From assembly GCA_016926395.1 (NCBI GenBank), contig JAFGOT010000010.1, positions 1 to 64,000 on the forward strand: a stretch of 64,000 bases of DNA, written 5' to 3'. Position numbers and translations under genes: made by a program. Each line of letters begins with the position of its first letter. The stretch's first letter is position 1. The DNA is from Candidatus Woesearchaeota archaeon (GTDB taxonomy: Archaea > Nanobdellota > Nanobdellia > Woesearchaeales > SKGA01). Positions 1-64,000 of this stretch are shown here, in pieces. The notes under the pieces are model-generated. The model was not told the DNA's origin. It made no database searches and saw only the letters and a list, made by a program, of their open reading frames with translations.

Positions 1-2
1 AA

Positions 3-434
3 ACCAGCTAACATTTCAGAATTTAATATTGGATTAAGAAGAGCATTAAAAAATATAAATATTACAATGCCTGTAAAATTTTTAAAATTAATAAACTGTA
101 ACCTTTCAAACAAAAGCAGTATCAATAAAAACACTCCTGTAAAAACAAATGCCTGAAAATTTTTTTCTAGACTTATCATCCCAGTTCCAAATGGACCTAA
201 AATTGCAGTTACTACAAGAAGTAAAAAGAAAACTATTTTTTGTGCATCTTCACTTCCTGGACCTCTAAAGTGACCCTTTAGTATTCCTTTTATTTGTGAT
301 TTCGTTCCGTCTTTTAATGCTTGAATTTTGTTTTTGTATTTTTCTTTTATTCGTTCTTTTCTTTTCGCAATTGCTTCAGGACTATTATATGTATCACGTA
401 TGATTGTTATAGGGTTTATTTTACTAAGACTCAT
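3..434 (-). CDS. Multi-pass membrane protein, partial (runs off left edge; not in ORF track)
   Basis: Hand translation from ATG at 434, which overlaps the TGA of the upstream ORF as ATGA: MSLSKINPITIIRDTYNSPEAIAKRKERIKEKYKNKIQ... then hydrophobic segments (IVFFLLLVVTAILGPFG; FVFTGVFLLILLLF; IVIFIFFNALL). No stop before position 1. Confidence 0.75.
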   Translation of the reverse strand, partial: MSLSKINPITIIRDTYNSPEAIAKRKERIKEKYKNKIQALKDGTKSQIKGILKGHFRGPGSEDAQKIVFFLLLVVTAILGPFGTGMISLEKNFQAFVFTGVFLLILLLFERLQFINFKNFTGIVIFIFFNALLNPILNSEMLAG

Positions 435-1240
435 TTTTTCTTACCCCCAAACATCATAGCAATTAATAATATTATTTCCGGGACTGCATCTAAAACCATA
501 TCTCCTACAACAGGAATAACATTTCCAAAAGTTCCTACAACCAGTCCAAATATTAGGTCAAATAAGAAAAATTTCCATATATTAACATAAGCTCGCATAC
601 TAAACATCAGTATACAAGGTATTGCCCAAACAGCCGCAGATATTGCTAGTCCAATAAAATCACCAGCAAAGGGTATAGCAGCAACAGCAGAATCAATAAC
701 CATCATCCCAATTAAAAATAAAGGATTTGCAAATAATGCTACTAAAGGCGGCAGCGGTCTTCCACCATCTTCTTTCGCTAGCTCCTCTTGCTCTTGTGCT
801 TTTAATTCTGCTATTTGATTCTGAAGGTCTTCATTTGCTTTATGTATTGCTTCATCTTTTTCTGCTTTTTCTTGTGCTAATTCAGCTTGTCTTTCTTGAG
901 CCTCAGAATTATCAACATCAGCAGCTAGAGAATAACTTTCTTTTTTCGAAGCTTGTCTTCCGCCATGACCACCCATCGCTTGATGTGCTAAATCATGTCG
1001 TAATTTTTCAGCTTCTTCTTCAAATTCTTCCTCTTGACGATGAATATCTTTTTCGACATTTTCTAAGTCTTTTTTTTCTTTTGATAAATTTTCGTTTATA
1101 TCAGGACCATGAATATTTGGATATACTTTATCAGAATGATTTCTCCAATTACTATCAGTTATAACTTGATCTTTAACTTCTTTTAGAACCTTCTCTTTTA
1201 GTTTGTCTGCAAATTCAGTACCTAAAGAAGATTTAGCCAT
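431..1240 (-). CDS. Hypothetical protein: charged coiled-coil N-terminus, C-terminal multi-TM region
   Basis: 269-aa ORF with an E/K/Q-rich helical region, then 3-4 hydrophobic helices with repeated IP(F/V)xGD motifs. SD-like AGGT upstream; 10 bp from the preceding gene. Confidence 0.75.
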   Translation of the reverse strand: MAKSSLGTEFADKLKEKVLKEVKDQVITDSNWRNHSDKVYPNIHGPDINENLSKEKKDLENVEKDIHRQEEEFEEEAEKLRHDLAHQAMGGHGGRQASKKESYSLAADVDNSEAQERQAELAQEKAEKDEAIHKANEDLQNQIAELKAQEQEELAKEDGGRPLPPLVALFANPLFLIGMMVIDSAVAAIPFAGDFIGLAISAAVWAIPCILMFSMRAYVNIWKFFLFDLIFGLVVGTFGNVIPVVGDMVLDAVPEIILLIAMMFGGKKK

Positions 1241-1250
1241 AATAATTTAC

Positions 1251-2933
1251 CTACTCAATTGTAATTTTTATTCGCGCGATGTTGGTGTCTTTTCTTGGTT
1301 CAATTATCAAGGAGTTCGTTCCTTCTCGCACTAGTTGATTAATATTTTTTCTAACTCTAAGAGAATAAGTATCAACAGGGATAGTTCCACCATTAATATT
1401 AAAATCTATTTTTTTGAACGCTTCATCGACAAAGAATGCTTCCATTATAATATCGACTCCTGCTTTTAGTTTTATATCGCCTTCAGTTGGATCTATTTCT
1501 ATATGACAGTTAGGTTTTTGTCTATCTTCATTGTAGTAACCATCAGGACATGCATCGCATTCGGATTGTGTTACGCTTTGAGTACATACACTGTCCATTC
1601 CAACGTAAGGAACATCAGAACACCAAAATGCACCATCCAATTCTTGGTAACAACAGTCTTTATCATACAATCTTGAACAACCACTTGGACAAAATCCGTC
1701 TTTATCATCTCCACATTCACCAATCCCTGAGTCTGGAGCTTTTCCTGCAGTATCTTCATATCCGCTTGGACATCGTTCTAAATAGTCTGCCAGTAGTGAA
1801 TTCACACATCTATCATTTGGATTATTTGTTTTTACATCACACCAATAATTTCTGTTTGATTTGTCAAAACAACAATCTTTATCTTCATAACTTTCACAAT
1901 TTGTTGGACAAACACCATCAACTCGTCCGCAAAATGCTTCTTCATCAGTTACCACTGTAAATAGTTCTTCAGGTAAGTCAAAATAGTAAATTGGATTTTC
2001 AACTTGATCTAATTTTGTTTTTAAAATTAAGTGGTCAACAGTATAACTTCCTTTTTCAGAAACAAAATAAATGTCATTTTCTCCTGCTTGTAAAGATTCA
2101 TTTGTTAAAGTTACAAAATTTGTCATTCCACAATCAGGCGTTCCATAATAAACTGTTTTTCCATTTATTCTAATCATTAGATTTTCTACATCATCATATG
2201 TACAGTCAGGAAAGAATTTTAGTGTCGCCGATTCAAGCAGATCATATTCTTTTTTTGCTAAGTATGCTTTTTGCATATTAAAGCTATTAGAATCATCAGT
2301 TATATCTCCAACCAGTTTTAAGTTGTGTATCTCGTATTGATTTACTCTCCAAAATGCAACTCCAGGGCTTGATACAGTAAAGTATAAAATATTATCATTT
2401 TTCAATAAATCTTTGTTAATTTTTATTGGAGCAATATTTCCTGCATTTAATGTTCCTTCAAAAATCAATACGCCATTTAAATAAATGTTTAGCTGACCAC
2501 TTGGTCTATAAGTATCAAAAGATAGGTAAACGTTATCCGTTTTAAGTTTATCAAGGGTGAATTCTAATGTTTTGTCTTTTTGTTCGAAAGCAGAATTTTT
2601 CACATAAATAGATGGTTCTTGTAATATCATTGAAGCATCAATGGTTGTAAATACTGTAAAACTAGACAAGGCATGGTCAATTTCTGTTTCGTCTATTGAG
2701 GATACTTTTCCAACATTTTCATCAAATACTGAAGTGTAAAGTAAATGTGAATATCCCCCAGATACTGCGTTTGGTGTTCCAATCGTGCTACTATCGTCTA
2801 ACAAGGCCGCTCTATCTGCTGGAGGCAGAAATAAGATATATAGAACGAATAAAACGCCTATTAACAACACTAAAAATGCTGCTCCGTTTGCGCCACCTGG
2901 AGAAACCGCTTGAGCTTTATTATTACGCACCAT
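1251..2933 (-). CDS. Prepilin-like (KAQ) surface protein with beta-rich domains and a tandem Cys-rich insert
   Basis: N-terminus MVRNNKA/QAVS followed by a hydrophobic helix; repeated INGK/LNGV beta-strand motifs; two ~70-aa Cys-rich repeats. SD AAGGTG upstream. Confidence 0.65.
   Translation of the reverse strand: MVRNNKAQAVSPGGANGAAFLVLLIGVLFVLYILFLPPADRAALLDDSSTIGTPNAVSGGYSHLLYTSVFDENVGKVSSIDETEIDHALSSFTVFTTIDASMILQEPSIYVKNSAFEQKDKTLEFTLDKLKTDNVYLSFDTYRPSGQLNIYLNGVLIFEGTLNAGNIAPIKINKDLLKNDNILYFTVSSPGVAFWRVNQYEIHNLKLVGDITDDSNSFNMQKAYLAKKEYDLLESATLKFFPDCTYDDVENLMIRINGKTVYYGTPDCGMTNFVTLTNESLQAGENDIYFVSEKGSYTVDHLILKTKLDQVENPIYYFDLPEELFTVVTDEEAFCGRVDGVCPTNCESYEDKDCCFDKSNRNYWCDVKTNNPNDRCVNSLLADYLERCPSGYEDTAGKAPDSGIGECGDDKDGFCPSGCSRLYDKDCCYQELDGAFWCSDVPYVGMDSVCTQSVTQSECDACPDGYYNEDRQKPNCHIEIDPTEGDIKLKAGVDIIMEAFFVDEAFKKIDFNINGGTIPVDTYSLRVRKNINQLVREGTNSLIIEPRKDTNIARIKITIE
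1505..1931 (-). repeat. Two tandem ~70-aa Cys-rich protein repeats
   Basis: CGRVDGVCPTNCESYEDKDCC...WC...CPSGY and CGDDKDGFCPSGCSRLYDKDCC...WC...CPDGY. Confidence 0.8.
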
Positions 2934-3005
2934 TTGTTTAACACCTTTAACAATAAACTACACTGTAGTTCGAACACCTATGCAATACTATTTTTTAGAA
3001 GATAC

Positions 3006-3016
3006 AGTATTTAAAG
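3006..3016 (-). promoter_or_regulatory. TATA-box variant CTTTAAATACT upstream of the KAQ gene operon
   Basis: The exact 11-mer also occurs at 16141, 22498 and 26127, each intergenic and upstream of a minus-strand surface gene. Confidence 0.6.
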
Positions 3017-3143
3017 CTTTTGGCTAAAAAACGCCAATTTGGGCATTAAAAAAGAATTAAAGAAAAAAAATAAGAAAAAAGTAAATTTTGCCCTTGTAGA
3101 CTTTATCCAGCAAAAATTTAACAAATAAAAACCATCAATTGGT

Positions 3144-4229
3144 TTATGGTAGCCAAGATTTTTTGTCTTTGATTTTTTCTGGCAAGTACTTATCCATAAC
3201 CATGTTTAAACCGTGAGCTGCAAACGCCTGCTGTTCCACACGCATTTTTGTTTTTGCCATCTGTTGAAGTGCTTTTTGCCATTCTTTGTGTTCTTTTATG
3301 AATGGATCGTTCTTTATCATATCCTTAATTTTCTTTAAGTCAATATCTTTTAAAGGATGCGTGGGTAAATCATACGTTTCGATATCTCCAGGCGTCACTC
3401 CCAAAAATATTGCTTTTGGAACGCAAAAAAATTCATTTATGTGAGCTGCATTTCCACTCCCTACTTTTAGTGTTCGATAAATGTTCCCGTATCCATATGG
3501 ATCTCCATCAGTAAATACATATACTGGAAGATTCTTATCGTCACTTAATTTTCTGATAAATCGTCGACAAGCTCTTGTAGGAACACCACTCATTGCAATT
3601 AAAATACAATTAGCTTTTTGCCAATATTTATGCCTGTTAAGTCGTTCAAATGCGCCTTGAGTTTCTATTGCTAAAATAAATTCTGCATTAGTTTCAAATT
3701 TTAAATGTTCAACACTGCTTGGAATACTATAAGCTCCACTTCCAAATTTTGTACAATCAATTCTTAGTTTTGATTTTGTTTCAAAATCTTCATCAATAAC
3801 AGTTAGTGAACCAGCAACACTTCCACCATGTTCGCCAGGAATAAAACCCATTTGCTCCCTATTCACAGATAACATTGCTTCGATGTCATCCATCACCGCA
3901 TCACTTTCTGGTTGTTCGCTGAATCTAGCATCTCCCCAGTTTTTAGAAACATAATAAGCCTCTCTTTTTGTCGCAGTATCTTCACTTTGAACTAGGTCTT
4001 TTGACAAAGCCATCATTCGTAGTGTTTGTGCAAATGTTTTAATTGTACTCGCTGTTAGTGTTCTCTTTTTAACACTGTCTTGAATTTTAAAATAACCTTC
4101 TGCCTTATCAAATGCAACGTTACTTAATGAACGAACAGGTGTTAAAAGCGAAGGTGCATTGTAACTTTTAATGTCATCTAGTATTTCTCTAGCTATCTTA
4201 TCTATTTTTTCGGATACTTTTTCTGCCAT
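3144..4229 (-). CDS. top6A: DNA topoisomerase VI subunit A
   Basis: TKREAYY catalytic-Tyr region; TOPRIM motifs LAIETQGAFERL and FTDGDPYG; C-terminal EQQA; coupled to top6B. Confidence 0.97.
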   Translation of the reverse strand: MAEKVSEKIDKIAREILDDIKSYNAPSLLTPVRSLSNVAFDKAEGYFKIQDSVKKRTLTASTIKTFAQTLRMMALSKDLVQSEDTATKREAYYVSKNWGDARFSEQPESDAVMDDIEAMLSVNREQMGFIPGEHGGSVAGSLTVIDEDFETKSKLRIDCTKFGSGAYSIPSSVEHLKFETNAEFILAIETQGAFERLNRHKYWQKANCILIAMSGVPTRACRRFIRKLSDDKNLPVYVFTDGDPYGYGNIYRTLKVGSGNAAHINEFFCVPKAIFLGVTPGDIETYDLPTHPLKDIDLKKIKDMIKNDPFIKEHKEWQKALQQMAKTKMRVEQQAFAAHGLNMVMDKYLPEKIKDKKSWLP

Positions 4230-5950
4230 CAGTAATCATCCTCCGATTTCCGTTTACCAGAACGCGGTTCATCACTAAGCCCGTCGTCTTCTTCATCAGG
4301 ATCTTCATCATCACTTTCTTTTCCGATTTTTGCCCACTCAGCGTCATACTCAGTATTTTTAGTAGGATCAAATTCCATGGAATCTACTTGTCCCCTTTTG
4401 TGTTCAAGAATTTCTTCCAGTTTCCTCATTATTTCTTCTTCATCGCCTTTGTTTAACTTCAAAAGTTCTGTCAACCCAATTGCGACATGAGTCATATATT
4501 TTTGAATGAAACTTCTTTTTTTCAGTTCAGTTTTTACTTTTGCTTTCTTTGCAGTATACTTTGACAATTCTCGTCCTGCTTCTTGAAGAGCTTTTCTTAT
4601 TTCATCAAGTATTTCTGGGTAGTGAGCAATTGCTTCTTTACTTTCACTTGTGAAAGGAACCCAAACAGAAGATATGTGAACTAATATTGTTATAGGTCCA
4701 ACTGGCAGAGAACCATTTGATTGATTTAGTCCATAAGGTTTCCAGTTTATCGATTGAATTGCTTTTGTAACACCACAAGCACCTTGTTGGAATAATAATG
4801 GAACTCTATTTGCAAAACGCATAACATTAGCTTGTTTATCTTTTGGTTGATCTCCACCATATGCAAGAGCAACTTCTATCTGAAAAGGATTGCCTCTATA
4901 AACAGCCGGAGGACGCGATACTGTTGAATAAAATTCTGCATTGATTTCTTTTTTAATTCCTTTTTCAAGCAACGGTGCTGTGATTGGAGAAATACAGTCA
5001 GTTGATGGTGCATGTATTTTTACTTCTTTAATTGCTTTAACTAATTTTTCTGCATCATCATGTGTTAGTTTTTTAGGTTTTGCATTAGGTTGTATTCTTG
5101 CAATCTCGCAGACTTCTTTTACAACTTTAGGACTCACTTTACTAAATTCAGTTGTTAAGAATTGCTGTAGTGTTTTTGAGTCTGTCATCTCAAGCATTTT
5201 CATAAAAACGCCAAGTTCAACTCCATAGGGATGTGGTTTTATTTCTTGAGCAGGTTCAGGAATCTGATCTGTTGCTCTTGGAAAAATAAGTTGTTCTGCT
5301 TTTGGATTTGTATAAATTATTGTTACATGTGGATTAACAACTGCCGTTTCTTTTAAGTACTCGTCAACACTTTGTGCTCCTTTTTGGTAGCTTCCTTCTA
5401 AATCTATTTGAATTTTTGTTCCGTGATCTTTATTCCACTCTCGTTCTCCATCGCTAACTATTTCTGCTCTGTTTTTTGCAGTGTCTATTTTTAACTCACA
5501 TTGATATGCAGGTCTATCAGGATGAATTTTTGAAATTATTTTTGCTGCTCGACCAGTTGTTAATTGGCCATACATTACACTTGCACTAATTCCAATACCT
5601 TGCTGACCTCGAGATTGTTTTAAACTATGAAATTTACTTCCATAAAGAAGTCTTGCAAAAATATGAGGAACTTGTTCTTTTACTATTCCAGGACCATTAT
5701 CTTCAATTATTACTCTATATCGGTCATTTCCCATCTCGATTATTTCTACAGCTATTTCTGGAGAGATGTTTGCTTCCTCACACGCGTCAAGAGAGTTGTC
5801 AACTGCTTCTTTTATTGTAGTCAGTAATGATTTTCTTTTGTTATCAAAGCCAAGAAGATGACGGTTTTTTGCGAAAAACTCAGCTACCCCTATATCTCTT
5901 TGCTTAGTTGCTAATTCCTCTGCTTTTATGTTTGAAGAAATTTTATTCAA
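4229..5950 (-). CDS. top6B: DNA topoisomerase VI subunit B
   Basis: GHKL motifs [34 protein letters not shown]; H2TH and transducer regions ([19 protein letters not shown]). True start may be ATT at 5941 (see findings). Confidence 0.97.
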
Positions 5951-6126
5951 CCTCCATTTTTGCCTTTTTCACACTTTTCTTAGAAAACATTTCAAATCTA
6001 GGTACCAAAAAATTGCTTTTAAAGGTATCGATTTTAACATTTGAATATCTTCAAATAAGTCAAATTCACTTTTAAATCAGACATAATTTATTTAAAGTTA
6101 AATCAATTTGTCTATTAATACAAAAA

Positions 6127-7230
6127 ATGGTTTTTTCAATATTTAAAACTAAAAAAGAGACCGTAACAGAGCAAACTAGACCTGTAAATATTAAAGAACT
6201 AGAAAGAAAATTAAGAATTAAATTCCCAAAAGTCTATGATTTAACCCAAGAGGAAGTCAGTAAACTTAAAGAAGAACAAAGGATTTATGAGGAAAGTCTA
6301 AATCCAAAAACACAAGCAAATACCCCTTCTTTGAATAATTATAGTCATAAAATTCCAGAAGAAACAACAAAGCTTGCTTCTATAGAAGACTCTTCTTCAA
6401 ATTATATGAACAAACCAAGCATAGAAGAATATAAAGAAATTATGAGAATTAGAAATGAAGCGAAAAACAATGGTTGGTCAAAAGAAGAACAGAAAGATTG
6501 GGAACAACTATTAGTTAAAGAAGATGAGCATAATAAAAAAACCAAAGTTGGACAAATTCTATCTGGTTTAAAGTTACACTCAGAAAATAACTCTGCAAAC
6601 TTAGATCAATTATTAGATAAAAGGTCTCAACCAATTATGGATAAACTTGAATTTTTTGGAGTTCCAAGAATAACTGTTGGTACTGAAATGTATCACAAGT
6701 TAGCTACATATCAATCATTTACAATTAATGAAAAATCAGACAAGCCTATTGAAGAGAAAGAATCTATTTTCTATGAATTTGTTAAGCATAACGCTAACGG
6801 ACAAAAATCTTTGCTAGATATAGTATCTGATTTTGAATCAACAATAAATATTCTTACAACCAGTTTTGAAAAAATATTAGAATTAGAAGAAAGTTATGTT
6901 CCAAATAAAGTAAAGGGAAATTATAAAAAAAGACAAGAGGCATTTGAAAAGTCTAAAAAATATATTATAGATAATAATTTAGAAAATGGCTTTATTATTC
7001 TTGACGAATACAAAGCCAAAACACATCGTGTGAAAAAGGATGGCTCTCACTCTTATCGTAAAATGCCTGGCACAATAATTAAACTTAGAAAAAGAACCAA
7101 TCCTGATGAAATACTTGCAAAAAAATTTAACAATGACAAAACAAACGGTAACGGTTTAGATTTATCTTTTTGTAATTCAACGCAAGATATTACTAATTTA
7201 ATGCATTTAAATTATATGTTTAAAAATTAA
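6127..7230 (+). CDS. Hypothetical soluble protein (ORFan-like)
   Basis: 367-aa K/E/N-rich ORF with a TTTAAA box ~35 nt upstream. No motif recognised. Confidence 0.7.
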   Translation: MVFSIFKTKKETVTEQTRPVNIKELERKLRIKFPKVYDLTQEEVSKLKEEQRIYEESLNPKTQANTPSLNNYSHKIPEETTKLASIEDSSSNYMNKPSIEEYKEIMRIRNEAKNNGWSKEEQKDWEQLLVKEDEHNKKTKVGQILSGLKLHSENNSANLDQLLDKRSQPIMDKLEFFGVPRITVGTEMYHKLATYQSFTINEKSDKPIEEKESIFYEFVKHNANGQKSLLDIVSDFESTINILTTSFEKILELEESYVPNKVKGNYKKRQEAFEKSKKYIIDNNLENGFIILDEYKAKTHRVKKDGSHSYRKMPGTIIKLRKRTNPDEILAKKFNNDKTNGNGLDLSFCNSTQDITNLMHLNYMFKN

Positions 7231-8601
7231 TCAAATCATATCATTTATACTAAAGTCATTTAAGTTAGGATCTTTGTTTTGAACTTCTTCTTCAGTTGGT
7301 CTTTGAGCTTCATAATCTGGAACTCCAAGATAATCCTTTAGTCCTTCTTGATTGTCGTTTTCCATGTAACCTTTTATTTTTGATAATTGCGTAAATTGAT
7401 TACATAATTGGACGTTTTCAGGCAAGGTAATCTCTGAACACAAATCACTATCTCCAAGCATTACAAAATTCATATAACAATCTTCTTTCCTATCTTTGGT
7501 TTCGATTAGATTACAAATTTCTGATTCTTGATTTTGTTGTGCTACAGTGTAATAACACTCTGTTTTCAATGCATTATCACTTATTGCAGTACAATAACTC
7601 AATGCTTCATCTTTGCTGTTTTGATTTATTGCATAATCAAATAAGTCTTCATCATCTCTTCCTTTTGCATCTGCTGCTTTTGGTTTTTCAACTTGAGTAT
7701 TTGGTTTATTTTCTGTCGTGTCATGATTTTTGGTGGTTGTTTCTGGTGGGTTTGTTTCTTTTGGCTCGTCAGGAACTTTTGGAACTATATCTTCAGGGTT
7801 TGCTTGATAACTAAAACTAAAAGAAGATTCAGCATATTTTCCACCATAAGTAGCGCTTACTTCTAATCTATACAAACCTGATTCGTAACCGTCCAAGTCA
7901 ATTCTCTCAATCCATTCTTTTGACGTATCAAATGATTTTGTATTTTCAATTTTATCAACTATTTTACTATCGCCATCACGTATGATATAATCTACAAATA
8001 CATCAACCTCTCCATTTTCTCCTTGATTGATTAGTTCTACAGAAAAACTTAATGGCTCGCCTTCTTTGATTTGTTTTTTTATAGGGGTTGCAGTTACATC
8101 AAGAAGTTTATTTGAACTTCCAGAACCAAACAATAAATCTTGTGCAAAATAATATCCACCGCCAACAATTAAAGCCACAATTATTAACATCATTCCAAGT
8201 TTGGCAATTGAAGAACCTGAAATGGAATGCTCATGCAAAATAGAAGATTGCATGTTGCCTTGGTAATATTGGGTGTTAATTTGAGAAAGTACTTCTTTTA
8301 ACATTTTAGGGTCATAACCTTGACCTTTAAGATATTCAAATAATTGATCCGGTTGATACCCTTGTTGTAGGTAAGTTAGAACGTAAGAAGTAAGTTGTGT
8401 TCTTATTGCATCTTGAGAAACTTGCGTTTGAGCAACGTTTTGAGCTTGTGTTTGAGGAGCTTGTTGTCCTTGATTTAATTCTGTTAAAGCGTTGTCAACA
8501 TCGTTTGAATTATATCCTTGTTGAATTAAATATTGTTTAATCTGCGAACTAGTGTAACCATTTTTTAACTGTGCTTCTATATATTGTGCAAGCGGCGTCA
8601 T
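7231..8601 (-). CDS. Single-pass membrane protein: cytoplasmic helical repeats, Ig/CARDB-like domain, Cys repeats
   Basis: Two copies of YI..QL.xGY..xQ(I/L)..YL..QGY; TM LGMMLIIVALIVGGGYYF; beta-sandwich (FSVELINQG...GLYRLEVSATYG); P/T linker; C..I....K..CY repeats. Confidence 0.7.
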   Translation of the reverse strand: MTPLAQYIEAQLKNGYTSSQIKQYLIQQGYNSNDVDNALTELNQGQQAPQTQAQNVAQTQVSQDAIRTQLTSYVLTYLQQGYQPDQLFEYLKGQGYDPKMLKEVLSQINTQYYQGNMQSSILHEHSISGSSIAKLGMMLIIVALIVGGGYYFAQDLLFGSGSSNKLLDVTATPIKKQIKEGEPLSFSVELINQGENGEVDVFVDYIIRDGDSKIVDKIENTKSFDTSKEWIERIDLDGYESGLYRLEVSATYGGKYAESSFSFSYQANPEDIVPKVPDEPKETNPPETTTKNHDTTENKPNTQVEKPKAADAKGRDDEDLFDYAINQNSKDEALSYCTAISDNALKTECYYTVAQQNQESEICNLIETKDRKEDCYMNFVMLGDSDLCSEITLPENVQLCNQFTQLSKIKGYMENDNQEGLKDYLGVPDYEAQRPTEEEVQNKDPNLNDFSINDMI

Positions 8602-11015
8602 TGTTCTGTTTCATTTAATTCCACAAATTTTGGTAGCAAATCTGCTCTATATTGTTTTGTTATTTCACCTAATTTTCCAAGGTTTTGTAATGAATCAATA
8701 TTTACAGGAGGCGGGAATTTGAACAGCGTTATAACCAATTCATTACTAGTGTTGCAAAGGTCACTTCTCGATAGCGCCCACGGCAAGTCTTCACTAAATT
8801 CTAGACCTCCCCAAGTTGCAGGTTTTATTTCAATTGGATCATCAGGAATATATTCTTCTTCTTCAGACATAAACCAACAATCAATACCATCACACACTTT
8901 TTTACTATCTTCTGGAACTACAACACCATTCGAATCAATTAACATTCCATTAATCAAATATTTTCCAGAGACTAAATCAACATTTTGAATTGCTGTAGAA
9001 TTATTTGCAAGTATAAATTGTGAATAAGGTGACAAATCACCCTCTTTAGTGATTTTTGTGAAAAATATTACTGCTTGTTCACTTGGAGTAATGTTTCTAA
9101 GAACGGTTATTTCTACATAATCTGTTTCAGATATATCTACACCAAACAAACCTGCAACATATTCATTCGTCATTCCTTCAATCCCGTCTTCATTATACCA
9201 CCAATTATCTTCACTATATGCTGAACCGCCATTTTTATCAATAATTATTTTTTCTAAAACTTGAATCTTGACTTTTTTATTTACAATCTTATTCATACCA
9301 TATGAACCAAAGTCTTGTTCTTGACCTTCATATGTTGATAAAGGAACATAAGTATCTTGATAACCTTCTTTTTTTAGTACTAAGTAACCATTGTTAAATA
9401 CAGGCAATTGTGAGTTAAATACTGCATTTCCATAAACATCAAATTGAGTCATTCCTATTCTTTTTTGTGCATAATCTGATACTCCTGCCGAAACAAACAC
9501 ATCACCAAGTGGTTGACCATTACAAGTATCGTATGCAGAAATAGTAACGTTTCCAGATGTGTAAAGTGTAGGATCGGAAAACATTTTTTTTACAGGATCA
9601 TAACCTACAATCTCTCCTGGTTTTGTTGTTTGTGAAACAGAGTCTCCAGGATTAGTATATTTTATCATGTTAGGATCCCATTCAATTGGGCCTTTATTAT
9701 TTTGATAATCTTGATTATTCAAATTATTTCTAACGTTTGCTTCCATCCCAAATAAAAACGAGTAAGTGCTTCCATCAGGCAAACCATCATCCACTAATTC
9801 TACCACAACAGGATAAGTTACATCATAAAAGAAATTATAATATGTGTCTGATTCTGGAGCTCTCATAATAAAACCATCTAACTCTTCAGGTATTATTGTA
9901 ATTATTTCTCCCGAACTTGTTGGTGAAGTGACTTTAGAATAAATATCCCAATCTAAAAATATGTGATTTATTGATAAATTATCTTTTGGAGCTACAATCG
10001 TCGATAAAATAAATGAATTGTAAAATTCTTTTTCTTGTTCTGACATCTTAGGATCATCTAAATACCAAGCATTATCAGTATCTTCAAACCTAAATAAAGG
10101 AACGTAGGAATCAAGTAAACTTCTAAGTTGATTGTTTATTTGCATTTGTGTCCAAACAATAGCGCTGTTATCATTTGTATACATACTTAAAGGAGGTAAA
10201 GAACTTGAATCTATTCGTCCATAATAGCTTGCTAAGTGAACAACTAAATTTTCTAAGTATTGAGAATTGTATTCTTGGTATAAAATTAGTGACGCTTTAG
10301 TTAAGTATTCTAATAATGGAACAGGATCTCTAACAATAAATTTTTCAAATTCTTGAGTTTGACCGTCTTTTTCCAAAACTAGTCTCATCGTTGTTTTTAC
10401 TGCCACATCATCTTCAGTTAAAAGTGCTTGTGAACTTGGTTTCTCATATTCAATAACATCAAATCCTAAATTAGATAATGCTGAAAAATTATTCAAACAA
10501 GTATCTAAGTTATCATCAACATATTTTTCTATTTGCCATTGAACTTCAGATGCAGTTGGAACTGTTAACTCAACATCTAAAAAGTCTTTTTCAACACTTG
10601 ATTTTGATTTTATCCAATAAGGAACAAACGTTGAGTCATCAGATCCTAAAAGAACTCCGTCATTATTTCCTGTCTGTCCTTTATTGTAGCTAAAAAACCC
10701 TTCATACTCAGGGTTAAATGGGTCTATATAACCCCCATGAGATCCTATTAAATTTAGTGCTTCTCTAGACACTTGTCCCATACATAATTCTACATAATCT
10801 TGAACTGGCTTAAATGAAGGTTTAGCAGAGGTCACGTCTTTTGCAAAATCATCCACGGCCACGGATTGATTATTTTGAGTGAAAAAAAAGAATCCTGCTC
10901 CAACTAATAAAACAATTCCTATGATTACAAATATAGTTACCTGTGCTTTTCTACCACGTGGAAATACACAACCAAGGGCATTATTTTTTTGTTTGCAAGC
11001 TTTCTCTTCTGTCAT
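8598..11015 (-). CDS. Large prepilin-like (KAQ) surface protein
   Basis: RGRKA/QVTIFVIIGIVLLVGAGFFFF matches a class III signal-peptide pattern; 805 aa; carboxypeptidase-regulatory-like beta segment (YLVLKKEGYQDT). Confidence 0.7.
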   Translation of the reverse strand: MTEEKACKQKNNALGCVFPRGRKAQVTIFVIIGIVLLVGAGFFFFTQNNQSVAVDDFAKDVTSAKPSFKPVQDYVELCMGQVSREALNLIGSHGGYIDPFNPEYEGFFSYNKGQTGNNDGVLLGSDDSTFVPYWIKSKSSVEKDFLDVELTVPTASEVQWQIEKYVDDNLDTCLNNFSALSNLGFDVIEYEKPSSQALLTEDDVAVKTTMRLVLEKDGQTQEFEKFIVRDPVPLLEYLTKASLILYQEYNSQYLENLVVHLASYYGRIDSSSLPPLSMYTNDNSAIVWTQMQINNQLRSLLDSYVPLFRFEDTDNAWYLDDPKMSEQEKEFYNSFILSTIVAPKDNLSINHIFLDWDIYSKVTSPTSSGEIITIIPEELDGFIMRAPESDTYYNFFYDVTYPVVVELVDDGLPDGSTYSFLFGMEANVRNNLNNQDYQNNKGPIEWDPNMIKYTNPGDSVSQTTKPGEIVGYDPVKKMFSDPTLYTSGNVTISAYDTCNGQPLGDVFVSAGVSDYAQKRIGMTQFDVYGNAVFNSQLPVFNNGYLVLKKEGYQDTYVPLSTYEGQEQDFGSYGMNKIVNKKVKIQVLEKIIIDKNGGSAYSEDNWWYNEDGIEGMTNEYVAGLFGVDISETDYVEITVLRNITPSEQAVIFFTKITKEGDLSPYSQFILANNSTAIQNVDLVSGKYLINGMLIDSNGVVVPEDSKKVCDGIDCWFMSEEEEYIPDDPIEIKPATWGGLEFSEDLPWALSRSDLCNTSNELVITLFKFPPPVNIDSLQNLGKLGEITKQYRADLLPKFVELNETEQ

Positions 11016-11803
11016 TATTTCACATCCTCAAAATGATTTATTATCAAATATAATATTGATTCTCGTTTTACGTACATTAAGAAAAATAACATCAAGAAGA
11101 TTACTAAGCTTACTGTTGAACTTATTAGAGATAAAAATGCAGACAGCACAAAGATTATCAAAAGTGACACGCTAAAAATTAGCGATATAATTATGTTAAA
11201 TAATAAATGTTCAAGAAATAAAGATAGAAAATGTTTTTTCTTAAACAAAAATCTTGTTTCGTACGAATAATTAAGACTTTCAAGTATTAAAAATATTAAG
11301 AACCAAAGTAACATTACAAACACCGGATCCGTAAATATCACCAGAGTTAGACCAATTAACAACATCAGTAAAAGCAAGAACAAAAAGTTAGATACAGTTA
11401 CTCTTAACAATTGTGCTGAAGGTAGTTTTTTCTTAAAGAATATTTTTTGAAGCATCACAGTTCTGGTTCCTCTTAAGAAACCATAAAAAATTGCAAAAAC
11501 GACCAATATAACTGAAGATCCTAAAAATGCATTCTTTAGTGCATCATAAAAAGCAATTAACATCGTTCCTTGTGCAGGACTTATTTGACCATTTTGTTGA
11601 TATGTTGCTTTAAACTCATAAAGTGCAGGATTATAATCATTAAAGAAAGATAGTTTTCCAAATATTACAGATAATAAAAATAAGCCTACAAAAAAGAACA
11701 AGAATAAATAAATTAGATTCATTCCAACTAATTTTAATCCATCATTCTTTGTATGACTAAACAAGTCTTTTTTCAGCTCACCAAAATATTTTATTAAGTT
11801 CAT
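11015..11803 (-). CDS. Multi-pass membrane protein
   Basis: About 6 hydrophobic helices; coupled to both neighbours by 1-4 bp overlaps. Confidence 0.75.
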   Translation of the reverse strand: MNLIKYFGELKKDLFSHTKNDGLKLVGMNLIYLFLFFFVGLFLLSVIFGKLSFFNDYNPALYEFKATYQQNGQISPAQGTMLIAFYDALKNAFLGSSVILVVFAIFYGFLRGTRTVMLQKIFFKKKLPSAQLLRVTVSNFLFLLLLMLLIGLTLVIFTDPVFVMLLWFLIFLILESLNYSYETRFLFKKKHFLSLFLEHLLFNIIISLIFSVSLLIIFVLSAFLSLISSTVSLVIFLMLFFLMYVKRESILYLIINHFEDVK

Positions 11804-12351
11804 TCTTCTTTCTTTACAAAATTAACTTTCAAAGTTCCTTCTCCAAAGTTAAGTTCTGCTCTTTCATATTTTTTTACATCAATAAATGCGTGGTAAAATC
11901 CCCTTCCTTCAAACTGAGCCATCTCTGTTGGTTCGATTATCACTTTACCCACGTCATTTTCATCATAAACAGTTAATGAGAAAGTTATATCTTCAGTTGT
12001 TGGTTGTAAGTACCATGCAAGTTCATGATAATAATCACCATAATTATCTTTTATTGTTGCTTGAAGAGTTGCTGTAGTTCCATACGCAAAATTCTGGCTA
12101 CTAAAAGAGTTGCCATTAGATATTTCTCCTGTCAGGTCAGAAGATAATTTTCTTGAACATCTTTCTATTTCCCAGTCTTCAACAGGTCGCCATCCAGTTT
12201 CTGCAAAATAACTATTACTTACAGGATCAGCCATTCCATCAACTCTATAGCTGTAAGTTAAATCTGCACTGTCAACAGAAGAAGCTCCCATTATAATTCC
12301 AACTATTGCAACAAAAAGTAACGATCCAAATATTAGCACATCACTCTTCAT
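11800..12351 (-). CDS. N-terminally anchored/exported hypothetical protein
   Basis: Hydrophobic N-terminus; SD GGAGGT 6 nt before ATG; ATGA overlaps. Confidence 0.75.
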   Translation of the reverse strand: MKSDVLIFGSLLFVAIVGIIMGASSVDSADLTYSYRVDGMADPVSNSYFAETGWRPVEDWEIERCSRKLSSDLTGEISNGNSFSSQNFAYGTTATLQATIKDNYGDYYHELAWYLQPTTEDITFSLTVYDENDVGKVIIEPTEMAQFEGRGFYHAFIDVKKYERAELNFGEGTLKVNFVKKEE

Positions 12352-15300
12352 TCTTCAACCTCCAAAGGAATACCTGAACAGAAGTCTTCACCTTCAAGTT
12401 CTCGAAGTCCTGGTTGCCATGGATTTTGGAAATATGATTCATAATTTGCAGCGGTTAAGTAAGCACCTGTTAGGCTACAAGTAACAGATCTCCATCCTGA
12501 AGGAATGCTACATTTACTCATCGAATCTAAAGCACTTCCCCAAAGATTATCTCCTAAGCCAAATGGCAAGTATTCTTCTGGACACATTATCTTTCTTGAT
12601 GTAAGTACTACTTGGTTTGCAATTGCAAAACCACTTCCATAACCATCATCGCCTACTTCTCCCCAGAAATAGTTTTGCCATATTTTTGTAAAGAAACTAT
12701 CCCAAAATCCTTCATTAGACATTGGTCCGTCATAATAAACACATTTTCCTTGATCGAAATCTATTTCACAACTAGTGATTGGAAGACCATTCTTTGCGTT
12801 TTCTTCAATACACTTATACTCCCTACAATTTAATTGTTTTAATTTTTCTTTTGCATAGACTATTCCTGGACCACACAAACATCCAGCAGCAAATTTTCTG
12901 TCTTCGAATGGATCCATTCGCTCAACAATACCGCCTTCTTGTATGTCTTGTTGTCTTTGAGCAAATGCGGATTGTTCTGCTGTTAAAGAATCGTATTTTT
13001 TAGCTTGATCAACACGCTCCAATTGCCGATTTATTGTATCTAATTGAGATTCTGTCTTCCTCAAGGATTGTCTATTTTCTCTCATAGCAGTACGTTTAAT
13101 TTTACCATCTTCAATATTTTGAATCTCAGATACATCGTTCTTAATACTTTGTATGTCTTTTGAAATACTGGATTTTTCAGCATTTAAACTAGCAACATAA
13201 GAATTCAAGTTTTCGACTGTAACTTGATTGCCACTTCCATCGACAATACCATAAGCATTCAATCCTTCTTGAAGAGTTTCTTGTTTTCCTTTTAGAGCTT
13301 CAACTTGTCGCTGTTTCGCAAAACTAAGTTCTTCCTTTTGAAGATCTACTGCTTGATCATAAATTTCTTTATCTGCTTGTAAAGAAGTCATTTTATCAGT
13401 TAATGTTTTAACTTTTGCAGGATCACCACCACAATTTTCAATTGGCTTTCCCCCACAAACACTTGCTAATTCCTTTTTTGTTGCTTCTATTTCTTCATTT
13501 ACTTTTTTTAATCCATCCTCAGAACTAGCTAAATCTTTTTCAGCACTTGCAACATCATTTTTTGCCTCATCAATAGCGGCTTTGTCATTAAGACTTTTTG
13601 TTTGTTCAACATACGAACCAACAATATTAACTGCTTGTAATACTCCTTCTGGAGAACATAAACCACAATTGTAAACCAAACAACCCAATTTTAAGAATGA
13701 ATCTATTCCTACATTTAATTTATCATTACTGGCAGTGCCCGAATCACCACCCAACATTTTTGTCAGAGAACCAATTGGATTAACTTTTGATCTTAAGCTA
13801 TTTAACTTTTCGAACAAATTTGAACATAAATTCGTCCACATAGTATCTACACCAGGAACCCAACTAAAACCAACTGCAACTCCATATACCACCGTCTCAA
13901 TAGCAGATATAGTTGAAAAAACAGTGTTAAATGTGTTTGATATAGTGCATATCGTGTCAATAATATCTAAATAGGTATGCCAGTCATCAATGCTGTCTTG
14001 CAAATCATTTATCTCTCCAACAATATCAGTTAGTTTTTCTTGAGTTGCAATATCGATTGTTCCAAGTTCTTGATTAAATGTTGGCATACGCACTACTAAC
14101 TCTTCGAGTTCTGGTTTTGTGTAACGCACAACTCCTCTTTTTTCATAAACTTTGATAGTGCAATTAATAGTAACTGAAGAATCTAATAATTGTTCTCGCC
14201 CACCTATTGGAACTACAAGTATCGGTTGTTTTGAATGTTCATTGATAAAATATGGTCTTCCTGCTAAATCTTTTGTTCCAACACAACCAGTCGTATCTAA
14301 ATCTACAATTTCTGTGTTTTGATTTTTGAAATTAAAATCTAATGGAAGGTATGCTCTTATTGGCATAAATGTCATCATTCGTTTGTCAATTTTTTGTGTT
14401 GGATTAGAAGTTATAGAAGATAATGATTCTGGTGGAACTTGTGTTTCTGCTTCACATACTTGTATTGGAATTGTTAAGTCTTCAATTTGGTTTCCAGCTA
14501 AGTCTTTGACAGTTACTGCCAAGTCTTCTTTCTCTGCATAAGAAACAAAATTACTTAATTCTAATTTACAAACAAAGATATTTCCTTGTCTTTGACAATC
14601 ATTTTGAAAGAAGTTATCTGTTGTTATTTTTTCTGGACTCGCACTTATTCTTATTATTGGAGAAACTTCATCAGTTACATTTATTGTAAGATATGCCTTT
14701 TCTCCAGTTATTGGACATAATACCGAAAAGTTAAGATCTGTTTTTGCAACAGGAGGATCTTGGTCAACAATCACTGTTGATGAAGATATTCCTTTTAACG
14801 GAGAACCAAGCGAATCTGTTGAAGGTGTTGTTAACGCCACTGTTTGTCGTGAACCCGAAGATATCGTTTTATCCACAGGTAAATAACCATAACAAGTGTA
14901 ATAGTCGCCAGTATCATTACAAGAAGCCATTTTAATATAACCAAGGGTTGATAACCCTGATGCCGAAACCGTTATTAAATAAGGTTTAATTTCAACATCT
15001 TGACTGGTTATGTGCATAAATAATTTATTAGCACCACCTTTATAGTAACATGTTCCTTCAAAACAATTTTCTTTTGCATCTCTTCCAAAATAAGTAACTT
15101 CACTCAATTTTGTTTGAATCGCAAAATGAGCAGAAATATTTTTTGTTGATACATGACCTTTGAAATCTGTTGCAGTTACTTTAATAGGAACTTCTGTTGC
15201 ACCAGGATTTATTTGTACGCCTTCAAACACGCACTCATACATTAATCCTTGTTTTGTACATCTTGCAGTTCTAGAACTGTCTTGGCTTTTTAATTCTGGA

Positions 15301-16118
15301 TCTCTTGACAGCGAAGATAAATCTCCAGTTACTAATGTTAAATTATCATCTTTGACCTTTACATAAATATCAGCACTTGGAACCATCGAAGGTTGTGATG
15401 AAATAGTTTCTAATTTTGTTTCTCCTGATAGAACAATTACTTCATCTTGTATTTCAGGGCCTTGAAAATCAACATTAATTGGTCCGAAATTCAACTGACC
15501 AAATTGTCCTAAATTATCTTGTACTATAGCTGTAAAAATGAAGTCGCCACTAACCTTTGGAGGCTTAATTAAAACGGATTTTTCATAAACACATAATCCT
15601 TTTTCACCAATCGTTTCTTTGTAAAAGACATCTTCTTCTGTTGTTACTTCAATCGATTGTATTCCTGCACAATTTTCTGAACCCATAAATGCTTCATCAT
15701 AAGCAGTTATAGTCAAATTCAACTTGTCTCCAACAGGTTCGACAAGAAGTTTTGTTATTACAGGTGCTCTTCCATCAACAATAAATGGCCAAGTAAAAAT
15801 TTGTGTTAATCCTTGTTTGAATGTTAAAACATATTCTCCTGCTTCAGTTGTTGTTTTTTCAAATGTGTGATCACATACAAAAAGACCTTCGTCATTTTCT
15901 ACGCAACTCATTGGATAATCTTGATCTCCACGAACAATACTCACTGCCGCATCAGAAACTACGTGAACTTTTGTAATATCCTCTAACCCTCGGATACCTT
16001 TTATTCCATTAGTACCAGTTATATCTACAGTTGTAACAGCGTTAACCATTGAAATCTGCATCAGAAAAATACTTAGAAGCAAAAAAAATAATAATTTTCT
16101 CTCTATTCGCACACCCAT
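12348..16118 (-). CDS. Giant exported protein: Ig-like repeats, hydrophobic helices, long coiled coil, Cys-rich C-terminus
   Basis: Signal peptide ending SMVNA/V; repeated VD..(A/G)P ... (A/V)xD..G Ig-like units; heptad region ~aa 840-1060; C-terminal CLCGPG...C...C cluster. Confidence 0.75.
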   Translation of the reverse strand: MGVRIERKLLFFLLLSIFLMQISMVNAVTTVDITGTNGIKGIRGLEDITKVHVVSDAAVSIVRGDQDYPMSCVENDEGLFVCDHTFEKTTTEAGEYVLTFKQGLTQIFTWPFIVDGRAPVITKLLVEPVGDKLNLTITAYDEAFMGSENCAGIQSIEVTTEEDVFYKETIGEKGLCVYEKSVLIKPPKVSGDFIFTAIVQDNLGQFGQLNFGPINVDFQGPEIQDEVIVLSGETKLETISSQPSMVPSADIYVKVKDDNLTLVTGDLSSLSRDPELKSQDSSRTARCTKQGLMYECVFEGVQINPGATEVPIKVTATDFKGHVSTKNISAHFAIQTKLSEVTYFGRDAKENCFEGTCYYKGGANKLFMHITSQDVEIKPYLITVSASGLSTLGYIKMASCNDTGDYYTCYGYLPVDKTISSGSRQTVALTTPSTDSLGSPLKGISSSTVIVDQDPPVAKTDLNFSVLCPITGEKAYLTINVTDEVSPIIRISASPEKITTDNFFQNDCQRQGNIFVCKLELSNFVSYAEKEDLAVTVKDLAGNQIEDLTIPIQVCEAETQVPPESLSSITSNPTQKIDKRMMTFMPIRAYLPLDFNFKNQNTEIVDLDTTGCVGTKDLAGRPYFINEHSKQPILVVPIGGREQLLDSSVTINCTIKVYEKRGVVRYTKPELEELVVRMPTFNQELGTIDIATQEKLTDIVGEINDLQDSIDDWHTYLDIIDTICTISNTFNTVFSTISAIETVVYGVAVGFSWVPGVDTMWTNLCSNLFEKLNSLRSKVNPIGSLTKMLGGDSGTASNDKLNVGIDSFLKLGCLVYNCGLCSPEGVLQAVNIVGSYVEQTKSLNDKAAIDEAKNDVASAEKDLASSEDGLKKVNEEIEATKKELASVCGGKPIENCGGDPAKVKTLTDKMTSLQADKEIYDQAVDLQKEELSFAKQRQVEALKGKQETLQEGLNAYGIVDGSGNQVTVENLNSYVASLNAEKSSISKDIQSIKNDVSEIQNIEDGKIKRTAMRENRQSLRKTESQLDTINRQLERVDQAKKYDSLTAEQSAFAQRQQDIQEGGIVERMDPFEDRKFAAGCLCGPGIVYAKEKLKQLNCREYKCIEENAKNGLPITSCEIDFDQGKCVYYDGPMSNEGFWDSFFTKIWQNYFWGEVGDDGYGSGFAIANQVVLTSRKIMCPEEYLPFGLGDNLWGSALDSMSKCSIPSGWRSVTCSLTGAYLTAANYESYFQNPWQPGLRELEGEDFCSGIPLEVEE

Positions 16119-16140
16119 AGGTTAAAAATACAAGAATAAG

Positions 16141-16151
16141 AGTATTTAAAG
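16141..16151 (-). promoter_or_regulatory. TATA-box variant CTTTAAATACT (leaderless spacing)
   Basis: 23 nt from the ATG at 16118. Confidence 0.65.
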
Positions 16152-16182
16152 ATTATGTTTATAAACAAAGAACGAAAATTAA

Positions 16183-16728
16183 CTAAAAATCTGCTAGTTC
16201 TGCAAATTTAGTGTGTTTTCGATGTTTTTCAAGCCACTTATACACAGATGCATGTGGACTTCCTGTCAATAAGGATTCTACAGCTTTTTTAGAAATTGCA
16301 ACATCATCACAAAATCCAATTATTGTGATTGTTTTTCCATAAACACTTATTGAAGTGTTTGTGAATTCCTCAATTGTTTCTCTTGCCTTCCCGCCTTTTC
16401 CTATGACTCGGCCTCTAAGTCTTAGTTGTTGGTCTTGACTTTTTACAAAATCAGAAAGATTTAACAGTTCTAAAACATAATCTTGTTTGAAAAGTCTCAT
16501 AGCAATTTCAGGGTTAAAACCTCTTCCTACAGCTTTTATAATGTCTTTTAGAACGAATAATTGGATTGAATCAGATCCTGAAATAACGATATCTCCTTCT
16601 TTTGAGTCTATATTTATCTTAGACTTTGTTTGAGATTCAAGTTCCGTTTTGATTTCGCCGTTTTTACCAATTAAAACCGCTATTCTCTCTTTTGGAATCT
16701 TTAATTCATAGGAATATTCGTCAGCCAT
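16183..16728 (-). CDS. KH-domain rRNA-processing protein (Dim2/Pno1/Krr1-like)
   Basis: Two KH GxxG loops (LIGKNG, VIGKGG); GRGF; LLTGSPHASVY; directly downstream of rio1. Confidence 0.92.
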   Translation of the reverse strand: MADEYSYELKIPKERIAVLIGKNGEIKTELESQTKSKINIDSKEGDIVISGSDSIQLFVLKDIIKAVGRGFNPEIAMRLFKQDYVLELLNLSDFVKSQDQQLRLRGRVIGKGGKARETIEEFTNTSISVYGKTITIIGFCDDVAISKKAVESLLTGSPHASVYKWLEKHRKHTKFAELADF

Positions 16729-16781
16729 TAGATACCAGAAATCAAAGCTCTTTTTTAAAGCTTCCTTTATAAATCAAGATT

Positions 16782-17501
16782 TTAGTTTTCTTCTTTATCA
16801 ATTATCTTAGAATAAACTTCTTCTTGAGATAATTTTACGCCCTGTTTTCTAAAGAATCTACAAATGTTTTCTATGTCTCTTTTTAGCAATTCTTTAGCGT
16901 TTGGAGCTTCCTTAGCTGTTGCTTGGGAAAAATCAATAAAAACAGGTTTTCCGTGTTGCATAAGAATGTTGAATTCAGATAAATCACCATGTATAAGGCC
17001 TGTTTTGAATAACTGTTTCATCATTTCAACTATTTCATCAAATGTTTCTTGAGGGTTTTCAAGATGGGAGTCTTTTAGTTGTGGCGCAGCCTCACCTTCA
17101 TCATCAATAAACTCTGTAACAACAATGTTATCTTTGAACGTCATCGGAGTTGGAACACGTATTAGTTCTCTTGCCTTTAGCAAGTTTCTATACTCTCTTT
17201 GTGTCCAAGCGAAAATTATTCTTCTTTTATCTCCTTTAAGGTTTAAGTATCGAGGGTCTTGAGAGATGTATTCGTACATCTTGTTGAAGTTACAATTTTC
17301 TAATCTGTAAATTTTTATAGCTATTTGTTCGCCTTCTTTGTTTGTAGCTACAAACACATTGGCTTCTTTTCCAAGCGCCACAGACCCTTTTAATTCTTCA
17401 AAATATCCCTGACTAGCTAAACGTTCAAGATTTCTTAACGTAAATGCATCAAAAACATTACCATATGTTTTCCATGCTTCTCTACTTCTATTTACAACCA
17501 T
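16782..17501 (-). CDS. rio1: RIO1 serine/threonine kinase
   Basis: GKEANVF, AIKIYR, WTQREYRNL, IHGDLSEFNIL, IDFSQA. Confidence 0.95.
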   Translation of the reverse strand: MVVNRSREAWKTYGNVFDAFTLRNLERLASQGYFEELKGSVALGKEANVFVATNKEGEQIAIKIYRLENCNFNKMYEYISQDPRYLNLKGDKRRIIFAWTQREYRNLLKARELIRVPTPMTFKDNIVVTEFIDDEGEAAPQLKDSHLENPQETFDEIVEMMKQLFKTGLIHGDLSEFNILMQHGKPVFIDFSQATAKEAPNAKELLKRDIENICRFFRKQGVKLSQEEVYSKIIDKEEN

Positions 17502-17663
17502 CTACTAAAGAAAGATATCTTTTCCTTTTTAAAACCACTCATCAAAAACAAGGAACAACAAGATTTGAAATGTCGTGGCAAAGCGAAGACACCAAAAAAG
17601 AAGTAACATGGCCTCTAAATAAGTAGCATATAGAAATTACCTTAAATAAATTGAGAAAAAATG

Positions 17664-17737
17664 TGGGTCGGGGGGGATTTGAACCCCCGACTTCTCCCTC
17701 TTCAGGGGAGCGCTCTGCCGGTCTGAGCTACCAACCC
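17664..17737 (-). tRNA. trnF: tRNA-Phe(GAA), intronless, CCA not encoded
   Basis: GGGTTGG/CCGACCC acceptor stem; GCTC/GAGC D-stem; CTCCC-CTGAAGA-GGGAG anticodon arm; GGGGG-TTCAAAT-CCCCC T-arm; discriminator A. TTTATAAA at 17765-17772. Confidence 0.97.
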
Positions 17738-17853
17738 AATAAAAAAAGAGTTGCAGAGCCTAGGTTTCAAGAATCAGAAAGTAGTTTATAAAGATTATTA
17801 TTATCGGGCGTATCTAAGCCCTAAAAAAAGAATTTAAAGAATTAATGGAATTT

Positions 17854-20106
17854 TTAGCTACCAATATTTATTGGTATTGCTCCTGCCACTAAGTTAAATA
17901 CGAGTATTGCTCCTCCTGCAAGCATAATATATAGTATTGTTGATTTAGTCATTCCTATTCCTAATGCGTTTTCTTTTCCTATTTGATCACCGCCAGTTTC
18001 TATTCCGTTTCCTATAACAGTTAGGATGTAAGCTAGTTCAACAACATAAAGACCCACTACAATTTGGAAATGATATGTTGGTATTCCAGTTCCAAACATA
18101 GATAATAATCCCGCTCCTCCACCTGCTGCTCCACCTGCAGATAGTTGTTTCATTCCATCACCTAGTATTCCTAAAATTTTTGTGATCATGCTTGTTATTC
18201 CAACTACAATTCCTGAAATTACAGGTGTTAAGAATTTTACTTGACCTTTCAAACTTCCTATAACATCTCCTAATAAATCTTGTAGTCGCTCGTCAACTCT
18301 ATGCATTTGTTTGATATATTCGGAAACATTAATTATCGCTTGGCTAGCTACCAGCGGTCCTTTTTTACTTGATTCGACAAGAACTTTCATCGAACTTTCT
18401 ATTAGGTCCGATGGATAATATTGCAAAGCTCCTTTTTCTTTGTCAAATATTGCTTTTTCGACACTCATCCCTAAACGAGTAATGTTAACGTGAACTAACA
18501 TGAAAAATTTTCCTGAAACAGTATCTTGCATCATCGAGGCTACTTTTCCAAATGATGTTTCGGCTGGTATTCCATCACCTATCCTGCTTCCTAATTGGAA
18601 CAACGCACTAGAAAATTCAAGTTCTAATTTTTTTGATTGGTCTCTTATTTTCACAATTTTTTGTGATTTCATTTTAAAATAAAGACCCATAAAATAACCT
18701 ATACTTAGAGGTATAAGGAGACTAAACATCATCGCTCCAAGACCAAAAGGCCCTACTAAATCTTCAGTTGCATCCCCTCCTTCAGTTCTCACTCGGTAAT
18801 TTAAGAAATAATATTTTGCAGTTCCAGGATCTATAAAATCTGCATTGACTAATTTTAAATTTCCTGAAGGCCCCGGTGCTAAAGCATAATCTGGAAGACC
18901 TACAGAATACCATATTAAAGGTATCAATCCGATTAAAAAAACAATTGCTCCTAAAACAAAACAAACAACTATCGGTTTTAGATATAATTCTTGTCCGCCA
19001 AAATTTATTGTTATGTTCTTAAGTTTTTTTAGTTCGGGGTTTTTTTCTGTTATGTCTTGATCTCCACTTCCACCCGGCCTTGTAGATAATATTTTTGATC
19101 CTAAATAATAAACCGCAATAGGTAATAGAATATTATAGAATGCGAGCAAGTGATACCATCGCATATTATCCATAAAGCTTACTACTAATGGTAATAGTAC
19201 TAATGTTAATATTGGAAGAACAACTCCAAGCATGTTAAGTGTTGTTAATGGTGCTTGCAAGTTGTGTGCAAAGTGAATCATTTTTTCATACGTACCATCA
19301 AGCATAACAGCTAATGCTTTGTCAAGACTTCCAAGTCGCCTATCATTACTTGATTCATAAAGAGAAGATTGTATTAAGTGCATACACTCTACAAACTCTT
19401 CGTTATTATGACGCCAAGCATTTAAGTAATCATCAAGAGAATCTTTCACTGAATCAAATTTTTCCGTCTCAACATTCCAAACAATTTTTCTCATGTCAAG
19501 TGCTAATGGAGGCCCTAAATGTTCTGCTGCAAAGTTTATTGCAAGCTCCAAGTTTGATGTGTGTCTCATATATGTTACTACATAAAAAACAGCTAGAACC
19601 ATTTGGTTTGATGCTTTCATCTTCCAAGAACCAGCTAAAGTCATTGGTAAACTTTGTAAAGGTATAAGCATTGCAAGCCCGCCAAGTAATGCAAACATTA
19701 CAAAGAATAAGTTTCCTTGACCGCCCAAAGCCATAGGAATAATAAAGAAAATAATCATTGCTGCAAAGATTATTGCTAAAGGAATTACAAGTGCAGCACT
19801 ATATACGCCCGTAGGAGTTGTGTTTAGATGACAAGTGTTTATAGCTTCTTGAAGTGCTTGCGCTTTTTTTTCATCTGGTCTAAAAGGAATTGTTTTTTCT
19901 GCAAAATTACAAATTTTTTCGTAAACAGTAAAATTTTTTGGCATGTATTGTTTTTTGAATTCTTCATACGCTCTTGTTTGTCCAACTTCTTCACTTGCAA
20001 ATCCGCCGTTGTTTCCAGATAACTCTTGTTCTAATCTTTCTTTAAAAAGTTGAGACAATCGTTTATCCGAGATTTGTTCTTCGTCTGGCATTTTTTTATT
20101 CTGCAA
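17854..20106 (-). CDS. Type II secretion/Tad-type membrane platform protein (T2SSF/TadBC/FlaJ superfamily)
   Basis: 750 aa with two cytoplasmic T2SSF-like halves (LAINFAAEHLGPPLA; ALFQLGSRIGDGIPAE) alternating with TM bundles; overlaps the ATPase gene. Confidence 0.8.
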   Translation of the reverse strand: MQNKKMPDEEQISDKRLSQLFKERLEQELSGNNGGFASEEVGQTRAYEEFKKQYMPKNFTVYEKICNFAEKTIPFRPDEKKAQALQEAINTCHLNTTPTGVYSAALVIPLAIIFAAMIIFFIIPMALGGQGNLFFVMFALLGGLAMLIPLQSLPMTLAGSWKMKASNQMVLAVFYVVTYMRHTSNLELAINFAAEHLGPPLALDMRKIVWNVETEKFDSVKDSLDDYLNAWRHNNEEFVECMHLIQSSLYESSNDRRLGSLDKALAVMLDGTYEKMIHFAHNLQAPLTTLNMLGVVLPILTLVLLPLVVSFMDNMRWYHLLAFYNILLPIAVYYLGSKILSTRPGGSGDQDITEKNPELKKLKNITINFGGQELYLKPIVVCFVLGAIVFLIGLIPLIWYSVGLPDYALAPGPSGNLKLVNADFIDPGTAKYYFLNYRVRTEGGDATEDLVGPFGLGAMMFSLLIPLSIGYFMGLYFKMKSQKIVKIRDQSKKLELEFSSALFQLGSRIGDGIPAETSFGKVASMMQDTVSGKFFMLVHVNITRLGMSVEKAIFDKEKGALQYYPSDLIESSMKVLVESSKKGPLVASQAIINVSEYIKQMHRVDERLQDLLGDVIGSLKGQVKFLTPVISGIVVGITSMITKILGILGDGMKQLSAGGAAGGGAGLLSMFGTGIPTYHFQIVVGLYVVELAYILTVIGNGIETGGDQIGKENALGIGMTKSTILYIMLAGGAILVFNLVAGAIPINIGS

Positions 20107-22465
20107 TTTGTTGTTGTGAATTTTGTTTTAGTTTTATTCTCTTAACTTCTTTTTCAATCCAGTCATTCCATTCAAAATATATCGCTTCGTGATCTTCTTT
20201 TCCTGATCGTTTAATTACTTTTTCAACTACTTTATGAAATGTGTCGTTTGCTAAGATTACAAATTCTGCTTCCATCAAATCAGGTAACTTTTCTTTCATT
20301 GCGATTTCGAATATTCTTTGTTTTACTTTTGCTCGAAGTTGGATATTATCCCACATCGCATCCCAGTTTCCAGTGTATTCTTTAACTTTCGATGCAATAT
20401 CTTTTAGTATTTCGCTTTCTCCGTTTAATAACTCTGGTGTTGGTTCTAAAGTGTCTGTTTTTGCGTTGTATTTCATCAAGTCTACAAAGCCACCTTCTGT
20501 TCCGGGATCTTTGTCCCAGTCTTTTCTTACTTCGGTTATTTGTAGCACTCTTCTCATTTTGTGAAGCCCATCGGCTGATTTTATTGGATTAACAATTATG
20601 ATTATATCTGTTGCTTTAAACGAAGTATTTGGCACTCCAATATCATTGACTAATCGGTCATAAATACCATAAGGACTATCACCGTGAATTGTTCCTGCTA
20701 CAACATTTGCTGCAGCTCCAACTCTCATTGCTTCATAAAGTGCTTTTGCTTCTCCACTTCTTACTTCTCCAACAATTAAAGCACTATCTCCAAGACGCAA
20801 AGTACTTCGTATACCATCAGCTGCAGTAAATTCCCCGCCTGATTTTCCAAGTGCACTCGCAACTTTTATTGGTTGAATGTTAAAACCTAATTTTCTCATC
20901 GCAGTTCCTGGAAGTTCAAGCGTGTCTTCAACTGTTATAATTCTATGTCGTCTCATTATCTCAATTAATAGCGATGATAGAAAACTACTTTTACCTGAAC
21001 TTCTCGTACCACACACAAGAAAAGTTCTTGTTCCATCTATTAAAAAAGACAATAATCCTGCCCCTAAAGGACTAAGCATTTTGTATTTTAGAAATAAAGG
21101 TAATGTCCATGGTTTGTCTCGATGTCGTCTAAATGAGAATGCTAAACCTGAAGGATCAAGTGGTTTTGTTATCGTACTTGTCCTAATACTTGCACCAGGT
21201 AATTCAAGTTCTGTATCAAGAATTGGATTCGCTTCATCAAGTGGTCGACCAGAAATCATTCTTAATTTTGATGCCCAACTTTCTGTATCACCGATGGTTG
21301 GAAAAATATTTGTTATACAATCATCATAATCTGCGTGTACAATAAATATAGGCACTTCTCCAGCTGGAGAGTTAACAGATATGTCCTGCATTTTTTCATC
21401 TTGAAGAAGAACTTCTATCAGTCCAAATCCCACTGTATATCTAACAAGTATTGCTGCTAGTTCTTCTACTTGTTTATCATCTAGCGTTATATTTCTATAG
21501 TTTGCTAATTCAACAAGAAGATCTTTTCCTACATTGTGAAAAACTTCTCTCATTCTTGCAGGGTCGGTGAACTCATCGCTATCCGGTTGATGCTCACTCA
21601 TTATTTTTCTTGCAGTATCAAGTAAGTCATACAACTCTTCAGAAAGTTTAAACTCTGGTGGCATCACATGATATAAATATTGAACCGTATCTGGTCTCTC
21701 AAAAATTACAACTTCTGTATCTCCAATTGTGTAGTTGTCAAGTTCAACTCCATTTTTTGGATATGTTGCCATAAGTTTTGTAAACATAAAATCTGGTTTT
21801 ATTATTGGAAAGAATATTTTTCTGTATGCATCTCTGTTTCCAATTTCGTGTCCTTCAATATATGGTCTTGCTACTAAGAAAAACTTGGTTCCTTCTAAAA
21901 GTTCAAGTATGTGGTCGATTAATTTTACGTAATGAAGTATTCCTTCTGCTAAGTTTAAATCTAGTTCTTTGTCTGCTGCAATTTGTTCCCTTCGTTTTAT
22001 TCTTTTCAGTCTTACAAAACAAGAGATAGGATCTTTTTTTAGTTCTGTAAATAAAACACTGTGAAGTTCGTTGTATTTTGATGCCAGTGTTGATGCTGCA
22101 ATTGATTGTGCTAGAGAAGAATAACTAAACAATTCTTTATTTCTAATTAATTTTACATATAATTTTGCAAGTTCTTGAAGAAGGGAAACTTGCGTATAAT
22201 CATACTCATAATTGTGTTTTTGTAAGAATACTAATTTTGTGGCGTTTGGATTTTCTATTAGCATATTTATTGCTTCATCCATAGTTACTTCGTCATCTTC
22301 AATAGATGGAATTCTACCTCTATTTGCGTAATTAACTAGTATAGAAACGTCATCGCCTTCTCGTTCAACTTCATATTGAAGTTTCTTCTTTTTTTCGTCA
22401 AACGCCATTAAACCACTCAAACCCTCTTTTTGTGACTTTCTAGTAATACTGATATAATTTAGCAT
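20096..22465 (-). CDS. Type II/IV secretion (CpaF/VirB11/FlaI-family) ATPase with long N-terminal extension
   Basis: Walker A GTRSSGKS; Asp box TVEDTLEL; Walker B IVGEVRSGEA; His box GTIHGDS; LRHRD-type FSFRRH. Start could be ATG at 22408. Confidence 0.92.
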   Translation of the reverse strand: MLNYISITRKSQKEGLSGLMAFDEKKKKLQYEVEREGDDVSILVNYANRGRIPSIEDDEVTMDEAINMLIENPNATKLVFLQKHNYEYDYTQVSLLQELAKLYVKLIRNKELFSYSSLAQSIAASTLASKYNELHSVLFTELKKDPISCFVRLKRIKRREQIAADKELDLNLAEGILHYVKLIDHILELLEGTKFFLVARPYIEGHEIGNRDAYRKIFFPIIKPDFMFTKLMATYPKNGVELDNYTIGDTEVVIFERPDTVQYLYHVMPPEFKLSEELYDLLDTARKIMSEHQPDSDEFTDPARMREVFHNVGKDLLVELANYRNITLDDKQVEELAAILVRYTVGFGLIEVLLQDEKMQDISVNSPAGEVPIFIVHADYDDCITNIFPTIGDTESWASKLRMISGRPLDEANPILDTELELPGASIRTSTITKPLDPSGLAFSFRRHRDKPWTLPLFLKYKMLSPLGAGLLSFLIDGTRTFLVCGTRSSGKSSFLSSLLIEIMRRHRIITVEDTLELPGTAMRKLGFNIQPIKVASALGKSGGEFTAADGIRSTLRLGDSALIVGEVRSGEAKALYEAMRVGAAANVVAGTIHGDSPYGIYDRLVNDIGVPNTSFKATDIIIIVNPIKSADGLHKMRRVLQITEVRKDWDKDPGTEGGFVDLMKYNAKTDTLEPTPELLNGESEILKDIASKVKEYTGNWDAMWDNIQLRAKVKQRIFEIAMKEKLPDLMEAEFVILANDTFHKVVEKVIKRSGKEDHEAIYFEWNDWIEKEVKRIKLKQNSQQQIAE

Positions 22466-22497
22466 ACCATCTAGTTACATTATATTGATAAAATGAG

Positions 22498-22508
22498 AGT
22501 ATTTAAAG
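22498..22508 (-). promoter_or_regulatory. TATA-box variant CTTTAAATACT upstream of the ATPase-platform operon
   Basis: Exact 11-mer, intergenic, 33 nt from the ORF start. Confidence 0.6.
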
Positions 22509-22532
22509 ATTACTTAAAAAAAACAAAGGACT

Positions 22533-23012
22533 CTATTTACATGATTTTATTTTTTTAACAAAATCATCAATTTTGTCTTCGTTTTCTCCTTTTCTTACTT
22601 CTTTTGTTTTCATTCCAAGAGTTGCTAGTGGCTTAGCATTTAGCACCTCTTGCATTGCTTCAAAGACTTTTTGATCATTATCCCCGCCACGAGTTTGAAA
22701 AAAAGCAACTTTTTTTAGATTTTTCTTGTTTTGCATAAGAACCGTTCGTATAGCAGGAGTTATTGTTCCTGCCCAGTTTGGAGTTCCTATGATTACAAGT
22801 TCATATTTTGAAAAGTCTTTCTTTAAAGGTTCTATTAAAGTTGTTTTTTTAAGAATTGCATCTCGACCACCAATGATGTAACCAAGAGCACCTCCTCTAG
22901 ATGTCTTGTCGATTATTTCTTCAACATCAGCACCTAATTTTTCTGCTAGTTTTTTAGCTAAAAGATTTGTTGTTCCAGAACGTGAATAGTTAATTATTAG
23001 TGTTTTTTTCAT
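22533..23012 (-). CDS. Flavodoxin (short-chain)
   Basis: P-loop YSRSGTT; IIGTPNWAGTITPA; FFQTRGG. Confidence 0.9.
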   Translation of the reverse strand: MKKTLIINYSRSGTTNLLAKKLAEKLGADVEEIIDKTSRGGALGYIIGGRDAILKKTTLIEPLKKDFSKYELVIIGTPNWAGTITPAIRTVLMQNKKNLKKVAFFQTRGGDNDQKVFEAMQEVLNAKPLATLGMKTKEVRKGENEDKIDDFVKKIKSCK

Positions 23013-23118
23013 AAGGACGAAGCAGCAATCTTTAGTTTTTAAGTTTTTGCTTGATGTATTAGAAAAGAATAATTATAAAAAGCCTGTTTGTTTTAGTTTT
23101 AATAAGAGGTGAATAAAC

Positions 23119-23670
23119 ATTCCTAATGAGCCAGAACTTTTTCCTAATCAGCCTGATTTAAACGAGCACATTAGTAAACATCAGAAGGAAGACTCCCCTT
23201 TTGCTCCAAAAACAGTTAAAGTAACTGATGTTGCAACCAGACTTAAGATTCTTGAAGAAAGATATGTTACTTTAAGAAAAAAAGCTCAACTTTCTGAACA
23301 AAATATTATTGAAGCAGAAAAAGATCATTTTGAAGAAATGCAACTATTAAACGAAAGCCTTCTGGATTTAAAGAAATCACTGAAAAGTGTACTTGAAAAA
23401 ATTAGTATGTTAAGTGATGAGGTTGATAATTTTGCTAAGAGAACTGATATGATTACTCTACAAAGGTATATTGAGTTTTGGGAACCAATTGATTTTGTTA
23501 CTCGAAAAGAAGTTAATAATTTTCTAAGACGAAAGTTTAAAGAAGATAATATTCCTATTTCAAAAAAAACAAGTAATGATTCTAAAGTTAAAGAAGACTC
23601 TCAATCAGAAAATAAAGAAAACAAAAAACCTAAAGTTTCTATTGAAGAAGCTTATCCAGATACTGATTAG
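23119..23670 (+). CDS. Coiled-coil hypothetical protein (extends 5' of the tracked ATG at 23338; probable ATT start)
   Basis: Frame open from 23113 with no ATG/GTG/TTG for 75 codons; SD GAGGTGA at 23106-23112; the upstream part continues heptads (RLKILEERYVTLRKKAQLSEQNII). Confidence 0.7.
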   Translation: MPNEPELFPNQPDLNEHISKHQKEDSPFAPKTVKVTDVATRLKILEERYVTLRKKAQLSEQNIIEAEKDHFEEMQLLNESLLDLKKSLKSVLEKISMLSDEVDNFAKRTDMITLQRYIEFWEPIDFVTRKEVNNFLRRKFKEDNIPISKKTSNDSKVKEDSQSENKENKKPKVSIEEAYPDTD

Positions 23671-23681
23671 GATTAATAAGT

Positions 23682-24107
23682 TTAATTTTGTCTGTTACCA
23701 GTTGTTGCTTTCAAATCATCAGTTATTCTTGCAAGATCCGAAACTTTTTCTGTGAATAAAGGCAACACTTTCGCAAAGACTTTTTCCATCGCTTGTATCT
23801 CTGCTCCAACATCAAGAATGTGTTTATCATATTCTCCGACTTTACCAACAACTGCTTGATGTAATTTATCATACTCTGCTCTCAAGTCTTTGATTTCTTG
23901 TTCCATAGAAGATAATCTACTTTCCGCTACAGATTTCCAGTCAATTATTTTATTAATATCACGTAGAAGATCGTTCCACTTTTCATCTATTATCGCTTCT
24001 ATTAATTCTTCATTTGTTGCTTCTGATTGCATTGGCGCTGACATTCCACCCATTGGTGGCATTCCGCCTGGCATTTGTGGAGGGGGCATCCCCATTGGTT
24101 GAACCAT
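23682..24107 (-). CDS. Coiled-coil protein with P/M/G-rich N-terminus
   Basis: MGMPPPQMPGGMPPMGGM tail, then a continuous helix EELIEAIIDEKW...LARITDDLK; SD AGGTGA. Confidence 0.8.
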   Translation of the reverse strand: MVQPMGMPPPQMPGGMPPMGGMSAPMQSEATNEELIEAIIDEKWNDLLRDINKIIDWKSVAESRLSSMEQEIKDLRAEYDKLHQAVVGKVGEYDKHILDVGAEIQAMEKVFAKVLPLFTEKVSDLARITDDLKATTGNRQN

Positions 24108-24140
24108 AATTTACTCACCTATCGTATTAAAAGTATAAAT

Positions 24141-24758
24141 TTAACTTGGCTCGCTTGTTCGAGCAATTAATAATATTGTAAAAAAGGATATTAAAATAAT
24201 TAAGAGCATCCCTAATATTTTAGGATTAAATAATGTTTGTGTCATGTTTGTTCCAAAATCATTTGTTGCGACACTTGAACCAGTGTTAACTGATTGTGTG
24301 CCATAAGCACTTGAAGATGCGTTTTGAGTTACAGTGGTCGATGTTTGACCAGTTCCTTGTTCTAAAACCTGTTGTCCAAAAGAGTTAGATATTGATACTA
24401 ATAATATTATTACAAAAGTAATTATTAAGACCCATTTTATAGCTCCTTGTTTTATTAAATCTTCAAAAAACTTTTCATCAGTTGTGAACATTCTGGCTAC
24501 GAAAAATGATAAAAAGATAAAAACGATTATTACTGTAAACCAAGGTGCCATCGTTGACACCACAGATACAAATCCACTTGAAAAAGAAGATAAAAATGCA
24601 ACGGTCAATGCTACAATTGCATATATTCCGTTATGGCCACTTACATCCTTGAAAATTTTTGACATGTTAAGGAAGGCATACACTATCAAAAACACAAAAA
24701 GGAAAACAAATACGCTTGATACATGTTGAAAAAGCGCTAAATCAAGGAATGTTGCCAT
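24141..24758 (-). CDS. Membrane protein, paralogue 3 of tandem trio
   Basis: FVFLFVFLIVYAFLNMSKIF...IYAIVALTVAF; ~5 TM; S/T-rich loop. Confidence 0.8.
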   Translation of the reverse strand: MATFLDLALFQHVSSVFVFLFVFLIVYAFLNMSKIFKDVSGHNGIYAIVALTVAFLSSFSSGFVSVVSTMAPWFTVIIVFIFLSFFVARMFTTDEKFFEDLIKQGAIKWVLIITFVIILLVSISNSFGQQVLEQGTGQTSTTVTQNASSSAYGTQSVNTGSSVATNDFGTNMTQTLFNPKILGMLLIILISFFTILLIARTSEPS

Positions 24759-24793
24759 TTTATTATTTTATCTCCAAAGTTTTTAACTCGAAT

Positions 24794-25417
24794 TTATTCT
24801 TTTTTACTGCCAACACCAGTTAGGAACTCTTCAATTCCTTTGTTTCTAGCAGCAATTCTTTTTTCTCTTGCAGCAATATCATCTGGTTTTTTGCCATCCC
24901 CTGTGATGAATTTAATTATTAATCCAAACACTAAGATTGCAACAACTAATGGAATTATTTCGCTGCTTAGTAGTCTGTAAACCCAAGAAGGTACATTCCA
25001 CCATCCAATCGAGCCAATAAATATTAAGATAACAATAACTCCAGATGCCAAAGTAAACCATTTTCCTGGTCCTTTGCTTCCATCTGCTCTTTTACCAGTC
25101 CATAGACCAAGTGTTAGAAGAGTCATTAAGATTGCAACTAGTAATAAACTAACCTGAGGAAGTGCTCGGTTGATTATTTCTACTGCGTCAAAACCATAAT
25201 AGTAATTTCCTGTTACGTGCGGTATTACTACTCCAAACGCCATAACCATTGCAATTACTGCAGAGTATTTTTTGTTTTTATCGTCATCATCACTTAAGAT
25301 TTTTGTTTTTTCAAAAATTGCAAAAACTAAAGTGAAAATCAGTATAAATGGTAAAATTACATCTAGTAATCCCCAGTTATCTAATGTGTAAATTAAACTT
25401 TCAAAGCCGTATGCCAT
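24794..25417 (-). CDS. Membrane protein, paralogue 2 of tandem trio
   Basis: ILPFILIFTLVFAIFEKTKIL...YSAVIAMVMAF; SD AGGTGA 5 nt before ATG 25417. Confidence 0.8.
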   Translation of the reverse strand: MAYGFESLIYTLDNWGLLDVILPFILIFTLVFAIFEKTKILSDDDDKNKKYSAVIAMVMAFGVVIPHVTGNYYYGFDAVEIINRALPQVSLLLVAILMTLLTLGLWTGKRADGSKGPGKWFTLASGVIVILIFIGSIGWWNVPSWVYRLLSSEIIPLVVAILVFGLIIKFITGDGKKPDDIAAREKRIAARNKGIEEFLTGVGSKKE

Positions 25418-25525
25418 TTTTTTCACCTTTGTAAAAAATGGTGCTCAAAAATCGTGTTGATTTTTGTTGTGCCATTTTTTTAGCCTTACATGAATATTGA
25501 GTTTTTTATTTCTCAATAATTATCG

Positions 25526-26104
25526 TTATTCTTCTTTTTTCTCTTTCTTGCCTTCAGATTTTTTATCAAATCCACCAGTGACCCATATCATGAATCCTAC
25601 AAAGACAAGTATCATCAAGATTGTTGCAACATGAGCACTTTGCCAGTTGTTAACTAAAAAGTCATATATTGCTGCTAACCATCCTAGTGCATTAAGCGTG
25701 ATCATTAATATACCGATTGCCGCTACAATAAAAAAACCAGTTTTCCATCCTTTTTCTAGTTCAAATTCTTTTTGGCCAGTATGGGTTATTCCTACTGCCA
25801 ACATAAAACTAACACCCATAACAACAATAATCATCGTGTTAGCAATTATTTCACTAATTATTCTTACTAGTTGAGCTGATGCAATTACAAAAAAACCAAT
25901 CGTAAAAGCAACCATGCTGTTTAGGTTTTTTCGAGTGTATGTGTATTCCTTTCCGTTGTGTTTTACTACTTCCAAACCTAATATTTTTGATTTTTCTAAA
26001 AATGCAAATACTAGAGTAAAAATTAATAGGAATGGCAAAACAACATCATAGATTCCAATTTTTGCCATGAAGGCAATACTTCCAGCTAACACACTCTGCG
26101 ACAT
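25526..26104 (-). CDS. Membrane protein, paralogue 1 of tandem trio
   Basis: VLPFLLIFTLVFAFLEKSKIL...LNSMVAFTIGF; ATG 26104 lies 23 nt from the promoter motif. Confidence 0.8.
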   Translation of the reverse strand: MSQSVLAGSIAFMAKIGIYDVVLPFLLIFTLVFAFLEKSKILGLEVVKHNGKEYTYTRKNLNSMVAFTIGFFVIASAQLVRIISEIIANTMIIVVMGVSFMLAVGITHTGQKEFELEKGWKTGFFIVAAIGILMITLNALGWLAAIYDFLVNNWQSAHVATILMILVFVGFMIWVTGGFDKKSEGKKEKKEE

Positions 26105-26126
26105 CTTCTTTATAACCACGCTTTCG

Positions 26127-26137
26127 AGTATTTAAAG
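26127..26137 (-). promoter_or_regulatory. TATA-box variant CTTTAAATACT (leaderless spacing)
   Basis: Same 23-nt spacing to ATG as the copy at 16141. Confidence 0.65.
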
Positions 26138-26273
26138 GTTTCGGCAGGTTTTTAGTTTGAGAAAAAGAAGTAAAGAGCTTTAAAATGGCAAAAATCAAGT
26201 TTTCCACGTTTTTTAAAGAATAAACTTTGACGTGAATACTTTTATAAAGTAGGTCTTATTTATTTGCTTCAGC

Positions 26274-26876
26274 ATGGAAGATGGTGTTAAAAATAAAAAG
26301 TTATTAATAAAAGCGTTTCAAAGTATTTCCAAGACTTATGAAAATGATGACTCCTTTCGAGAGAAAATAATCAACACCTCAAGAGAGATAATTAAACCAT
26401 CCAAACAAGCAATTTATTCTATTCATAGGGATGATGTTGCTCAAGGATTAAAATTAATTAGCTTGGCTGAAAAGAATATTGAAAATGTTTTCAAAATTTA
26501 CGCAAAATCAGGCCTTAAAGAAGTTGGCTCTCTAAAAGCAGCTCTTGAAGAGTATGTTGAAGCTAAAGCTTATTTTGTATTTGTTAAAGAACAAAAAGTT
26601 ATTCTTCCATCAGACCTTCCAAAAGTTGTTCATTACGAAACATATCTTTGTGGTATTGCAGATTTTACTGGAGAGATGAGTAAACGAGCAGTTGTCCTAG
26701 CCACCAAAGGCAATTTTGATGAAGTCAAAATTATTAAGAATTCTATCGAAGAAATCCATGAATTATTCTTATCATTTGATTTTCGAAGTGGAGAACTTCG
26801 AAAAAAAGCTGAAAGCATAAAATATAATCTATCTAAAGTTGAAAGCATATTATACGATATTAGTATGCGACAGTAG
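26274..26876 (+). CDS. Translin/TRAX-family (archaeal C3PO-like) RNase
   Basis: EEYVEA and YLCGIADFTGE acidic motifs; FDFRSGELRKK. Confidence 0.85.
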   Translation: MEDGVKNKKLLIKAFQSISKTYENDDSFREKIINTSREIIKPSKQAIYSIHRDDVAQGLKLISLAEKNIENVFKIYAKSGLKEVGSLKAALEEYVEAKAYFVFVKEQKVILPSDLPKVVHYETYLCGIADFTGEMSKRAVVLATKGNFDEVKIIKNSIEEIHELFLSFDFRSGELRKKAESIKYNLSKVESILYDISMRQ

Positions 26877-26885
26877 GTGAAAAAA

Positions 26886-27494
26886 ATGGCTAAAAAAAGA
26901 AGAGTTACAAAAAAATCAAATAAAAGCATGACCATTAAAATCTTAGCAGGCGTTGCAATTCTAGCAATTGCTTTAGTATTATTTTTTATTTTAAAATCTG
27001 ATGAGGCGAAACCGTTGACAGTTACAATTGAAACTAGTATGGGAAATATTGAAGTAGAACTAAACGAAACTGCAGCACCAATCACTGTTGCAAATTTTTT
27101 ATCTTATGTTGATGAAGGATTTTATGATGGTTTAATCTTCCATCGAGTTATTGATGGGTTTATGATTCAAGGTGGAGGAATTACTCCAGATGGTAAACAA
27201 AAAACAACCAAAGCACCTATCGTTTTAGAATCAGGAAATGGTTTGAAAAATGATCGGGGAACTATTGCAATGGCTCGAACAAGTGACCCTAACAGCGCTA
27301 CAAGTCAATTTTTTATCAACACTGTTGATAACGACTTCTTAAATAAAGGCGCACGTGATGACGGTTACGCTGTTTTTGGTAAAGTCGTTAGGGGAATGGA
27401 TGTTGTCGATAAAATCGAAAAAGTCCCAACCATGGCAAACCCTCAAGACTGGCCAGTTGATGAAGTTACCATAATTTCAATCAAAAGAAAATAA
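26886..27494 (+). CDS. Membrane-anchored cyclophilin-type peptidyl-prolyl isomerase
   Basis: N-terminal TM; [47 protein letters not shown]; SD AGGTGA. Confidence 0.95.
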
Positions 27495-27563
27495 AGAAAT
27501 TTTTATTTTAATTACTTATTACAATCGTGGCGTTAGCCAGATAACTTATTGGTGAATAAAAAA

Positions 27564-29270
27564 ATGTATCGAACACACACATGTGGAGAACTACGTGCTA
27601 AGCACGAGAATAGTGAAGTAACCCTTGCGGGTTGGGTTCATAAAGTTAGAACTCATGGCGCATTAACCTTCGTTGATCTTAGAGATCGATATGGTATAAC
27701 ACAAATTACAATTAACTCCGACGATGATTTAGATACTGATTTCACCAAAGAAAGTGTTATTCAAATTAAAGGAGTAGTTGTAAAAAAACCCGAAGCGAAT
27801 AAAGCATTAGAGACTGGCGAAATAGAAGTTATTGCTAAAGAAGTTAATGTTCTTAGTAAATCCGAACCTCTTCCAATTGATAACAACGCAACTGAAGATA
27901 ACAGACTAAAATACAGGTATCTTGATATTCGTAACAATGGTGTTATTGATAATTTAGCTTTTAGAAGTGAAGCTGTTCTTACAGTAAGAAACTTTTTTAG
28001 AAGTGAAAATTTTTTAGAAATTGAAACACCTCTTCTTGTTAAATCAACACCAGAAGGAGCAAGAGATTACGTTGTTCCCTCAAGAATTAATAAAGGAATG
28101 TTTTACGCGCTTCCACAATCTCCTCAGCTTTACAAGCAAATTTTAATGATTGCAGGAGCAGACAAATATTTTCAGTTAGCAAAATGTCTTAGAGATGAAG
28201 ACCTTCGAGCAGATAGACAACCAGAACACACTCAAATTGACTTTGAAATGAGTTTTGTTCATCAAGAAGATATTCAAGCTTTTGTTGAAAGATTAATGAA
28301 AGATTTATTCAAAAGAACATTAAACAAAGAACTTGATTCATTCCCTGTATTTTCTTATGATAATGCAATGGCTAGATTTGGTAGCGATAAACCTGATATT
28401 CGTTTTGGTCTAGAATTAACTGATGTTACAAAAATTGGCAAAGAAACTGACTTTGCAGTTTTCAAAGAAGCAGAAGTAGTCAACGCGATTTTTGTTGAAA
28501 AAGATTTTTCTAGAAAAGAAATCGACAAATATACTGATCTTGTTAAAACATACAGAGCTAAGGGTTTAGCTTATTCAAAAATTGTTGATAACAAATTCGA
28601 TGGTGGTGTTAGTAAATTTTTAGACGCATCAGTTCAAGAAAAAATTATCTCTGCAATTAACGCAACTGGAAAAACTGGAACGGTATTTTTTGTAGCAGAT
28701 AGGCTTCGTATCAGTCAAACAGCTCTTGGTCACCTTCGAAACAAATTAGCACTTGATTTAGAGTTATACAATAAAGATGATTTCAAATTCTGCTGGGTTA
28801 ATGATTTCCCTCTATTCTCATATAATGAAGAAGAAGATAAATGGGAACCTGAACACCACATGTTTTCTATGCCTAAACCTGAATTTGTAAATGATTTCGA
28901 ATCTCGTCCGGGAGAAGTAAAAGGAGACTTATGGGATCTTGTTCTAAATGGTTGGGAAATGGCTTCTGGTTCTATTAGAGTAAGTAATCCTAAAGTTCAA
29001 GAACGAATAATGAATTTTATTGGTCTTAACAAAGAAGAAGCAAATGAAAAATTTGGTTTCCTTCTTGATGCATATAAGTACGGCGGTCCAATCCACGGCG
29101 GCATGGGTATTGGTGTTGATAGACTTGTTGCTCTTATGCTTCAATTCACTGATATCAGAGCGGTTATGGCATTTCCAAAAAACAAGAACGCGCAGTGCCC
29201 AATGGATGACTCTCCTAACAAAATCAGCGAGATTCAACTTGACGAACTTAGCATCAGCATAAACAAATAA
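27564..29270 (+). CDS. aspS: Aspartyl-tRNA synthetase, bacterial type (GAD insertion)
   Basis: YRTHTCGELR, DLRDRYG, YALPQSPQLYKQ, RDEDLRADRQPE, RFGSDKPDIRF, GAD domain, HGGMGIGVDR. Confidence 0.96.
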   Translation: MYRTHTCGELRAKHENSEVTLAGWVHKVRTHGALTFVDLRDRYGITQITINSDDDLDTDFTKESVIQIKGVVVKKPEANKALETGEIEVIAKEVNVLSKSEPLPIDNNATEDNRLKYRYLDIRNNGVIDNLAFRSEAVLTVRNFFRSENFLEIETPLLVKSTPEGARDYVVPSRINKGMFYALPQSPQLYKQILMIAGADKYFQLAKCLRDEDLRADRQPEHTQIDFEMSFVHQEDIQAFVERLMKDLFKRTLNKELDSFPVFSYDNAMARFGSDKPDIRFGLELTDVTKIGKETDFAVFKEAEVVNAIFVEKDFSRKEIDKYTDLVKTYRAKGLAYSKIVDNKFDGGVSKFLDASVQEKIISAINATGKTGTVFFVADRLRISQTALGHLRNKLALDLELYNKDDFKFCWVNDFPLFSYNEEEDKWEPEHHMFSMPKPEFVNDFESRPGEVKGDLWDLVLNGWEMASGSIRVSNPKVQERIMNFIGLNKEEANEKFGFLLDAYKYGGPIHGGMGIGVDRLVALMLQFTDIRAVMAFPKNKNAQCPMDDSPNKISEIQLDELSISINK

Positions 29271-29353
29271 GTTTATTTTTTGTTTTTTCTTTTAATTTCA
29301 TTCTTCCCAAACACTTATAAACCCTCAAAGTCACTTTTTAAGTAATCTGTGGG

Positions 29354-31369
29354 TTGATTGTTGTGAAAAAAAATATTCCTTTGCGTTCGATAAAATATCA
29401 ATGGGAGTCCATGATATATCGTGATGATGTAAGTCGTAAAACTTCTTTCGATCGTAAGTTTGGAACTAAAGTTATTTCTAGAAATGATGACCTAACAGCT
29501 AATCTTGTTGAATTCTTTGTTTATGCTAATGACCCTTTCAAAGAAATTTTCTTGGTTGGTTCATTTAATGAATGGGGTAAAAAGAATTTGGATGATTTCA
29601 AATTAACAGTCCAAAATGATGCTTTTCAAATTTTAAGAACTGATAAAGTTAAACATAAAGATCCATATTTATTTTTAGTAAGAAAAGACGGCCACGAGGA
29701 AGTCTTGCGTGATGTTGCTAGTTTTGCTTTTGATGATGATGGCAACTCTATCTTTTGGGATTTTGAAGATCCAACAGCTTACAAAAAAGAATATCCTGGT
29801 CCTGATACTCTTCATCGTGCTACTAAAATTATTCAAACTGATCTGCCGGGTCTTGTTTCTCGTTGGTTTGAACTTAACAAAGATACGCCTAACACTACAG
29901 AATATGAGGGTGATTTATTTACCTACATTAAAGAATGTGGTGTTATTGAAAAAGTTAAAGATTTAGGTTTTAATACCATTCAATTTCTTCCTGTTGGTCA
30001 ATCTATCGATGGTGACAACTGGAAATTTCGTTATTTAGTTCCATATCCTTTTGCTGTTCATAAAGATTGGGGAGATCCTGATTCTTTTATGGCGATGATT
30101 GATGAATTTCACAAACACGGTATTGCAGTTATTGTTGATTTAATATTAAGTCATTGTCCTCACGTTAATTACAAAATATTTGGTTTTAACGGTGAAGATG
30201 TTGGACCTCACAAATGGCTAACTCAATGGAACGAACCTACATTCCTGCAAGATTACACTCCATGGGGCTCTATGCGTTTTCGTTACGGTGATGAAAATGT
30301 TCGTCGATATTTAACAGAGAGTGCTCTTCATTTTTCTGCAACTTATGGTGTTGATGGTTTTCGTATAGATAATGTTGATGGTATTCTTCGTCTTGGAGAT
30401 CATGGTCAAGGTGATGAGAGAGCATATGGTCGTCAGTTTATGAGAGAACTAATCGCCGATGTTTATGATATTAATCCGCTTGCTTTAATCCATTTAGAAT
30501 CTCATTATTTTTATGGTGATAACGCTAAAATGCTTGTTCATCCACAGGCTCTAAGTGATAGGGCTTTGGGAGCTACAGCTTATAACAGTTCAAGAATAAC
30601 TTATTATTTTCACAAAGAAGTTATGCCAAAATCTGCTGAAGAAATTTCTGTTTGGAAATTTGAAAACATCAGAGAAGAAAAAGAATGGGGTGCGTCAAAT
30701 TCTACAATTGCAGATTTTCACAATCACGATGCAGCTGCTGGTTTAATGCATGGGCGAGCAACAGGAAGTTATGCATACGATGCTTTGATATTAAAGAATC
30801 CATCTCTTCATTTTCACGCTGTTGGTAAAATTAAATTTATGGAAGCAATCATCGCTTTTGGTTGTGAAGGTAGAATACTAGATTTACTTCAATCATTTTT
30901 ATTACAGATGGGAACCTTTGAACATGATAGTAGTATTCACTGGGGTCTTCTTAATGATAATCCTGAAAGTGTAAAAGTTGTTAATTACAAAAAAGCCGTT
31001 AATGAACTTCTAGAACGACCAGCATTTTGGGTTGAAAATACTTTGTATAGACAATTTGTTAATGTTGATGAAACAAATAAAGTTCTTGTCATTCGTCGTG
31101 TTGATAAAACACAAGATACGAATGAAGATTATTATATTCTAATTAATCTTTCAAGTAAATCTTGTCCAAACTATGCTATCGGTGTTGAAAAAAAAGGAAC
31201 TTATGAAGTTGTTCTTGATAGTGATGCAGAATTTTTTGCAGGAACAAACACCTCAATGTTAAATAAAGAATATGAAAGTACTAAGAGTTCTAGTTTTGCT
31301 CATTTCTCTTGGGAAATTAAATTAAATAATGTGGCTCCATACCACGTTGTTGTTTTGAAACGAAAATGA
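29354..31369 (+). CDS. glgB: GH13 alpha-glucan branching enzyme-like protein
   Basis: CBM48-like N-domain (LVGSFNEWG); VIVDLILSH; GFRIDNV (Asp nucleophile); HLES (Glu); HNHD. Start possibly GTG 29363. Confidence 0.8.
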   Translation: MIVVKKNIPLRSIKYQWESMIYRDDVSRKTSFDRKFGTKVISRNDDLTANLVEFFVYANDPFKEIFLVGSFNEWGKKNLDDFKLTVQNDAFQILRTDKVKHKDPYLFLVRKDGHEEVLRDVASFAFDDDGNSIFWDFEDPTAYKKEYPGPDTLHRATKIIQTDLPGLVSRWFELNKDTPNTTEYEGDLFTYIKECGVIEKVKDLGFNTIQFLPVGQSIDGDNWKFRYLVPYPFAVHKDWGDPDSFMAMIDEFHKHGIAVIVDLILSHCPHVNYKIFGFNGEDVGPHKWLTQWNEPTFLQDYTPWGSMRFRYGDENVRRYLTESALHFSATYGVDGFRIDNVDGILRLGDHGQGDERAYGRQFMRELIADVYDINPLALIHLESHYFYGDNAKMLVHPQALSDRALGATAYNSSRITYYFHKEVMPKSAEEISVWKFENIREEKEWGASNSTIADFHNHDAAAGLMHGRATGSYAYDALILKNPSLHFHAVGKIKFMEAIIAFGCEGRILDLLQSFLLQMGTFEHDSSIHWGLLNDNPESVKVVNYKKAVNELLERPAFWVENTLYRQFVNVDETNKVLVIRRVDKTQDTNEDYYILINLSSKSCPNYAIGVEKKGTYEVVLDSDAEFFAGTNTSMLNKEYESTKSSSFAHFSWEIKLNNVAPYHVVVLKRK

Positions 31370-32535
31370 GATACCATCATCAACAAAGCAAACACATCAA
31401 GGCAATTCATTCTCTTGGCCTTAACGCTACTTTAATTGGTTTAGCTTATGCCGCCGTAGAAACAGTTTGGTCAATCTATATTTATTCTTTTTTTCCAAAT
31501 GAAAGTCAAATGGGTTTTGTTTCTGCAATTTTTTCTCTGGCAACACTTGCTAGTTTATTGTTTGCATTTCCTTTGTTTAAAAAATTTAGTCCTCATAAAT
31601 TATTGTTTGCTTCAGTTGGAATAAACTCAATTATCTTAGCGCTCTTCGCCCACATTCACAGTCCAATAATGCTTATAATATTTGGTACACTTAACGCAAT
31701 ACTAATAGGTGTAAGAGTTCAAGCATTTGGTGTTTTATTAAGACATAATAGTACTAATAAAAAAATATTTACTGACGAAAAGTATGTTTATCTTTTGATG
31801 AACATTGGTTGGATCATTGGTCCTTTAGTTGCTGGCTATATTGCAAATACAATAGCGACCAGAGCAGTAATGGTCTTTGCTTCAATAGCATTACTTCTTT
31901 CAGTATATTCAATAACTTACAATCAAAAAACGTTCAGAAAAGAAAAACAGGAACTCAAAGAACACATAAGCATAATTCTTAATATTAAAGATTTTTTCAG
32001 AAATAAAAAAAGAATTCTTGCATATTGTTTAAGTGGTGGTCTTGAGGTTTGGTGGGCAATACCATATATTTTTCTTCCCGTAATTATGATAGAACTTTAC
32101 GGATTTAACATTAAAACTGTAGGGATGTTTTTGTTTGCAATAGAAATTCCTTTAATAATTACAGAATATATAATGCAAAAAAAAGACATAAAGAATATTC
32201 GAAAAATAATGGGGATTGGTTTTTTTATAGCCTCAGCAATGGCTCTTATCGCAGGATTAACAGGCAACATATACATTATTTTAGGTGCTTTTGTAACAGG
32301 TAGTTTTGGTATTGGTTTTGTTGAACCAAATGTTGAAAGTTTTTTCTTTAGTATAACTAAAGAAAAGGAAAGTGAAAGATTTTATGGTTCTTTTATGACT
32401 GCTAAACAAGTTGGTTCTTTTGTTGGAAAAGCAATAGTTGCTACAATTCTTCTTACCCTCCCAATACAAGTAGGTATTTTATCTGTTGGTTTAGTGGTTT
32501 TTATTTTAGGAATTTGGAGCATTAAAGGAAAATGA
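31366..32535 (+). CDS. MFS transporter
   Basis: About 12 TM in two 6-helix halves; ERFYGSFMTAKQVGSFVG; coupled to glgB by ATGA. Confidence 0.85.
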   Translation: MRYHHQQSKHIKAIHSLGLNATLIGLAYAAVETVWSIYIYSFFPNESQMGFVSAIFSLATLASLLFAFPLFKKFSPHKLLFASVGINSIILALFAHIHSPIMLIIFGTLNAILIGVRVQAFGVLLRHNSTNKKIFTDEKYVYLLMNIGWIIGPLVAGYIANTIATRAVMVFASIALLLSVYSITYNQKTFRKEKQELKEHISIILNIKDFFRNKKRILAYCLSGGLEVWWAIPYIFLPVIMIELYGFNIKTVGMFLFAIEIPLIITEYIMQKKDIKNIRKIMGIGFFIASAMALIAGLTGNIYIILGAFVTGSFGIGFVEPNVESFFFSITKEKESERFYGSFMTAKQVGSFVGKAIVATILLTLPIQVGILSVGLVVFILGIWSIKGK

Positions 32536-33014
32536 GCGAAACCACTCTTAAAAATATTATTAATCTTCTAAAGTCAAACAACATCGAGTTTGTTCATTTT
32601 AATCATGAACCTGTTCCTAAAGATTCTCTTGGTGCTTCAAAAGTTAGAGGTTTGAGTCCTGATAGTGGAGCAAAGGCTTTAATCTTACAAGGTAAAAGTG
32701 GAAAATTTTACCAAACTGTTCTTTCAGGTCATTTGCGTTTAGACATTAAAAAAGTAAAAAATTTAACAAGTGAAAAAAATATTTCTTTAGCTTCTCCAAA
32801 CGACGTCCTTGAAGTTACTGGTTGCGTTATTGGAACAGTCCCGCCAATGGGTGTTTTGTTTAATATTCCTGTTTATATTGACCATTCATTATTAGAAAAA
32901 AAAGAAGTTGTTTTTTCTGCAGGAACTAGAACCGACACAATCAGAATTAATCCACAAGAATTTGTTAAAATAAACAAAGCAATTGTTGCAGATATAAGCA
33001 AACAAGTAGAATAA
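32532..33014 (+). CDS. YbaK/ProXp-family aminoacyl-tRNA deacylase
   Basis: GAKALIL (conserved Lys), LASPNDV, TGCVIGTVPPMG, FSAGT. Confidence 0.9.
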   Translation: MSETTLKNIINLLKSNNIEFVHFNHEPVPKDSLGASKVRGLSPDSGAKALILQGKSGKFYQTVLSGHLRLDIKKVKNLTSEKNISLASPNDVLEVTGCVIGTVPPMGVLFNIPVYIDHSLLEKKEVVFSAGTRTDTIRINPQEFVKINKAIVADISKQVE

Positions 33015-33016
33015 AA

Positions 33017-33625
33017 TTAAGATTCAGTTTTTGGTTGCATGAATGATCGACTATCTTCAGGTCTCATTCCAGTATAAACTTGTATTAATTGATAGAGGTC
33101 TTGACTTGCTTGAATTATTTCTCCTTTTGCAGCACCAAAAACTCCTCGGTTTATTCTGTTCCAAAATCTAAAGTGAAAGAATTTTAGTATTGGGTTTGTT
33201 TGCCACTCACTATCTTTTTCTCCCCAATTTGAATGTAAGTAAAACTTAGCTCTTATTCGTATTTCTCCATTATCTAGTTTTTCTTTACTACCATTAATGA
33301 TTACTTCTTTTTTTGCCATCAAAACAGTCTTGAACTCTAGTTTAAGATAAAATTTTAAGAATTTTATACTTCGTTCTTTCTCTAGTTTTGGGTCTCTCAT
33401 TGCCCTCCACCAGATGTCGTGATTTAGCATGTTTCCTGGCAAGTGCATTTCATGGTAAAACGATTCAAAATCATCTCCACCGTTTAGATCATACCATTCA
33501 TTATCAACCATAAAGTCGTGCATTACTTTGTAGAGTCCTTTTAGGTCAAAGCTTTCCTTTATCGTTAATTCCCATTCACTAAAAGGCCCTCCTTTTAGGA
33601 CTGAGAAAGGTATTTTTCCTGCCAT
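33017..33625 (-). CDS. Soluble hypothetical protein
   Basis: 202 aa, aromatic-rich alpha/beta pattern; coupled to the upstream MFS gene (1-bp gap). Confidence 0.75.
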   Translation of the reverse strand: MAGKIPFSVLKGGPFSEWELTIKESFDLKGLYKVMHDFMVDNEWYDLNGGDDFESFYHEMHLPGNMLNHDIWWRAMRDPKLEKERSIKFLKFYLKLEFKTVLMAKKEVIINGSKEKLDNGEIRIRAKFYLHSNWGEKDSEWQTNPILKFFHFRFWNRINRGVFGAAKGEIIQASQDLYQLIQVYTGMRPEDSRSFMQPKTES

Positions 33626-33626
33626 T

Positions 33627-35060
33627 TTAGAATTGTTGTCTTTTATTTGATTTTATTACTAGCGCAAAATATACTGGCGCCACAATTAGTATTAGTATTC
33701 CTACGATTCCCTGAAAAACTAATTCAAAGGAGTATGCACTTGCAATCCACGCTCCAATTCCTGATATTATTAGGAAAGGTATTGCTGATATTGATCGCAG
33801 TGAATGATAAAATGCTTTTCTTTCTGATAAAGATAATAATTTTCTAGTTAAAAGTCCTTGAGCCACACCAAGTATGCTTGCTCCAATTATTGCAAGTGAT
33901 GCCGCAACTAATACTGGATAAAATGCTTTATTAAATAATAATATTAAAGGTAATAATGCTAAAAGCAAAGTTCCAAAAACAAACATAGGAGCCAATCCCG
34001 CTCTTCTTTGAACAAATCTTGTGAATGCAGGTCCAATAAAGGATGCTAGTATTGCAACACCAAAGATTATTGCTACATTTAGAAAACCACCAAAATAGTA
34101 TTCCCTAAATAATTTGTAGATAAAATATCCATAAAATGATGCACCAAGTGATTGTACTACGCTTACAAATAATGAAGCCACAAATAATAATTTCATTGTT
34201 GCGTTTTGAAGAAATATTTTTCTATTGGATTTTAATCCGTGTCTATACTCTCTCCAAAATTCTTTGAAAGGATAATTTTGTTGTGTTATTTCTCTTGTTG
34301 GAATGTTTGATAAAATAAATCCTGATAGAATAAACATTATTGCTGCCAGTTCAAAAATTAAAAAATATCCTGTTAATGGAACTATAAATCCGCTAATATC
34401 AATGACCGTTCCTGAAGGAAACATCTGTAAAAGCCATCCCGAAACTAAAAAGGCTATTGCAGTTATTAACACACCATAATGAGCAACTTCTTTTAGAAAT
34501 TTTGCTTTTCTTTCATGTTTTATTTGTTGATCCAATAATTGAGTATAAATTTGACCATATGTTACAATTCCAACACTACCTAATATTACTGATATTGCAT
34601 ATATTGGAATAGATTGTAGTCTTATTCCAAGCACTATTCCTAAGAAACTAAATCCAAAAAATATTCCTGCAAAAGATAACACGTTTTTACTTAAGGTCCT
34701 TACTCGTGAATATTCATCAATAAATGCAGATATAAAATCACCTATTACATCTCTAAGTGCATTAACCATTCCAACTAGAAAAGCTCCAGCTCCACTTAAA
34801 AAGAAAAAGATTGTTACCCATTGATGAGCTCCAAGACCATAACCTATTCTGTCAAGAAACTCTTTTAGTGAAAATGCTCTGTTTAGAAGTTTGTATCTTT
34901 TTTTGGTTGATTCAATTAATTTTTCTTGAGATGCGCCAAGTGCCAAATCGGAATCTACAAGATCATCTTTTTGAATTCTTGATTCAATGTCTTCAAAATC
35001 TCCTTGTCGTTCCAGGTCCGCTTCTAGCTTCTTCTCAACATTATTAATATTGTCGACCAT
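33627..35060 (-). CDS. MFS-like transporter with acidic N-terminal extension
   Basis: About 12 TM; MFS motif-A-like FVQRRAGLAP; ~55-aa hydrophilic N-terminus. Confidence 0.75.
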   Translation of the reverse strand: MVDNINNVEKKLEADLERQGDFEDIESRIQKDDLVDSDLALGASQEKLIESTKKRYKLLNRAFSLKEFLDRIGYGLGAHQWVTIFFFLSGAGAFLVGMVNALRDVIGDFISAFIDEYSRVRTLSKNVLSFAGIFFGFSFLGIVLGIRLQSIPIYAISVILGSVGIVTYGQIYTQLLDQQIKHERKAKFLKEVAHYGVLITAIAFLVSGWLLQMFPSGTVIDISGFIVPLTGYFLIFELAAIMFILSGFILSNIPTREITQQNYPFKEFWREYRHGLKSNRKIFLQNATMKLLFVASLFVSVVQSLGASFYGYFIYKLFREYYFGGFLNVAIIFGVAILASFIGPAFTRFVQRRAGLAPMFVFGTLLLALLPLILLFNKAFYPVLVAASLAIIGASILGVAQGLLTRKLLSLSERKAFYHSLRSISAIPFLIISGIGAWIASAYSFELVFQGIVGILILIVAPVYFALVIKSNKRQQF

Positions 35061-35183
35061 AAGAATTTTGATGAATTTAGCGTATATAAAGGCTTCGCTT
35101 CAAAAAACGTTGTTCCTATAAAGTAGTTCAATAATTTTTTTCTAGAAATATTTATAAAGCAAATTTCGTAGTTAAAACTTGTA

Positions 35184-36419
35184 ATGGGAATCGCACGTAG
35201 CATTCGTCGAGCAATTGGACGAGGGGAAAAAACTATTCAACCATCTTGGGTTCTAGATTTGAAGAGTAAAGTTCTAAATGCCCCAAAAATATCATCATAT
35301 CATAATGGCAAAGAGGAAGTTATTCTTGTTGGCACTCAAGAAGGAAAATTGTATCAAATGCAAAGCAATGGTCGTGTTATGTGGACATTTAATGCAGGCA
35401 ATACATTAAGCGAACAAGAACTAATGTTTGTCGATTCTGAAACAGTCAATAGCATCAACACCGTCCCGTTAGTAGCAATGCTTGGAACTACTCAAGTCAT
35501 TTTATTTGGAACTGAATCAGGCTCCCTTTTTTGTATAAACACGGAAGGTAAGCAAATTTGGAAAGGAACAACACAAGGCCCTATTAGAGGTCAACCAATC
35601 CTTAGTAATTTTAAAGGAAAAGAAAGCGTTATTGTTGGTTCAAATGATGGTAATGTCTATTTATTCTCTCACAAAGGAGAAATTATAGAAGTTATAGAAT
35701 TAGAATCTCCTGTCGAAACTAGTCCCCTCCATACAAAAGAAATGCTTATTGTTGGAACTAGAGAAGGAGAAGTTATTGCAATTAACAAAGAAAGTGAAAT
35801 TGCTTGGAGATTTAAAACAGAAGATCGGATCACCGCAAATATTATTCCAGCGATTCTTAGCGAAAAAGGTGGCGAAGTTCTCCTAGTAGCCTCGCAAGAC
35901 AATACACTGTATGCATTAAATTTTGAGGGAGAAGCACAATGGACTTTTCCAACTGAAGGAGCCCTTATTTCAGAAGTTGTTGCTCAAGATATAAATGGCG
36001 ATAACAAAAAAGAAATTATTTTTGGGTCATGTGACAACAAAATTTATTGTATTGATGCTAATGGCGAGCTTATCTGGTCTTATGAAACTGATTTTTGGGT
36101 TACAGCAACGCCTATTGTTGCTGATATTGACAAAGACGGAACAATAGAAGTCGTCGCAGGCAGTTATGACCACAAGGTCTATGTTCTTGATAGTCAGGGT
36201 GATTATAAATTAGATTATATCCCTGGTCTTGGCGGAGTAGTTAACCAGTCAGGCCATTATTCAAACACGATGCACACAGAAGTTGGAAAAAATCAAGGAA
36301 AACTCTTCTGCACTTATTCGTTAGAAGGAAATATCGTTGGTGCTGCATTAAGTGGCTCTGGAGCAATAATTGCGAACACCAAACAGGGCAAAGTTTATAA
36401 TATAAGAGTTGACTATTAA
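35184..36419 (+). CDS. PQQ-like/FG-GAP beta-propeller protein, no signal peptide
   Basis: Repeats of GSxDGxVYxx...G..W..; Ca-binding DINGDNKKEI and DIDKDGTIEV. Confidence 0.85.
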   Translation: MGIARSIRRAIGRGEKTIQPSWVLDLKSKVLNAPKISSYHNGKEEVILVGTQEGKLYQMQSNGRVMWTFNAGNTLSEQELMFVDSETVNSINTVPLVAMLGTTQVILFGTESGSLFCINTEGKQIWKGTTQGPIRGQPILSNFKGKESVIVGSNDGNVYLFSHKGEIIEVIELESPVETSPLHTKEMLIVGTREGEVIAINKESEIAWRFKTEDRITANIIPAILSEKGGEVLLVASQDNTLYALNFEGEAQWTFPTEGALISEVVAQDINGDNKKEIIFGSCDNKIYCIDANGELIWSYETDFWVTATPIVADIDKDGTIEVVAGSYDHKVYVLDSQGDYKLDYIPGLGGVVNQSGHYSNTMHTEVGKNQGKLFCTYSLEGNIVGAALSGSGAIIANTKQGKVYNIRVDY

Positions 36420-36441
36420 GAGTAAAAAGAGGTAATTGGGT

Positions 36442-37257
36442 ATGGTTGAGCCTATAGTAAGAAATAAAGACGAAATCGTTCGTATCAAAACACACATTCA
36501 AGGTTTTGACGAAAAAATGCAGGGAGGAATCCCTAGAGGACACATTACACTTATTGCAGGTTCTGCAGGAACCATGAAATCTTCTCTATCATTTAACATA
36601 TTATATCATGAAGCTCTTTTAAACAACCGTGTTGGATTATATCTATCTCTTGAACAATCATATTCTTCAATTATTAATCATGTTATCAACATGGATTATG
36701 ACCTAACAAAAATTAATTTAGTTGTTGTTAGAGAATTATCTCAACTACCACAAGAAGTTGAAAAAGTAAATGCTTCTAAAAAAGGAAGTTTAATCATTGT
36801 CGACATTGGTTGTGTTAGAAAAGAAATCAAAGATGTCCGAGTTGATGAGAACAGAAGTTGGCTTAATGTTCTTAAAAATGTAGTTAAAAAAATAAAAGAA
36901 CAATCAAGACTTGACTTATTTGTATTAGACTCAATGAGTGCTCTTCATACATTATCCAAATTTAAAAATCCTAGAATTGAAATTTTCTATGTTTTTGAGT
37001 TCTTAAGAGATTTAAATATAACTTCTTTCGTCCTAACTGAAACTCCTCTTGACGGTTCTAAGATTGGTGATTTCGATGAAGACTTTTTATCAGATGGTAT
37101 CATATACATTAGATTAACATCTTATCGTCGAAAACAAATTCGAGAAATCAGTGTTTTAAAAATGAGAACAACTAGCTGTGATCATGACACATATAGTCTT
37201 GAATTTAAAGGCGGAAACTTTGTTGCAGCATATGGTGGACAAAACCCACTCATGTAA
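36442..37257 (+). CDS. KaiC/RAD55-like RecA-superfamily ATPase (single domain)
   Basis: IQGFDEKMQGGIP; Walker A GSAGTMKS; SLEQ; VLDSMSAL; DGIIYI; VLKMR. Confidence 0.88.
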   Translation: MVEPIVRNKDEIVRIKTHIQGFDEKMQGGIPRGHITLIAGSAGTMKSSLSFNILYHEALLNNRVGLYLSLEQSYSSIINHVINMDYDLTKINLVVVRELSQLPQEVEKVNASKKGSLIIVDIGCVRKEIKDVRVDENRSWLNVLKNVVKKIKEQSRLDLFVLDSMSALHTLSKFKNPRIEIFYVFEFLRDLNITSFVLTETPLDGSKIGDFDEDFLSDGIIYIRLTSYRRKQIREISVLKMRTTSCDHDTYSLEFKGGNFVAAYGGQNPLM

Positions 37258-37362
37258 ATAACAACCATTCTGTAAATTTTTTATTTCTAATTTTATACTG
37301 TTTATATAATTTAAAAAAGAAATTTGCAAAGCTATTTATACTAAACAAACATCTCTAATTTT

Positions 37363-38592
37363 ATGCGTTTTATTCATGTTGCTGATTGTCACTTGGATGG
37401 TTTTCGTGAGGAGAAATTATCAAAATTAGGATTTCAAAATTTCATTTATATAATTGATAAATGCATTGAAGAAGATATTGATTTTTTGATAATTGCGGGC
37501 GATTTATTTAACAGCGCTCTTCCAAGAATTGATGTTTTAAAACAAACTATTGCACAGCTTAGAAGATTACAACATAATGAAATTCCTGTTTATTTTATTC
37601 CCGGAAGTCATGATTTTTCCCCCCAAGGTCGAAGCATGCTCGAGATAATTGAGCTTGCAGGCCTTGGCCATAATGTTATGAAAGGCGAAGTAGATGAAGA
37701 AGGTAAACTTCATCTGAATTTAACTATTGATAAAAAAACTTCTTGCCAGCTTGTAGGCATTCAAGGTAAAAAAGGAATGCTTGATAAGAAATACTATGAA
37801 CAACTAGCTCCAATAACAATAGATAAATCAAAACCATCCGTATTCTTATTTCATACATCCATCACTCAGCTTAAACCTAAAGAACTTGACAAAATGGAAA
37901 GTTATGATGCAACACTTCTCCCTCCTAATTTTGACTATTACGCAGGCGGTCATGTTCATATAACAGAAGAAATAACACATCCAACAAATCCTAAAGCACA
38001 CATCACATATCCCGGACCGACGTTTCCCAACAGTTTTTCCGAACTTGAAAAATTAAAAGAAGGATATTACATTCTCTATGATAACGAAAATGGAAGTGAG
38101 GTTCCATGGAAGCGTGTATCAATTCCTTCAAAACGCGTTTTGAGCTTGAATTTTGATGCAAATAATTTGACTCCCCATCAGGTAGAAGAAAACCTTTTAT
38201 CTGAAATTGAAAAATTAGAAGTATCAAACTCAATAGTTCTTTTGCGTTTTGTTGGAACTCTTATTGAAGGCAAAACCACAGATATAGATTTTAAAAATAT
38301 TTTTCGTGAACTCTACGACAATGGTGCTTACACTGTTTTGAAAAACACACATAATTTAACAAGTAAAATATTTGAAGAGAATCAAAGCGACCATTCTTTA
38401 TCTGCAAAAGAGATTGAAGAGGATGCAATCAAAGAACATCTTAATCAATTCAAACTTCCTGAGAATTTAAACGAACAAGAAGTTATTAGCGAATTATTAC
38501 GACAATTAGATCAAGAACCAATCGATGGCGAGAAAAAACACACATTTAATGATAGAATAATAGAACAGTCAAAACTTATTCTTGAAAAATAA
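37363..38592 (+). CDS. mre11: Mre11/SbcD DNA repair nuclease
   Basis: Metallophosphoesterase motifs ADCHLD, AGDLF, PGSHD, FH, GGHVH; YPG; capping domain. Confidence 0.88.
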   Translation: MRFIHVADCHLDGFREEKLSKLGFQNFIYIIDKCIEEDIDFLIIAGDLFNSALPRIDVLKQTIAQLRRLQHNEIPVYFIPGSHDFSPQGRSMLEIIELAGLGHNVMKGEVDEEGKLHLNLTIDKKTSCQLVGIQGKKGMLDKKYYEQLAPITIDKSKPSVFLFHTSITQLKPKELDKMESYDATLLPPNFDYYAGGHVHITEEITHPTNPKAHITYPGPTFPNSFSELEKLKEGYYILYDNENGSEVPWKRVSIPSKRVLSLNFDANNLTPHQVEENLLSEIEKLEVSNSIVLLRFVGTLIEGKTTDIDFKNIFRELYDNGAYTVLKNTHNLTSKIFEENQSDHSLSAKEIEEDAIKEHLNQFKLPENLNEQEVISELLRQLDQEPIDGEKKHTFNDRIIEQSKLILEK

Positions 38593-38593
38593 T

Positions 38594-39106
38594 TTATTGT
38601 AAAAATTCAACTAAATCAACAAATTCAATTTCTTCTCTTGTTGCTTTCAAATCTTTAAAAGTGAATTCTTGTGTTTGCTTGTCAAATGCAACGCAACAGT
38701 CTTTAACAACAGTTATTTCAAAATCTCTATCGTAAGCATCTTGAACTAAACTTCTAACACAAAGATTTGTTAGTATTCCGCAAATAACAATCTCATCAAC
38801 ATCTTCTAACTCTTTTTCTAAATTTGTGTTATAAAAAGAACTTATCTTATTCTTTGTAATAATAACATCTTCTTTTTGTATATCTATTTCCGACATTATT
38901 TTAATATTTTTAGAATTAGGTGCGAAAGCATCATCGGACTCTTCTTCTACGTGTTGGGTAAAAATTATTTTATATCCTTTCTCTCGACAAAAACTAATTA
39001 ATTTATTGGTATTATCAAGCTCTTTAGAAATGTCTCCCACATAATAATCAGAGTTCTCATCAAGCCATTCATTTTGATAATCAACTAAAATTAACGCTTT
39101 TGTCAT
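38594..39106 (-). CDS. Isochorismatase-family cysteine hydrolase
   Basis: LVDYQNEW (Asp), KNKISSF (Lys), GILTNLCV (Cys); SD AGGTGA. Confidence 0.92.
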   Translation of the reverse strand: MTKALILVDYQNEWLDENSDYYVGDISKELDNTNKLISFCREKGYKIIFTQHVEEESDDAFAPNSKNIKIMSEIDIQKEDVIITKNKISSFYNTNLEKELEDVDEIVICGILTNLCVRSLVQDAYDRDFEITVVKDCCVAFDKQTQEFTFKDLKATREEIEFVDLVEFLQ

Positions 39107-39124
39107 ATTGTTCACCTATTGAAC

Positions 39125-40240
39125 TTAAATAATCGCATCTTTTATTTTAATTTTTTGTTCTTGCAGTTGTTTATCAAAAGAATCATATGTTAACCAAGAA
39201 GCATAAGTCCTACTAAATAAATAATAATCAGAATCAGATATAACAGAATCAATCCAAGAGAGGATAGAATCATCAGTATAAGTTTTATTTGTCAATAAAA
39301 AAACATTGCTATTAATTTGATTAATATTTCCTCGAAATGAACCATCTTGAGGTTCTATTAAAAAGGCACCATCCAAATCATCCAAATCTGAAGATGATAA
39401 AATAGGTTTTTCAGTAAAAGCAAGCATACAACGACCTGCAACATTTCCTAACACAGGGTCATAAAGGGCGCCGCAAACAATATTTGGATAAGTAAAATTC
39501 TCAATAGTGACTAAAGCCACGTCATCTAAATACCATGTACGAGCGTTATTAAGCCAATATTTTCTAGTGTCCGAATCATCATTAGGAAGAGTCCATCCTT
39601 TCAAAACAACAGATTTGCCTTCGCATTGAGACAAAACATAATTATATTCTGCCTTATAAAATAATGAATAATCTTCACAGTCACCACCATTATTATCTAA
39701 GAATTCTGTTAAAGAGCTTAGTTTATCTTCTTTACTGTATGTCTCGTTATCATAATGATAACTCAAGTCAAAGTATTCTGAGTTTAATAAATAAAAACAG
39801 CCTAATTTTATTTCACATGTATTTTGCTTAATTTCAAAACAATAAGAATCCAATCGAGATTTTATTCGTTCTTCTGTTTTCGACTGCCCTAAAACGGAAT
39901 TTTTCTTATACCAAGATAACGCATTTTGTATTTCTGTTTGATAAGTATTTATCGCACCAATAATGTCAGCAGATTCTTTTTTTAATCCATCGTAATCATT
40001 TTTAGCATCTGCTAAATTAGTTTCCAAATTCAATTTTTGAGAATTTAAAACAGCATAAGAATCATTCAAAGAACTAAATTTATTTTCTAAAGTAGACAGC
40101 TCATATTTATATGAGTCTATAGTTTGATTTAAAGAATTAATTTTTACCATTAAAAAAGCAAACACACAAAGAAACAATATCACAAAAACCATAAATAAAT
40201 CAAAAGAGATTGTTGATTTGGATTTTGTTTTCCTTGACAT
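39125..40240 (-). CDS. Membrane-anchored coiled-coil protein with transglutaminase-like domain
   Basis: N-terminal TM; heptad stalk; GGDCEDYS; LIEPQ; expected His position reads Arg (GRCMLAF). Confidence 0.65.
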   Translation of the reverse strand: MSRKTKSKSTISFDLFMVFVILFLCVFAFLMVKINSLNQTIDSYKYELSTLENKFSSLNDSYAVLNSQKLNLETNLADAKNDYDGLKKESADIIGAINTYQTEIQNALSWYKKNSVLGQSKTEERIKSRLDSYCFEIKQNTCEIKLGCFYLLNSEYFDLSYHYDNETYSKEDKLSSLTEFLDNNGGDCEDYSLFYKAEYNYVLSQCEGKSVVLKGWTLPNDDSDTRKYWLNNARTWYLDDVALVTIENFTYPNIVCGALYDPVLGNVAGRCMLAFTEKPILSSSDLDDLDGAFLIEPQDGSFRGNINQINSNVFLLTNKTYTDDSILSWIDSVISDSDYYLFSRTYASWLTYDSFDKQLQEQKIKIKDAII

Positions 40241-40260
40241 ATATTAAAACTAATCAAAGA

Positions 40261-40271
40261 AGTATTTAAAT
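40261..40271 (-). promoter_or_regulatory. TATA-box variant ATTTAAATACT (10/11 match to the shared motif)
   Basis: 21 nt from ATG 40240. Confidence 0.5.
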
Positions 40272-40322
40272 CTTTCACACCAAATAGGATAAATAAAAAA
40301 GAAAAAGAAAAAAGTTCAAACC

Positions 40323-41618
40323 TTAAGGTTTGAAACGCAACATTGTACGCGGGAATGGAATACAATCTTTAATATTCTCTGTTCCAGTTATCCATTGCAA
40401 CACTCTTTCTGTTCCAACACCATAACCTGAATGAGGAACACTTCCCATTCGTCTAAGGTCCATATACCAAGAGTATTGTGTGATATCTTCACCATCAGCT
40501 GCTAATCGTTCTTCCATATCTTTTACATCAAGACTCCGTTCACTACCACCAACTATTTCTATTCCTATTTGCGGAGCTAGCATGTCAAAACATAATGCTT
40601 CGTCAGGGTTTTCTGGATCACGTGGTTTGTAAAATCCCATTGCTTCAACAGGATAATGTGTGACGCATACAGGAGTATCAAAGTGACTCATTATTGCTTT
40701 CTCTTCTTCAGTACGCAAATCTTTTCCAAATGGGACTTCAATACCATCTTTTTCTTTGATTAAAGCGAGAGCTTCTCGGTACTTTATTGTTGGCCATTCC
40801 CTTTCTGTCATTGCTATTAGTGCATCAGGGTCTTGTTCCAAAATAATAAAGTCATCTCTACAACGTTCTGCAGTTTGTTTAATACAATACTTTAGTTCTT
40901 TCTTTGCAAATTCACTAACGTCTTTTAGTTTAAACCATGCAGCTTCCATTTCAGCCATCCAAAACTCGCTTAAATGTCTTGAAGTTTTAGATTTTTCAGC
41001 ACGAAATGTAGGACCAAAGTTGTAGATTTTTTCTAGTGCAAATATCCCTGCTTCACCATAGAATTGCCATGTTTGTGCAAGATAAGTTTTTTCTTGATAG
41101 TATTTTACTTCAAAAATTGTACTTCCACCTTCTGATTGTGTTGGTTGAAGGATCGGTGTGTCGAATCTAAAGAATCCTTCCTCTCTAAAGAATTGTTCTC
41201 TAGCTTGAACGTATGCACTTCTTATTCTAAGAATTGCTGCTTGCTTTCTTGTTCGAATACTTAAGTGTCTATTGTCAAGAAGAAATTCTGGTGATTGATC
41301 TTGTCCAAGTGGAAAGTCTGCACATTCTCCAACTACAGAGAATTCCTTAACAGCAACTTCATATCCTCCAGGAGCTCTATCGTCTTTTTTGATAGTTCCA
41401 GATACTTCGATACTGGCTTCTAGTCGTAGTTTATCAGCTACTAAAAATGCTTCTTCGCCAATAACTTCTTTTTCAATCACTAATTGAATAATATCAGCAG
41501 AGTCTCTAAGAACAACAAATTTTAGTTTCTTACTTCCTCTTTCTCGATATACCCAACCTCTAAGGGAGACTTCCCCAGTTCCTTGTGATTTTGCTTCTTT
41601 TATTGAAATAAATTCCAT
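40323..41618 (-). CDS. asnS: Asparaginyl-tRNA synthetase
   Basis: OB fold LRGWVYR...FVVLRD; FRAEKSKTSRHLSEFWMAE; EIVGGSER; PHSGYGVGTERV. Confidence 0.9.
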   Translation of the reverse strand: MEFISIKEAKSQGTGEVSLRGWVYRERGSKKLKFVVLRDSADIIQLVIEKEVIGEEAFLVADKLRLEASIEVSGTIKKDDRAPGGYEVAVKEFSVVGECADFPLGQDQSPEFLLDNRHLSIRTRKQAAILRIRSAYVQAREQFFREEGFFRFDTPILQPTQSEGGSTIFEVKYYQEKTYLAQTWQFYGEAGIFALEKIYNFGPTFRAEKSKTSRHLSEFWMAEMEAAWFKLKDVSEFAKKELKYCIKQTAERCRDDFIILEQDPDALIAMTEREWPTIKYREALALIKEKDGIEVPFGKDLRTEEEKAIMSHFDTPVCVTHYPVEAMGFYKPRDPENPDEALCFDMLAPQIGIEIVGGSERSLDVKDMEERLAADGEDITQYSWYMDLRRMGSVPHSGYGVGTERVLQWITGTENIKDCIPFPRTMLRFKP

Positions 41619-41966
41619 TTAATATCTTCCTCGTTATATTTTATTTTTGTATTATCAAGTAAATATAAATTCTGCTATTGTATGAACAATTGCTAATAAC
41701 TCTAAGAATAAGCTTTGGCTCTCAATTAATCACACTATAAACTAGGTCAAACGTTGTTTTTCCAGCAATTCTGTCTATTTTATAGTATGCGTACATATTA
41801 ATTACCTAAATGATTACAATTGCGTGAAGTTCTTCACATACAATTGTTCATTTATGCCAAAAATTGTAGAACAATTATTGTGCATAAAACACCAAAATGA
41901 GCTTCTCATATATAAATGTTAATGCTAAAACAGTTTTTCTGACTTTCTGAATGCTGTTCGGTGTTT

Positions 41967-43178
41967 TCATTCACCTTTCCAATCAAGAAATATCTTTGCT
42001 TGTTCTTTACGCAATTTTTCCATGTATTTTTGTTGAACATTATTTGAAAACTCTTTTGCTTCTTTTCCTGAAAAATAATCTTTTAAGAAATCTTCTGCGT
42101 ATTCTTTATACCTTCCTTTCTTTATTGCATCTCGAAGTTCATGTATTAAATTGTTCATAAAATGCAGGTTATGTATTGTTGCTAGTTTGTATCCTAATAA
42201 TTCGTGTGTTCTAAGCAAGTGGTGTAGATATGCTCGAGAATAATTTTTACAGGTTTCGCATTTACATCCTTCTTCTATTGGACCGTGATCGTTTTTGTAT
42301 GCAACTTTTTTTATCATAAACCGACCTTTTCTAGTTAGCATACTACCATGTCTTGCGTTACTTGTTGGGTAAATACTATCAAAACAATCAACACCTTCTC
42401 CTACTGCTCTAACAACATCTGGTGGACTTCCAAGTCCCATTAAGTACCTGACTTTATGATCGTCAAAATGTTTTACACTTTCTGCTATTGCGCCCATTAA
42501 TTCTCCTCGACTTTCACCAATAACTAGACCACCAAGAGCAACGCCATCAAAGTCCATTTCGTTTATTTTATGTGTTGAGAAACGTCTGTATTCTTCTCTT
42601 GTTCCTCCTTGTGCTATCCCAAACAGTAGTTGTTTAGAATCATATTCTTTTTTGAGTTCTTTGTGCGCGATTATACTTCTTCTTGCCCAGTCGTGTGTTC
42701 TTCTTATTGCATCAACGTATTCTTTTCCACTTAGACCATAATGAGCAACATCATCCAGTGTCATCGCAACGTCGCTACCTAAACGAATTTGGTTCTTCAT
42801 AGCTATTTCTGGAGTATATATCATTTTCTTTCCAGATTGATCTTTAAACAACGCTCCTTCGTCTGTTTTTTTTATTAAGAAATCTTTACTCAATACTTGG
42901 AATCCACCACTATCTGTAAATATGTTTTTTTTAAAATGCATGAATTTGTGTATTCCACCCGCGCCTTCGACAACGTCAATTCCTGGCGATAAAGAAAGAA
43001 TAAATGAATTTGAAATTATGCTTTCAAAGCCCAATATATCTATATCAGCTCCTTCCATCGCTTTAACGCTCCCTTTTGAAGCTACAGGCATGAAAAAAGG
43101 CGTTATCACAGGCCCGTGTTCAGTGTATAATTTACCTACACGTGCTTTTCCATCTTCATAGAGTATTTCAAACGTCAT
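41967..43178 (-). CDS. tgt: tRNA-guanine transglycosylase, bacterial/queuosine type
   Basis: TPFFMPVAS, DSGGFQ, LGSDVAM, GIAQGG, YLMGLG, DCFDS..PT..ARHG, CxCxxC...H zinc site; no PUA domain. Confidence 0.93.
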   Translation of the reverse strand: MTFEILYEDGKARVGKLYTEHGPVITPFFMPVASKGSVKAMEGADIDILGFESIISNSFILSLSPGIDVVEGAGGIHKFMHFKKNIFTDSGGFQVLSKDFLIKKTDEGALFKDQSGKKMIYTPEIAMKNQIRLGSDVAMTLDDVAHYGLSGKEYVDAIRRTHDWARRSIIAHKELKKEYDSKQLLFGIAQGGTREEYRRFSTHKINEMDFDGVALGGLVIGESRGELMGAIAESVKHFDDHKVRYLMGLGSPPDVVRAVGEGVDCFDSIYPTSNARHGSMLTRKGRFMIKKVAYKNDHGPIEEGCKCETCKNYSRAYLHHLLRTHELLGYKLATIHNLHFMNNLIHELRDAIKKGRYKEYAEDFLKDYFSGKEAKEFSNNVQQKYMEKLRKEQAKIFLDWKGE

Positions 43179-43217
43179 TTAGAATAAAGAAAAAAACAAA
43201 GGAAATTAAAAAAGTAT

Positions 43218-44015
43218 CTACTTTTTCTCATTATCAAGATAAGGTAGAACTTCAGATGCTTTTTTATTTCTAAAAATGATTTCACGAAGTGCATGAGTTA
43301 ATGCAAAAGGTTTTGCTGATTGCCAGATATTCCTTCCAACAGCTATTCCTGTAGCTCCAGTCTTCATTATCCCTTCTGCAGATTTGACAAAATCATGCGA
43401 ATCAACTTTCGAGCCACCTGCTGTTAAAACTCTTGCACGACCAGCATTTTTAACAACCCATTTATAGGCTTCAATATCTTGATTGTATTTTAGCTTTACA
43501 AAATCAGCACCTAATTCAAGACCTATTCTTGCGGCGTGAGATAAAACTTCTGTTGTTAAATCGTTTCTTATTGCTTGCCCTCTTGGGTATGACCAAAGTA
43601 TTGCGGGGATTCCATAATCGTGTGCTTGTTCAACAATTTTCCCAAACTCTGCAAAACCATCTGCTTCTGTTTCGCTTCCTGGATAAACTGTATAGCCTAC
43701 CGCTGCTGCGCCTATTTTCATTGCTCTATCAACAGAACATATTTGTTTTGATACAGGACAACCATGCCCTAGATTTGTTTTTCCATTTAATTTTACAACT
43801 AGAGGAACATCCCTGTATGCTTCATGATAGTATTTTTCAGAAATCCCGCTTTGAAGAATCACTGCATTATATCTTCCTTCTAAAGCAATATCTAGAATAT
43901 AATTTGGATCTACGTTTTTTAGATTAAAATCAGTTGGACCGTGTTCCAGACCTTGGTCACACGCAATCATCAATGATTTGTCATTTCTCATTAAGTGATT
44001 TGTCTTAATATTCAT
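43218..44015 (-). CDS. fbaB: Class I (DhnA-type) fructose-bisphosphate aldolase
   Basis: DQGLEHGP, KLNGKT, WSYPRG, ELGADFVKLKY (Schiff-base Lys), AGG, VGRNIWQ. Confidence 0.93.
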   Translation of the reverse strand: MNIKTNHLMRNDKSLMIACDQGLEHGPTDFNLKNVDPNYILDIALEGRYNAVILQSGISEKYYHEAYRDVPLVVKLNGKTNLGHGCPVSKQICSVDRAMKIGAAAVGYTVYPGSETEADGFAEFGKIVEQAHDYGIPAILWSYPRGQAIRNDLTTEVLSHAARIGLELGADFVKLKYNQDIEAYKWVVKNAGRARVLTAGGSKVDSHDFVKSAEGIMKTGATGIAVGRNIWQSAKPFALTHALREIIFRNKKASEVLPYLDNEKK

Positions 44016-44031
44016 TCAACTCAAACCTCAT

Positions 44032-45315
44032 TTAGTTCTTGACACTTGTCAATAAACAATCAACTATGCTTTTTTTATCTTCTTTCTCCCTTATAAGCTT
44101 TGCGAGGGATTCTTTTCCAAAAACGTGTTCTATCCAATCTGCAAAATGATTGAAATCTTTACCTATATGCTCTAAGACTAAATCTTCTGGTGCATATTTT
44201 AGGAAATATGCCAGTTCTTCTATGCTTCGTATGATTTTTCCGTTTTTTAATCGAAAACCTTTATCTTCTGGAGCTATTGAAAATGAAGGTAAGTGTTTTT
44301 CTGGATCTGTGAATTCTCTAATTTCTTTTTCAGATATTTTTTTTGTTTGTTTTCCATCAAAAACACTCATTTTTTCTTCTGCTTCTTTTAATGTTAATAA
44401 TTTATTTTTTGCGCCGTGTTTTGATATGACGCTTTCTGATTGAACGCAACCTAGTTTTAATGATTCTTCAACACATCTATTTTGAATTAGACCCGCAACA
44501 AATCCTGATGCGAATGCATCACCCGCTCCTGTTGTCTCTACAAGTTTTACAGTCGAAGAAGGACTTATGTGATAAATTATTTTGTTATGATAGCAAGTTG
44601 AGCCATTTGCACCATCAGTAATAACAACATAATCAGTATCATGCGTGCTTAATGCACTTGCTAATTCTTCTGCACTGGCATCTTTTTTATTTAGTAATAA
44701 TTGTGCTTCTTCTAAATTTAAAACAAGAACATCAAGCAACTCCAATACTTCTCTTAATGCATTATATCCTAATTTTGCTTGATATGCTGAGGGGTTAAAT
44801 GCTAGTTTTATTCCTTGACCTTTTGCATATTCAAAAATTGTTTTTAGTGTATTAAATGACTCTTCAACCATCGAAGATGAGTATATCCATTTTGTTTGTA
44901 AAAAAGATAGATTAACATCTTTTGTTTTTAGTGTGTTGTTACAACCTTTGAATGTTAGAATTGTTCTATCGTGTTCTATTGAATCCAGTATTATTGAATA
45001 TCCTGTTTGTCCTTCTTTTTTTCCCAAAAAAGTTACATCATATTCTTTTAAAACTTTAATTACTTCTTCTCCGTTTTGGTCGGTTCCTAACTTTCCTAAG
45101 AATCCTGTTTTTAATCCTAAACGAGAAAAGGATGCTGCGGTATTTGTTCCCCCTCCGCCAATTAGAAAGTTCAATTCTTTAATTAGTATTTTACTTCCTG
45201 AAGGATAGGTTATAAAGTCCTCTTCTCCGTCTTTAGTGAGTAGTTTTACAAGTTGAGAATCAGTATTAGCAAACACATCGACTGTGGCGCTCCCTATAGT
45301 AATAACATCGTACAC
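44032..45315 (-). CDS. PfkB-family carbohydrate kinase with C-terminal DUF5752-like module
   Basis: GGGGTNTA, ILTFKG, NLEEA, ITDGANG, ETTGAGDAF; tail FRLKNG...NHFADWIEHVF...LA. Confidence 0.9.
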   Translation of the reverse strand: MYDVITIGSATVDVFANTDSQLVKLLTKDGEEDFITYPSGSKILIKELNFLIGGGGTNTAASFSRLGLKTGFLGKLGTDQNGEEVIKVLKEYDVTFLGKKEGQTGYSIILDSIEHDRTILTFKGCNNTLKTKDVNLSFLQTKWIYSSSMVEESFNTLKTIFEYAKGQGIKLAFNPSAYQAKLGYNALREVLELLDVLVLNLEEAQLLLNKKDASAEELASALSTHDTDYVVITDGANGSTCYHNKIIYHISPSSTVKLVETTGAGDAFASGFVAGLIQNRCVEESLKLGCVQSESVISKHGAKNKLLTLKEAEEKMSVFDGKQTKKISEKEIREFTDPEKHLPSFSIAPEDKGFRLKNGKIIRSIEELAYFLKYAPEDLVLEHIGKDFNHFADWIEHVFGKESLAKLIREKEDKKSIVDCLLTSVKN

Positions 45316-45419
45316 CCTTCAACTCACCTAATTCAAATGACCTTTATTGATTTATAAATGTTCTGATGTACTAGTTAGTTGTAATAAGTTTTATAAACCA
45401 ATAAAATAATGATTAATCC

Positions 45420-46646
45420 ATGAGCATACTTATTCCTGTAAAAAAAGGTCTTGAAGAGCCTATTCAAGCAGTTGGACATAAGGGACTATTATTTTCTCAT
45501 CTTGAGGAAAGCATGAAGTTGCCTTTTAGTCTTATTATCTCAGGCAAGGTTTTTGAAGAGTTTTTAGCAGAGAATGGTTTGACAACAAAATTTAGAGAAA
45601 GAGAACATAATATCAAATTAAAAGAAGAAATGATTTCTTTGTTTAAGGACGCAACTCATGAAATTATGTCTGGACAATTTCCAACTCATACTATAGAAGA
45701 TTTAAGAGAGTGTTTTGAACTTGCTTCCCTTGATACTTATAATCCTAACCAGAAAAAACTTGAAATTTTAGCGATAAGACGTAGTACTGATTACGTTGAT
45801 GAGGATGATCACATCCCTTCAGCAAAATATACAAAAAATGAGTTTGATGAATTTTTACGAGCAATAAAAACTTGTTTCGCTAGTCTTTACTCACCAAGCT
45901 CTGTGTCTCAACGATTAAAACAAAATATTGACTCATTTAGTTGTGCAATTATTGTTTCTAGAATTCCTAACATGGAAACTTGTTTTGAAAGTGATTTTTC
46001 TTACCATCAAAACACCATTAGAGTGAATAGTTATGTTGGATTTTTAGATCCTACTAAAACTGTTCCGCGTGATTCTTTTATACTAAGTTCTGAATTCCTA
46101 AAGGTGGTTCATTCAACCATCCTTAGACAAGACATAGTTTCTGTTTTTGATGTTCTTACAAATAGCATCAAACAACAAAAATTTGTTTTTCATGGCTCTT
46201 CTCAAAGTGCTACCGAACAACTTGTCCTTGAGATTGGTCGTTTAACAAAAAAGATTAGTAGTCAGATGAGTGTTGGCGCTAGTTTAAAGTCAGAATTCTT
46301 ACTTGATAAAAATAACCAAATTATTTTTTTAGATGCTTTATTTAAACAAGCAACAGGTGAAGAAAAACCAAATCCCATTGTTTCACAACCTAAAATTCAA
46401 AAAGAGGAATTTTTTGATGCAAAGCCCGAGACCACTCTTGATATAAGTATTAAAGATAATTTTTCTAACGATGAAACCATCACATTTGTTGATAGTCTTA
46501 AGTCTTTTCTTAAAGCAAACAAGCATAAAAGTAAATTTGGACCAAGTATTGATATTGTTCTTCGTGCTTTAGAAAACGAAGTTAATAAAGATACTTTACT
46601 TCAAGCAGTTGTTGTTGCTAGAGAAATTATTGATTGTTGGGATTAG
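45420..46646 (+). CDS. Degenerate PEP-synthase/PPDK N-terminal (ATP-grasp) domain protein
   Basis: VGHKGLLFSHL, LAIRRSTDYVDE, AIKTCFASLYS and AIIVSRI echo VGGKGANL, VRSSAxxED, VKxCWASL and AVVVQxM; no phospho-His or PEP-binding barrel. Confidence 0.65.
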   Translation: MSILIPVKKGLEEPIQAVGHKGLLFSHLEESMKLPFSLIISGKVFEEFLAENGLTTKFREREHNIKLKEEMISLFKDATHEIMSGQFPTHTIEDLRECFELASLDTYNPNQKKLEILAIRRSTDYVDEDDHIPSAKYTKNEFDEFLRAIKTCFASLYSPSSVSQRLKQNIDSFSCAIIVSRIPNMETCFESDFSYHQNTIRVNSYVGFLDPTKTVPRDSFILSSEFLKVVHSTILRQDIVSVFDVLTNSIKQQKFVFHGSSQSATEQLVLEIGRLTKKISSQMSVGASLKSEFLLDKNNQIIFLDALFKQATGEEKPNPIVSQPKIQKEEFFDAKPETTLDISIKDNFSNDETITFVDSLKSFLKANKHKSKFGPSIDIVLRALENEVNKDTLLQAVVVAREIIDCWD

Positions 46647-46649
46647 TAA

Positions 46650-47603
46650 TCAATCCATTTTTTTAAGGATGCTTATTGTTCTTGTCATCGATTTGTGAAC
46701 ATATATTGGAAATTCTTTATACACTTCAAAATTAGTTTCGTCAAGATATGCATCTATGTCTGTGTCTTCATGCGAACCCACTATTATAGTGTCCGTTAAT
46801 GAATCTGCAACTGCAAAAAAATCACAATACAAATTGACAAGTTCAGAACTTATTTTAGAGTTTTTTCCGTATGGCAAATCAGTTATTATACATTCAGTCT
46901 TTTTTGTTAAACGAAGAGCATCATTTACTTCTAAATCCAAATCTAAATCATAAGCTAAAGCGTTCTCTTTTGCTCGCACAACCATTGCTTTATCAATATC
47001 ACTCCCTTTCACTTTCAAACCCATTAAAGCTCCCTCTATAACTATTCCTCCTGCACCACAAAAGGGATCTAAGAATTCTTTTTTAGCACCCATGTTTATC
47101 ATTGCTTTTGCAATCTTCGGGTGTATACTTGTTGGATGATTGTGTTCTTTTAAATGACTTCTTCTATCATGAGGACTGTCTTTATTTTCAAAAACTAGCT
47201 TTGCAAGTCTCACTTCTGTCAGACTCCAGAAAAAGACATATTTATTGTCAGGATTTTTTATATCAACTTTTGGACTTTGTAATTTGTGATATATTTTATC
47301 AGCAAATGCTTTAACATCTTTTGTTATTCCTTCAAAACCAATAACGTCTATTTTGTAAGAGTTTTCAAATTGGCCCGTATTTAATTTTTCTAGAACAGCA
47401 CTCTCATCTCCTGTTTGGAAATAATCAAGAATTTCATATATCTCTCTTGTTAAACCAAGTCGTTTTACTAAAGAAAAATCAATTATATTTTCTGTAAAAA
47501 AATATCCATCCACATAAGGTGTTAATTTAACACTCAAAAGTCGCTCTAATTCTTCACGAGCAATATTTGGATAATCTTTACTTATTAAAACAATATAGCT
47601 CAT
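46650..47603 (-). CDS. trm11: THUMP-domain tRNA (guanine-N2) methyltransferase, Trm11/TrmG10-like
   Basis: HPTSIHPKIAKAMIN, LDPFCGAGG, GSDID, TDLPYG. Confidence 0.85.
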   Translation of the reverse strand: MSYIVLISKDYPNIAREELERLLSVKLTPYVDGYFFTENIIDFSLVKRLGLTREIYEILDYFQTGDESAVLEKLNTGQFENSYKIDVIGFEGITKDVKAFADKIYHKLQSPKVDIKNPDNKYVFFWSLTEVRLAKLVFENKDSPHDRRSHLKEHNHPTSIHPKIAKAMINMGAKKEFLDPFCGAGGIVIEGALMGLKVKGSDIDKAMVVRAKENALAYDLDLDLEVNDALRLTKKTECIITDLPYGKNSKISSELVNLYCDFFAVADSLTDTIIVGSHEDTDIDAYLDETNFEVYKEFPIYVHKSMTRTISILKKMD

Positions 47604-48100
47604 TTTTTCTTCGAGATTTTAGTTTCTGTTGATTCTTTTTTGGAGATGCTTTTGTTAATAAAAATAAGTGCAATTACAAACAACACTATTCCAAGACCCG
47701 CCGCAACTAAAGAGTTAGCTTCGTTAAATCCCCAAACCAATCTTATTATGTTTATTGATACACCAAAGAAAAGACCATAGCTTATTATTGGTGCAATATT
47801 TTTTGCTAATAAAAGAACCACTAAGGTGATTATGCTAAGTATACTAACAATCACAAACACAGTTGTTTTCTCTTTTTGTATTTGAACATTATATTCTTCT
47901 TGACAAGCTAATACTTTATCATTCTGAGCTACTTGTTCCTCTTCTGTTGCATTAACCTTTTGTATGTAAGGATAGCGTTCATAGCAAGTATTTTGCGTTC
48001 CATCAACAAAAGTGTTTGCCACTAGAAATGTTAATGGAGAAAAAACAAGGATTAAAACCAAAATATAACCGATTGATTTTATTATATCAAGAGAGCTCAT
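47600..48100 (-). CDS. Small membrane protein with a Cys pair in an extracellular loop
   Basis: About 4 TM; CYERY...ACQEEY. Confidence 0.75.
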   Translation of the reverse strand: MSSLDIIKSIGYILVLILVFSPLTFLVANTFVDGTQNTCYERYPYIQKVNATEEEQVAQNDKVLACQEEYNVQIQKEKTTVFVIVSILSIITLVVLLLAKNIAPIISYGLFFGVSINIIRLVWGFNEANSLVAAGLGIVLFVIALIFINKSISKKESTETKISKKK

Positions 48101-48220
48101 TTACAGTCACCTCATTAGAAATTAATTTTGCATATAATAAATGTTTTGAAAATAAAGTAAAAATGAAAGCTTAATTGACTCCAAGCTCTCTAAAATAACG
48201 CAATTGAATCTTTGCAAGGT

Positions 48221-48712
48221 TTAGTATTCCCAACCGTTTTCTTCTTCAAATTTTTCCTTTGCAAAGTCTCTAAGCATATTTACAACAAATCCATAAAAAT
48301 TCTTTTGAAATTCGTAGTACTGAGTTATTATATCAATATTTACTATTTCTTCTCGACCATCTATTTGAGTCATTATCGCTACGTGTCGTCTGTATTCTTG
48401 CTCTTTATCATAAGGTGCTCGATGAATTTTTCTTAGTAAGAAATAAAGGTCTATATTATCTTGTACTTCTTGTTGCGGATACATTTTTTTTACAAGATTA
48501 CCTTTTTCTATTGGTGTTTGAGGGTTTTCTTTTAGATTTTTTGTATCTCTTGCATAAGATAATAAAGCAGTAATTAAGTAATCATATGCATCTATCATTC
48601 TTGATAGAGTATTAAGTAGGACATCGGCAGTTCTTGTATATTTTAAACTAACATAAATTAAGTGATCTGCTCGTTTTAACTCTTCTCCTGCATCTTCTAA
48701 GTGTTCAATCAT
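48221..48712 (-). CDS. Helical hypothetical protein (paralogue of upstream gene)
   Basis: HLEDAGEELKRADHLIYVSLKY...LLNTLSRM. Confidence 0.75.
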   Translation of the reverse strand: MIEHLEDAGEELKRADHLIYVSLKYTRTADVLLNTLSRMIDAYDYLITALLSYARDTKNLKENPQTPIEKGNLVKKMYPQQEVQDNIDLYFLLRKIHRAPYDKEQEYRRHVAIMTQIDGREEIVNIDIITQYYEFQKNFYGFVVNMLRDFAKEKFEEENGWEY

Positions 48713-49176
48713 TTTTCCACCAGGCCAAATATTTTTGTTGTTAATTTTTTAGTATTATGAATCTGTTCCCCTACAAGTAAAGGATCAATTTTTTGCATTT
48801 TGTAATCGTCTTCACAAATAATAAATGAGTCTTTTCTACTAAATACCACTGCACTTTCTTTGTGCTGATCGACCAAATCATGCACTGTTTTTATTGTTTT
48901 TATCTCGCCCTCACTTAAAACAATTTGTGATTGTAATAAATCTTCAAAGGAATTTAGTTTTGACATAAAAGAAGTGTCCGCTTTTATTAAGTTTGAAGGG
49001 AGAACTGATTCGAGCAAATTCTCGTGCGATTGTTCTAAATTTGATAATACGCTTAGTAGCATTTTTGGGTCTTTTATCAAGGGATAGGTTACCTCCAATA
49101 AGTGTTCTGCTAGGTGCAGCTGATATACTGCTTTTTGTAAATGAGTTATTGATATTGATAACTTATTCAACATCAT
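48709..49176 (-). CDS. Helical hypothetical protein (paralogue of downstream gene)
   Basis: HLQKAVYQLHLAEHLLEVTYPL...LLSVLSNL. Confidence 0.7.
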   Translation of the reverse strand: MMLNKLSISITHLQKAVYQLHLAEHLLEVTYPLIKDPKMLLSVLSNLEQSHENLLESVLPSNLIKADTSFMSKLNSFEDLLQSQIVLSEGEIKTIKTVHDLVDQHKESAVVFSRKDSFIICEDDYKMQKIDPLLVGEQIHNTKKLTTKIFGLVEK

Positions 49177-49525
49177 CTTCCTCAGCGCTAAGTTTTAATA
49201 TAGCTTCTGCAAGGTCACCGTTTGATTCTTCAATTGCTTGACGTGCATCTTCTCGAGTTACGCCAGTCTGTTCTACTACAGTATCAATATCATCTTCACT
49301 AATATCTACCATCGCGTCTCTTTCAACTATTTGAGCTTCACCCACAACTTGGTAAGTTTCTTGGCCCATCATGTTAACTTTAGAAACGTCAGGATTATTA
49401 ATTATAATATCTCTGTCAGCTAATCTAATAATTACTTGTTCGGCATCAATTTGATCTTGTTGAATGCCCATTTTTTTCATAGCTTGTTTCATCTGTCTAG
49501 AATTCATGTTCATTCCTGGAATCAT
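49163..49525 (-). CDS. nac: Nascent polypeptide-associated complex protein
   Basis: RQMKQAMKKMGI, NPDVSKVNMMGQETYQVVG; UBA tail VVEQTGV...GDLAEAIL. Confidence 0.95.
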   Translation of the reverse strand: MIPGMNMNSRQMKQAMKKMGIQQDQIDAEQVIIRLADRDIIINNPDVSKVNMMGQETYQVVGEAQIVERDAMVDISEDDIDTVVEQTGVTREDARQAIEESNGDLAEAILKLSAEEDDVE

Positions 49526-49547
49526 TTTTGACTACTCCACACTAATT

Positions 49548-49700
49548 TTAAAGATTGTTTAATAGAATCACTACAATTGCGATTAATATTGTAATACCAA
49601 TTATTGCCTGTGGCGATATAAGTATTTTTGACTTGGATTCTTCATAAAAAGAAGTTAGACCTGCCCCGCTTGAAGGCATTCTTATTTTATCATCAGCCAT
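49548..49700 (-). CDS. secG: Preprotein translocase subunit Sec61beta (below ORF-track cutoff)
   Basis: Hand translation MADDKIRMPSSGAGLTSFYEESKSKILISPQAIIGITILIAIVVILLNNL; SD GGTG upstream. Confidence 0.9.
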   Translation of the reverse strand: MADDKIRMPSSGAGLTSFYEESKSKILISPQAIIGITILIAIVVILLNNL

Positions 49701-49826
49701 TTTTTACACCGTAAATTAAAAAGACCCAACAATTAAAGTTATTGCTTGTCTCTATAGGTTTAGTAGAAAAGAAAGCTACTTTATAAACCTTTTCTAGAAA
49801 AGAGCTTAAGAGGTGTTTTTAGGGCT

Positions 49827-50252
49827 TTATTCTTCTAAATAATCGCAATTTCGGTCGCAAGTAGCAAATCCTGTCAGACCATCAACTTTAACAACGGTTT
49901 CAAAAGAAGGATTATCATATTTTGATACTACCACTTGAGCTAACCAGTTACCATCAACAACATTAACATTTACCAATGTTGCTTGCCAACCATTTGCTCT
50001 TAAATGACCATTTACAAAATTTAGCGCTTTTGTCTCTGCATCTTTTTGTAGAATTACTATTTGTTTTTCGAACGTACAAGAGTTATAATTTGTAGTTTGT
50101 CGTCCATCAGGACAGAAATATACTAAATTATCTGAAGTCGCGACCTGTCCTCCTCCAAAACTACCATCTGAGCAAAGGTATATTTCTTGGGTTCCACATG
50201 CAGTTAAAATTAGTGTTAAAGTCACCAATATCAGCAAAATCACTCTTTTCAT
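49827..50252 (-). CDS. Putative lipoprotein with Cys motifs
   Basis: Lipobox-like LILTA/CG; CSDG and CPDG repeats. Confidence 0.65.
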   Translation of the reverse strand: MKRVILLILVTLTLILTACGTQEIYLCSDGSFGGGQVATSDNLVYFCPDGRQTTNYNSCTFEKQIVILQKDAETKALNFVNGHLRANGWQATLVNVNVVDGNWLAQVVVSKYDNPSFETVVKVDGLTGFATCDRNCDYLEE

Positions 50253-50335
50253 ACAATAAACTTAGAACTTATTCTTTTTAAATATGTTGTTTAATTTTCA
50301 AAGCAACGTTTATAAGTTGATTTTAATTCTTAATT

Positions 50336-50783
50336 TTGTAGGGGTTGTATGTCAGTTCAGGACATATGTCTTAGGAAAGTCCGCCCACCAAGTCATAGGA
50401 ATTTCAATCTCTGATTGCTAAAACCAATGACGAGTTGGCTCAATTTACTTGAGAATCATAATATGGTTGGCAACCGTACAGAAAAACACTCCTTTTGGAT
50501 TATTAGTTTTTGGTATTGATAAAGAACATTTATCATAACAGAAACCAATGCACAACACAAAAGTAATTTTGTCGTTGATGTATGGAATGATGAGCGCGAA
50601 GCACTTGGCGACAAGTTGTGAGTTAACCCTCGGACGTCTCCAAAAGTGAAGATGAAAAGTGCGTCCCCAATTGGTGCAAGTCTGTATAGGCGCTTAGTAG
50701 AATCTGGCAATTTGATATCGCACGTGCTTGAAAAGTGGCATTTGTTTGATCATCACAGAAGGCGGCTTATTCAATCTCTACAA
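50336..50783 (+). ncRNA. rnpB: Ribonuclease P RNA (archaeal type, atypical structure)
   Basis: CR-I AGGAAAGTCCGCC (50373-50385) and CR-V ACAGAAGGCGGCTTAT (50755-50770) form P4. P1 TTGTAGGGGTTG/CAATCTCTACAA; P2 GTCAGTTC/GAATCTGGC; ACAGAAA, TGAAA and GGTGCAAG conserved segments. TTTATAAG box at 50309-50316. Ends approximate. Confidence 0.9.
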
Positions 50784-50784
50784 T

Positions 50785-52881
50785 TTATTTTTTAATAACT
50801 TCTAAGTCTTCAGAACCTTTTTTTCTAGATTCTTCAAATTTCGAAAATCCAACCACTAATCCACCAATTAAAGGAATGAACAATAAAGGCAAAAGCGTTC
50901 TCCAGTCAAAATCAGGTTTTACATCATCTGATAAAAGAATGGTGTTCCCTGTTAGACTAACATTTTTCTCAACTCTATAAGAAAGTTCCACAGGTTCGTC
51001 AACGTTTTCTAAATGCCACATTATAACAGGATCGTCTTCCAATATTATAGGTTGTATGCTATAAATTAAATCTTGAGCACTCAAAGCTACTTCTTTTGGA
51101 ATTACTTCAACAACATCTATACTGGTTTGATTTTGAATTGGCTCTACACGTATAACCACTTTTGTTGAGATATCTTCTTGAGTTTTTTCTGATTTTTTTT
51201 CTTCTTGTTCATAAACTACTTTTTTCTGAATACGGACTTTTTCATTTGCTTTCTCTTGCTGTTGGTTTATGTTTGTTTTTAGAACTTTTTCTCTTTGGAG
51301 TATTTTTGTTAAGTCATCTCTTGATTGGTTTGTTAAATTTACACTTGGTGTTTCTATTTTTGATTCTGTTATTTGCGTAAAATTTCGTGGTTCATTTGTT
51401 TCAATTCGTATGATTTTTTCTGGTTGTTTAGCTACTAGCTGTGTTGCTTTTTCAGGAATTTTAACTTTTTCTTTCAAGGTATCACCAAATCGTTCAACAG
51501 AATACTTTGAAAGGTTTGTTTTGTTAGCTAACGTTTTTTCTTGAGTAGGTAATTGTTTTATTAAATATAACGTGCTATTATCGTCAGTTATTTTAACAGG
51601 AGTTGAAATAATTGTAGAATTTTGAGTTGTGTTATTGGTTATGTTTTCAAAAGTTAAATCATCGTTTGTTGTATTAATTGTAGAGTCATCGTCTTGTGTC
51701 TCGTTCGTTATATTAGTAGTTGAATTAATTTCAGTTGGATTTATTGTTGTGTTAACAACGCAAACACCATTACAAATAAAATCTTCTTTACAATAATACA
51801 TTTGATTATCGCAAAATTCTCCAGCACCAACAATCACCGGTTGAGAGTTGGTAAGGCTTAACTCGCAAACACCATTTAAGCATGCTAAGTTATCACCATC
51901 ACATTTATAATTCTGGTTATTACAATATTCTCCAAGACCCACATAAAAAATATTATCAACTAAATTTTTACAAATATAATCAGCGCCACATTCCAAACCA
52001 ATCGCACAAACTTCATATTCTTCGTAACAAGATTCTCCATCGTTTTTTGTTATTAGTATATGTTTACAGATATTATCCCTACAAATATACCCTGATTCAC
52101 AAGGCAGACTTGTTGATGAGCATGCCAAACCTGCAAGAATGTATTTTGTTTTACAAACATTATTCATACACACTTGATTAATAGCACACGAGGGACTGCA
52201 ATAATCTAAAGGATAAACTTTCACTCCAAAAGTATTTATTTTTTCTCCTGAGAGGTACAAATTAAACAAAGTATCCTTTTGTATTGAACAATGAAAAATT
52301 TGCTCTTGAGTAATTTCATCAATATTATTTGTTTCAAAAGAACAAGCAGGATCTAAAGATAGTTCTCGTAACTCATCAGATACTTGTCTTGTTTGAATGT
52401 TAAACTCTTTCCCTATAAAAACATATTCAGGGCTGTTTGTATCAACGGTTGTTTTTAGTGTCGTTTCAACAATTTGAACAGTAAAATGTATTATTTCTCC
52501 ATTTATATTTCGAAGACCTATCTGCGAGTCTTCATTCAGATTTATTGCCCACCTAGCAACCACTCCATCCGCAGAGACGGCCATGGATTCAGGAGAATAT
52601 GTCTTTCCATCTAAAGATGCAAGTTCAAAGTTATTTTTTGCACTTGCTCTTGGAGCAGATAAAGAAACTGTCAAAACATCCCCTTCGTTAAGAACTGTTA
52701 AATAAGTTAGAGTTAATTCGTTTTGACCAATAACCGGATCAATATATTTTACTACACTTTGCGTATAACCTTCAGTCTTTGTCGGGTTAGAATTAACAGT
52801 TATCAGTGCATTGACTAAAAACAATGTAAGTAGAAAAAAAAGTATAAAAAATAAAAATATAAAACTTTTTTTACGATTCAT
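50785..52881 (-). CDS. Surface glycoprotein-like protein: Cys-rich repeats, N/T-rich linker, shared C-terminal module and TM
   Basis: Signal peptide; five G-x-x-C-x5/6-C-x4-C-x3/4-C units; many NxT sequons; EVIPKEVA...ILEDDPVIMWH...LTGNTILL; TM. Confidence 0.75.
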   Translation of the reverse strand: MNRKKSFIFLFFILFFLLTLFLVNALITVNSNPTKTEGYTQSVVKYIDPVIGQNELTLTYLTVLNEGDVLTVSLSAPRASAKNNFELASLDGKTYSPESMAVSADGVVARWAINLNEDSQIGLRNINGEIIHFTVQIVETTLKTTVDTNSPEYVFIGKEFNIQTRQVSDELRELSLDPACSFETNNIDEITQEQIFHCSIQKDTLFNLYLSGEKINTFGVKVYPLDYCSPSCAINQVCMNNVCKTKYILAGLACSSTSLPCESGYICRDNICKHILITKNDGESCYEEYEVCAIGLECGADYICKNLVDNIFYVGLGEYCNNQNYKCDGDNLACLNGVCELSLTNSQPVIVGAGEFCDNQMYYCKEDFICNGVCVVNTTINPTEINSTTNITNETQDDDSTINTTNDDLTFENITNNTTQNSTIISTPVKITDDNSTLYLIKQLPTQEKTLANKTNLSKYSVERFGDTLKEKVKIPEKATQLVAKQPEKIIRIETNEPRNFTQITESKIETPSVNLTNQSRDDLTKILQREKVLKTNINQQQEKANEKVRIQKKVVYEQEEKKSEKTQEDISTKVVIRVEPIQNQTSIDVVEVIPKEVALSAQDLIYSIQPIILEDDPVIMWHLENVDEPVELSYRVEKNVSLTGNTILLSDDVKPDFDWRTLLPLLFIPLIGGLVVGFSKFEESRKKGSEDLEVIKK
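51760..52200 (-). repeat. Five ~26-aa four-Cys (EB/Dickkopf-like) protein repeats
   Basis: AGLACSSTSLPCESGYICRDNIC; DGESCYEEYEVCAIGLECGADYIC; LGEYCNNQNYKCDGDNLACLNGVC; AGEFCDNQMYYCKEDFICNGVC. Bounds approximate. Confidence 0.7.
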
Positions 52882-53861
52882 TTTTTCTTCCTAGTATTAA
52901 TAGTGCCAAAGTAAATTATAATCAAAACAACCAAAGGAATTAAGATTAAAGGCATCAATATTTTTTTTAAATCTGTTTTGTCTTGTTCATTAATTGCACC
53001 AACTAACAAAATGGTATTCCCTGTCAAATCTTCATCTACCAAACCTTCTTTTTCAATTTCATAAGATAATTCATCCGTGTTTGAATCTTCAATGTGCCAC
53101 ATTATTAATGGATCATTTTCAAGAATGGTTGGTTCAACTGAAAAATGAATTAAAGAAGCGTCTTGTGCAACAGATTTATCAATATTTTCTATAATATATA
53201 TTTCGTTGTTCTTGGCATTATCTAACTTGAAAGTGGTTTTAGATTTTGTTATAATTAAATTTCCTTCATAAGTTAATACTTCTTTCTCGGTCTCTTTTGT
53301 TATTTTTGTCGTTTTAGCATTTTCTATCATTAAAGCAAATTCATCCTCAGATATATCAATTCCTTGTTCTGATAATTTTTCTCGTATTTCAAAAGAGTTT
53401 TCTGGTATTTCAATCGTTAAAGGAATTGTTTTTTCAACAACATTTCTATCCAATAAATCTCTTGCTTTTACATTTAAGGAAAAATTATTTTCGTATTCAA
53501 TTTGATTATCTGATTTTATCGCAAAATCAAGATCTAAACTTTGCGTAGCATATATTGGCCATTCAAATATTAAATAAGATTCATTTCCAGGAGCGTCATC
53601 TAAAGCATAAAAGTCTTTGTCAAGCTCAACACCATCCACGCTTAAAGTCAAATCACCATTAAAACCTGTTTTTGGGAAAAACATCGCGCCAGCCACTATA
53701 TTGCTCTTTTCTAATGTGGAATTTGGTATGCTCAAATATAATAAACCTGAATTAACAGATAATAAATCTCCATTTTCTAGGAAAAAATTGTAATCTAACG
53801 TTTGAGCCATAACTGCTGGCGCCAATAGAATAATCATCAATAATACAACTAACCGTCTCAT
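52878..53861 (-). CDS. Surface protein with the same C-terminal module and TM
   Basis: Signal peptide AVMA/Q; ENIDKSVA...ILENDPLIMWH...LTGNTILL; TM followed by RKKK. Confidence 0.75.
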   Translation of the reverse strand: MRRLVVLLMIILLAPAVMAQTLDYNFFLENGDLLSVNSGLLYLSIPNSTLEKSNIVAGAMFFPKTGFNGDLTLSVDGVELDKDFYALDDAPGNESYLIFEWPIYATQSLDLDFAIKSDNQIEYENNFSLNVKARDLLDRNVVEKTIPLTIEIPENSFEIREKLSEQGIDISEDEFALMIENAKTTKITKETEKEVLTYEGNLIITKSKTTFKLDNAKNNEIYIIENIDKSVAQDASLIHFSVEPTILENDPLIMWHIEDSNTDELSYEIEKEGLVDEDLTGNTILLVGAINEQDKTDLKKILMPLILIPLVVLIIIYFGTINTRKKK

Positions 53862-53945
53862 TGTTATCTATTTGACAAAAAACGATTTATATAGTTTTCG
53901 TGTTTGTGAAAGTTTTTAAATGATAATATACAATATAAGGATATT

Positions 53946-55436
53946 ATGCTAAAAAAGAGGTTTGGTGATTGGAAAGTTGGCATTGAAGAAATTATTCTCT
54001 TTTTAATCATCATTCTTAACGTTTTTGATGCAATAGAACACCTTCCAAGCACATTAGATTACATTAAAAAAATAATTTCTTGGGCTGCTTTAGGATTTAT
54101 TTTTTACAGAGCCAAACCTACGAAAATAATTTTTGGCACATATCAAAAAGGAATAGAAGATATCATGTTAATTTCAGGATATTTTCTAATTTTAATTAAA
54201 GATCTTGTTTCGTATGCAATGAGTTCTGTCAATGATGCTTCAAGCTTTCTTGTGCCTTTTTTTAATGCTTTAATTAAGAACCAAAGCAGTATTGAGATTT
54301 TTGGTATTTACGCCGGAATGTTGCTTATTTTGGCCGTTAGTATCAACATGATTCTTAAACACCCTATAAGAGGCCCTAGCGTCATGCACATAATTCATGA
54401 AGACGGTCCTATTCCAAATAACTTCAAAGATTTTTTTCATAGATTATTAACTAGTTTTGCAGTCCTTGTTGCTTTTTATTTGATTGTGTTTAATTTAGTT
54501 ATGGAGTGGCTCGCTATTGCAATTGATGCTCCATTACTTATGATTGCTCTTGGAACATACATTTTTTTTATTATCAAACATCGAGAAAAATTCAATTCTC
54601 GTTCTTTTTTATCCAAATTTGGTGATTTTGGAAGTTCGTTCTATGAGGATGTAATAAAGCATTTTACGTATAAAAAAACAATTTTAAGGGCTTTATTTGC
54701 GATGTTAGTTTTGCATATTGCTACTGAATCACTTCATTTTATTTGGCCTTACGTTTTTGGCGTTGCAGATTCTCTTTATTTTGGCCTTTTAAGTTCTCCT
54801 CATCTTTCAATGTTTCAAGTTTTTGCCTTAGACTCCATTGCAACAGATTTCCTTGGAAATGCACTTTTGTTTGTCACAATAGCTGGCAACATAATAGCCA
54901 TCTTATTCTTGCTTTTAGCTCCTGGCTATTTGTGGTATTTAATTTACAAAAATAAGAAATTTACTCTTAGTAAAATGCAGATAGGTATTTTAATTTCATC
55001 TTTATTAATGTTTATCCTTTCTCCCGCATTTAAGATTCGACCTTTAACTAACGAAGCGCTTATTGGGGTTAATATTTCAGGTCATTCAATTGTTCAAAAC
55101 TCAATTATCGGCATTCCAGCCACTGTTTTAATTGCTTTATCAGTGGGCCTAATTTGTGCACTATTGTCAACAGATATCTCCAAAGAAAAAAAGATTATGA
55201 GGCTAATAACGATTGTTACTCAGATTTTTTTCACAATATACATTGCTTTGTTTACATATTCAATAAGCAATTATTATATTCAATCGATTATTTATTTAAG
55301 TACAATCAAAAAATATGTTCTTTTGATAATATTTGCATTATTTTTTATTATCACAGTCTTATTTTATTTGTTTGGAACGATTGGATTTATCAAAGATACA
55401 TCCGCTCACGCTAAAGAGCATTTGACAGCCAAATAA
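53946..55436 (+). CDS. Multi-pass membrane protein of unknown function
   Basis: 496 aa, about 12-13 hydrophobic helices; no family motif recognised. Confidence 0.75.
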   Translation: MLKKRFGDWKVGIEEIILFLIIILNVFDAIEHLPSTLDYIKKIISWAALGFIFYRAKPTKIIFGTYQKGIEDIMLISGYFLILIKDLVSYAMSSVNDASSFLVPFFNALIKNQSSIEIFGIYAGMLLILAVSINMILKHPIRGPSVMHIIHEDGPIPNNFKDFFHRLLTSFAVLVAFYLIVFNLVMEWLAIAIDAPLLMIALGTYIFFIIKHREKFNSRSFLSKFGDFGSSFYEDVIKHFTYKKTILRALFAMLVLHIATESLHFIWPYVFGVADSLYFGLLSSPHLSMFQVFALDSIATDFLGNALLFVTIAGNIIAILFLLLAPGYLWYLIYKNKKFTLSKMQIGILISSLLMFILSPAFKIRPLTNEALIGVNISGHSIVQNSIIGIPATVLIALSVGLICALLSTDISKEKKIMRLITIVTQIFFTIYIALFTYSISNYYIQSIIYLSTIKKYVLLIIFALFFIITVLFYLFGTIGFIKDTSAHAKEHLTAK

Positions 55437-55474
55437 ATAGTTTTTTTAATAAGTAAGTAGTTTTAATAAACAAA

Positions 55475-56107
55475 ATGAACGACCAAGTTAATATAATTGA
55501 GCTTAACGATGCTAGTTCTCTTGCTAAGATTATTTCCAGTAAAACCGCTCAAGAAATCATAAAATTCATTGGAGATAATGAAAAATGCACCGCTACAGAT
55601 ATTAAAGAAAAATTGAATCTCCCAGCATCCACCGTCCATTACAACCTTAAAGCATTAATTGATAGCAAAATTATTGATGACTCAGAATTCTCCTACAGTT
55701 CTAAAGGAAAACAAGTTATTCATTATTCTTTAACAAATAAAATATTGATTATTGTTCCGCAAAAACAAAATATTTCTGCTCAACTAAAAGCATTCATCCC
55801 CGGTCTTCTTACAGTAGGAGGGATTATTGGATTATCATTAATCATAAAACTTTTCAAAAATGGAAGTAGTAAACTAGTTCTTAGCGAATCAAGCAGCGAT
55901 TTAATGGTTGCAACAATGAATGAAGCAGGATTAGCTAAGGCTGCTCCAATGATGGCTGACATGTCCGTCCAGAGTATTACCACTAATTCTGTTCCGTGGT
56001 ATTTTAGTAGCGAATTTCTAATTGGACTTATTGTTGCTAGTGCTTGTTTAGTTGGAACATACATGTTGTTTAAGTTCATCCAGAAAAAAAGAAGAACTCA
56101 TCAATAA
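55475..56107 (+). CDS. ArsR-like winged-HTH regulator with two C-terminal TM segments
   Basis: TATDIKEKLNLPASTVHYNLKALIDSKII...GKQVIHYSL; two hydrophobic helices. Confidence 0.8.
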   Translation: MNDQVNIIELNDASSLAKIISSKTAQEIIKFIGDNEKCTATDIKEKLNLPASTVHYNLKALIDSKIIDDSEFSYSSKGKQVIHYSLTNKILIIVPQKQNISAQLKAFIPGLLTVGGIIGLSLIIKLFKNGSSKLVLSESSSDLMVATMNEAGLAKAAPMMADMSVQSITTNSVPWYFSSEFLIGLIVASACLVGTYMLFKFIQKKRRTHQ

Positions 56108-56152
56108 GTGGGAACATCAAATTTATAAACCAATTATTCTCCTTTTACATGT

Positions 56153-57127
56153 ATGCAAGAGCCAGTATTCAAAGTCAGAGGAGTCAGTAAAGCGTTTAAT
56201 GAACACGTGGTTCTTGACAACATTGACTTAGATATTTATTCTGGCGAAATTATTGGCATAATTGGTGCTAGTGGCGCAGGTAAAACCACTTTTCTTAACA
56301 CCCTAATCGGTTTCTTAAGACCTGATAAAGGCGACATTCAATTCCGTTTAAATCATCTTCTAGCATATAAAAATTCATATATTTACAGATCCGTTTTCAA
56401 AAAGCAATCTCTTGTTAAACAAGTTTATGGCTTTGCATCACAAGTTCCATCGTTTTATGATGATTTAACTACAAAGGAAAATCTTGAGTATTTTGGTCTT
56501 TTATACAATCTTTCAAGAGACGCGATTAAATCAAATGCAGAAACACTCCTAAACTTAATGGACTTAAAAGATGCATCTAATACTCTTGCAAAAAATCTTT
56601 CGGGTGGAATGGAGCGACGTCTTGACATCGCCTGTGCTTTAATGCACGACCCAGATGTTCTGATTCTTGACGAACCAACAGCCGATCTTGATCCTATGCT
56701 TAGAAATCACATCTGGCAGCTAGTTAGAAAAATCAATCAAAAAGGAACCACAATAATTTTATCAAGCCACCATTTAAGTGAACTTGAAGCTTTATGTAAT
56801 AGAGTCGCAATAATAAAAGACAGTAAAATTCTTGCTGTTGGCAAACCAGAAGAGATAAAAAAACAATTCATGGTTGAAAAGGAAATTATCTTACAAACCA
56901 ACCCCGGAGATTACAAAAAAATTGTTAAAGAACTTTCTAAAAAAGATATTTCTAGAATACGAATTTCAAATCACACCCTTCATATTCATTCAAGCAAACC
57001 GGAACACGTAATGCTTGATGTAATGACTACTCTTAAAAAAAGTAAAGAAGATCTCACATTCATTAATGTTACTAGCGCATCTCTAGATGATGTCTTCATA
57101 TCTATCTGGGAGGATAAAGAAGAATGA
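56153..57127 (+). CDS. ABC exporter ATP-binding subunit
   Basis: GASGAGKT, LSGGMERR, LILDEPT, SSH. Confidence 0.95.
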   Translation: MQEPVFKVRGVSKAFNEHVVLDNIDLDIYSGEIIGIIGASGAGKTTFLNTLIGFLRPDKGDIQFRLNHLLAYKNSYIYRSVFKKQSLVKQVYGFASQVPSFYDDLTTKENLEYFGLLYNLSRDAIKSNAETLLNLMDLKDASNTLAKNLSGGMERRLDIACALMHDPDVLILDEPTADLDPMLRNHIWQLVRKINQKGTTIILSSHHLSELEALCNRVAIIKDSKILAVGKPEEIKKQFMVEKEIILQTNPGDYKKIVKELSKKDISRIRISNHTLHIHSSKPEHVMLDVMTTLKKSKEDLTFINVTSASLDDVFISIWEDKEE

Positions 57128-59127
57128 AATTTTTTAGGACCATAGCAAAAAATTTCAGAGTTTTATTCAGACTCAAAACCGCTTTAGTTGCAATAGTTTT
57201 TGGTCCTTTATTTGTTATATTCTTAATTGGATTTGCATTTAACTCATCTAACGCAATTCAGTTAACAGTTGGTTATCATGCTCCAGATAACAGTCAATTA
57301 ACAACCGATTTTATCTCCTCTTTAGATAATAAATACACAACCAAGAGTTTTGAAATTGAACGTGATTGTCTTAAAGAACTAGAACATGGTTTAGTTCACA
57401 CATGTATATTCTTTCCACCTAATTTCGAAATCACACAAGGAAAAGAAAACAATGTAACCTTCGTTGTCGATAAGTCAAGAGTTAATCTTGCATATACAGT
57501 TATTGAAGGTGTTTCAGAACAAATCGGCATTAAAACGGATGAATTAAGTAAAAGCCTTACTGAAACCCTTACATCAACTTTGACAAAAACTGGCACTGTT
57601 GTTGATAGCACCATTGGTTCTCTTATTAAAATTAAAAAGGATATGAATGATAATGTCAATGATGCTAAAGTTATTAGTGATGATTTAAATGAAATAAAAC
57701 TTGAAGTTAAAGATTTCTCATTTACAGGAACTTCAGAAATAGCCTCCATAGATAATAGTTTAGACGATATTCAAGATGAAGTCGAAACAGTTCTTAAAGA
57801 AATAAACACCACCATAAATTCATTAAACACGACAGATTCAAAATCAGGAATAATTTCTGCAATAAATGATCTAAATGAATTTGTGTTTACAGAATATAAT
57901 GATTCCACAACACGTCTTTCTAATTTAACAACCAAAATATCTGCTGTTCAAACAGAGTTAAATACTGTTGAAGACCAAATTAAAACAGCTAAAGAAAACA
58001 CAGACAATAGTCGTGAGAAAATAGATGCTCTTAGAACACGCCTTAATAGTATTAATTCAGAAGTTGATGGAGTAAAGTCAAACCTTGAATCTCTTTCAAG
58101 AGATGTTAGTTCTATTGAAATAACTTCAAGTGATCAAATTGTTAATCCTATCAACACAAAAATTGAAACTATAAGTTCAGATAATAACCAACTTATTTCT
58201 CTTCTTCCATATCTTTTAATGTTGATAATTATGTTTGTTGGTTTAATGCTTGCTAGCACATTGGTTGTTGTTGAAAAGTCAAGTAGGGCTTCATTTAGAG
58301 TATTTACGACTCCTACAAAAGATGAATTTTTTATCCTTACAACTTTTGTTACTGCATTTATCATAGTTATTGCGCAGTTAGCAATTATTCTTCTAGCAGT
58401 TTCTTATTTCTTAATTGATGTTTTCACTGCAAACATTGGACTTAACATATTGATTCTTGTTCTTGCAACAAGTATATTCATCATGCTTGGTATGGCTATT
58501 GGTTATCTAATAAAATCACAACAAGGAGCAAATATGACAAGCATAAGCATAGGTGCTCTTCTTTTGATGCTTTCCAACTTTGTCCTTCCTGTAGAAAGTA
58601 TTGTTCCTGGACTTAGGTTTATTGCAGAATATAATCCGTATGTTCTTGCTTCAGAAACATTTAGACGAGCAACAATATTTTCTATGCCTCTTAATGAAAT
58701 GCTTTTTGAAATAGGCGTTCTGTTTGCTTTCACAGTAGTTATTTTCATACTAATAGTTATATTCCAAAAACTTGCTAAAGCACGTTATTTCAACAAAAAT
58801 CAACATGCAAAAGCTAAAAAAATAGAAGAGAAAAAAGGTCTTTGGATAAAAAACGTTCTTGTAAATAATGAACTTGAATTTATAGAAGAAGTTAATAAAT
58901 TAAGTAAAGAGGGGTATCATCAATTTATTAGAAAGAATAGTATTAAAGTAGGAAAATTCATTAAAAAAGAACTTAACAAACCTCAGATTGCAAAGAGAGT
59001 TCGAAAGTTAAGTCAGAAAGAATTGTTAAATGTTATTGTAAAAGATAAACAAGATATTCTAGCAGAAATTAAAAAGAAACACGAACAACGTATGAAAGAA
59101 CAAAAATCAAATTATCATAAAGATTAA
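57124..59127 (+). CDS. ABC-2 permease with long extracellular coiled coil (YhgE/Pip-like)
   Basis: N-terminal TM; ~250-aa heptad region; IVNPI; ABC-2 TM bundle (NFVLPVESI...YNPYVLA); soluble C-terminal tail. Confidence 0.82.
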   Translation: MKFFRTIAKNFRVLFRLKTALVAIVFGPLFVIFLIGFAFNSSNAIQLTVGYHAPDNSQLTTDFISSLDNKYTTKSFEIERDCLKELEHGLVHTCIFFPPNFEITQGKENNVTFVVDKSRVNLAYTVIEGVSEQIGIKTDELSKSLTETLTSTLTKTGTVVDSTIGSLIKIKKDMNDNVNDAKVISDDLNEIKLEVKDFSFTGTSEIASIDNSLDDIQDEVETVLKEINTTINSLNTTDSKSGIISAINDLNEFVFTEYNDSTTRLSNLTTKISAVQTELNTVEDQIKTAKENTDNSREKIDALRTRLNSINSEVDGVKSNLESLSRDVSSIEITSSDQIVNPINTKIETISSDNNQLISLLPYLLMLIIMFVGLMLASTLVVVEKSSRASFRVFTTPTKDEFFILTTFVTAFIIVIAQLAIILLAVSYFLIDVFTANIGLNILILVLATSIFIMLGMAIGYLIKSQQGANMTSISIGALLLMLSNFVLPVESIVPGLRFIAEYNPYVLASETFRRATIFSMPLNEMLFEIGVLFAFTVVIFILIVIFQKLAKARYFNKNQHAKAKKIEEKKGLWIKNVLVNNELEFIEEVNKLSKEGYHQFIRKNSIKVGKFIKKELNKPQIAKRVRKLSQKELLNVIVKDKQDILAEIKKKHEQRMKEQKSNYHKD

Positions 59128-59547
59128 ACTTGCAACTAACAATACTAAATAAAAAACGTGTTCTGTAATGCTCCCAACTTTTATAGGTCCTTGTATTTTA
59201 AATCCAAGAATATGAATTCCTTCTTTAGTTATTGCATCCATAACTATGTGAAGGGTAAATCCAGATGCAAAAACAATCCCTGCTATTGGTTTAAATAATA
59301 ATCCTAAGAGTAAAGAAAATAAAACTAAAGCAAATATGGAGTGAAAGAAACCTCTGTGTTTAAAGATAAAGGAAATTATTTTTATTTTTCGTCCTAAAAT
59401 TGATCTGGCACTATCTACATCAGGAAATAAAGAACCTATTACAAAAAGAAATAACAAGAATACATTTGTAATACTATCATAAGAATAAATTGAAAAAAAT
59501 AAAACAGCCAAAAATACCGCTGCGGCTAAATGTGTTCTTCCAAGCAT
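59107..59547 (-). CDS. YdjM-like membrane-bound metal-dependent hydrolase
   Basis: MLGRTH, GSLFPDVD, HRGFFHS, LHIVMD. Confidence 0.88.
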   Translation of the reverse strand: MLGRTHLAAAVFLAVLFFSIYSYDSITNVFLLFLFVIGSLFPDVDSARSILGRKIKIISFIFKHRGFFHSIFALVLFSLLLGLLFKPIAGIVFASGFTLHIVMDAITKEGIHILGFKIQGPIKVGSITEHVFYLVLLVASLIFMII

Positions 59548-60668
59548 TATAAATCGCCATCAATATCATCGATTGAAAGTAATTCTTCATCATCTTCAGA
59601 TATTAATTCTTCAGTCACATTGGTTGCAGATAAATCTTCTTTTTTACTTGATTCTTCCACAGGCCTTTTATTATCTTCTCGCGGAGAAGATTTTATTTCT
59701 GGTTGAGGATTTCTATTAACATTATACAATACTAGTTCGTTGTTGTTATATGTCTCGTTGTGTTTTACTCTTGCTCTCGCAGTAATTATTCTTCCTAAAA
59801 GGTCGGTTTTTACCTCTTCCAACAATGAAGAATCATCTTTTAGTTTTAGAACTTCTTCTTCAGATTTTTCTAATAGTTGATTTATTTGCTCTTTCCAAAG
59901 AGATGCTCGTAAGTTATCAGTCCCATCATCTAGAAAAAGATTCATAACATAATTGTAAGCCACAGTTTGTTGTTCCCCATGTTCTGCGCAAGTAAATACG
60001 TCTAATTCTTGTCGCATTCGTTTATTACATGTAGGACACACTTCAAAGAAACGAGGATCATAAACTTGAACTATTGTGGCCGTAATACTAACAAATGCAT
60101 CATCGGAAGTTATTTCATTTAATTTTTTAGCAGGAGTTTCAGGAACTTGATTTTCTGTTCTTTCCATCACGTCAACGGTTCTTCCCGGAGGATTTATCAC
60201 GCAATGAGATGAGTTGCCCATATGTAATTCAATATATCCTTGTTGGTTTTCTTTTGAGTATGCTGATTGGACTTCAACAACATCTCCTTCATTTAGTTTT
60301 TCAAAGTATGCTGTTTTTTCATTCCAAAATGTTAATCTCATGTTTTTTGTTTCATCACCAATTAGAACGTTTGCAACTTTTCCAGATTTATCTTCACCAA
60401 ATGTTCTAAGTTCATACTTTTTTACAACTTTACCAAGAACAGTAACATTTTTCATTCCAGCTAAGACATCCTTTAGTTTCATGTCTGTGCTTGGAGCAGA
60501 ACCAAGCTGCAATCCTAGTTCATTAGCAATTATGTGTAAAGCGCCATCTTCAGATATTAATCCGCCAAGGGAAGAAAGTTTTGCGCTAACCTTTTTATCT
60601 AGGTCTTCTTTTGTGATTTTTCCAGTTTGAAGAATTTTATCTACAAGTACTTGTGTATCAGTCATCAT
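59547..60668 (-). CDS. rpa: Replication protein A (OB folds plus Zn finger)
   Basis: GLISEDGALHIIANELG; OB fold GKVANVLIGDET...TFW; CPTCNKR...CAEHG; LFLDDGTD. Confidence 0.88.
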   Translation of the reverse strand: MMTDTQVLVDKILQTGKITKEDLDKKVSAKLSSLGGLISEDGALHIIANELGLQLGSAPSTDMKLKDVLAGMKNVTVLGKVVKKYELRTFGEDKSGKVANVLIGDETKNMRLTFWNEKTAYFEKLNEGDVVEVQSAYSKENQQGYIELHMGNSSHCVINPPGRTVDVMERTENQVPETPAKKLNEITSDDAFVSITATIVQVYDPRFFEVCPTCNKRMRQELDVFTCAEHGEQQTVAYNYVMNLFLDDGTDNLRASLWKEQINQLLEKSEEEVLKLKDDSSLLEEVKTDLLGRIITARARVKHNETYNNNELVLYNVNRNPQPEIKSSPREDNKRPVEESSKKEDLSATNVTEELISEDDEELLSIDDIDGDL

Positions 60669-60756
60669 AATTACCCCAATACCTCTATAAGGTTTAATAT
60701 TGTTAAGCTTATGTAATTATGGGTTGTTTTTAAGTCTTGTGCCTTGGTGAACAGTG

Positions 60757-61356
60757 CTATTTTTTATTTAAAAGCTTATTTATAAAGGCCGAGTCGTACC
60801 CTCGCTTGATTAAAAGGTCTTCCAACTGGTTCTCAGTGTATCCTCGTTTTCTTAAATTATTAATATAAGGACTTAAGCTGATTATTTGTTTTTTTTCATC
60901 ACGCAAAATAGCTAGTTTGTGAGCTATAACCAAAACAACAACAATCAAAATCAAAATAATTCCAAAGATACTAGCAAAGAGAATCCAATTATTGCTAGGA
61001 ATATTTCTTTCCTCATTTCGGGGCTCATCAGATATAACGACAATTTCTGTTTGAAAATCAAGATTCGTGTTGTTTTTTTCTTCTAAAGAAATGTTGTTTT
61101 TATTTGAAGCAGATTCGTTAACAACTAAAACAGCAGTATCAACTGCATTATATTCATCTCCAAAATCGCCCTCACAATAAAGATAATAGTCATCGCCCAC
61201 CAAATCATAGTAATTTTCTGGATCATCTAAACAAAATGATTGGTTCCATTCCATCAGCTCCCCATTTAATGTTTGAACTTCAAAGGAATTAACAGAGTGA
61301 AAAGACAAAATTAACATAATAAAATAGACTAATCCGAAAAAATATTTTGTTTTCAT
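60757..61356 (-). CDS. Small single-pass surface protein with cytoplasmic helical module
   Basis: Signal peptide; CLDD...C motif; TM; tail YINNLRKRGYTENQLEDLLIKRGY. Confidence 0.7.
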   Translation of the reverse strand: MKTKYFFGLVYFIMLILSFHSVNSFEVQTLNGELMEWNQSFCLDDPENYYDLVGDDYYLYCEGDFGDEYNAVDTAVLVVNESASNKNNISLEEKNNTNLDFQTEIVVISDEPRNEERNIPSNNWILFASIFGIILILIVVVLVIAHKLAILRDEKKQIISLSPYINNLRKRGYTENQLEDLLIKRGYDSAFINKLLNKK

Positions 61357-61357
61357 T

Positions 61358-64000
61358 TTATACTAAAAAGGTTTCATACCCATATTTTGAACTTATTTGA
61401 TCTACTCCTTGAGCAACTAGCCCTTCTTGGTTTAAATCAATTTGTTGATATACTAAAATCGCTGGTTTGTAGTATTTTCCCATCACATTGTATTTACTAA
61501 CGACATAAGAAGTATCTCCATCAACAAGCATTATTTTTGAGTTAGCATTTACACTTGTAGAAGATCTAACTGCATCATTAAATGCAGATATTAACTCTTG
61601 ATCTTGTTCTATCAAAGCTCGCGTATCTTCTAGGTTGGTAATGTCATATCTATAAGTATCACGAAGTTTTGCTAACACATCATAACCTGAATATTTACAA
61701 AAACGATCAGTTTCAGTTCTTTTGCTTTCGGCAATATTGAATTGGTTGGTCCCATACTCGAAATGCCAATCTTCATTTCCATACCTTACAAATCCCAAAG
61801 AACACATTATATCTTCCATCAAAAGGGGATTTACTCCTTTTTTAGTAACCGCATCTTTCATTTCAATATCAATAGCGCCTGAAACCATGTGAGGACATAA
61901 TTTTTGACCTTTAGGATTCGGATCACATGCTAAACTAGTATCGTAACCATTGGCAACAAATAACTTTTGTTGAATATCATAAGTCCTATATGCTTGAGTT
62001 ATAGATATTTCTAAATTTAATGGTTCTAAATAAAGTTGAGAAAGTTCATGTAATTTTAAGACCAATTCCTTATTTCCCGCACATATTTTTCCAACACGCG
62101 TATTTTTTTCATCACAAGTTACTCGAGGTATATTTGCTATTCTATACAAATTTTCTCCTGTCGTTGGATGTTTTATTCCGGGATAGACTTCAAGTTCAAT
62201 ATCAGTATCATCAAACTTTGCAATTTCTGGTTTTGCAGCTTTTCCGTATAATTCTTCTAGCGTAATTTTTGGCTGATAAAAATTTTTACATACTAAACCT
62301 GAAATATATGATGATTCAGGAATTACTTTTGAAACTAAGCTTCCTGCCGTCATATCAGGCATTGGAAGGCCCTCCCAGTCAAAAGATTTGTTGTTTTCGT
62401 AAGCATCGAAGGAAGTTATTTTATAATAATAAGACATTCCTGGTTCGAATGGAAAATCTCCCCCATAAAATCTTAGTCTTGCATAATAAGTTATTTTAGA
62501 GTTTGTCGTTGTCTTGTAAAGAACACCAATCGTGTCTGCTTTTGATGGGTCTTCTATTTCTATTGCATCTATTGAATAAAATTCATAATCAAAATAATTA
62601 TTTGTTGAGTCTTTGTTTGTAGATATTTCTAGAGCAAATTTGTCTACAAAATGATCATCAATCGGAACATCCCAAGAGAGCATTGGAACGATGTCCTCAA
62701 GACAAGACGAGTAAGATGTTTTTCCATACGTTAGTTCTGGCGCTTTAGTATCATTTAGATAAACTGAGAAATCAATCGTCTCATCAGAAAAGGTTGTATG
62801 TGCTTGTAACCTAAAGTTGTGTTTGTTATCTTTACAAGATAATTGACCATAACCTTTTTTGTAAGGAACCCATTTCATATCATTTTTTCCTTTAACAACA
62901 GCTAAAGAATCAAAGTCAACACCAACTTCCATAGATTTATCTTTAACAGGTCTTTCTATATCAAAATAAGTTTTATTTTTTTGATTATCATAAGTAATTT
63001 CTAAGTATTCTACATCGGAGAAGTCAAAAACAGCATCCGCAAGGTTCGCTATTGCTTTTAATGGTGCAAAGGCGATTTCTGATAAAACACTTATTGTTCC
63101 ATCTTCTTTTTCTTCAGTTGTTTCGACAATATAAAATTTTACTGGATTAAAAGGAAGAGACAGTAAATATTTTTGAGTATCTGAGTCAAGACCATAACTA
63201 TCTCTATCACCTACATAAACCACGCCTGATTTTTCAAGGCGTATTGCAAAATCTTTCGTTGGTTTTTTCAATTGCGTGTTCAACTTTAATTCACAAGTGC
63301 AGCTTTCCTGACCATTTTCATAACAATCATATATTTGATCTATAAAATCATATCCAACAGCATTTTCTTCATCATCTATTGTTATTTTAATTTGATGTTT
63401 AGAATTAAAATTACTTATTTCATTTTTTATACATACATCTAATTTATCAGTACATTTTTCAGTCACATAATTTACAAAAGAATTTATTTCATCTAATTCT
63501 TCAAAGTTAATCTTGTCTTCTGTTATGAATTTTGGATTTATTGTAAAATAACTATTAGATTTTACTCTAGACCCACTAACTCCCGCCATTAAAGATCCTG
63601 AGCACTGTTCTTGCAAAGCTTTTGCAACCAAATTAGGATATAAAAATATTTCATCATGTTTTGCTTTTTTCTCAAACGCGCCGCCCAATCTTGAAGCTCC
63701 CGTTTGTACATCTTCGTAAGTTATATCACTCCATTGCAAAGTAGAAGGTGGACGACCTAATCTTGCACTAGCGGCTTCTTTAATATATTTAGTGGTTGTT
63801 CCTCCTGAATTGTATGCCATTGCAACAAAGTAAAAGTTAGGATTTTGAGGATCAACTATTCTCGTGTCTGTCATCAAAGAATTAAGCAAAGCAGCACCAG
63901 TCATTATTCCTTGTCTTGTATCTCCTGCTTTTAATTCCTCATACGAACAATATTCATTTGGTTGTCGATTTATTGACTCACAAGTTATTGGTGCAATTTG
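61358..64000 (-). CDS. Large protein, 5'-truncated by window: probable SLT/lytic-transglycosylase tail, FN3-like domain, M15 D-Ala-D-Ala metallopeptidase
   Basis: Frame open from 64000 (QIAPITCESINRQPNEYCSYEELKAGDTRQGIMTGAALL...). IMTGAALL and AMAYNSG resemble SLT motifs. LSWDVP...YYYKITSFD is FN3-like. QAYRTYDIQ, CPHMVSGAIDI and EDWHF are M15 motifs. Confidence 0.8.
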   Translation of the reverse strand, partial: QIAPITCESINRQPNEYCSYEELKAGDTRQGIMTGAALLNSLMTDTRIVDPQNPNFYFVAMAYNSGGTTTKYIKEAASARLGRPPSTLQWSDITYEDVQTGASRLGGAFEKKAKHDEIFLYPNLVAKALQEQCSGSLMAGVSGSRVKSNSYFTINPKFITEDKINFEELDEINSFVNYVTEKCTDKLDVCIKNEISNFNSKHQIKITIDDEENAVGYDFIDQIYDCYENGQESCTCELKLNTQLKKPTKDFAIRLEKSGVVYVGDRDSYGLDSDTQKYLLSLPFNPVKFYIVETTEEKEDGTISVLSEIAFAPLKAIANLADAVFDFSDVEYLEITYDNQKNKTYFDIERPVKDKSMEVGVDFDSLAVVKGKNDMKWVPYKKGYGQLSCKDNKHNFRLQAHTTFSDETIDFSVYLNDTKAPELTYGKTSYSSCLEDIVPMLSWDVPIDDHFVDKFALEISTNKDSTNNYFDYEFYSIDAIEIEDPSKADTIGVLYKTTTNSKITYYARLRFYGGDFPFEPGMSYYYKITSFDAYENNKSFDWEGLPMPDMTAGSLVSKVIPESSYISGLVCKNFYQPKITLEELYGKAAKPEIAKFDDTDIELEVYPGIKHPTTGENLYRIANIPRVTCDEKNTRVGKICAGNKELVLKLHELSQLYLEPLNLEISITQAYRTYDIQQKLFVANGYDTSLACDPNPKGQKLCPHMVSGAIDIEMKDAVTKKGVNPLLMEDIMCSLGFVRYGNEDWHFEYGTNQFNIAESKRTETDRFCKYSGYDVLAKLRDTYRYDITNLEDTRALIEQDQELISAFNDAVRSSTSVNANSKIMLVDGDTSYVVSKYNVMGKYYKPAILVYQQIDLNQEGLVAQGVDQISSKYGYETFLV

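Follow-up and report, generated by a model that had tools for sequence, protein, structure and literature searches.

The window, a 64,000-nt stretch of DNA from a Candidatus Woesearchaeota archaeon, encodes at positions 50338 to 50781 the catalytic RNA of a ribonucleoprotein RNase P, and this RNA very probably joins the reduced C domain typical of its order to two peripheral modules added in its own lineage that resemble expansion segments. What appears to be new is a helix in J5/7 and an insert at a junction of P12; the combination of helices that forms the backbone is known.

Identity and limits of the RNase P RNA gene

Searching the window with Rfam (cmscan, E-value thresholds) revealed a match of the full archaeal RNase P model RF00373 (model positions 1-288) to 50339-50780 of the forward strand with 78.7 bits and an E-value of 7.9e-22 (1.7e-22 against the whole genome), and within the Rfam clan the archaeal model is the best match for this stretch. 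A preliminary description made from the letters of the window had read an unannotated RNase P RNA of about 445 nt here and had proposed a search with the archaeal covariance model; that search bears the reading out, with a gene of 444 nt and a score just below the gathering score of 84 bits. At gathering thresholds, Rfam reports a single tRNA in the window and nothing else. The RF00373 match is the only one, and the gene therefore single-copy, in the 1.02-Mb, 40-contig, 82.5%-complete genome. The gene and its flanks are as follows, the two flanking elements having been read from the sequence.

50309..50315, forward strand: TTTATAA, resembling a TATA box, some 26 nt 5' of the first P1 base
50338..50781, forward strand: RNase P RNA gene, 444 nt from first to last P1 base (RF00373 match; covarying core helices in the family alignment)
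50784..50793, forward strand: T-run TTTATTTTTT, 3' of the last P1 base

The alignment to RF00373 departs from the model in four lengths, with about 41 additional nt after the 5' strand of P5, 122 additional nt within P12, 41 additional nt between the 3' strand of P2 and ACAGAAGG, and 33 fewer at P15-P17 (3 nt versus 36 in the model). These length differences, not mismatches in the core, are the reason that the score lies below gathering, and the same cut-off of 84 bits is missed by 7 of the 18 family members, namely the window RNA and 6 of its 17 relatives. The position of TTTATAA would fit an archaeal promoter and the T-run is a likely transcription terminator. Three short ORFs had been placed on the RNA (50284-50421, forward, 45 aa; 50456-50710, reverse, 84 aa; 50646-50795, forward, 49 aa), and because the full-model match covers the stretch we regard them as spurious gene-caller artefacts. 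The interval 50338-50781 is thus a real and correctly delimited RNase P RNA gene.

Two adjacent, overlapping genes lie 3' of the RNA on the reverse strand (50785-52881, 698 aa; 52878-53861, 327 aa) and encode exported proteins. At the C-terminus both have the same block (I/LLE-DP-IMWH-E...ELSY...LTGNTILL) with a membrane anchor behind it, and they appear to be paralogous surface proteins.

An intact core that covaries across the family

The core helices and conserved regions (CR) of the RNA are listed here, with pairing and covariation in the family where given.

50338-47 / 50772-81, forward strand: P1, by pairing
50350-55 / 50704-09, forward strand: P2, 98% paired, 6 of 6 pairs covarying
50359-72, forward strand: P3 hairpin
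50374..50389, forward strand: CR-I, with the 5' strands of P4 and P5
50377-85 / 50761-68, forward strand: P4, with U50380 bulged, 100% paired
50386-89 / 50673-76, forward strand: P5, 98.6% paired
50433-38 / 50667-72, forward strand: P7, AGTTGG / CCAATT
50439-53, forward strand: P8 hairpin, between P7 and P9, from sequence inspection
50454-68, forward strand: P9 hairpin, 85% paired, 5 covarying pairs
50469..50489, forward strand: 5' strands of P10 and P11 with CR-II (ACAGAAA), from the Rfam alignment and invariant columns of the family alignment
50639..50676, forward strand: 3' strand of P12, CR-III (GAUGAAA) and the 3' strands of P11, P10, P7 and P5
50692..50709, forward strand: CR-IV and the 3' strand of P2 (50704-09)
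50755..50781, forward strand: CR-V (ACAGAAGGCGGCUUA) with the 3' strand of P4, and the 3' strand of P1

All five conserved regions are intact (CR-I, GGAAAGUCC; CR-II, ACAGAAA; CR-III, GAUGAAA; CR-IV, CUUAGUAGAAU; CR-V, ACAGAAGGCGGCUUA), as is the P4 pseudoknot, and the full S domain is present from P7 to P12 with CR-II and CR-III. The preliminary description had listed P1-P5, P4 included, as intact, had given P7 as above and had placed two hairpins, 50439-53 and 50454-68, at the positions of P8 and P9, and each of these can be followed in the sequence.

Of 41 related genomes, 39 contain one RNA matched by RF00373, and all 18 species of the family have one, with lengths that range from 310 to 448 nt within a single genus. 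Aligning the 18 family species (alignment A2) revealed 82.9% paired cells for the core structure versus 69.6% in shuffles and 57 core pairs changed on both sides versus 39, while slid controls reached 36-48% paired. None of 500 shuffles reached the observed score, and the collection of homologues and covariation analysis that the preliminary description had called for therefore come out in favour of the core helices. Within this alignment the base of P12 is 95.8% paired (7 of 8 pairs covarying), P12.1 94% (3 of 3) and P15 93%, and P19 stands at 100% and 94.5%; one pair of P4 switches between G-C, A-U and G-U within the family. P7, P8, P12.2 and the inner parts of P1 and P3 come out lower because MAFFT misaligned helices of variable length. 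A much longer P3 (GGAGAUCUUUUUUUCAAAGAGAAGGAUCUUUU) is seen in the 5' part of the RNA of one congener (locus L039 of genome G009), which adds P3 to the places where the RNA has expanded in the genus.

A short P15 and a reduced C domain throughout the order

The C domain is reduced around a single short hairpin.

50680..50691, forward strand: P15, 4-bp hairpin GUCU-GUAU-AGGC with a 4-nt GUAU loop, directly followed by CR-IV

There is no L15, P16, P17 or P6 in the window RNA, and sequence and Rfam alignment (the 3 nt noted above) agree with the earlier reading of a 4-bp P15 that leaves no room for P16, P17 or P6. The same short P15 was found wherever it could be read, both among 39 RNAs from the order and among 73 other contigs of Woesearchaeota and Nanoarchaeota MAGs; its order-wide form is GCAAGUC-loop-GACG, with a median of 16-17 nt from J5/15 to CR-IV. 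Since the short P15 is general across the order, a reduced C domain is what the clade normally has and not a peculiarity of this gene. A short, capped P15 also means that there is no L15 for pairing with the 3'-CCA.

Evaluating the RNA against the described types, we found a mixture of their features. Type A possesses L15, P16, P17 and P6, and type M lacks these and P8 as well (PMC4919922), with P19 listed for archaeal type A and absent from type M, and P5.1 listed for bacterial type B only (PMC2858038). With type A, which makes up most of RF00373 and includes Pyrococcus and Methanothermobacter, the window RNA shares P1-P5, P7-P12, P8, P19, a P12 extension that has a K-turn and ends in a GNRA loop, and the set of protein partners, in which Rpp30 is a weak candidate; it has neither the internal loop L15 nor P16, P17 or the pseudoknot P6. 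It lacks L15, P16, P17 and P6 as type M does (Methanococcales, A. fulgidus), but it retains P8, which is present in the relatives too. Type T/P of the Thermoproteaceae is missing most of the specificity domain, which is full here, and bacterial type B, whose P5.1 loop docks on L15.1, is matched by a helix at the P5.1 site but not by P15.1 or P10.1, both of which are absent.

A variant of type M that has P8 is known from Archaeoglobus profundus, A. veneficus and Ferroglobus placidus (PMC3579882), and everything in its description was found in the window RNA: the loss of L15, P16, P17 and P6, the short capped P15, P8, and a standard S domain with a K-turn extension of P12. The window RNA differs from that variant by P19, a 40-nt J5/7 helix and an 82-nt two-arm P12 insert, all of them additions beyond the description. 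The variant belongs to the Archaeoglobaceae; because the host here is a DPANN archaeon instead, the reduction of the C domain was probably independent. In a 2026 survey of 298 archaeal RNase P RNAs, P16 and P17 were lost independently in many archaeal lineages and P19 was sporadic (PMC12974513). The same survey recorded expansions at the tip of P12, and archaeal deletions generally without coinciding new expansion segments (PMC12974513). The literature that we searched contained no description of Woesearchaeota RNase P RNAs.

The backbone is therefore a known combination, a type M-like C domain with P8 and P19, and typical of the order. The preliminary description had proposed that the RNA fits neither type and may be an undescribed subtype. 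Its first half stands, as the RNA is neither textbook type A (no L15, P16, P17 or P6) nor type M (P8 present). Its second half does not hold for the backbone, which is order-wide and matches the published type M with P8 plus the known P19; the unusual remainder consists of the J5/7 helix and the P12 insert, and both vary between species of one genus.

P19 and its internal loop

The additional 41 nt between the 3' strand of P2 and ACAGAAGG form a hairpin that the preliminary description did not list.

50713..50752, forward strand: P19 hairpin, 40 nt, with outer stem UGAU/AUCA and inner stem 50721-28 / 50737-44

P19 has been recorded for archaeal RNase P RNAs (PMC2858038, PMC12974513), and in 91 Woesearchaeal RNAs (alignment A1) its pairing reaches 93.3%, each of its 12 pairs has changed on both sides, and the covariation score is 0.943, versus 0.254 in shuffles and no more than 0.214 for slid partners. 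Among the RNAs sampled across the order, P19 is missing only from that of G036 and probably from that of G037, where the stretch from CR-IV to CR-V has only 49 nt. A scan of named genome contigs with a P19/CR-V motif pattern returned almost only MAGs labelled 'Candidatus Woesearchaeota', 'Nanoarchaeota' and 'Nanobdellota', and on this basis the genome belongs to a Woesearchaeota-type member of the DPANN.

Between the two freely covarying stems, most Woesearchaeal RNAs carry a 4x4 internal loop, in the window AUCG 50717-50720 opposite UUUG(G) 50745-50748. Most rows of A1 were chosen with a pattern that included an AUCG/UUYGR loop and left the stems outside, so the conservation of the loop in A1 is partly by construction; the AUCG/UUUG loop also occurs in 18 of 18 family members, a sample taken independently of the loop. 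The loop may be a binding or docking motif. Among the relatives compared we saw no link between its occurrence and that of the J5/7 helix.

An extra helix in J5/7

50392..50431, forward strand: extra J5/7 helix, 40 nt at the P5.1 position; GUCAU/AUGAC, GG/CC and CAAUC-UCU-GAUUG

Folding this segment gave a three-part hairpin with a minimum free energy (MFE) of -9.2 kcal/mol and a z-score of -2.93, matched by 1 of 200 dinucleotide shuffles, in line with the helix of about 40 nt (GTCAT 50392-96 / ATGAC 50427-31) that the preliminary description had drawn between the 5' strands of P5 and P7. A J5/7 hairpin of 12-47 nt occurs in roughly 30 of 93 RNAs, and in most RNAs J5/7 has only 5-9 nt (for example AUAAAA); these frequencies are approximate, as the automatic assignment of P7 was wrong for several sequences. 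The helix is absent from the congeners G006, G010, G011 and G012, and likewise from most of the order's families with this reduced C domain. Neither its sequence nor its loops are conserved, and no loop motif is common to the species, though the base stem of G001, G003 and G013 shows compensatory changes. In its place, a minor strain in run X2 carries a hairpin that is shorter and unrelated in sequence.

Bacterial type B RNAs (Bacillus, Geobacillus) likewise have a hairpin, P5.1, between the 5' strands of P5 and P7, and likewise lack P6, P16 and P17 while keeping P19 (PMC5066622, PMC12974513). In contrast to type B, the window RNA has no P15.1/P18.0 partner, no conserved loop and no P10.1, and helices of its kind occur in only about one third of relatives and are lost within a genus. 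Homology of the J5/7 helix with bacterial P5.1 is excluded.

A two-arm insert between the base of P12 and its K-turn

P12 holds the larger of the two modules, in the following order of parts.

50490-99 / 50639-49, forward strand: P12 base stem, 10 bp with one bulge, enclosing 139 nt
50500..50581, forward strand: 82-nt insert on the 5' strand, between P12 base stem and K-turn, made of arms A and B
50502-49, forward strand: arm A, with inner hairpin 50517-35 (UGAUAAA/UUUAUCA)
50550-81, forward strand: arm B, 13 bp with a GUAA loop, including ACAAAA-GUAA-UUUUGU 50557-72
50582..50638, forward strand: conserved P12 extension (K-turn, P12.1, P12.2)
50586-91 / 50632-34, forward strand: K-turn, AAU-GA-U / G-GA, C/D-like, with AAU bulge, G50589.A50634, A50590.G50633 and a U.G pair
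50592-96 / 50627-31, forward strand: P12.1
50603-16, forward strand: P12.2 hairpin, ACUUG-GCGA-CAAGU with a GCGA loop

The preliminary description had given P12 as 50492 / 50646 around 139 nt; the stem and the 139 nt hold, and 50646 is the end of the 3' strand rather than its start. Its sub-hairpins GATAAA/TTTATC, CAAAA/TTTTG and ACTTG-GCGA-CAAGT were recovered at 50517-35, 50557-72 and 50603-16. The TGATGA segments that it had called K-turn-like are borne out in part: one C/D-like K-turn is present at 50586-91 / 50632-34, and the second TGATG, at 50576-80, is base-paired within arm B in the predicted fold, so we rejected it as a second K-turn. The 82-nt insert folds with an MFE of -20.3 kcal/mol (z-score -3.96; 0 of 200 dinucleotide shuffles as good), and P12 as a whole has a z-score of -2.86 against dinucleotide shuffles.

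The layout of the conserved extension follows the archaeal P12 extension of PMC6565675 and PMC5499556. In Thermococcales, Methanococcales and Methanobacteriales, P12 has a double K-turn and a GNRA cap (PMC5499556), whereas only one canonical K-turn is visible in the P12 of the window RNA; we claim no double K-turn because the position equivalent to the second one, KT2 (UGG / CGU), is without G.A pairs. Across the family there is likewise a single canonical K-turn, and the KT2 position is a non-canonical loop, which is the site of the insert. In the M. jannaschii structure, the P12/P12.1 junction is where L7Ae and a C-terminal helix of Rpp21 are located (PMC6565675).

Contigs from run X4, which belong to other species, join ...TCCTTTTGGA directly to ATGGAATGATG, and on this basis we set the borders of the insert at 50500 and 50581. 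The P12 module, from CR-II to CR-III, has 172 nt here versus a median of 91 nt in 45 RNAs and is the third largest among them, behind G005 and G008; the automatic anchors gave all four segment lengths for these 45 of 101 RNAs, and frequencies derived from them are approximate. The insert is absent from 17 of 17 other family species. Where congeners have extra RNA around P12, it lies in J11/12 just 5' of P12 (G001, G002, G005, G007, G008, G009, G012) or distal to the K-turn (G006), and expansion between the P12 base stem and the K-turn was found in the window lineage only. P12 is the usual site of lineage-specific growth, as with ES5.1 and ES5.2 at its tip and the enlarged P12.1/P12.2 of haloarchaea (PMC12974513). 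In contrast to ES5.1 and ES5.2, the insert of the window RNA lies on the 5' strand from the base stem to the K-turn, where it creates a four-way junction. No description of this insert or of the J5/7 helix was found in our literature search.

Beside the K-turn, on the 3' strand of P12, lies a palindrome, GACGUC (50633-50638), that is nearly invariant in the family (TGACGTC) and has no obvious Watson-Crick partner on the 5' strand. RNase P of M. jannaschii is a dimer, and by analogy the palindrome may have an intermolecular role.

That the RNA belongs to a distinct structural subtype, in which the P12 arms would stand in for KT2, the proximal member of the euryarchaeal double K-turn, is in our estimate unlikely. 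Such a subtype would account for the J5/7 helix at the topological site of P5.1, co-occurring with the loss of P6, P16 and P17 as in type B (PMC12974513, PMC5066622), for an insert at the non-canonical KT2 position of a family with one canonical K-turn, and for an arm B loop that stays GNRA in variants (GUAA to GCAA). Against it, the J5/7 helix is missing from four congeners and most families with the same reduced C domain, its loops lack a common motif and a P15.1-like partner, and the P12 insert is unique to one lineage, with congeners expanding at other sites. Because both modules vary between species of one genus, we read them as lineage-specific expansion segments and not as marks of a subtype; their sporadic distribution points to tolerated or mildly stabilising peripheral RNA rather than to a new structural class.

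The inserts in DNA and RNA contigs

Both inserts are present in DNA contigs of two samples (X1 and X2). A 381-nt metatranscriptome contig from a different study (X3) covers 50353-50732 with five substitutions and without gap or joint, staying inside the gene and spanning both inserts. Two further RNA libraries add to this, as X8 (about 93% identity) spans the whole P12 insert and X4 carries related versions of the RNA. Transcript ends cannot be read from such contigs and carry-over of DNA is possible, and we take X3 and X8 as supportive rather than decisive for inserts that are kept in the RNA.

The substitutions within the P12 insert fit the proposed arms and two GNRA loops. They turn G50518-C50534 into G-U, U50511-A50540 into U-G and A50505.C50546 into A-U, and change the loop of arm B from GUAA to GCAA; U50510G breaks a U.G pair. 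All are single-sided, with no double compensatory change, and covariation for the 82-nt insert is thin. The second GNRA loop, that of P12.2 outside the insert, goes from GCGA to GUGA in a variant strain. Two exact-pattern scans of metagenome contigs for closer relatives, using patterns specific to the inserts, gave no match.

It is very improbable that the inserts are foreign or removable DNA, either copies of a small mobile hairpin element or spliced, intron-like sequences, even though the differing insert sites of the congeners would suit several insertion events independent of one another. A BLAST search of the whole genome with both inserts returned chance matches of 14-31 nt only and no other copy, the two best being chance AT-rich matches in coding-like sequence; the lack of a further copy speaks against a multicopy mobile element, and we rejected a mobile-element origin on these grounds. 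Splicing was rejected as well, since X3 runs without a joint through both inserts and the apparent skips in X4, which stem from other species, have different letters between their two sides. Inspection of the insert borders by eye revealed no bulge-helix-bulge motif.

Protein partners and tRNA genes

The inventory of RNase P proteins and HARP that had been suggested alongside the first reading revealed Pop5 (52 bits), Rpp21 (46 bits), Rpp29 (54 bits) and L7Ae (46 bits), all above their Pfam cut-offs, and a candidate for Rpp30, the only Rpp30-like ORF, at 19.2 bits versus the PF01876 cut-off of 35. A search for PIN_5/HARP gave no match in the 82.5%-complete genome.

Contig C4 of the genome (G000), 10135-10764 (L051:1135-1764): Rpp30 candidate, 209 aa

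Rpp30 may have diverged strongly in this lineage; alternatively, the true gene may be in the 17% of the genome that is unassembled. ARAGORN found 23 tRNA genes in the 82.5%-complete genome, about 17 of them without an encoded CCA, and some tRNAs may be split, intron-containing or unassembled. Mostly CCA-less tRNA genes fit an enzyme without the CCA-binding loop of L15, a match that has been argued for M. jannaschii (PMC6565675).

A gene in decay or without function, with tRNA 5' ends made by something else, would explain an Rfam score below the gathering threshold in a genome that is incomplete, yet we give it next to no credence. The low score is due to the inserts, all conserved regions and the P4 pseudoknot are intact in what is the only copy, protein partners are present, Rpp30 as a candidate, HARP was not found, and contigs from RNA libraries cover the gene.

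What the expanded RNA means for archaeal RNase P

In the reading that we favour, expansion of an order-typical ribozyme, the C domain would have the reduced layout general among DPANN of the Woesearchaeota/Nanoarchaeota type, with P19 stacking beside P2. The lineage would then have added a hairpin in J5/7, the topological site of bacterial P5.1, and a two-arm insert at the junction of the P12 base stem and the L7Ae-binding K-turn. We infer that both modules act like expansion segments, folded and retained in the mature RNA, and that pointing away from the active site and the tRNA would make them tolerable; any contribution of theirs would probably be to folding or stability, not to chemistry. 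'Neutral and peripheral' is an assumption here, because the site of the insert is the one at which Rpp21 and L7Ae touch the RNA in M. jannaschii (PMC6565675).

A bolder reading, which we think improbable, takes the RNAs of the genus as a natural series that has repeatedly gained hairpin modules at permissive sites (J5/7, J11/12 and the P12/K-turn junction), some of which would have architectural jobs, a P5.1-like brace standing in for the lost P6 pseudoknot and a four-way junction for the proximal K-turn of P12. If true, it would be an archaeal counter-example to the generalisation that deletions come without new expansion segments (PMC12974513).

Because the window RNA and 6 of 17 relatives fall below the gathering score by their inserts alone, standard pipelines would report their RNase P RNA as missing, and some of the absences of RNase P RNA in DPANN may be of this sub-threshold kind. 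One genus offers 14 natural versions of a ribozyme, whose lengths run from 310 to 448 nt and whose inserts occupy defined sites, and this series of congeners maps where the archaeal holoenzyme tolerates extra RNA, including the junction at which Rpp21 and L7Ae meet the RNA in the structure from M. jannaschii. An archaeon that has lost P6 and carries a helix at the P5.1 site is a test case for RNA compensating the loss of RNA in a protein-rich RNase P.

What the first reader, a model, noticed from the sequence alone, without database searches (positions are those of the whole stretch)
61358..64000. Archaeal protein carrying two candidate peptidoglycan-attacking domains (SLT-like glycosidase plus intact M15 peptidase)
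Seen: the C-terminal third has every hallmark residue of VanX/VanY-type M15 peptidases in order: Arg (QAYRTYDIQ, ~61985), Zn ligands His and Asp (CPHMVSGAIDI; codons 61889-91 and 61868-70), and Glu plus third ligand His (EDWHF; 61772-74 and 61763-65). The N-terminal end reads GIMTGAALLNSL...FVAMAYNSG (63803-63817)...EIFLYPNLV, matching the NI..GA.YL / AYNxG / ET..YV series of soluble lytic transglycosylases; the catalytic Glu would lie beyond 64000. An FN3-like and other spacer domains lie between, and paired Cys residues suggest an extracellular location. Established: archaea lack bacterial peptidoglycan, and these families act on D-Ala-containing stems and glycan strands. Inference: a reduced DPANN cell may display a glycan-plus-peptide cutting 'drill' for bacterial walls, pointing to a bacterial host or prey or to scavenging. 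Isolated peptidoglycan-hydrolase homologues in archaea are known; the fused architecture is the part that may be new.
Basis: partly seen in the sequence, partly recalled or inferred. Interest (0 to 1): 0.88.

Follow-up and report, generated by a model that had tools for sequence, protein, structure and literature searches.

The report
Archaeal pilin-operon multi-domain murein hydrolase
A tiny-genome (DPANN-type) archaeon encodes a 1369-residue surface protein with a glycan-cutting domain, an intact zinc peptidase and a disabled third domain, all of types that act on bacterial cell wall. The gene closes a conserved operon of pilin-like genes, which fits, but does not prove, the published idea that such archaea attack or attach to bacteria.

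Summary
In detail: every motif is at the stated coordinates. The ORF runs past the window and is complete in the contig (61358-65467, minus strand, 1369 aa).

Domains, N to C:
- A pilin-type (class III-like) basic leader plus hydrophobic helix.
- An NlpC/P60 domain above the Pfam cut-off, with the nucleophile Cys replaced by Gly270.
- An SLT domain above the cut-off, with its Glu (E458, just beyond the window) conserved among the eight closest homologues.
- An unassigned 410-aa middle region.
- An M15 (LAS-fold) peptidase with Arg, His, Asp, Glu and His intact. The model has pLDDT 81; the best structural match is VanX at Z 10.7.

The contig is archaeal and not chimeric: independent assemblies share the same layout. 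That layout is about 8-13 co-directional genes with pilin-like N-termini, then the hydrolase, a small membrane protein, RPA, YdjM and an ABC transporter.

Family members swap catalytic heads (Amidase_2, glucosaminidase, muramidase, M23, CHAP, YkuD, GDSL), which argues that bacterial murein is the substrate.

Large SLT proteins of Woese-/Pacearchaeota and archaeal peptidoglycan hydrolases are already published. The pilin-operon linkage, the swappable-head locus and the dead NlpC/P60 module were not in the papers I read, so this is a new variant of a known kind.

First-stage notes from an overlapping window of this same genome describe the same operon.

The parts
61358..64000 (-). In-window part (residues 490-1369 plus stop) of the 1369-aa hydrolase ORF (P0002). 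The whole ORF is contig C15:61358-65467, and contig numbering equals window numbering.

Parts beyond the window end, in contig coordinates:
- 65375-65467: basic leader MKYKKA plus a hydrophobic helix of about 20 residues (residues 1-31), a class III / prepilin-type signal candidate.
- 64688-65374: conserved N-terminal module of unknown fold (residues 32-260), with invariant Cys95, Cys110, Cys203 and Cys208.
- 64361-64678: NlpC/P60-like domain (residues 264-369). The nucleophile position is Gly270 (codon GGT, 64658-64660); His337 and His349 are kept.
   Evidence: ORF. Homologue P0003 at 78% identity over the full length. Leader; A24 peptidase in the genome. N-module. NlpC/P60: Pfam 33.5 bits against cut-off 23, LytE alignment, column states, codon.
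63776..64000 (-). In-window part of the SLT (GH23 lytic transglycosylase) domain. The full domain is residues 440-564, contig 63776-64150. AYNSG is at 63803-63817 and Gln490 at 63998-64000. Met489 (64001-64003) and the catalytic Glu458 (64094-64096) lie just beyond the window end.
62318..63547 (-). Middle region of about 410 residues (641-1050) with no assigned family. It contains conserved Cys and only weak Ig/FN3-like leads.
61688..62080 (-). M15 / LAS-fold zinc peptidase core (residues about 1130-1260): Arg1161 (61985-61987), His1193 (61889-61891), Asp1200 (61868-61870), Glu1232 (61772-61774), His1235 (61763-61765).
61361..61687 (-). C-terminal extension (residues 1261-1369): a long helix plus a small beta-sheet domain, modelled with pLDDT 65-90. 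It is absent from the stand-alone M15 homologues and has no assigned fold.
60757..61356 (-). Downstream 199-aa protein with an N-terminal signal-like segment and a C-terminal membrane helix. Its start lies 1 nt after the hydrolase stop. A protein of 181-252 aa holds this position in most related loci.
63990..64000 (-). Placeholder at the window edge for the upstream operon, which lies wholly beyond the window at contig 65471-75723. It has thirteen co-directional genes (86-458 aa), tightly spaced or overlapping. Twelve pass my [KR][GAS]-plus-hydrophobic-helix criterion; the 159-aa gene at 66085-66564 has KRG with a later helix. This is the pilin-like array that the hydrolase closes.
   Evidence: same layout in 12 further loci and in L004-L006

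Best explanation
The gene encodes an exported, N-terminally anchored murein hydrolase that may be processed by the prepilin peptidase. It is the last gene of a conserved operon of pilin-like proteins in one family of Nanoarchaeota (Woesearchaeota-type) archaea.

Proposed mechanism:
1. The class III-like leader directs the protein to the cell surface. There it either stays anchored by its hydrophobic helix or is built into or onto a type-IV-pilus-like fibre made from the upstream gene products. This step is inferred.
2. On contact with a bacterial cell, the Cys-less NlpC/P60 module binds stem peptide without cutting it (inferred).
3. The SLT domain cleaves MurNAc-GlcNAc bonds using Glu458. Residues are shown; activity is inferred.
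4. The M15 zinc peptidase removes or cleaves D-Ala-containing ends of stem peptides. Fold and residues are shown. The specificity is inferred from its closer match to VanX/VanY/LdcB than to L-Ala-D-Glu endolysins.

The result would be local opening or remodelling of a bacterial wall for attachment, access to cell contents, or killing. Across species the same locus keeps the N-terminal module and exchanges the catalytic heads.
For: - Complete ORF and domain calls.
- M15 fold and catalytic residues.
- SLT above its cut-off, with E458, MQ and AYNxG invariant in the nine-sequence alignment A6. In addition, 26 of the 30 nearest named Atlas clusters are SLT.
- Cys to Gly at position 270 is also present in P0003 and P0005, which come from other samples, so it is not a base-call error.
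- Of 33 large relatives, 25 hit NLPC_P60 and 14 hit SLT. Others carry NAGPA, Glucosaminidase, Muramidase, Amidase_2, CHAP, M23, YkuD, GDSL or Lysozyme_like domains. This repertoire makes sense only for bacterial murein.
- No Mur ligase or PBP in the own genome.
- Leader: the family consensus is KKG followed by a hydrophobic stretch. In total 13 of 14 consecutive genes carry the motif, against 69 of 1031 genome-wide.
- The genome has an A24 prepilin peptidase, three T2SSE ATPases and T2SSF platform proteins.
- Conserved locus in 15 other assemblies.
- In one Woesearchaeota MAG the same slot holds a 358-aa protein made of leader, N-module and M15 only.
- The N-module is present in 12 of 12 sampled genomes of the same family and in only 4 of 288 other genomes sampled from the phylum.
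- The M15 fusion is present in 6 of 13 other species of the genus.
Against: - No enzymatic, expression or localisation data exist.
- The target's own M15 Pfam scores are below the gathering cut-offs (15-19 bits against 25-27).
- The SLT fold was not modelled.
- None of the upstream proteins matches any curated pilin family in Pfam or NCBIfam. 'Pilin-like' therefore rests on the N-terminal motif alone. The same motif also fits a plain signal anchor, or a bindosome-type surface assembly rather than a pilus.
- No pilus ATPase or platform gene lies in the operon itself; the contig ends 1.3 kb upstream.
- If the M15 domain is a carboxypeptidase and the NlpC/P60 module is dead, only the SLT domain can breach a sacculus.
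- A bacterial partner has not been identified.
Confidence: 0.6

Rival explanations
1. It is a membrane-anchored scavenging exoenzyme. The protein sits on the archaeal surface by its N-terminal helix, unrelated to any pilus, and digests free peptidoglycan debris or dead-cell walls to supply amino sugars and amino acids to an auxotrophic cell.
For: - Reduced 1.0-Mb genome.
- The M15 domain is closest to carboxy- and dipeptidases that release terminal D-Ala.
- No curated pilin family matches the neighbouring genes.
- An ABC transporter is conserved nearby.
- Peptidoglycan degradation in Woesearchaeota has been read as carbon recycling (PMC9723730).
Against: - The strict conservation of a 10-13-gene array of leader-bearing proteins ending in this gene is not explained by a simple exoenzyme.
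- SLT products (anhydromuropeptides) need dedicated uptake and recycling enzymes, which I did not look for.
- The fast exchange of catalytic heads between species of one genus looks more like target-driven diversification.
Confidence: 0.2
2. It is an antibacterial weapon or defence rather than a host-interaction device. The hydrolase would kill competing bacteria, like the haloarchaeal peptidoglycan hydrolases shown to kill Halalkalibacterium.
For: - Archaeal peptidoglycan hydrolases kill bacteria and are prominent in Nanoarchaeota (PMC12352652).
- The family has a modular multi-hydrolase repertoire.
- Heads vary among close species.
Against: - Published weaponised hydrolases are patchy and often plasmid-borne (PMC12352652). 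This locus is chromosomal, syntenic and present in 12 of 12 sampled genomes of the family.
- The protein keeps a membrane or fibre anchor rather than a cleavable Sec or Tat signal.
Confidence: 0.12
3. The substrate is not bacterial murein. It would be an archaeal polymer (the pseudomurein of a methanogen host, or the archaeon's own unknown wall glycan), cut to let the fibre pass or to attach to an archaeal host.
For: - Cultivated DPANN have archaeal hosts (general knowledge).
- Bacterial pilus and secretion systems use SLT enzymes to pierce the cell's own wall.
Against: - No Mur-ligase-type or PBP genes in the genome (82.5% complete).
- Pseudomurein has beta-1,3 NAG-NAT links and only L-amino acids. 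From general knowledge, this fits neither SLT chemistry nor D-Ala-directed M15 enzymes.
- The alternative heads in the family (Amidase_2, muramidase, glucosaminidase, M23, YkuD, CHAP) are murein-specific.
Confidence: 0.05
4. It is an artefact or relic: a chimeric contig with bacterial DNA, or a decaying horizontally acquired gene.
For: - The domains are of bacterial or phage type; PHROG gives weak hits to a minor tail protein and an endolysin.
- One catalytic residue (Cys270) is lost.
Against: - GC is flat at 0.29-0.36 across the window.
- Archaeal genes flank both sides in this and at least 15 other assemblies from different samples.
- The frame is an unbroken 1369 codons.
- M15 and SLT catalytic residues are conserved among relatives.
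Confidence: 0.03

Closest known systems
[quoted passage not shown] 2021, PMC8204110; 'large lytic murein transglycosylase' of Vigneron et al. 2022, PMC9723730)
   Same: Same lineage type, judged from the record titles of relatives. It shares the large size, the extracellular prediction and the SLT domain. The published reading is the same: binding or degrading bacterial walls.
   Different: Those papers report only the SLT domain. In the texts I searched, neither mentions NlpC/P60, M15, amidase or pili. I could not compare sequences with fam00969 directly.
Peptidoglycan hydrolases of Gram-positive conjugative type IV secretion systems (PrgK of pCF10, TraG of pIP501, TcpG, Tn916 Orf14-type NlpC/P60); recalled from general knowledge
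   Same: They have an N-terminal membrane anchor and several wall-cutting domains in one protein (SLT plus CHAP or NlpC/P60), and are encoded inside an operon for a surface transfer apparatus. The NlpC/P60 profile of this family hits Tn916-like cell wall hydrolases in the PDB (9ubf, 4hpe).
   Different: Those enzymes open the producer's own wall. This organism appears to have no murein. No VirB4 or VirD4-type genes are seen in the operon. Here the NlpC/P60 nucleophile is missing and an M15 domain is added.
VanX / VanXY / VanY / LdcB (MEROPS M15, LAS fold) D-Ala-directed di- and carboxypeptidases
   Same: It has the same fold (VanX Z 10.7; VanXYg, LdcB and VanY-B Z 9.2). The Arg, H-x6-D and E-x-x-H constellation aligns.
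   Different: Identity is only 16-23%. The domain is fused to a 1100-residue N-terminal part, carries an extra C-terminal domain, and scores below the Pfam gathering cut-offs. Its substrate specificity is unknown.
Virion-associated peptidoglycan hydrolases of phage tails, and archaeal modular peptidoglycan hydrolases (Strock et al. 2025, PMC12352652)
   Same: A wall-cutting enzyme carried on or next to a filamentous structure to breach a foreign bacterial wall locally. PHROG gives weak hits to a minor tail protein (E 3.3e-5) and an endolysin (E 0.0017). Peptidoglycan hydrolases in archaea are an established phenomenon.
   Different: There are no phage genes around it. The locus is chromosomal and vertically conserved. 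The published archaeal enzymes have Sec or Tat signals and classical wall-binding domains, not a pilin-type leader.

Membership tests
Peptidase M15 (VanX/VanY, LAS metallopeptidases) | Zinc ligands His-x6-Asp plus a distal His | tested here: met
   His1193, Asp1200 and His1235. H and D are invariant and the distal H nearly invariant in 22 relatives.
Peptidase M15 (VanX/VanY, LAS metallopeptidases) | Catalytic Glu three residues before the distal His (E-x-x-H), and the substrate-binding Arg of the YR motif | tested here: met
   Glu1232 and Arg1161. They align with the corresponding motifs of 4mur. R is invariant and E nearly invariant.
Peptidase M15 (VanX/VanY, LAS metallopeptidases) | LAS fold | tested here: met
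   Model pLDDT 81.3. All Foldseek top hits are M15 or LAS enzymes. VIA gives VanX Z 10.7, rmsd 2.7 A, 132 residues aligned.
Peptidase M15 (VanX/VanY, LAS metallopeptidases) | Score above the Pfam gathering cut-off (PF01427 or PF02557) | tested here: inconclusive
   The target scores 15-19 bits against cut-offs of 25-27. All 8 subfamily members match VanY at E <= 0.1, best 7.8e-6.
Peptidase M15 (VanX/VanY, LAS metallopeptidases) | Zinc-dependent cleavage of D-Ala-containing peptides | not testable with these tools
   Needs an enzyme assay.
SLT / GH23 lytic transglycosylase (PF01464) | Score above the Pfam gathering cut-off | tested here: met
   23.8 bits against 21.3; 29 bits in the genome search; 14 of 33 relatives hit, best E 1.5e-23.
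SLT / GH23 lytic transglycosylase (PF01464) | Catalytic Glu at the end of the first helix, plus the MQ and AYNxG motifs | tested here: met
   E458, M489-Q490, and Y552, N553 and G555 are invariant in alignment A6. The residue after Glu is Val or Thr, not the usual Ser.
SLT / GH23 lytic transglycosylase (PF01464) | Lysozyme-like fold | not tested
The only other evidence is a language-model lead (26 of 30 neighbouring clusters are SLT). Sequence and profile searches of the PDB returned no lytic transglycosylase chain.
NlpC/P60 cysteine peptidase (PF00877) | Score above the Pfam gathering cut-off | tested here: met
   33.5 bits against 23. The family profile hits LytE, Tn916-like hydrolases and MepS.
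NlpC/P60 cysteine peptidase (PF00877) | Catalytic Cys nucleophile | tested here: not met
   Gly270 (codon GGT) stands where LytE has Cys. The column reads C in most of the 33 relatives, S in nine, G in three and A in one. The domain is therefore a homologue but not an active member.
NlpC/P60 cysteine peptidase (PF00877) | Catalytic His and the third polar residue (His) | tested here: met
   His337 and His349 are kept.
Archaeal type IV pilin-like proteins (class III signal peptide) | Short basic N-terminus, [KR]-[GA] cleavage site, then about 20 hydrophobic residues | tested here: met
   The target reads KKA|FNPWPIFG...; relatives read KKG|.... In total 13 of 14 consecutive genes carry the motif, against 6.7% genome-wide by the same crude rule.
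Archaeal type IV pilin-like proteins (class III signal peptide) | Match to a curated pilin or class III signal family model | tested here: inconclusive
   No Pfam or NCBIfam model matched the operon proteins or the leader. Such short, divergent regions often escape HMMs.
Archaeal type IV pilin-like proteins (class III signal peptide) | Processing machinery present: A24 prepilin peptidase, assembly ATPase, platform protein | tested here: met
   Peptidase_A24 on C9, three T2SSE ATPases and four T2SSF matches on C19. None lies in this operon.
Archaeal type IV pilin-like proteins (class III signal peptide) | Cleavage by the prepilin peptidase and incorporation into a filament | not testable with these tools
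   Needs biochemistry or imaging.
DPANN fam00969 large SLT-domain proteins (PMC8204110) | Large Woese-/Pacearchaeota protein with an SLT domain | tested here: met
   1369 aa with an SLT domain. Relatives are titled Woesearchaeota, Nanoarchaeota or Nanobdellota.
DPANN fam00969 large SLT-domain proteins (PMC8204110) | Sequence membership in that protein cluster | not testable with these tools

The most novel reading that the evidence does not exclude
The conserved array of about 8-13 pilin-like genes (13 in this genome) builds a type-IV-pilus-like fibre, and its terminal subunit is this hydrolase. The fibre would be an archaeal, filament-borne, cross-domain wall-breaching device with species-specific interchangeable catalytic heads (M15, amidase, muramidase, M23 and others). 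It would mark one family of Nanoarchaeota as episymbionts or predators of bacteria rather than of archaea.
Probability: 0.3. Interest if true: 0.85.

Novelty: new variant of a known kind. Interest (0 to 1): 0.6.

Why it matters
Whether some DPANN archaea live on bacteria rather than on archaea is an open question. It currently rests on the mere presence of SLT-domain genes. This locus turns the idea into specific experiments.

It offers:
- a defined, syntenic operon found in every sampled genome of one family;
- a protein with two apparently active murein-directed domains and one binding-type pseudo-enzyme;
- a pilin-type leader that predicts where the protein should sit;
- natural head-swap variants that predict different wall chemotypes as targets.

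If the fibre linkage holds, it would be a new use of the archaeal type IV pilus machinery. It would also be a functional analogue of phage tail lysins and of conjugation hydrolases.

Tried and rejected
- Single-sequence AlphaFold of the C-terminal 319 residues gave an unusable model (pLDDT 37.7). It was repeated with a 22-sequence alignment.
- phmmer of the M15 part against the PDB gave only chance hits to xylose isomerase and a CBM. phmmer of the SLT part gave nothing. The 9-sequence full-length profile found only NlpC/P60 chains.
It was redone with 9 sequences.
- No archaeal SSU rRNA was found in the assembly, so the taxon comes from marker proteins and from the record titles of relatives. 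Several relatives are titled 'uncultured Methanosarcinales' by their depositor. I treat that as a labelling default, not as evidence.
- Pfam and NCBIfam scans of the upstream operon proteins gave no significant family. An earlier by-eye note of a degenerate Amidase_3 in the 292-aa gene found no HMM support; the only match was WxLIP_PGBD at E 0.05.
- Chimera, base-call-error and own-wall explanations were considered and rejected, as set out under the rival explanations.
- Complex prediction was not used. Helix-helix packing of pilin N-termini would not discriminate between the readings.
Those parts are now described in the text of the in-window parts.
Full report
**What is there.**
The window is contig C15:1-64000 of a 1.02-Mb, 40-contig, 82.5%-complete genome. 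In the contig the frame continues to an ATG at 65467, giving a complete 1369-aa protein, P0002. Every codon position in the finding is exact: Arg1161, His1193, Asp1200, Glu1232, His1235 and the AYNSG motif.

**Domains.**
- Pfam places an NlpC/P60 domain at residues 264-369 (33.5 bits, cut-off 23) and an SLT domain at 440-564 (23.8 bits, cut-off 21.3). M15 and VanY matches at 1135-1242 are sub-threshold.
It is invariant, together with MQ489-490 and the AYNxG residues, in a 9-sequence family alignment. In the wider 33-member set not every aligned sequence shows Glu at that column.
- The six-frame genome search gives SLT 29 bits. In addition, 26 of the 30 nearest named Atlas clusters for residues 400-640 are SLT.
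- The SLT fold itself was not modelled.

**The M15 domain.**
- A small subfamily of roughly 360-aa proteins shares 35-50% identity with the core. One of them is titled Candidatus Woesearchaeota by NCBI.
- QAYR, CPHM-x2-GA-x-D and E-x-WH are invariant or nearly so.
- The subfamily profile hits the VanXY-type D,D-peptidase 4mur (E 0.003) with these motifs aligned, and Ply500 more weakly. All eight members match Pfam VanY.
- AlphaFold with a 22-sequence alignment gave pLDDT 81.3 and pTM 0.80.
- The top Foldseek hits are all LAS/M15 enzymes. The VIA second look gives VanX Z 10.7 (rmsd 2.7 A, 132 residues), VanXYg, LdcB and VanY-B Z 9.2, and the M15C endolysins Ply500 and LysB4 about Z 8.
- The E-x-x-H arrangement and the better fit to VanX/VanY/LdcB suggest a carboxy- or dipeptidase-type activity on D-Ala ends rather than a cross-link endopeptidase. 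This is inference, and the E-x-x-H versus D-x-x-H distinction comes from my own knowledge.

**The third domain is disabled.**
- Aligned to LytE, the nucleophile motif FDCSGF reads FDGAGF. The codon is GGT.
- The same Gly is present in P0003 (78% identical, another sample) and in P0005, so it is not a sequencing error.
- Across 33 large relatives the column is Cys in most, Ser in nine, Gly in three and Ala in one.
- Both His residues are kept in the target. The simplest reading is a stem-peptide-binding pseudo-enzyme.

**Organism and integrity of the contig.**
- Topoisomerase VI-B and an RPA-type protein are on the same contig, and GC is flat.
- Four close homologue loci from different SRA samples show the same order: small leader-bearing genes, the giant hydrolase, a small membrane protein (missing in one locus), RPA, YdjM and an ABC-2 transporter.
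- Twelve more distant loci keep this order. They come from MAGs titled Nanoarchaeota, Woesearchaeota, Nanobdellota or Nanoarchaeia, plus one titled Euryarchaeota and several with a TPA 'Methanosarcinales' label.
- A chimera is therefore excluded.
- No Mur ligase or PBP transpeptidase was found in the genome, so the enzyme is not an autolysin for a murein wall of its own.

**The operon.**
- All thirteen genes upstream (contig 65471-75723, beyond the window) lie on the same strand, with overlaps or gaps of a few bases near the hydrolase.
- Each begins with a short basic segment, a [KR]-[GA]-type site and about 20 hydrophobic residues. The hydrolase itself reads KKA|FNPW..., and the family consensus is KKG followed by a hydrophobic stretch.
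- By one crude rule, 13 of 14 consecutive genes score, against 69 of 1031 genes genome-wide.
- The genome has an A24 prepilin peptidase, three T2SSE ATPases (one in the window at 20096-22465) and T2SSF platform proteins.
- No curated pilin model matches these proteins, and the operon contains no ATPase. 'Pilin-like' therefore remains a motif-based inference.
- Class III signals also serve non-pilus surface assemblies, and large class III proteins have been proposed as pilus-tip adhesins (PMC4858521).

**The family.**
- An exhaustive HMMER search of 1.84 billion representatives with residues 1-1200 found only 102 proteins at E <= 0.001 and 25 at E <= 1e-30. Most of these are 1000-1850 aa.
- Among 33 members, 25 hit NLPC_P60 and 14 hit SLT. 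Individual members carry NAGPA, Glucosaminidase, GDSL/SGNH, Metallophos, M15/VanY, Muramidase, Amidase_2, CHAP, YkuD, M23, C39_2 or Lysozyme_like domains (examples).
- In one Woesearchaeota MAG the same genomic slot holds a 358-aa protein made of the leader, part of the N-module and M15 only.
- In a sample of 300 genomes of the phylum, the N-terminal 640 residues are found in 12 of 12 genomes of the same family and in 4 of 288 others at E <= 1e-10.
- The M15 domain is found in 6 of 13 other species of the genus, always inside a 1231-1808-aa frame (one with an internal TAA), and in 0 of 4 genomes of the sister genus.
- The locus is therefore stable while its catalytic heads turn over. That pattern fits adaptation to different bacterial walls.

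**Comparison with the literature.**
- Castelle et al. [quoted passage not shown] They propose attachment to bacterial walls.
- Vigneron et al. 2022 (PMC9723730) report large lytic murein transglycosylases in five Woesearchaeota MAGs, cite an earlier analogue in genome AR20, and propose predation.
- Strock et al. 2025 (PMC12352652) show that about 5% of archaeal genomes, prominently Nanoarchaeota, encode modular peptidoglycan hydrolases. They show that two haloarchaeal ones kill a bacterium.
- None of the texts I searched mentions pili, NlpC/P60, M15 or amidase in connection with the DPANN proteins.
- The core claim, an archaeon with murein-attacking domains, is therefore known. The pilin-operon context, the swappable-head locus, the dead NlpC/P60 module and the M15 fusion are additions.

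**Verdict.**
- Best explanation (confidence 0.6): a surface- or fibre-anchored multi-domain murein hydrolase used on bacterial walls.
- My rough confidence in the parts: that the protein is directed at peptidoglycan, about 0.85; that it is extracellular, about 0.85; that it sits on a pilus-like fibre, about 0.45; that the target is a living bacterial partner, about 0.6.
- First-stage notes from an overlapping window of the same genome describe the same operon, tri-domain protein and Cys-to-Gly change. I reached and tested these points independently.

Noticed in passing
G000 contig C6:14693-15040 (locus L046, ORF 1291-2868 minus): A second SLT-domain protein in the genome (525 aa, 41 bits, ES and MQ motifs present). 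It has no N-terminal signal or hydrophobic segment, so an apparently cytoplasmic lytic transglycosylase homologue sits in an organism without murein genes.
   Followed up: partly
window 8598-22465 (minus strand): A run of large genes without Pfam families (805, 1256 and 750 aa) that ends at a 789-aa T2SSE-type ATPase (20096-22465). The 805-aa protein also has a basic leader plus hydrophobic helix. This may be the secretion or pilus machinery that serves the pilin-like operon about 40 kb away.
   Followed up: partly
window 27549-29270 (+): The aspartyl-tRNA synthetase carries a GAD insertion domain (PF02938, E 5e-16). From my own knowledge this is the bacterial-type architecture, so it is a candidate bacterial-origin housekeeping gene in this archaeon.
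   Followed up: no
contig 68830-69495 (L002 8831-9496, minus), beyond the window end: The 221-aa pilin-like protein has a thrombospondin-type-3-like calcium-binding motif (DTDNDGVTD; Pfam TSP3_bac E 0.0046, below cut-off). The motif is kept in the orthologues of L006 and L005.
   Followed up: partly
window 60757-61356 (minus): A 199-aa protein with a signal-like N-terminus and a C-terminal membrane helix starts 1 nt after the hydrolase stop. A protein of similar size (181-252 aa) follows the hydrolase in most related loci. It could be an anchor, a chaperone or an inhibitor.
   Followed up: partly
contig 66561-67439 (L002 6562-7440, minus), beyond the window end: An earlier scan note proposed a degenerate Amidase_3 fold in this 292-aa pilin-like protein. 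My Pfam scan found no amidase match, only WxLIP_PGBD (a peptidoglycan-binding domain) at E 0.05, which is not significant.
   Followed up: partly
L005 7836-13241 (P0005) and L004 3725-8164 (P0004): In these homologues extra modules sit between NlpC/P60 and SLT: in P0005 an SGNH/GDSL-like esterase, possibly a peptidoglycan de-O-acetylase (SGNH E 0.0044). P0004 ends in a strong Amidase_2 (E 1.4e-25) instead of M15 and keeps the NlpC/P60 Cys.
   Followed up: partly
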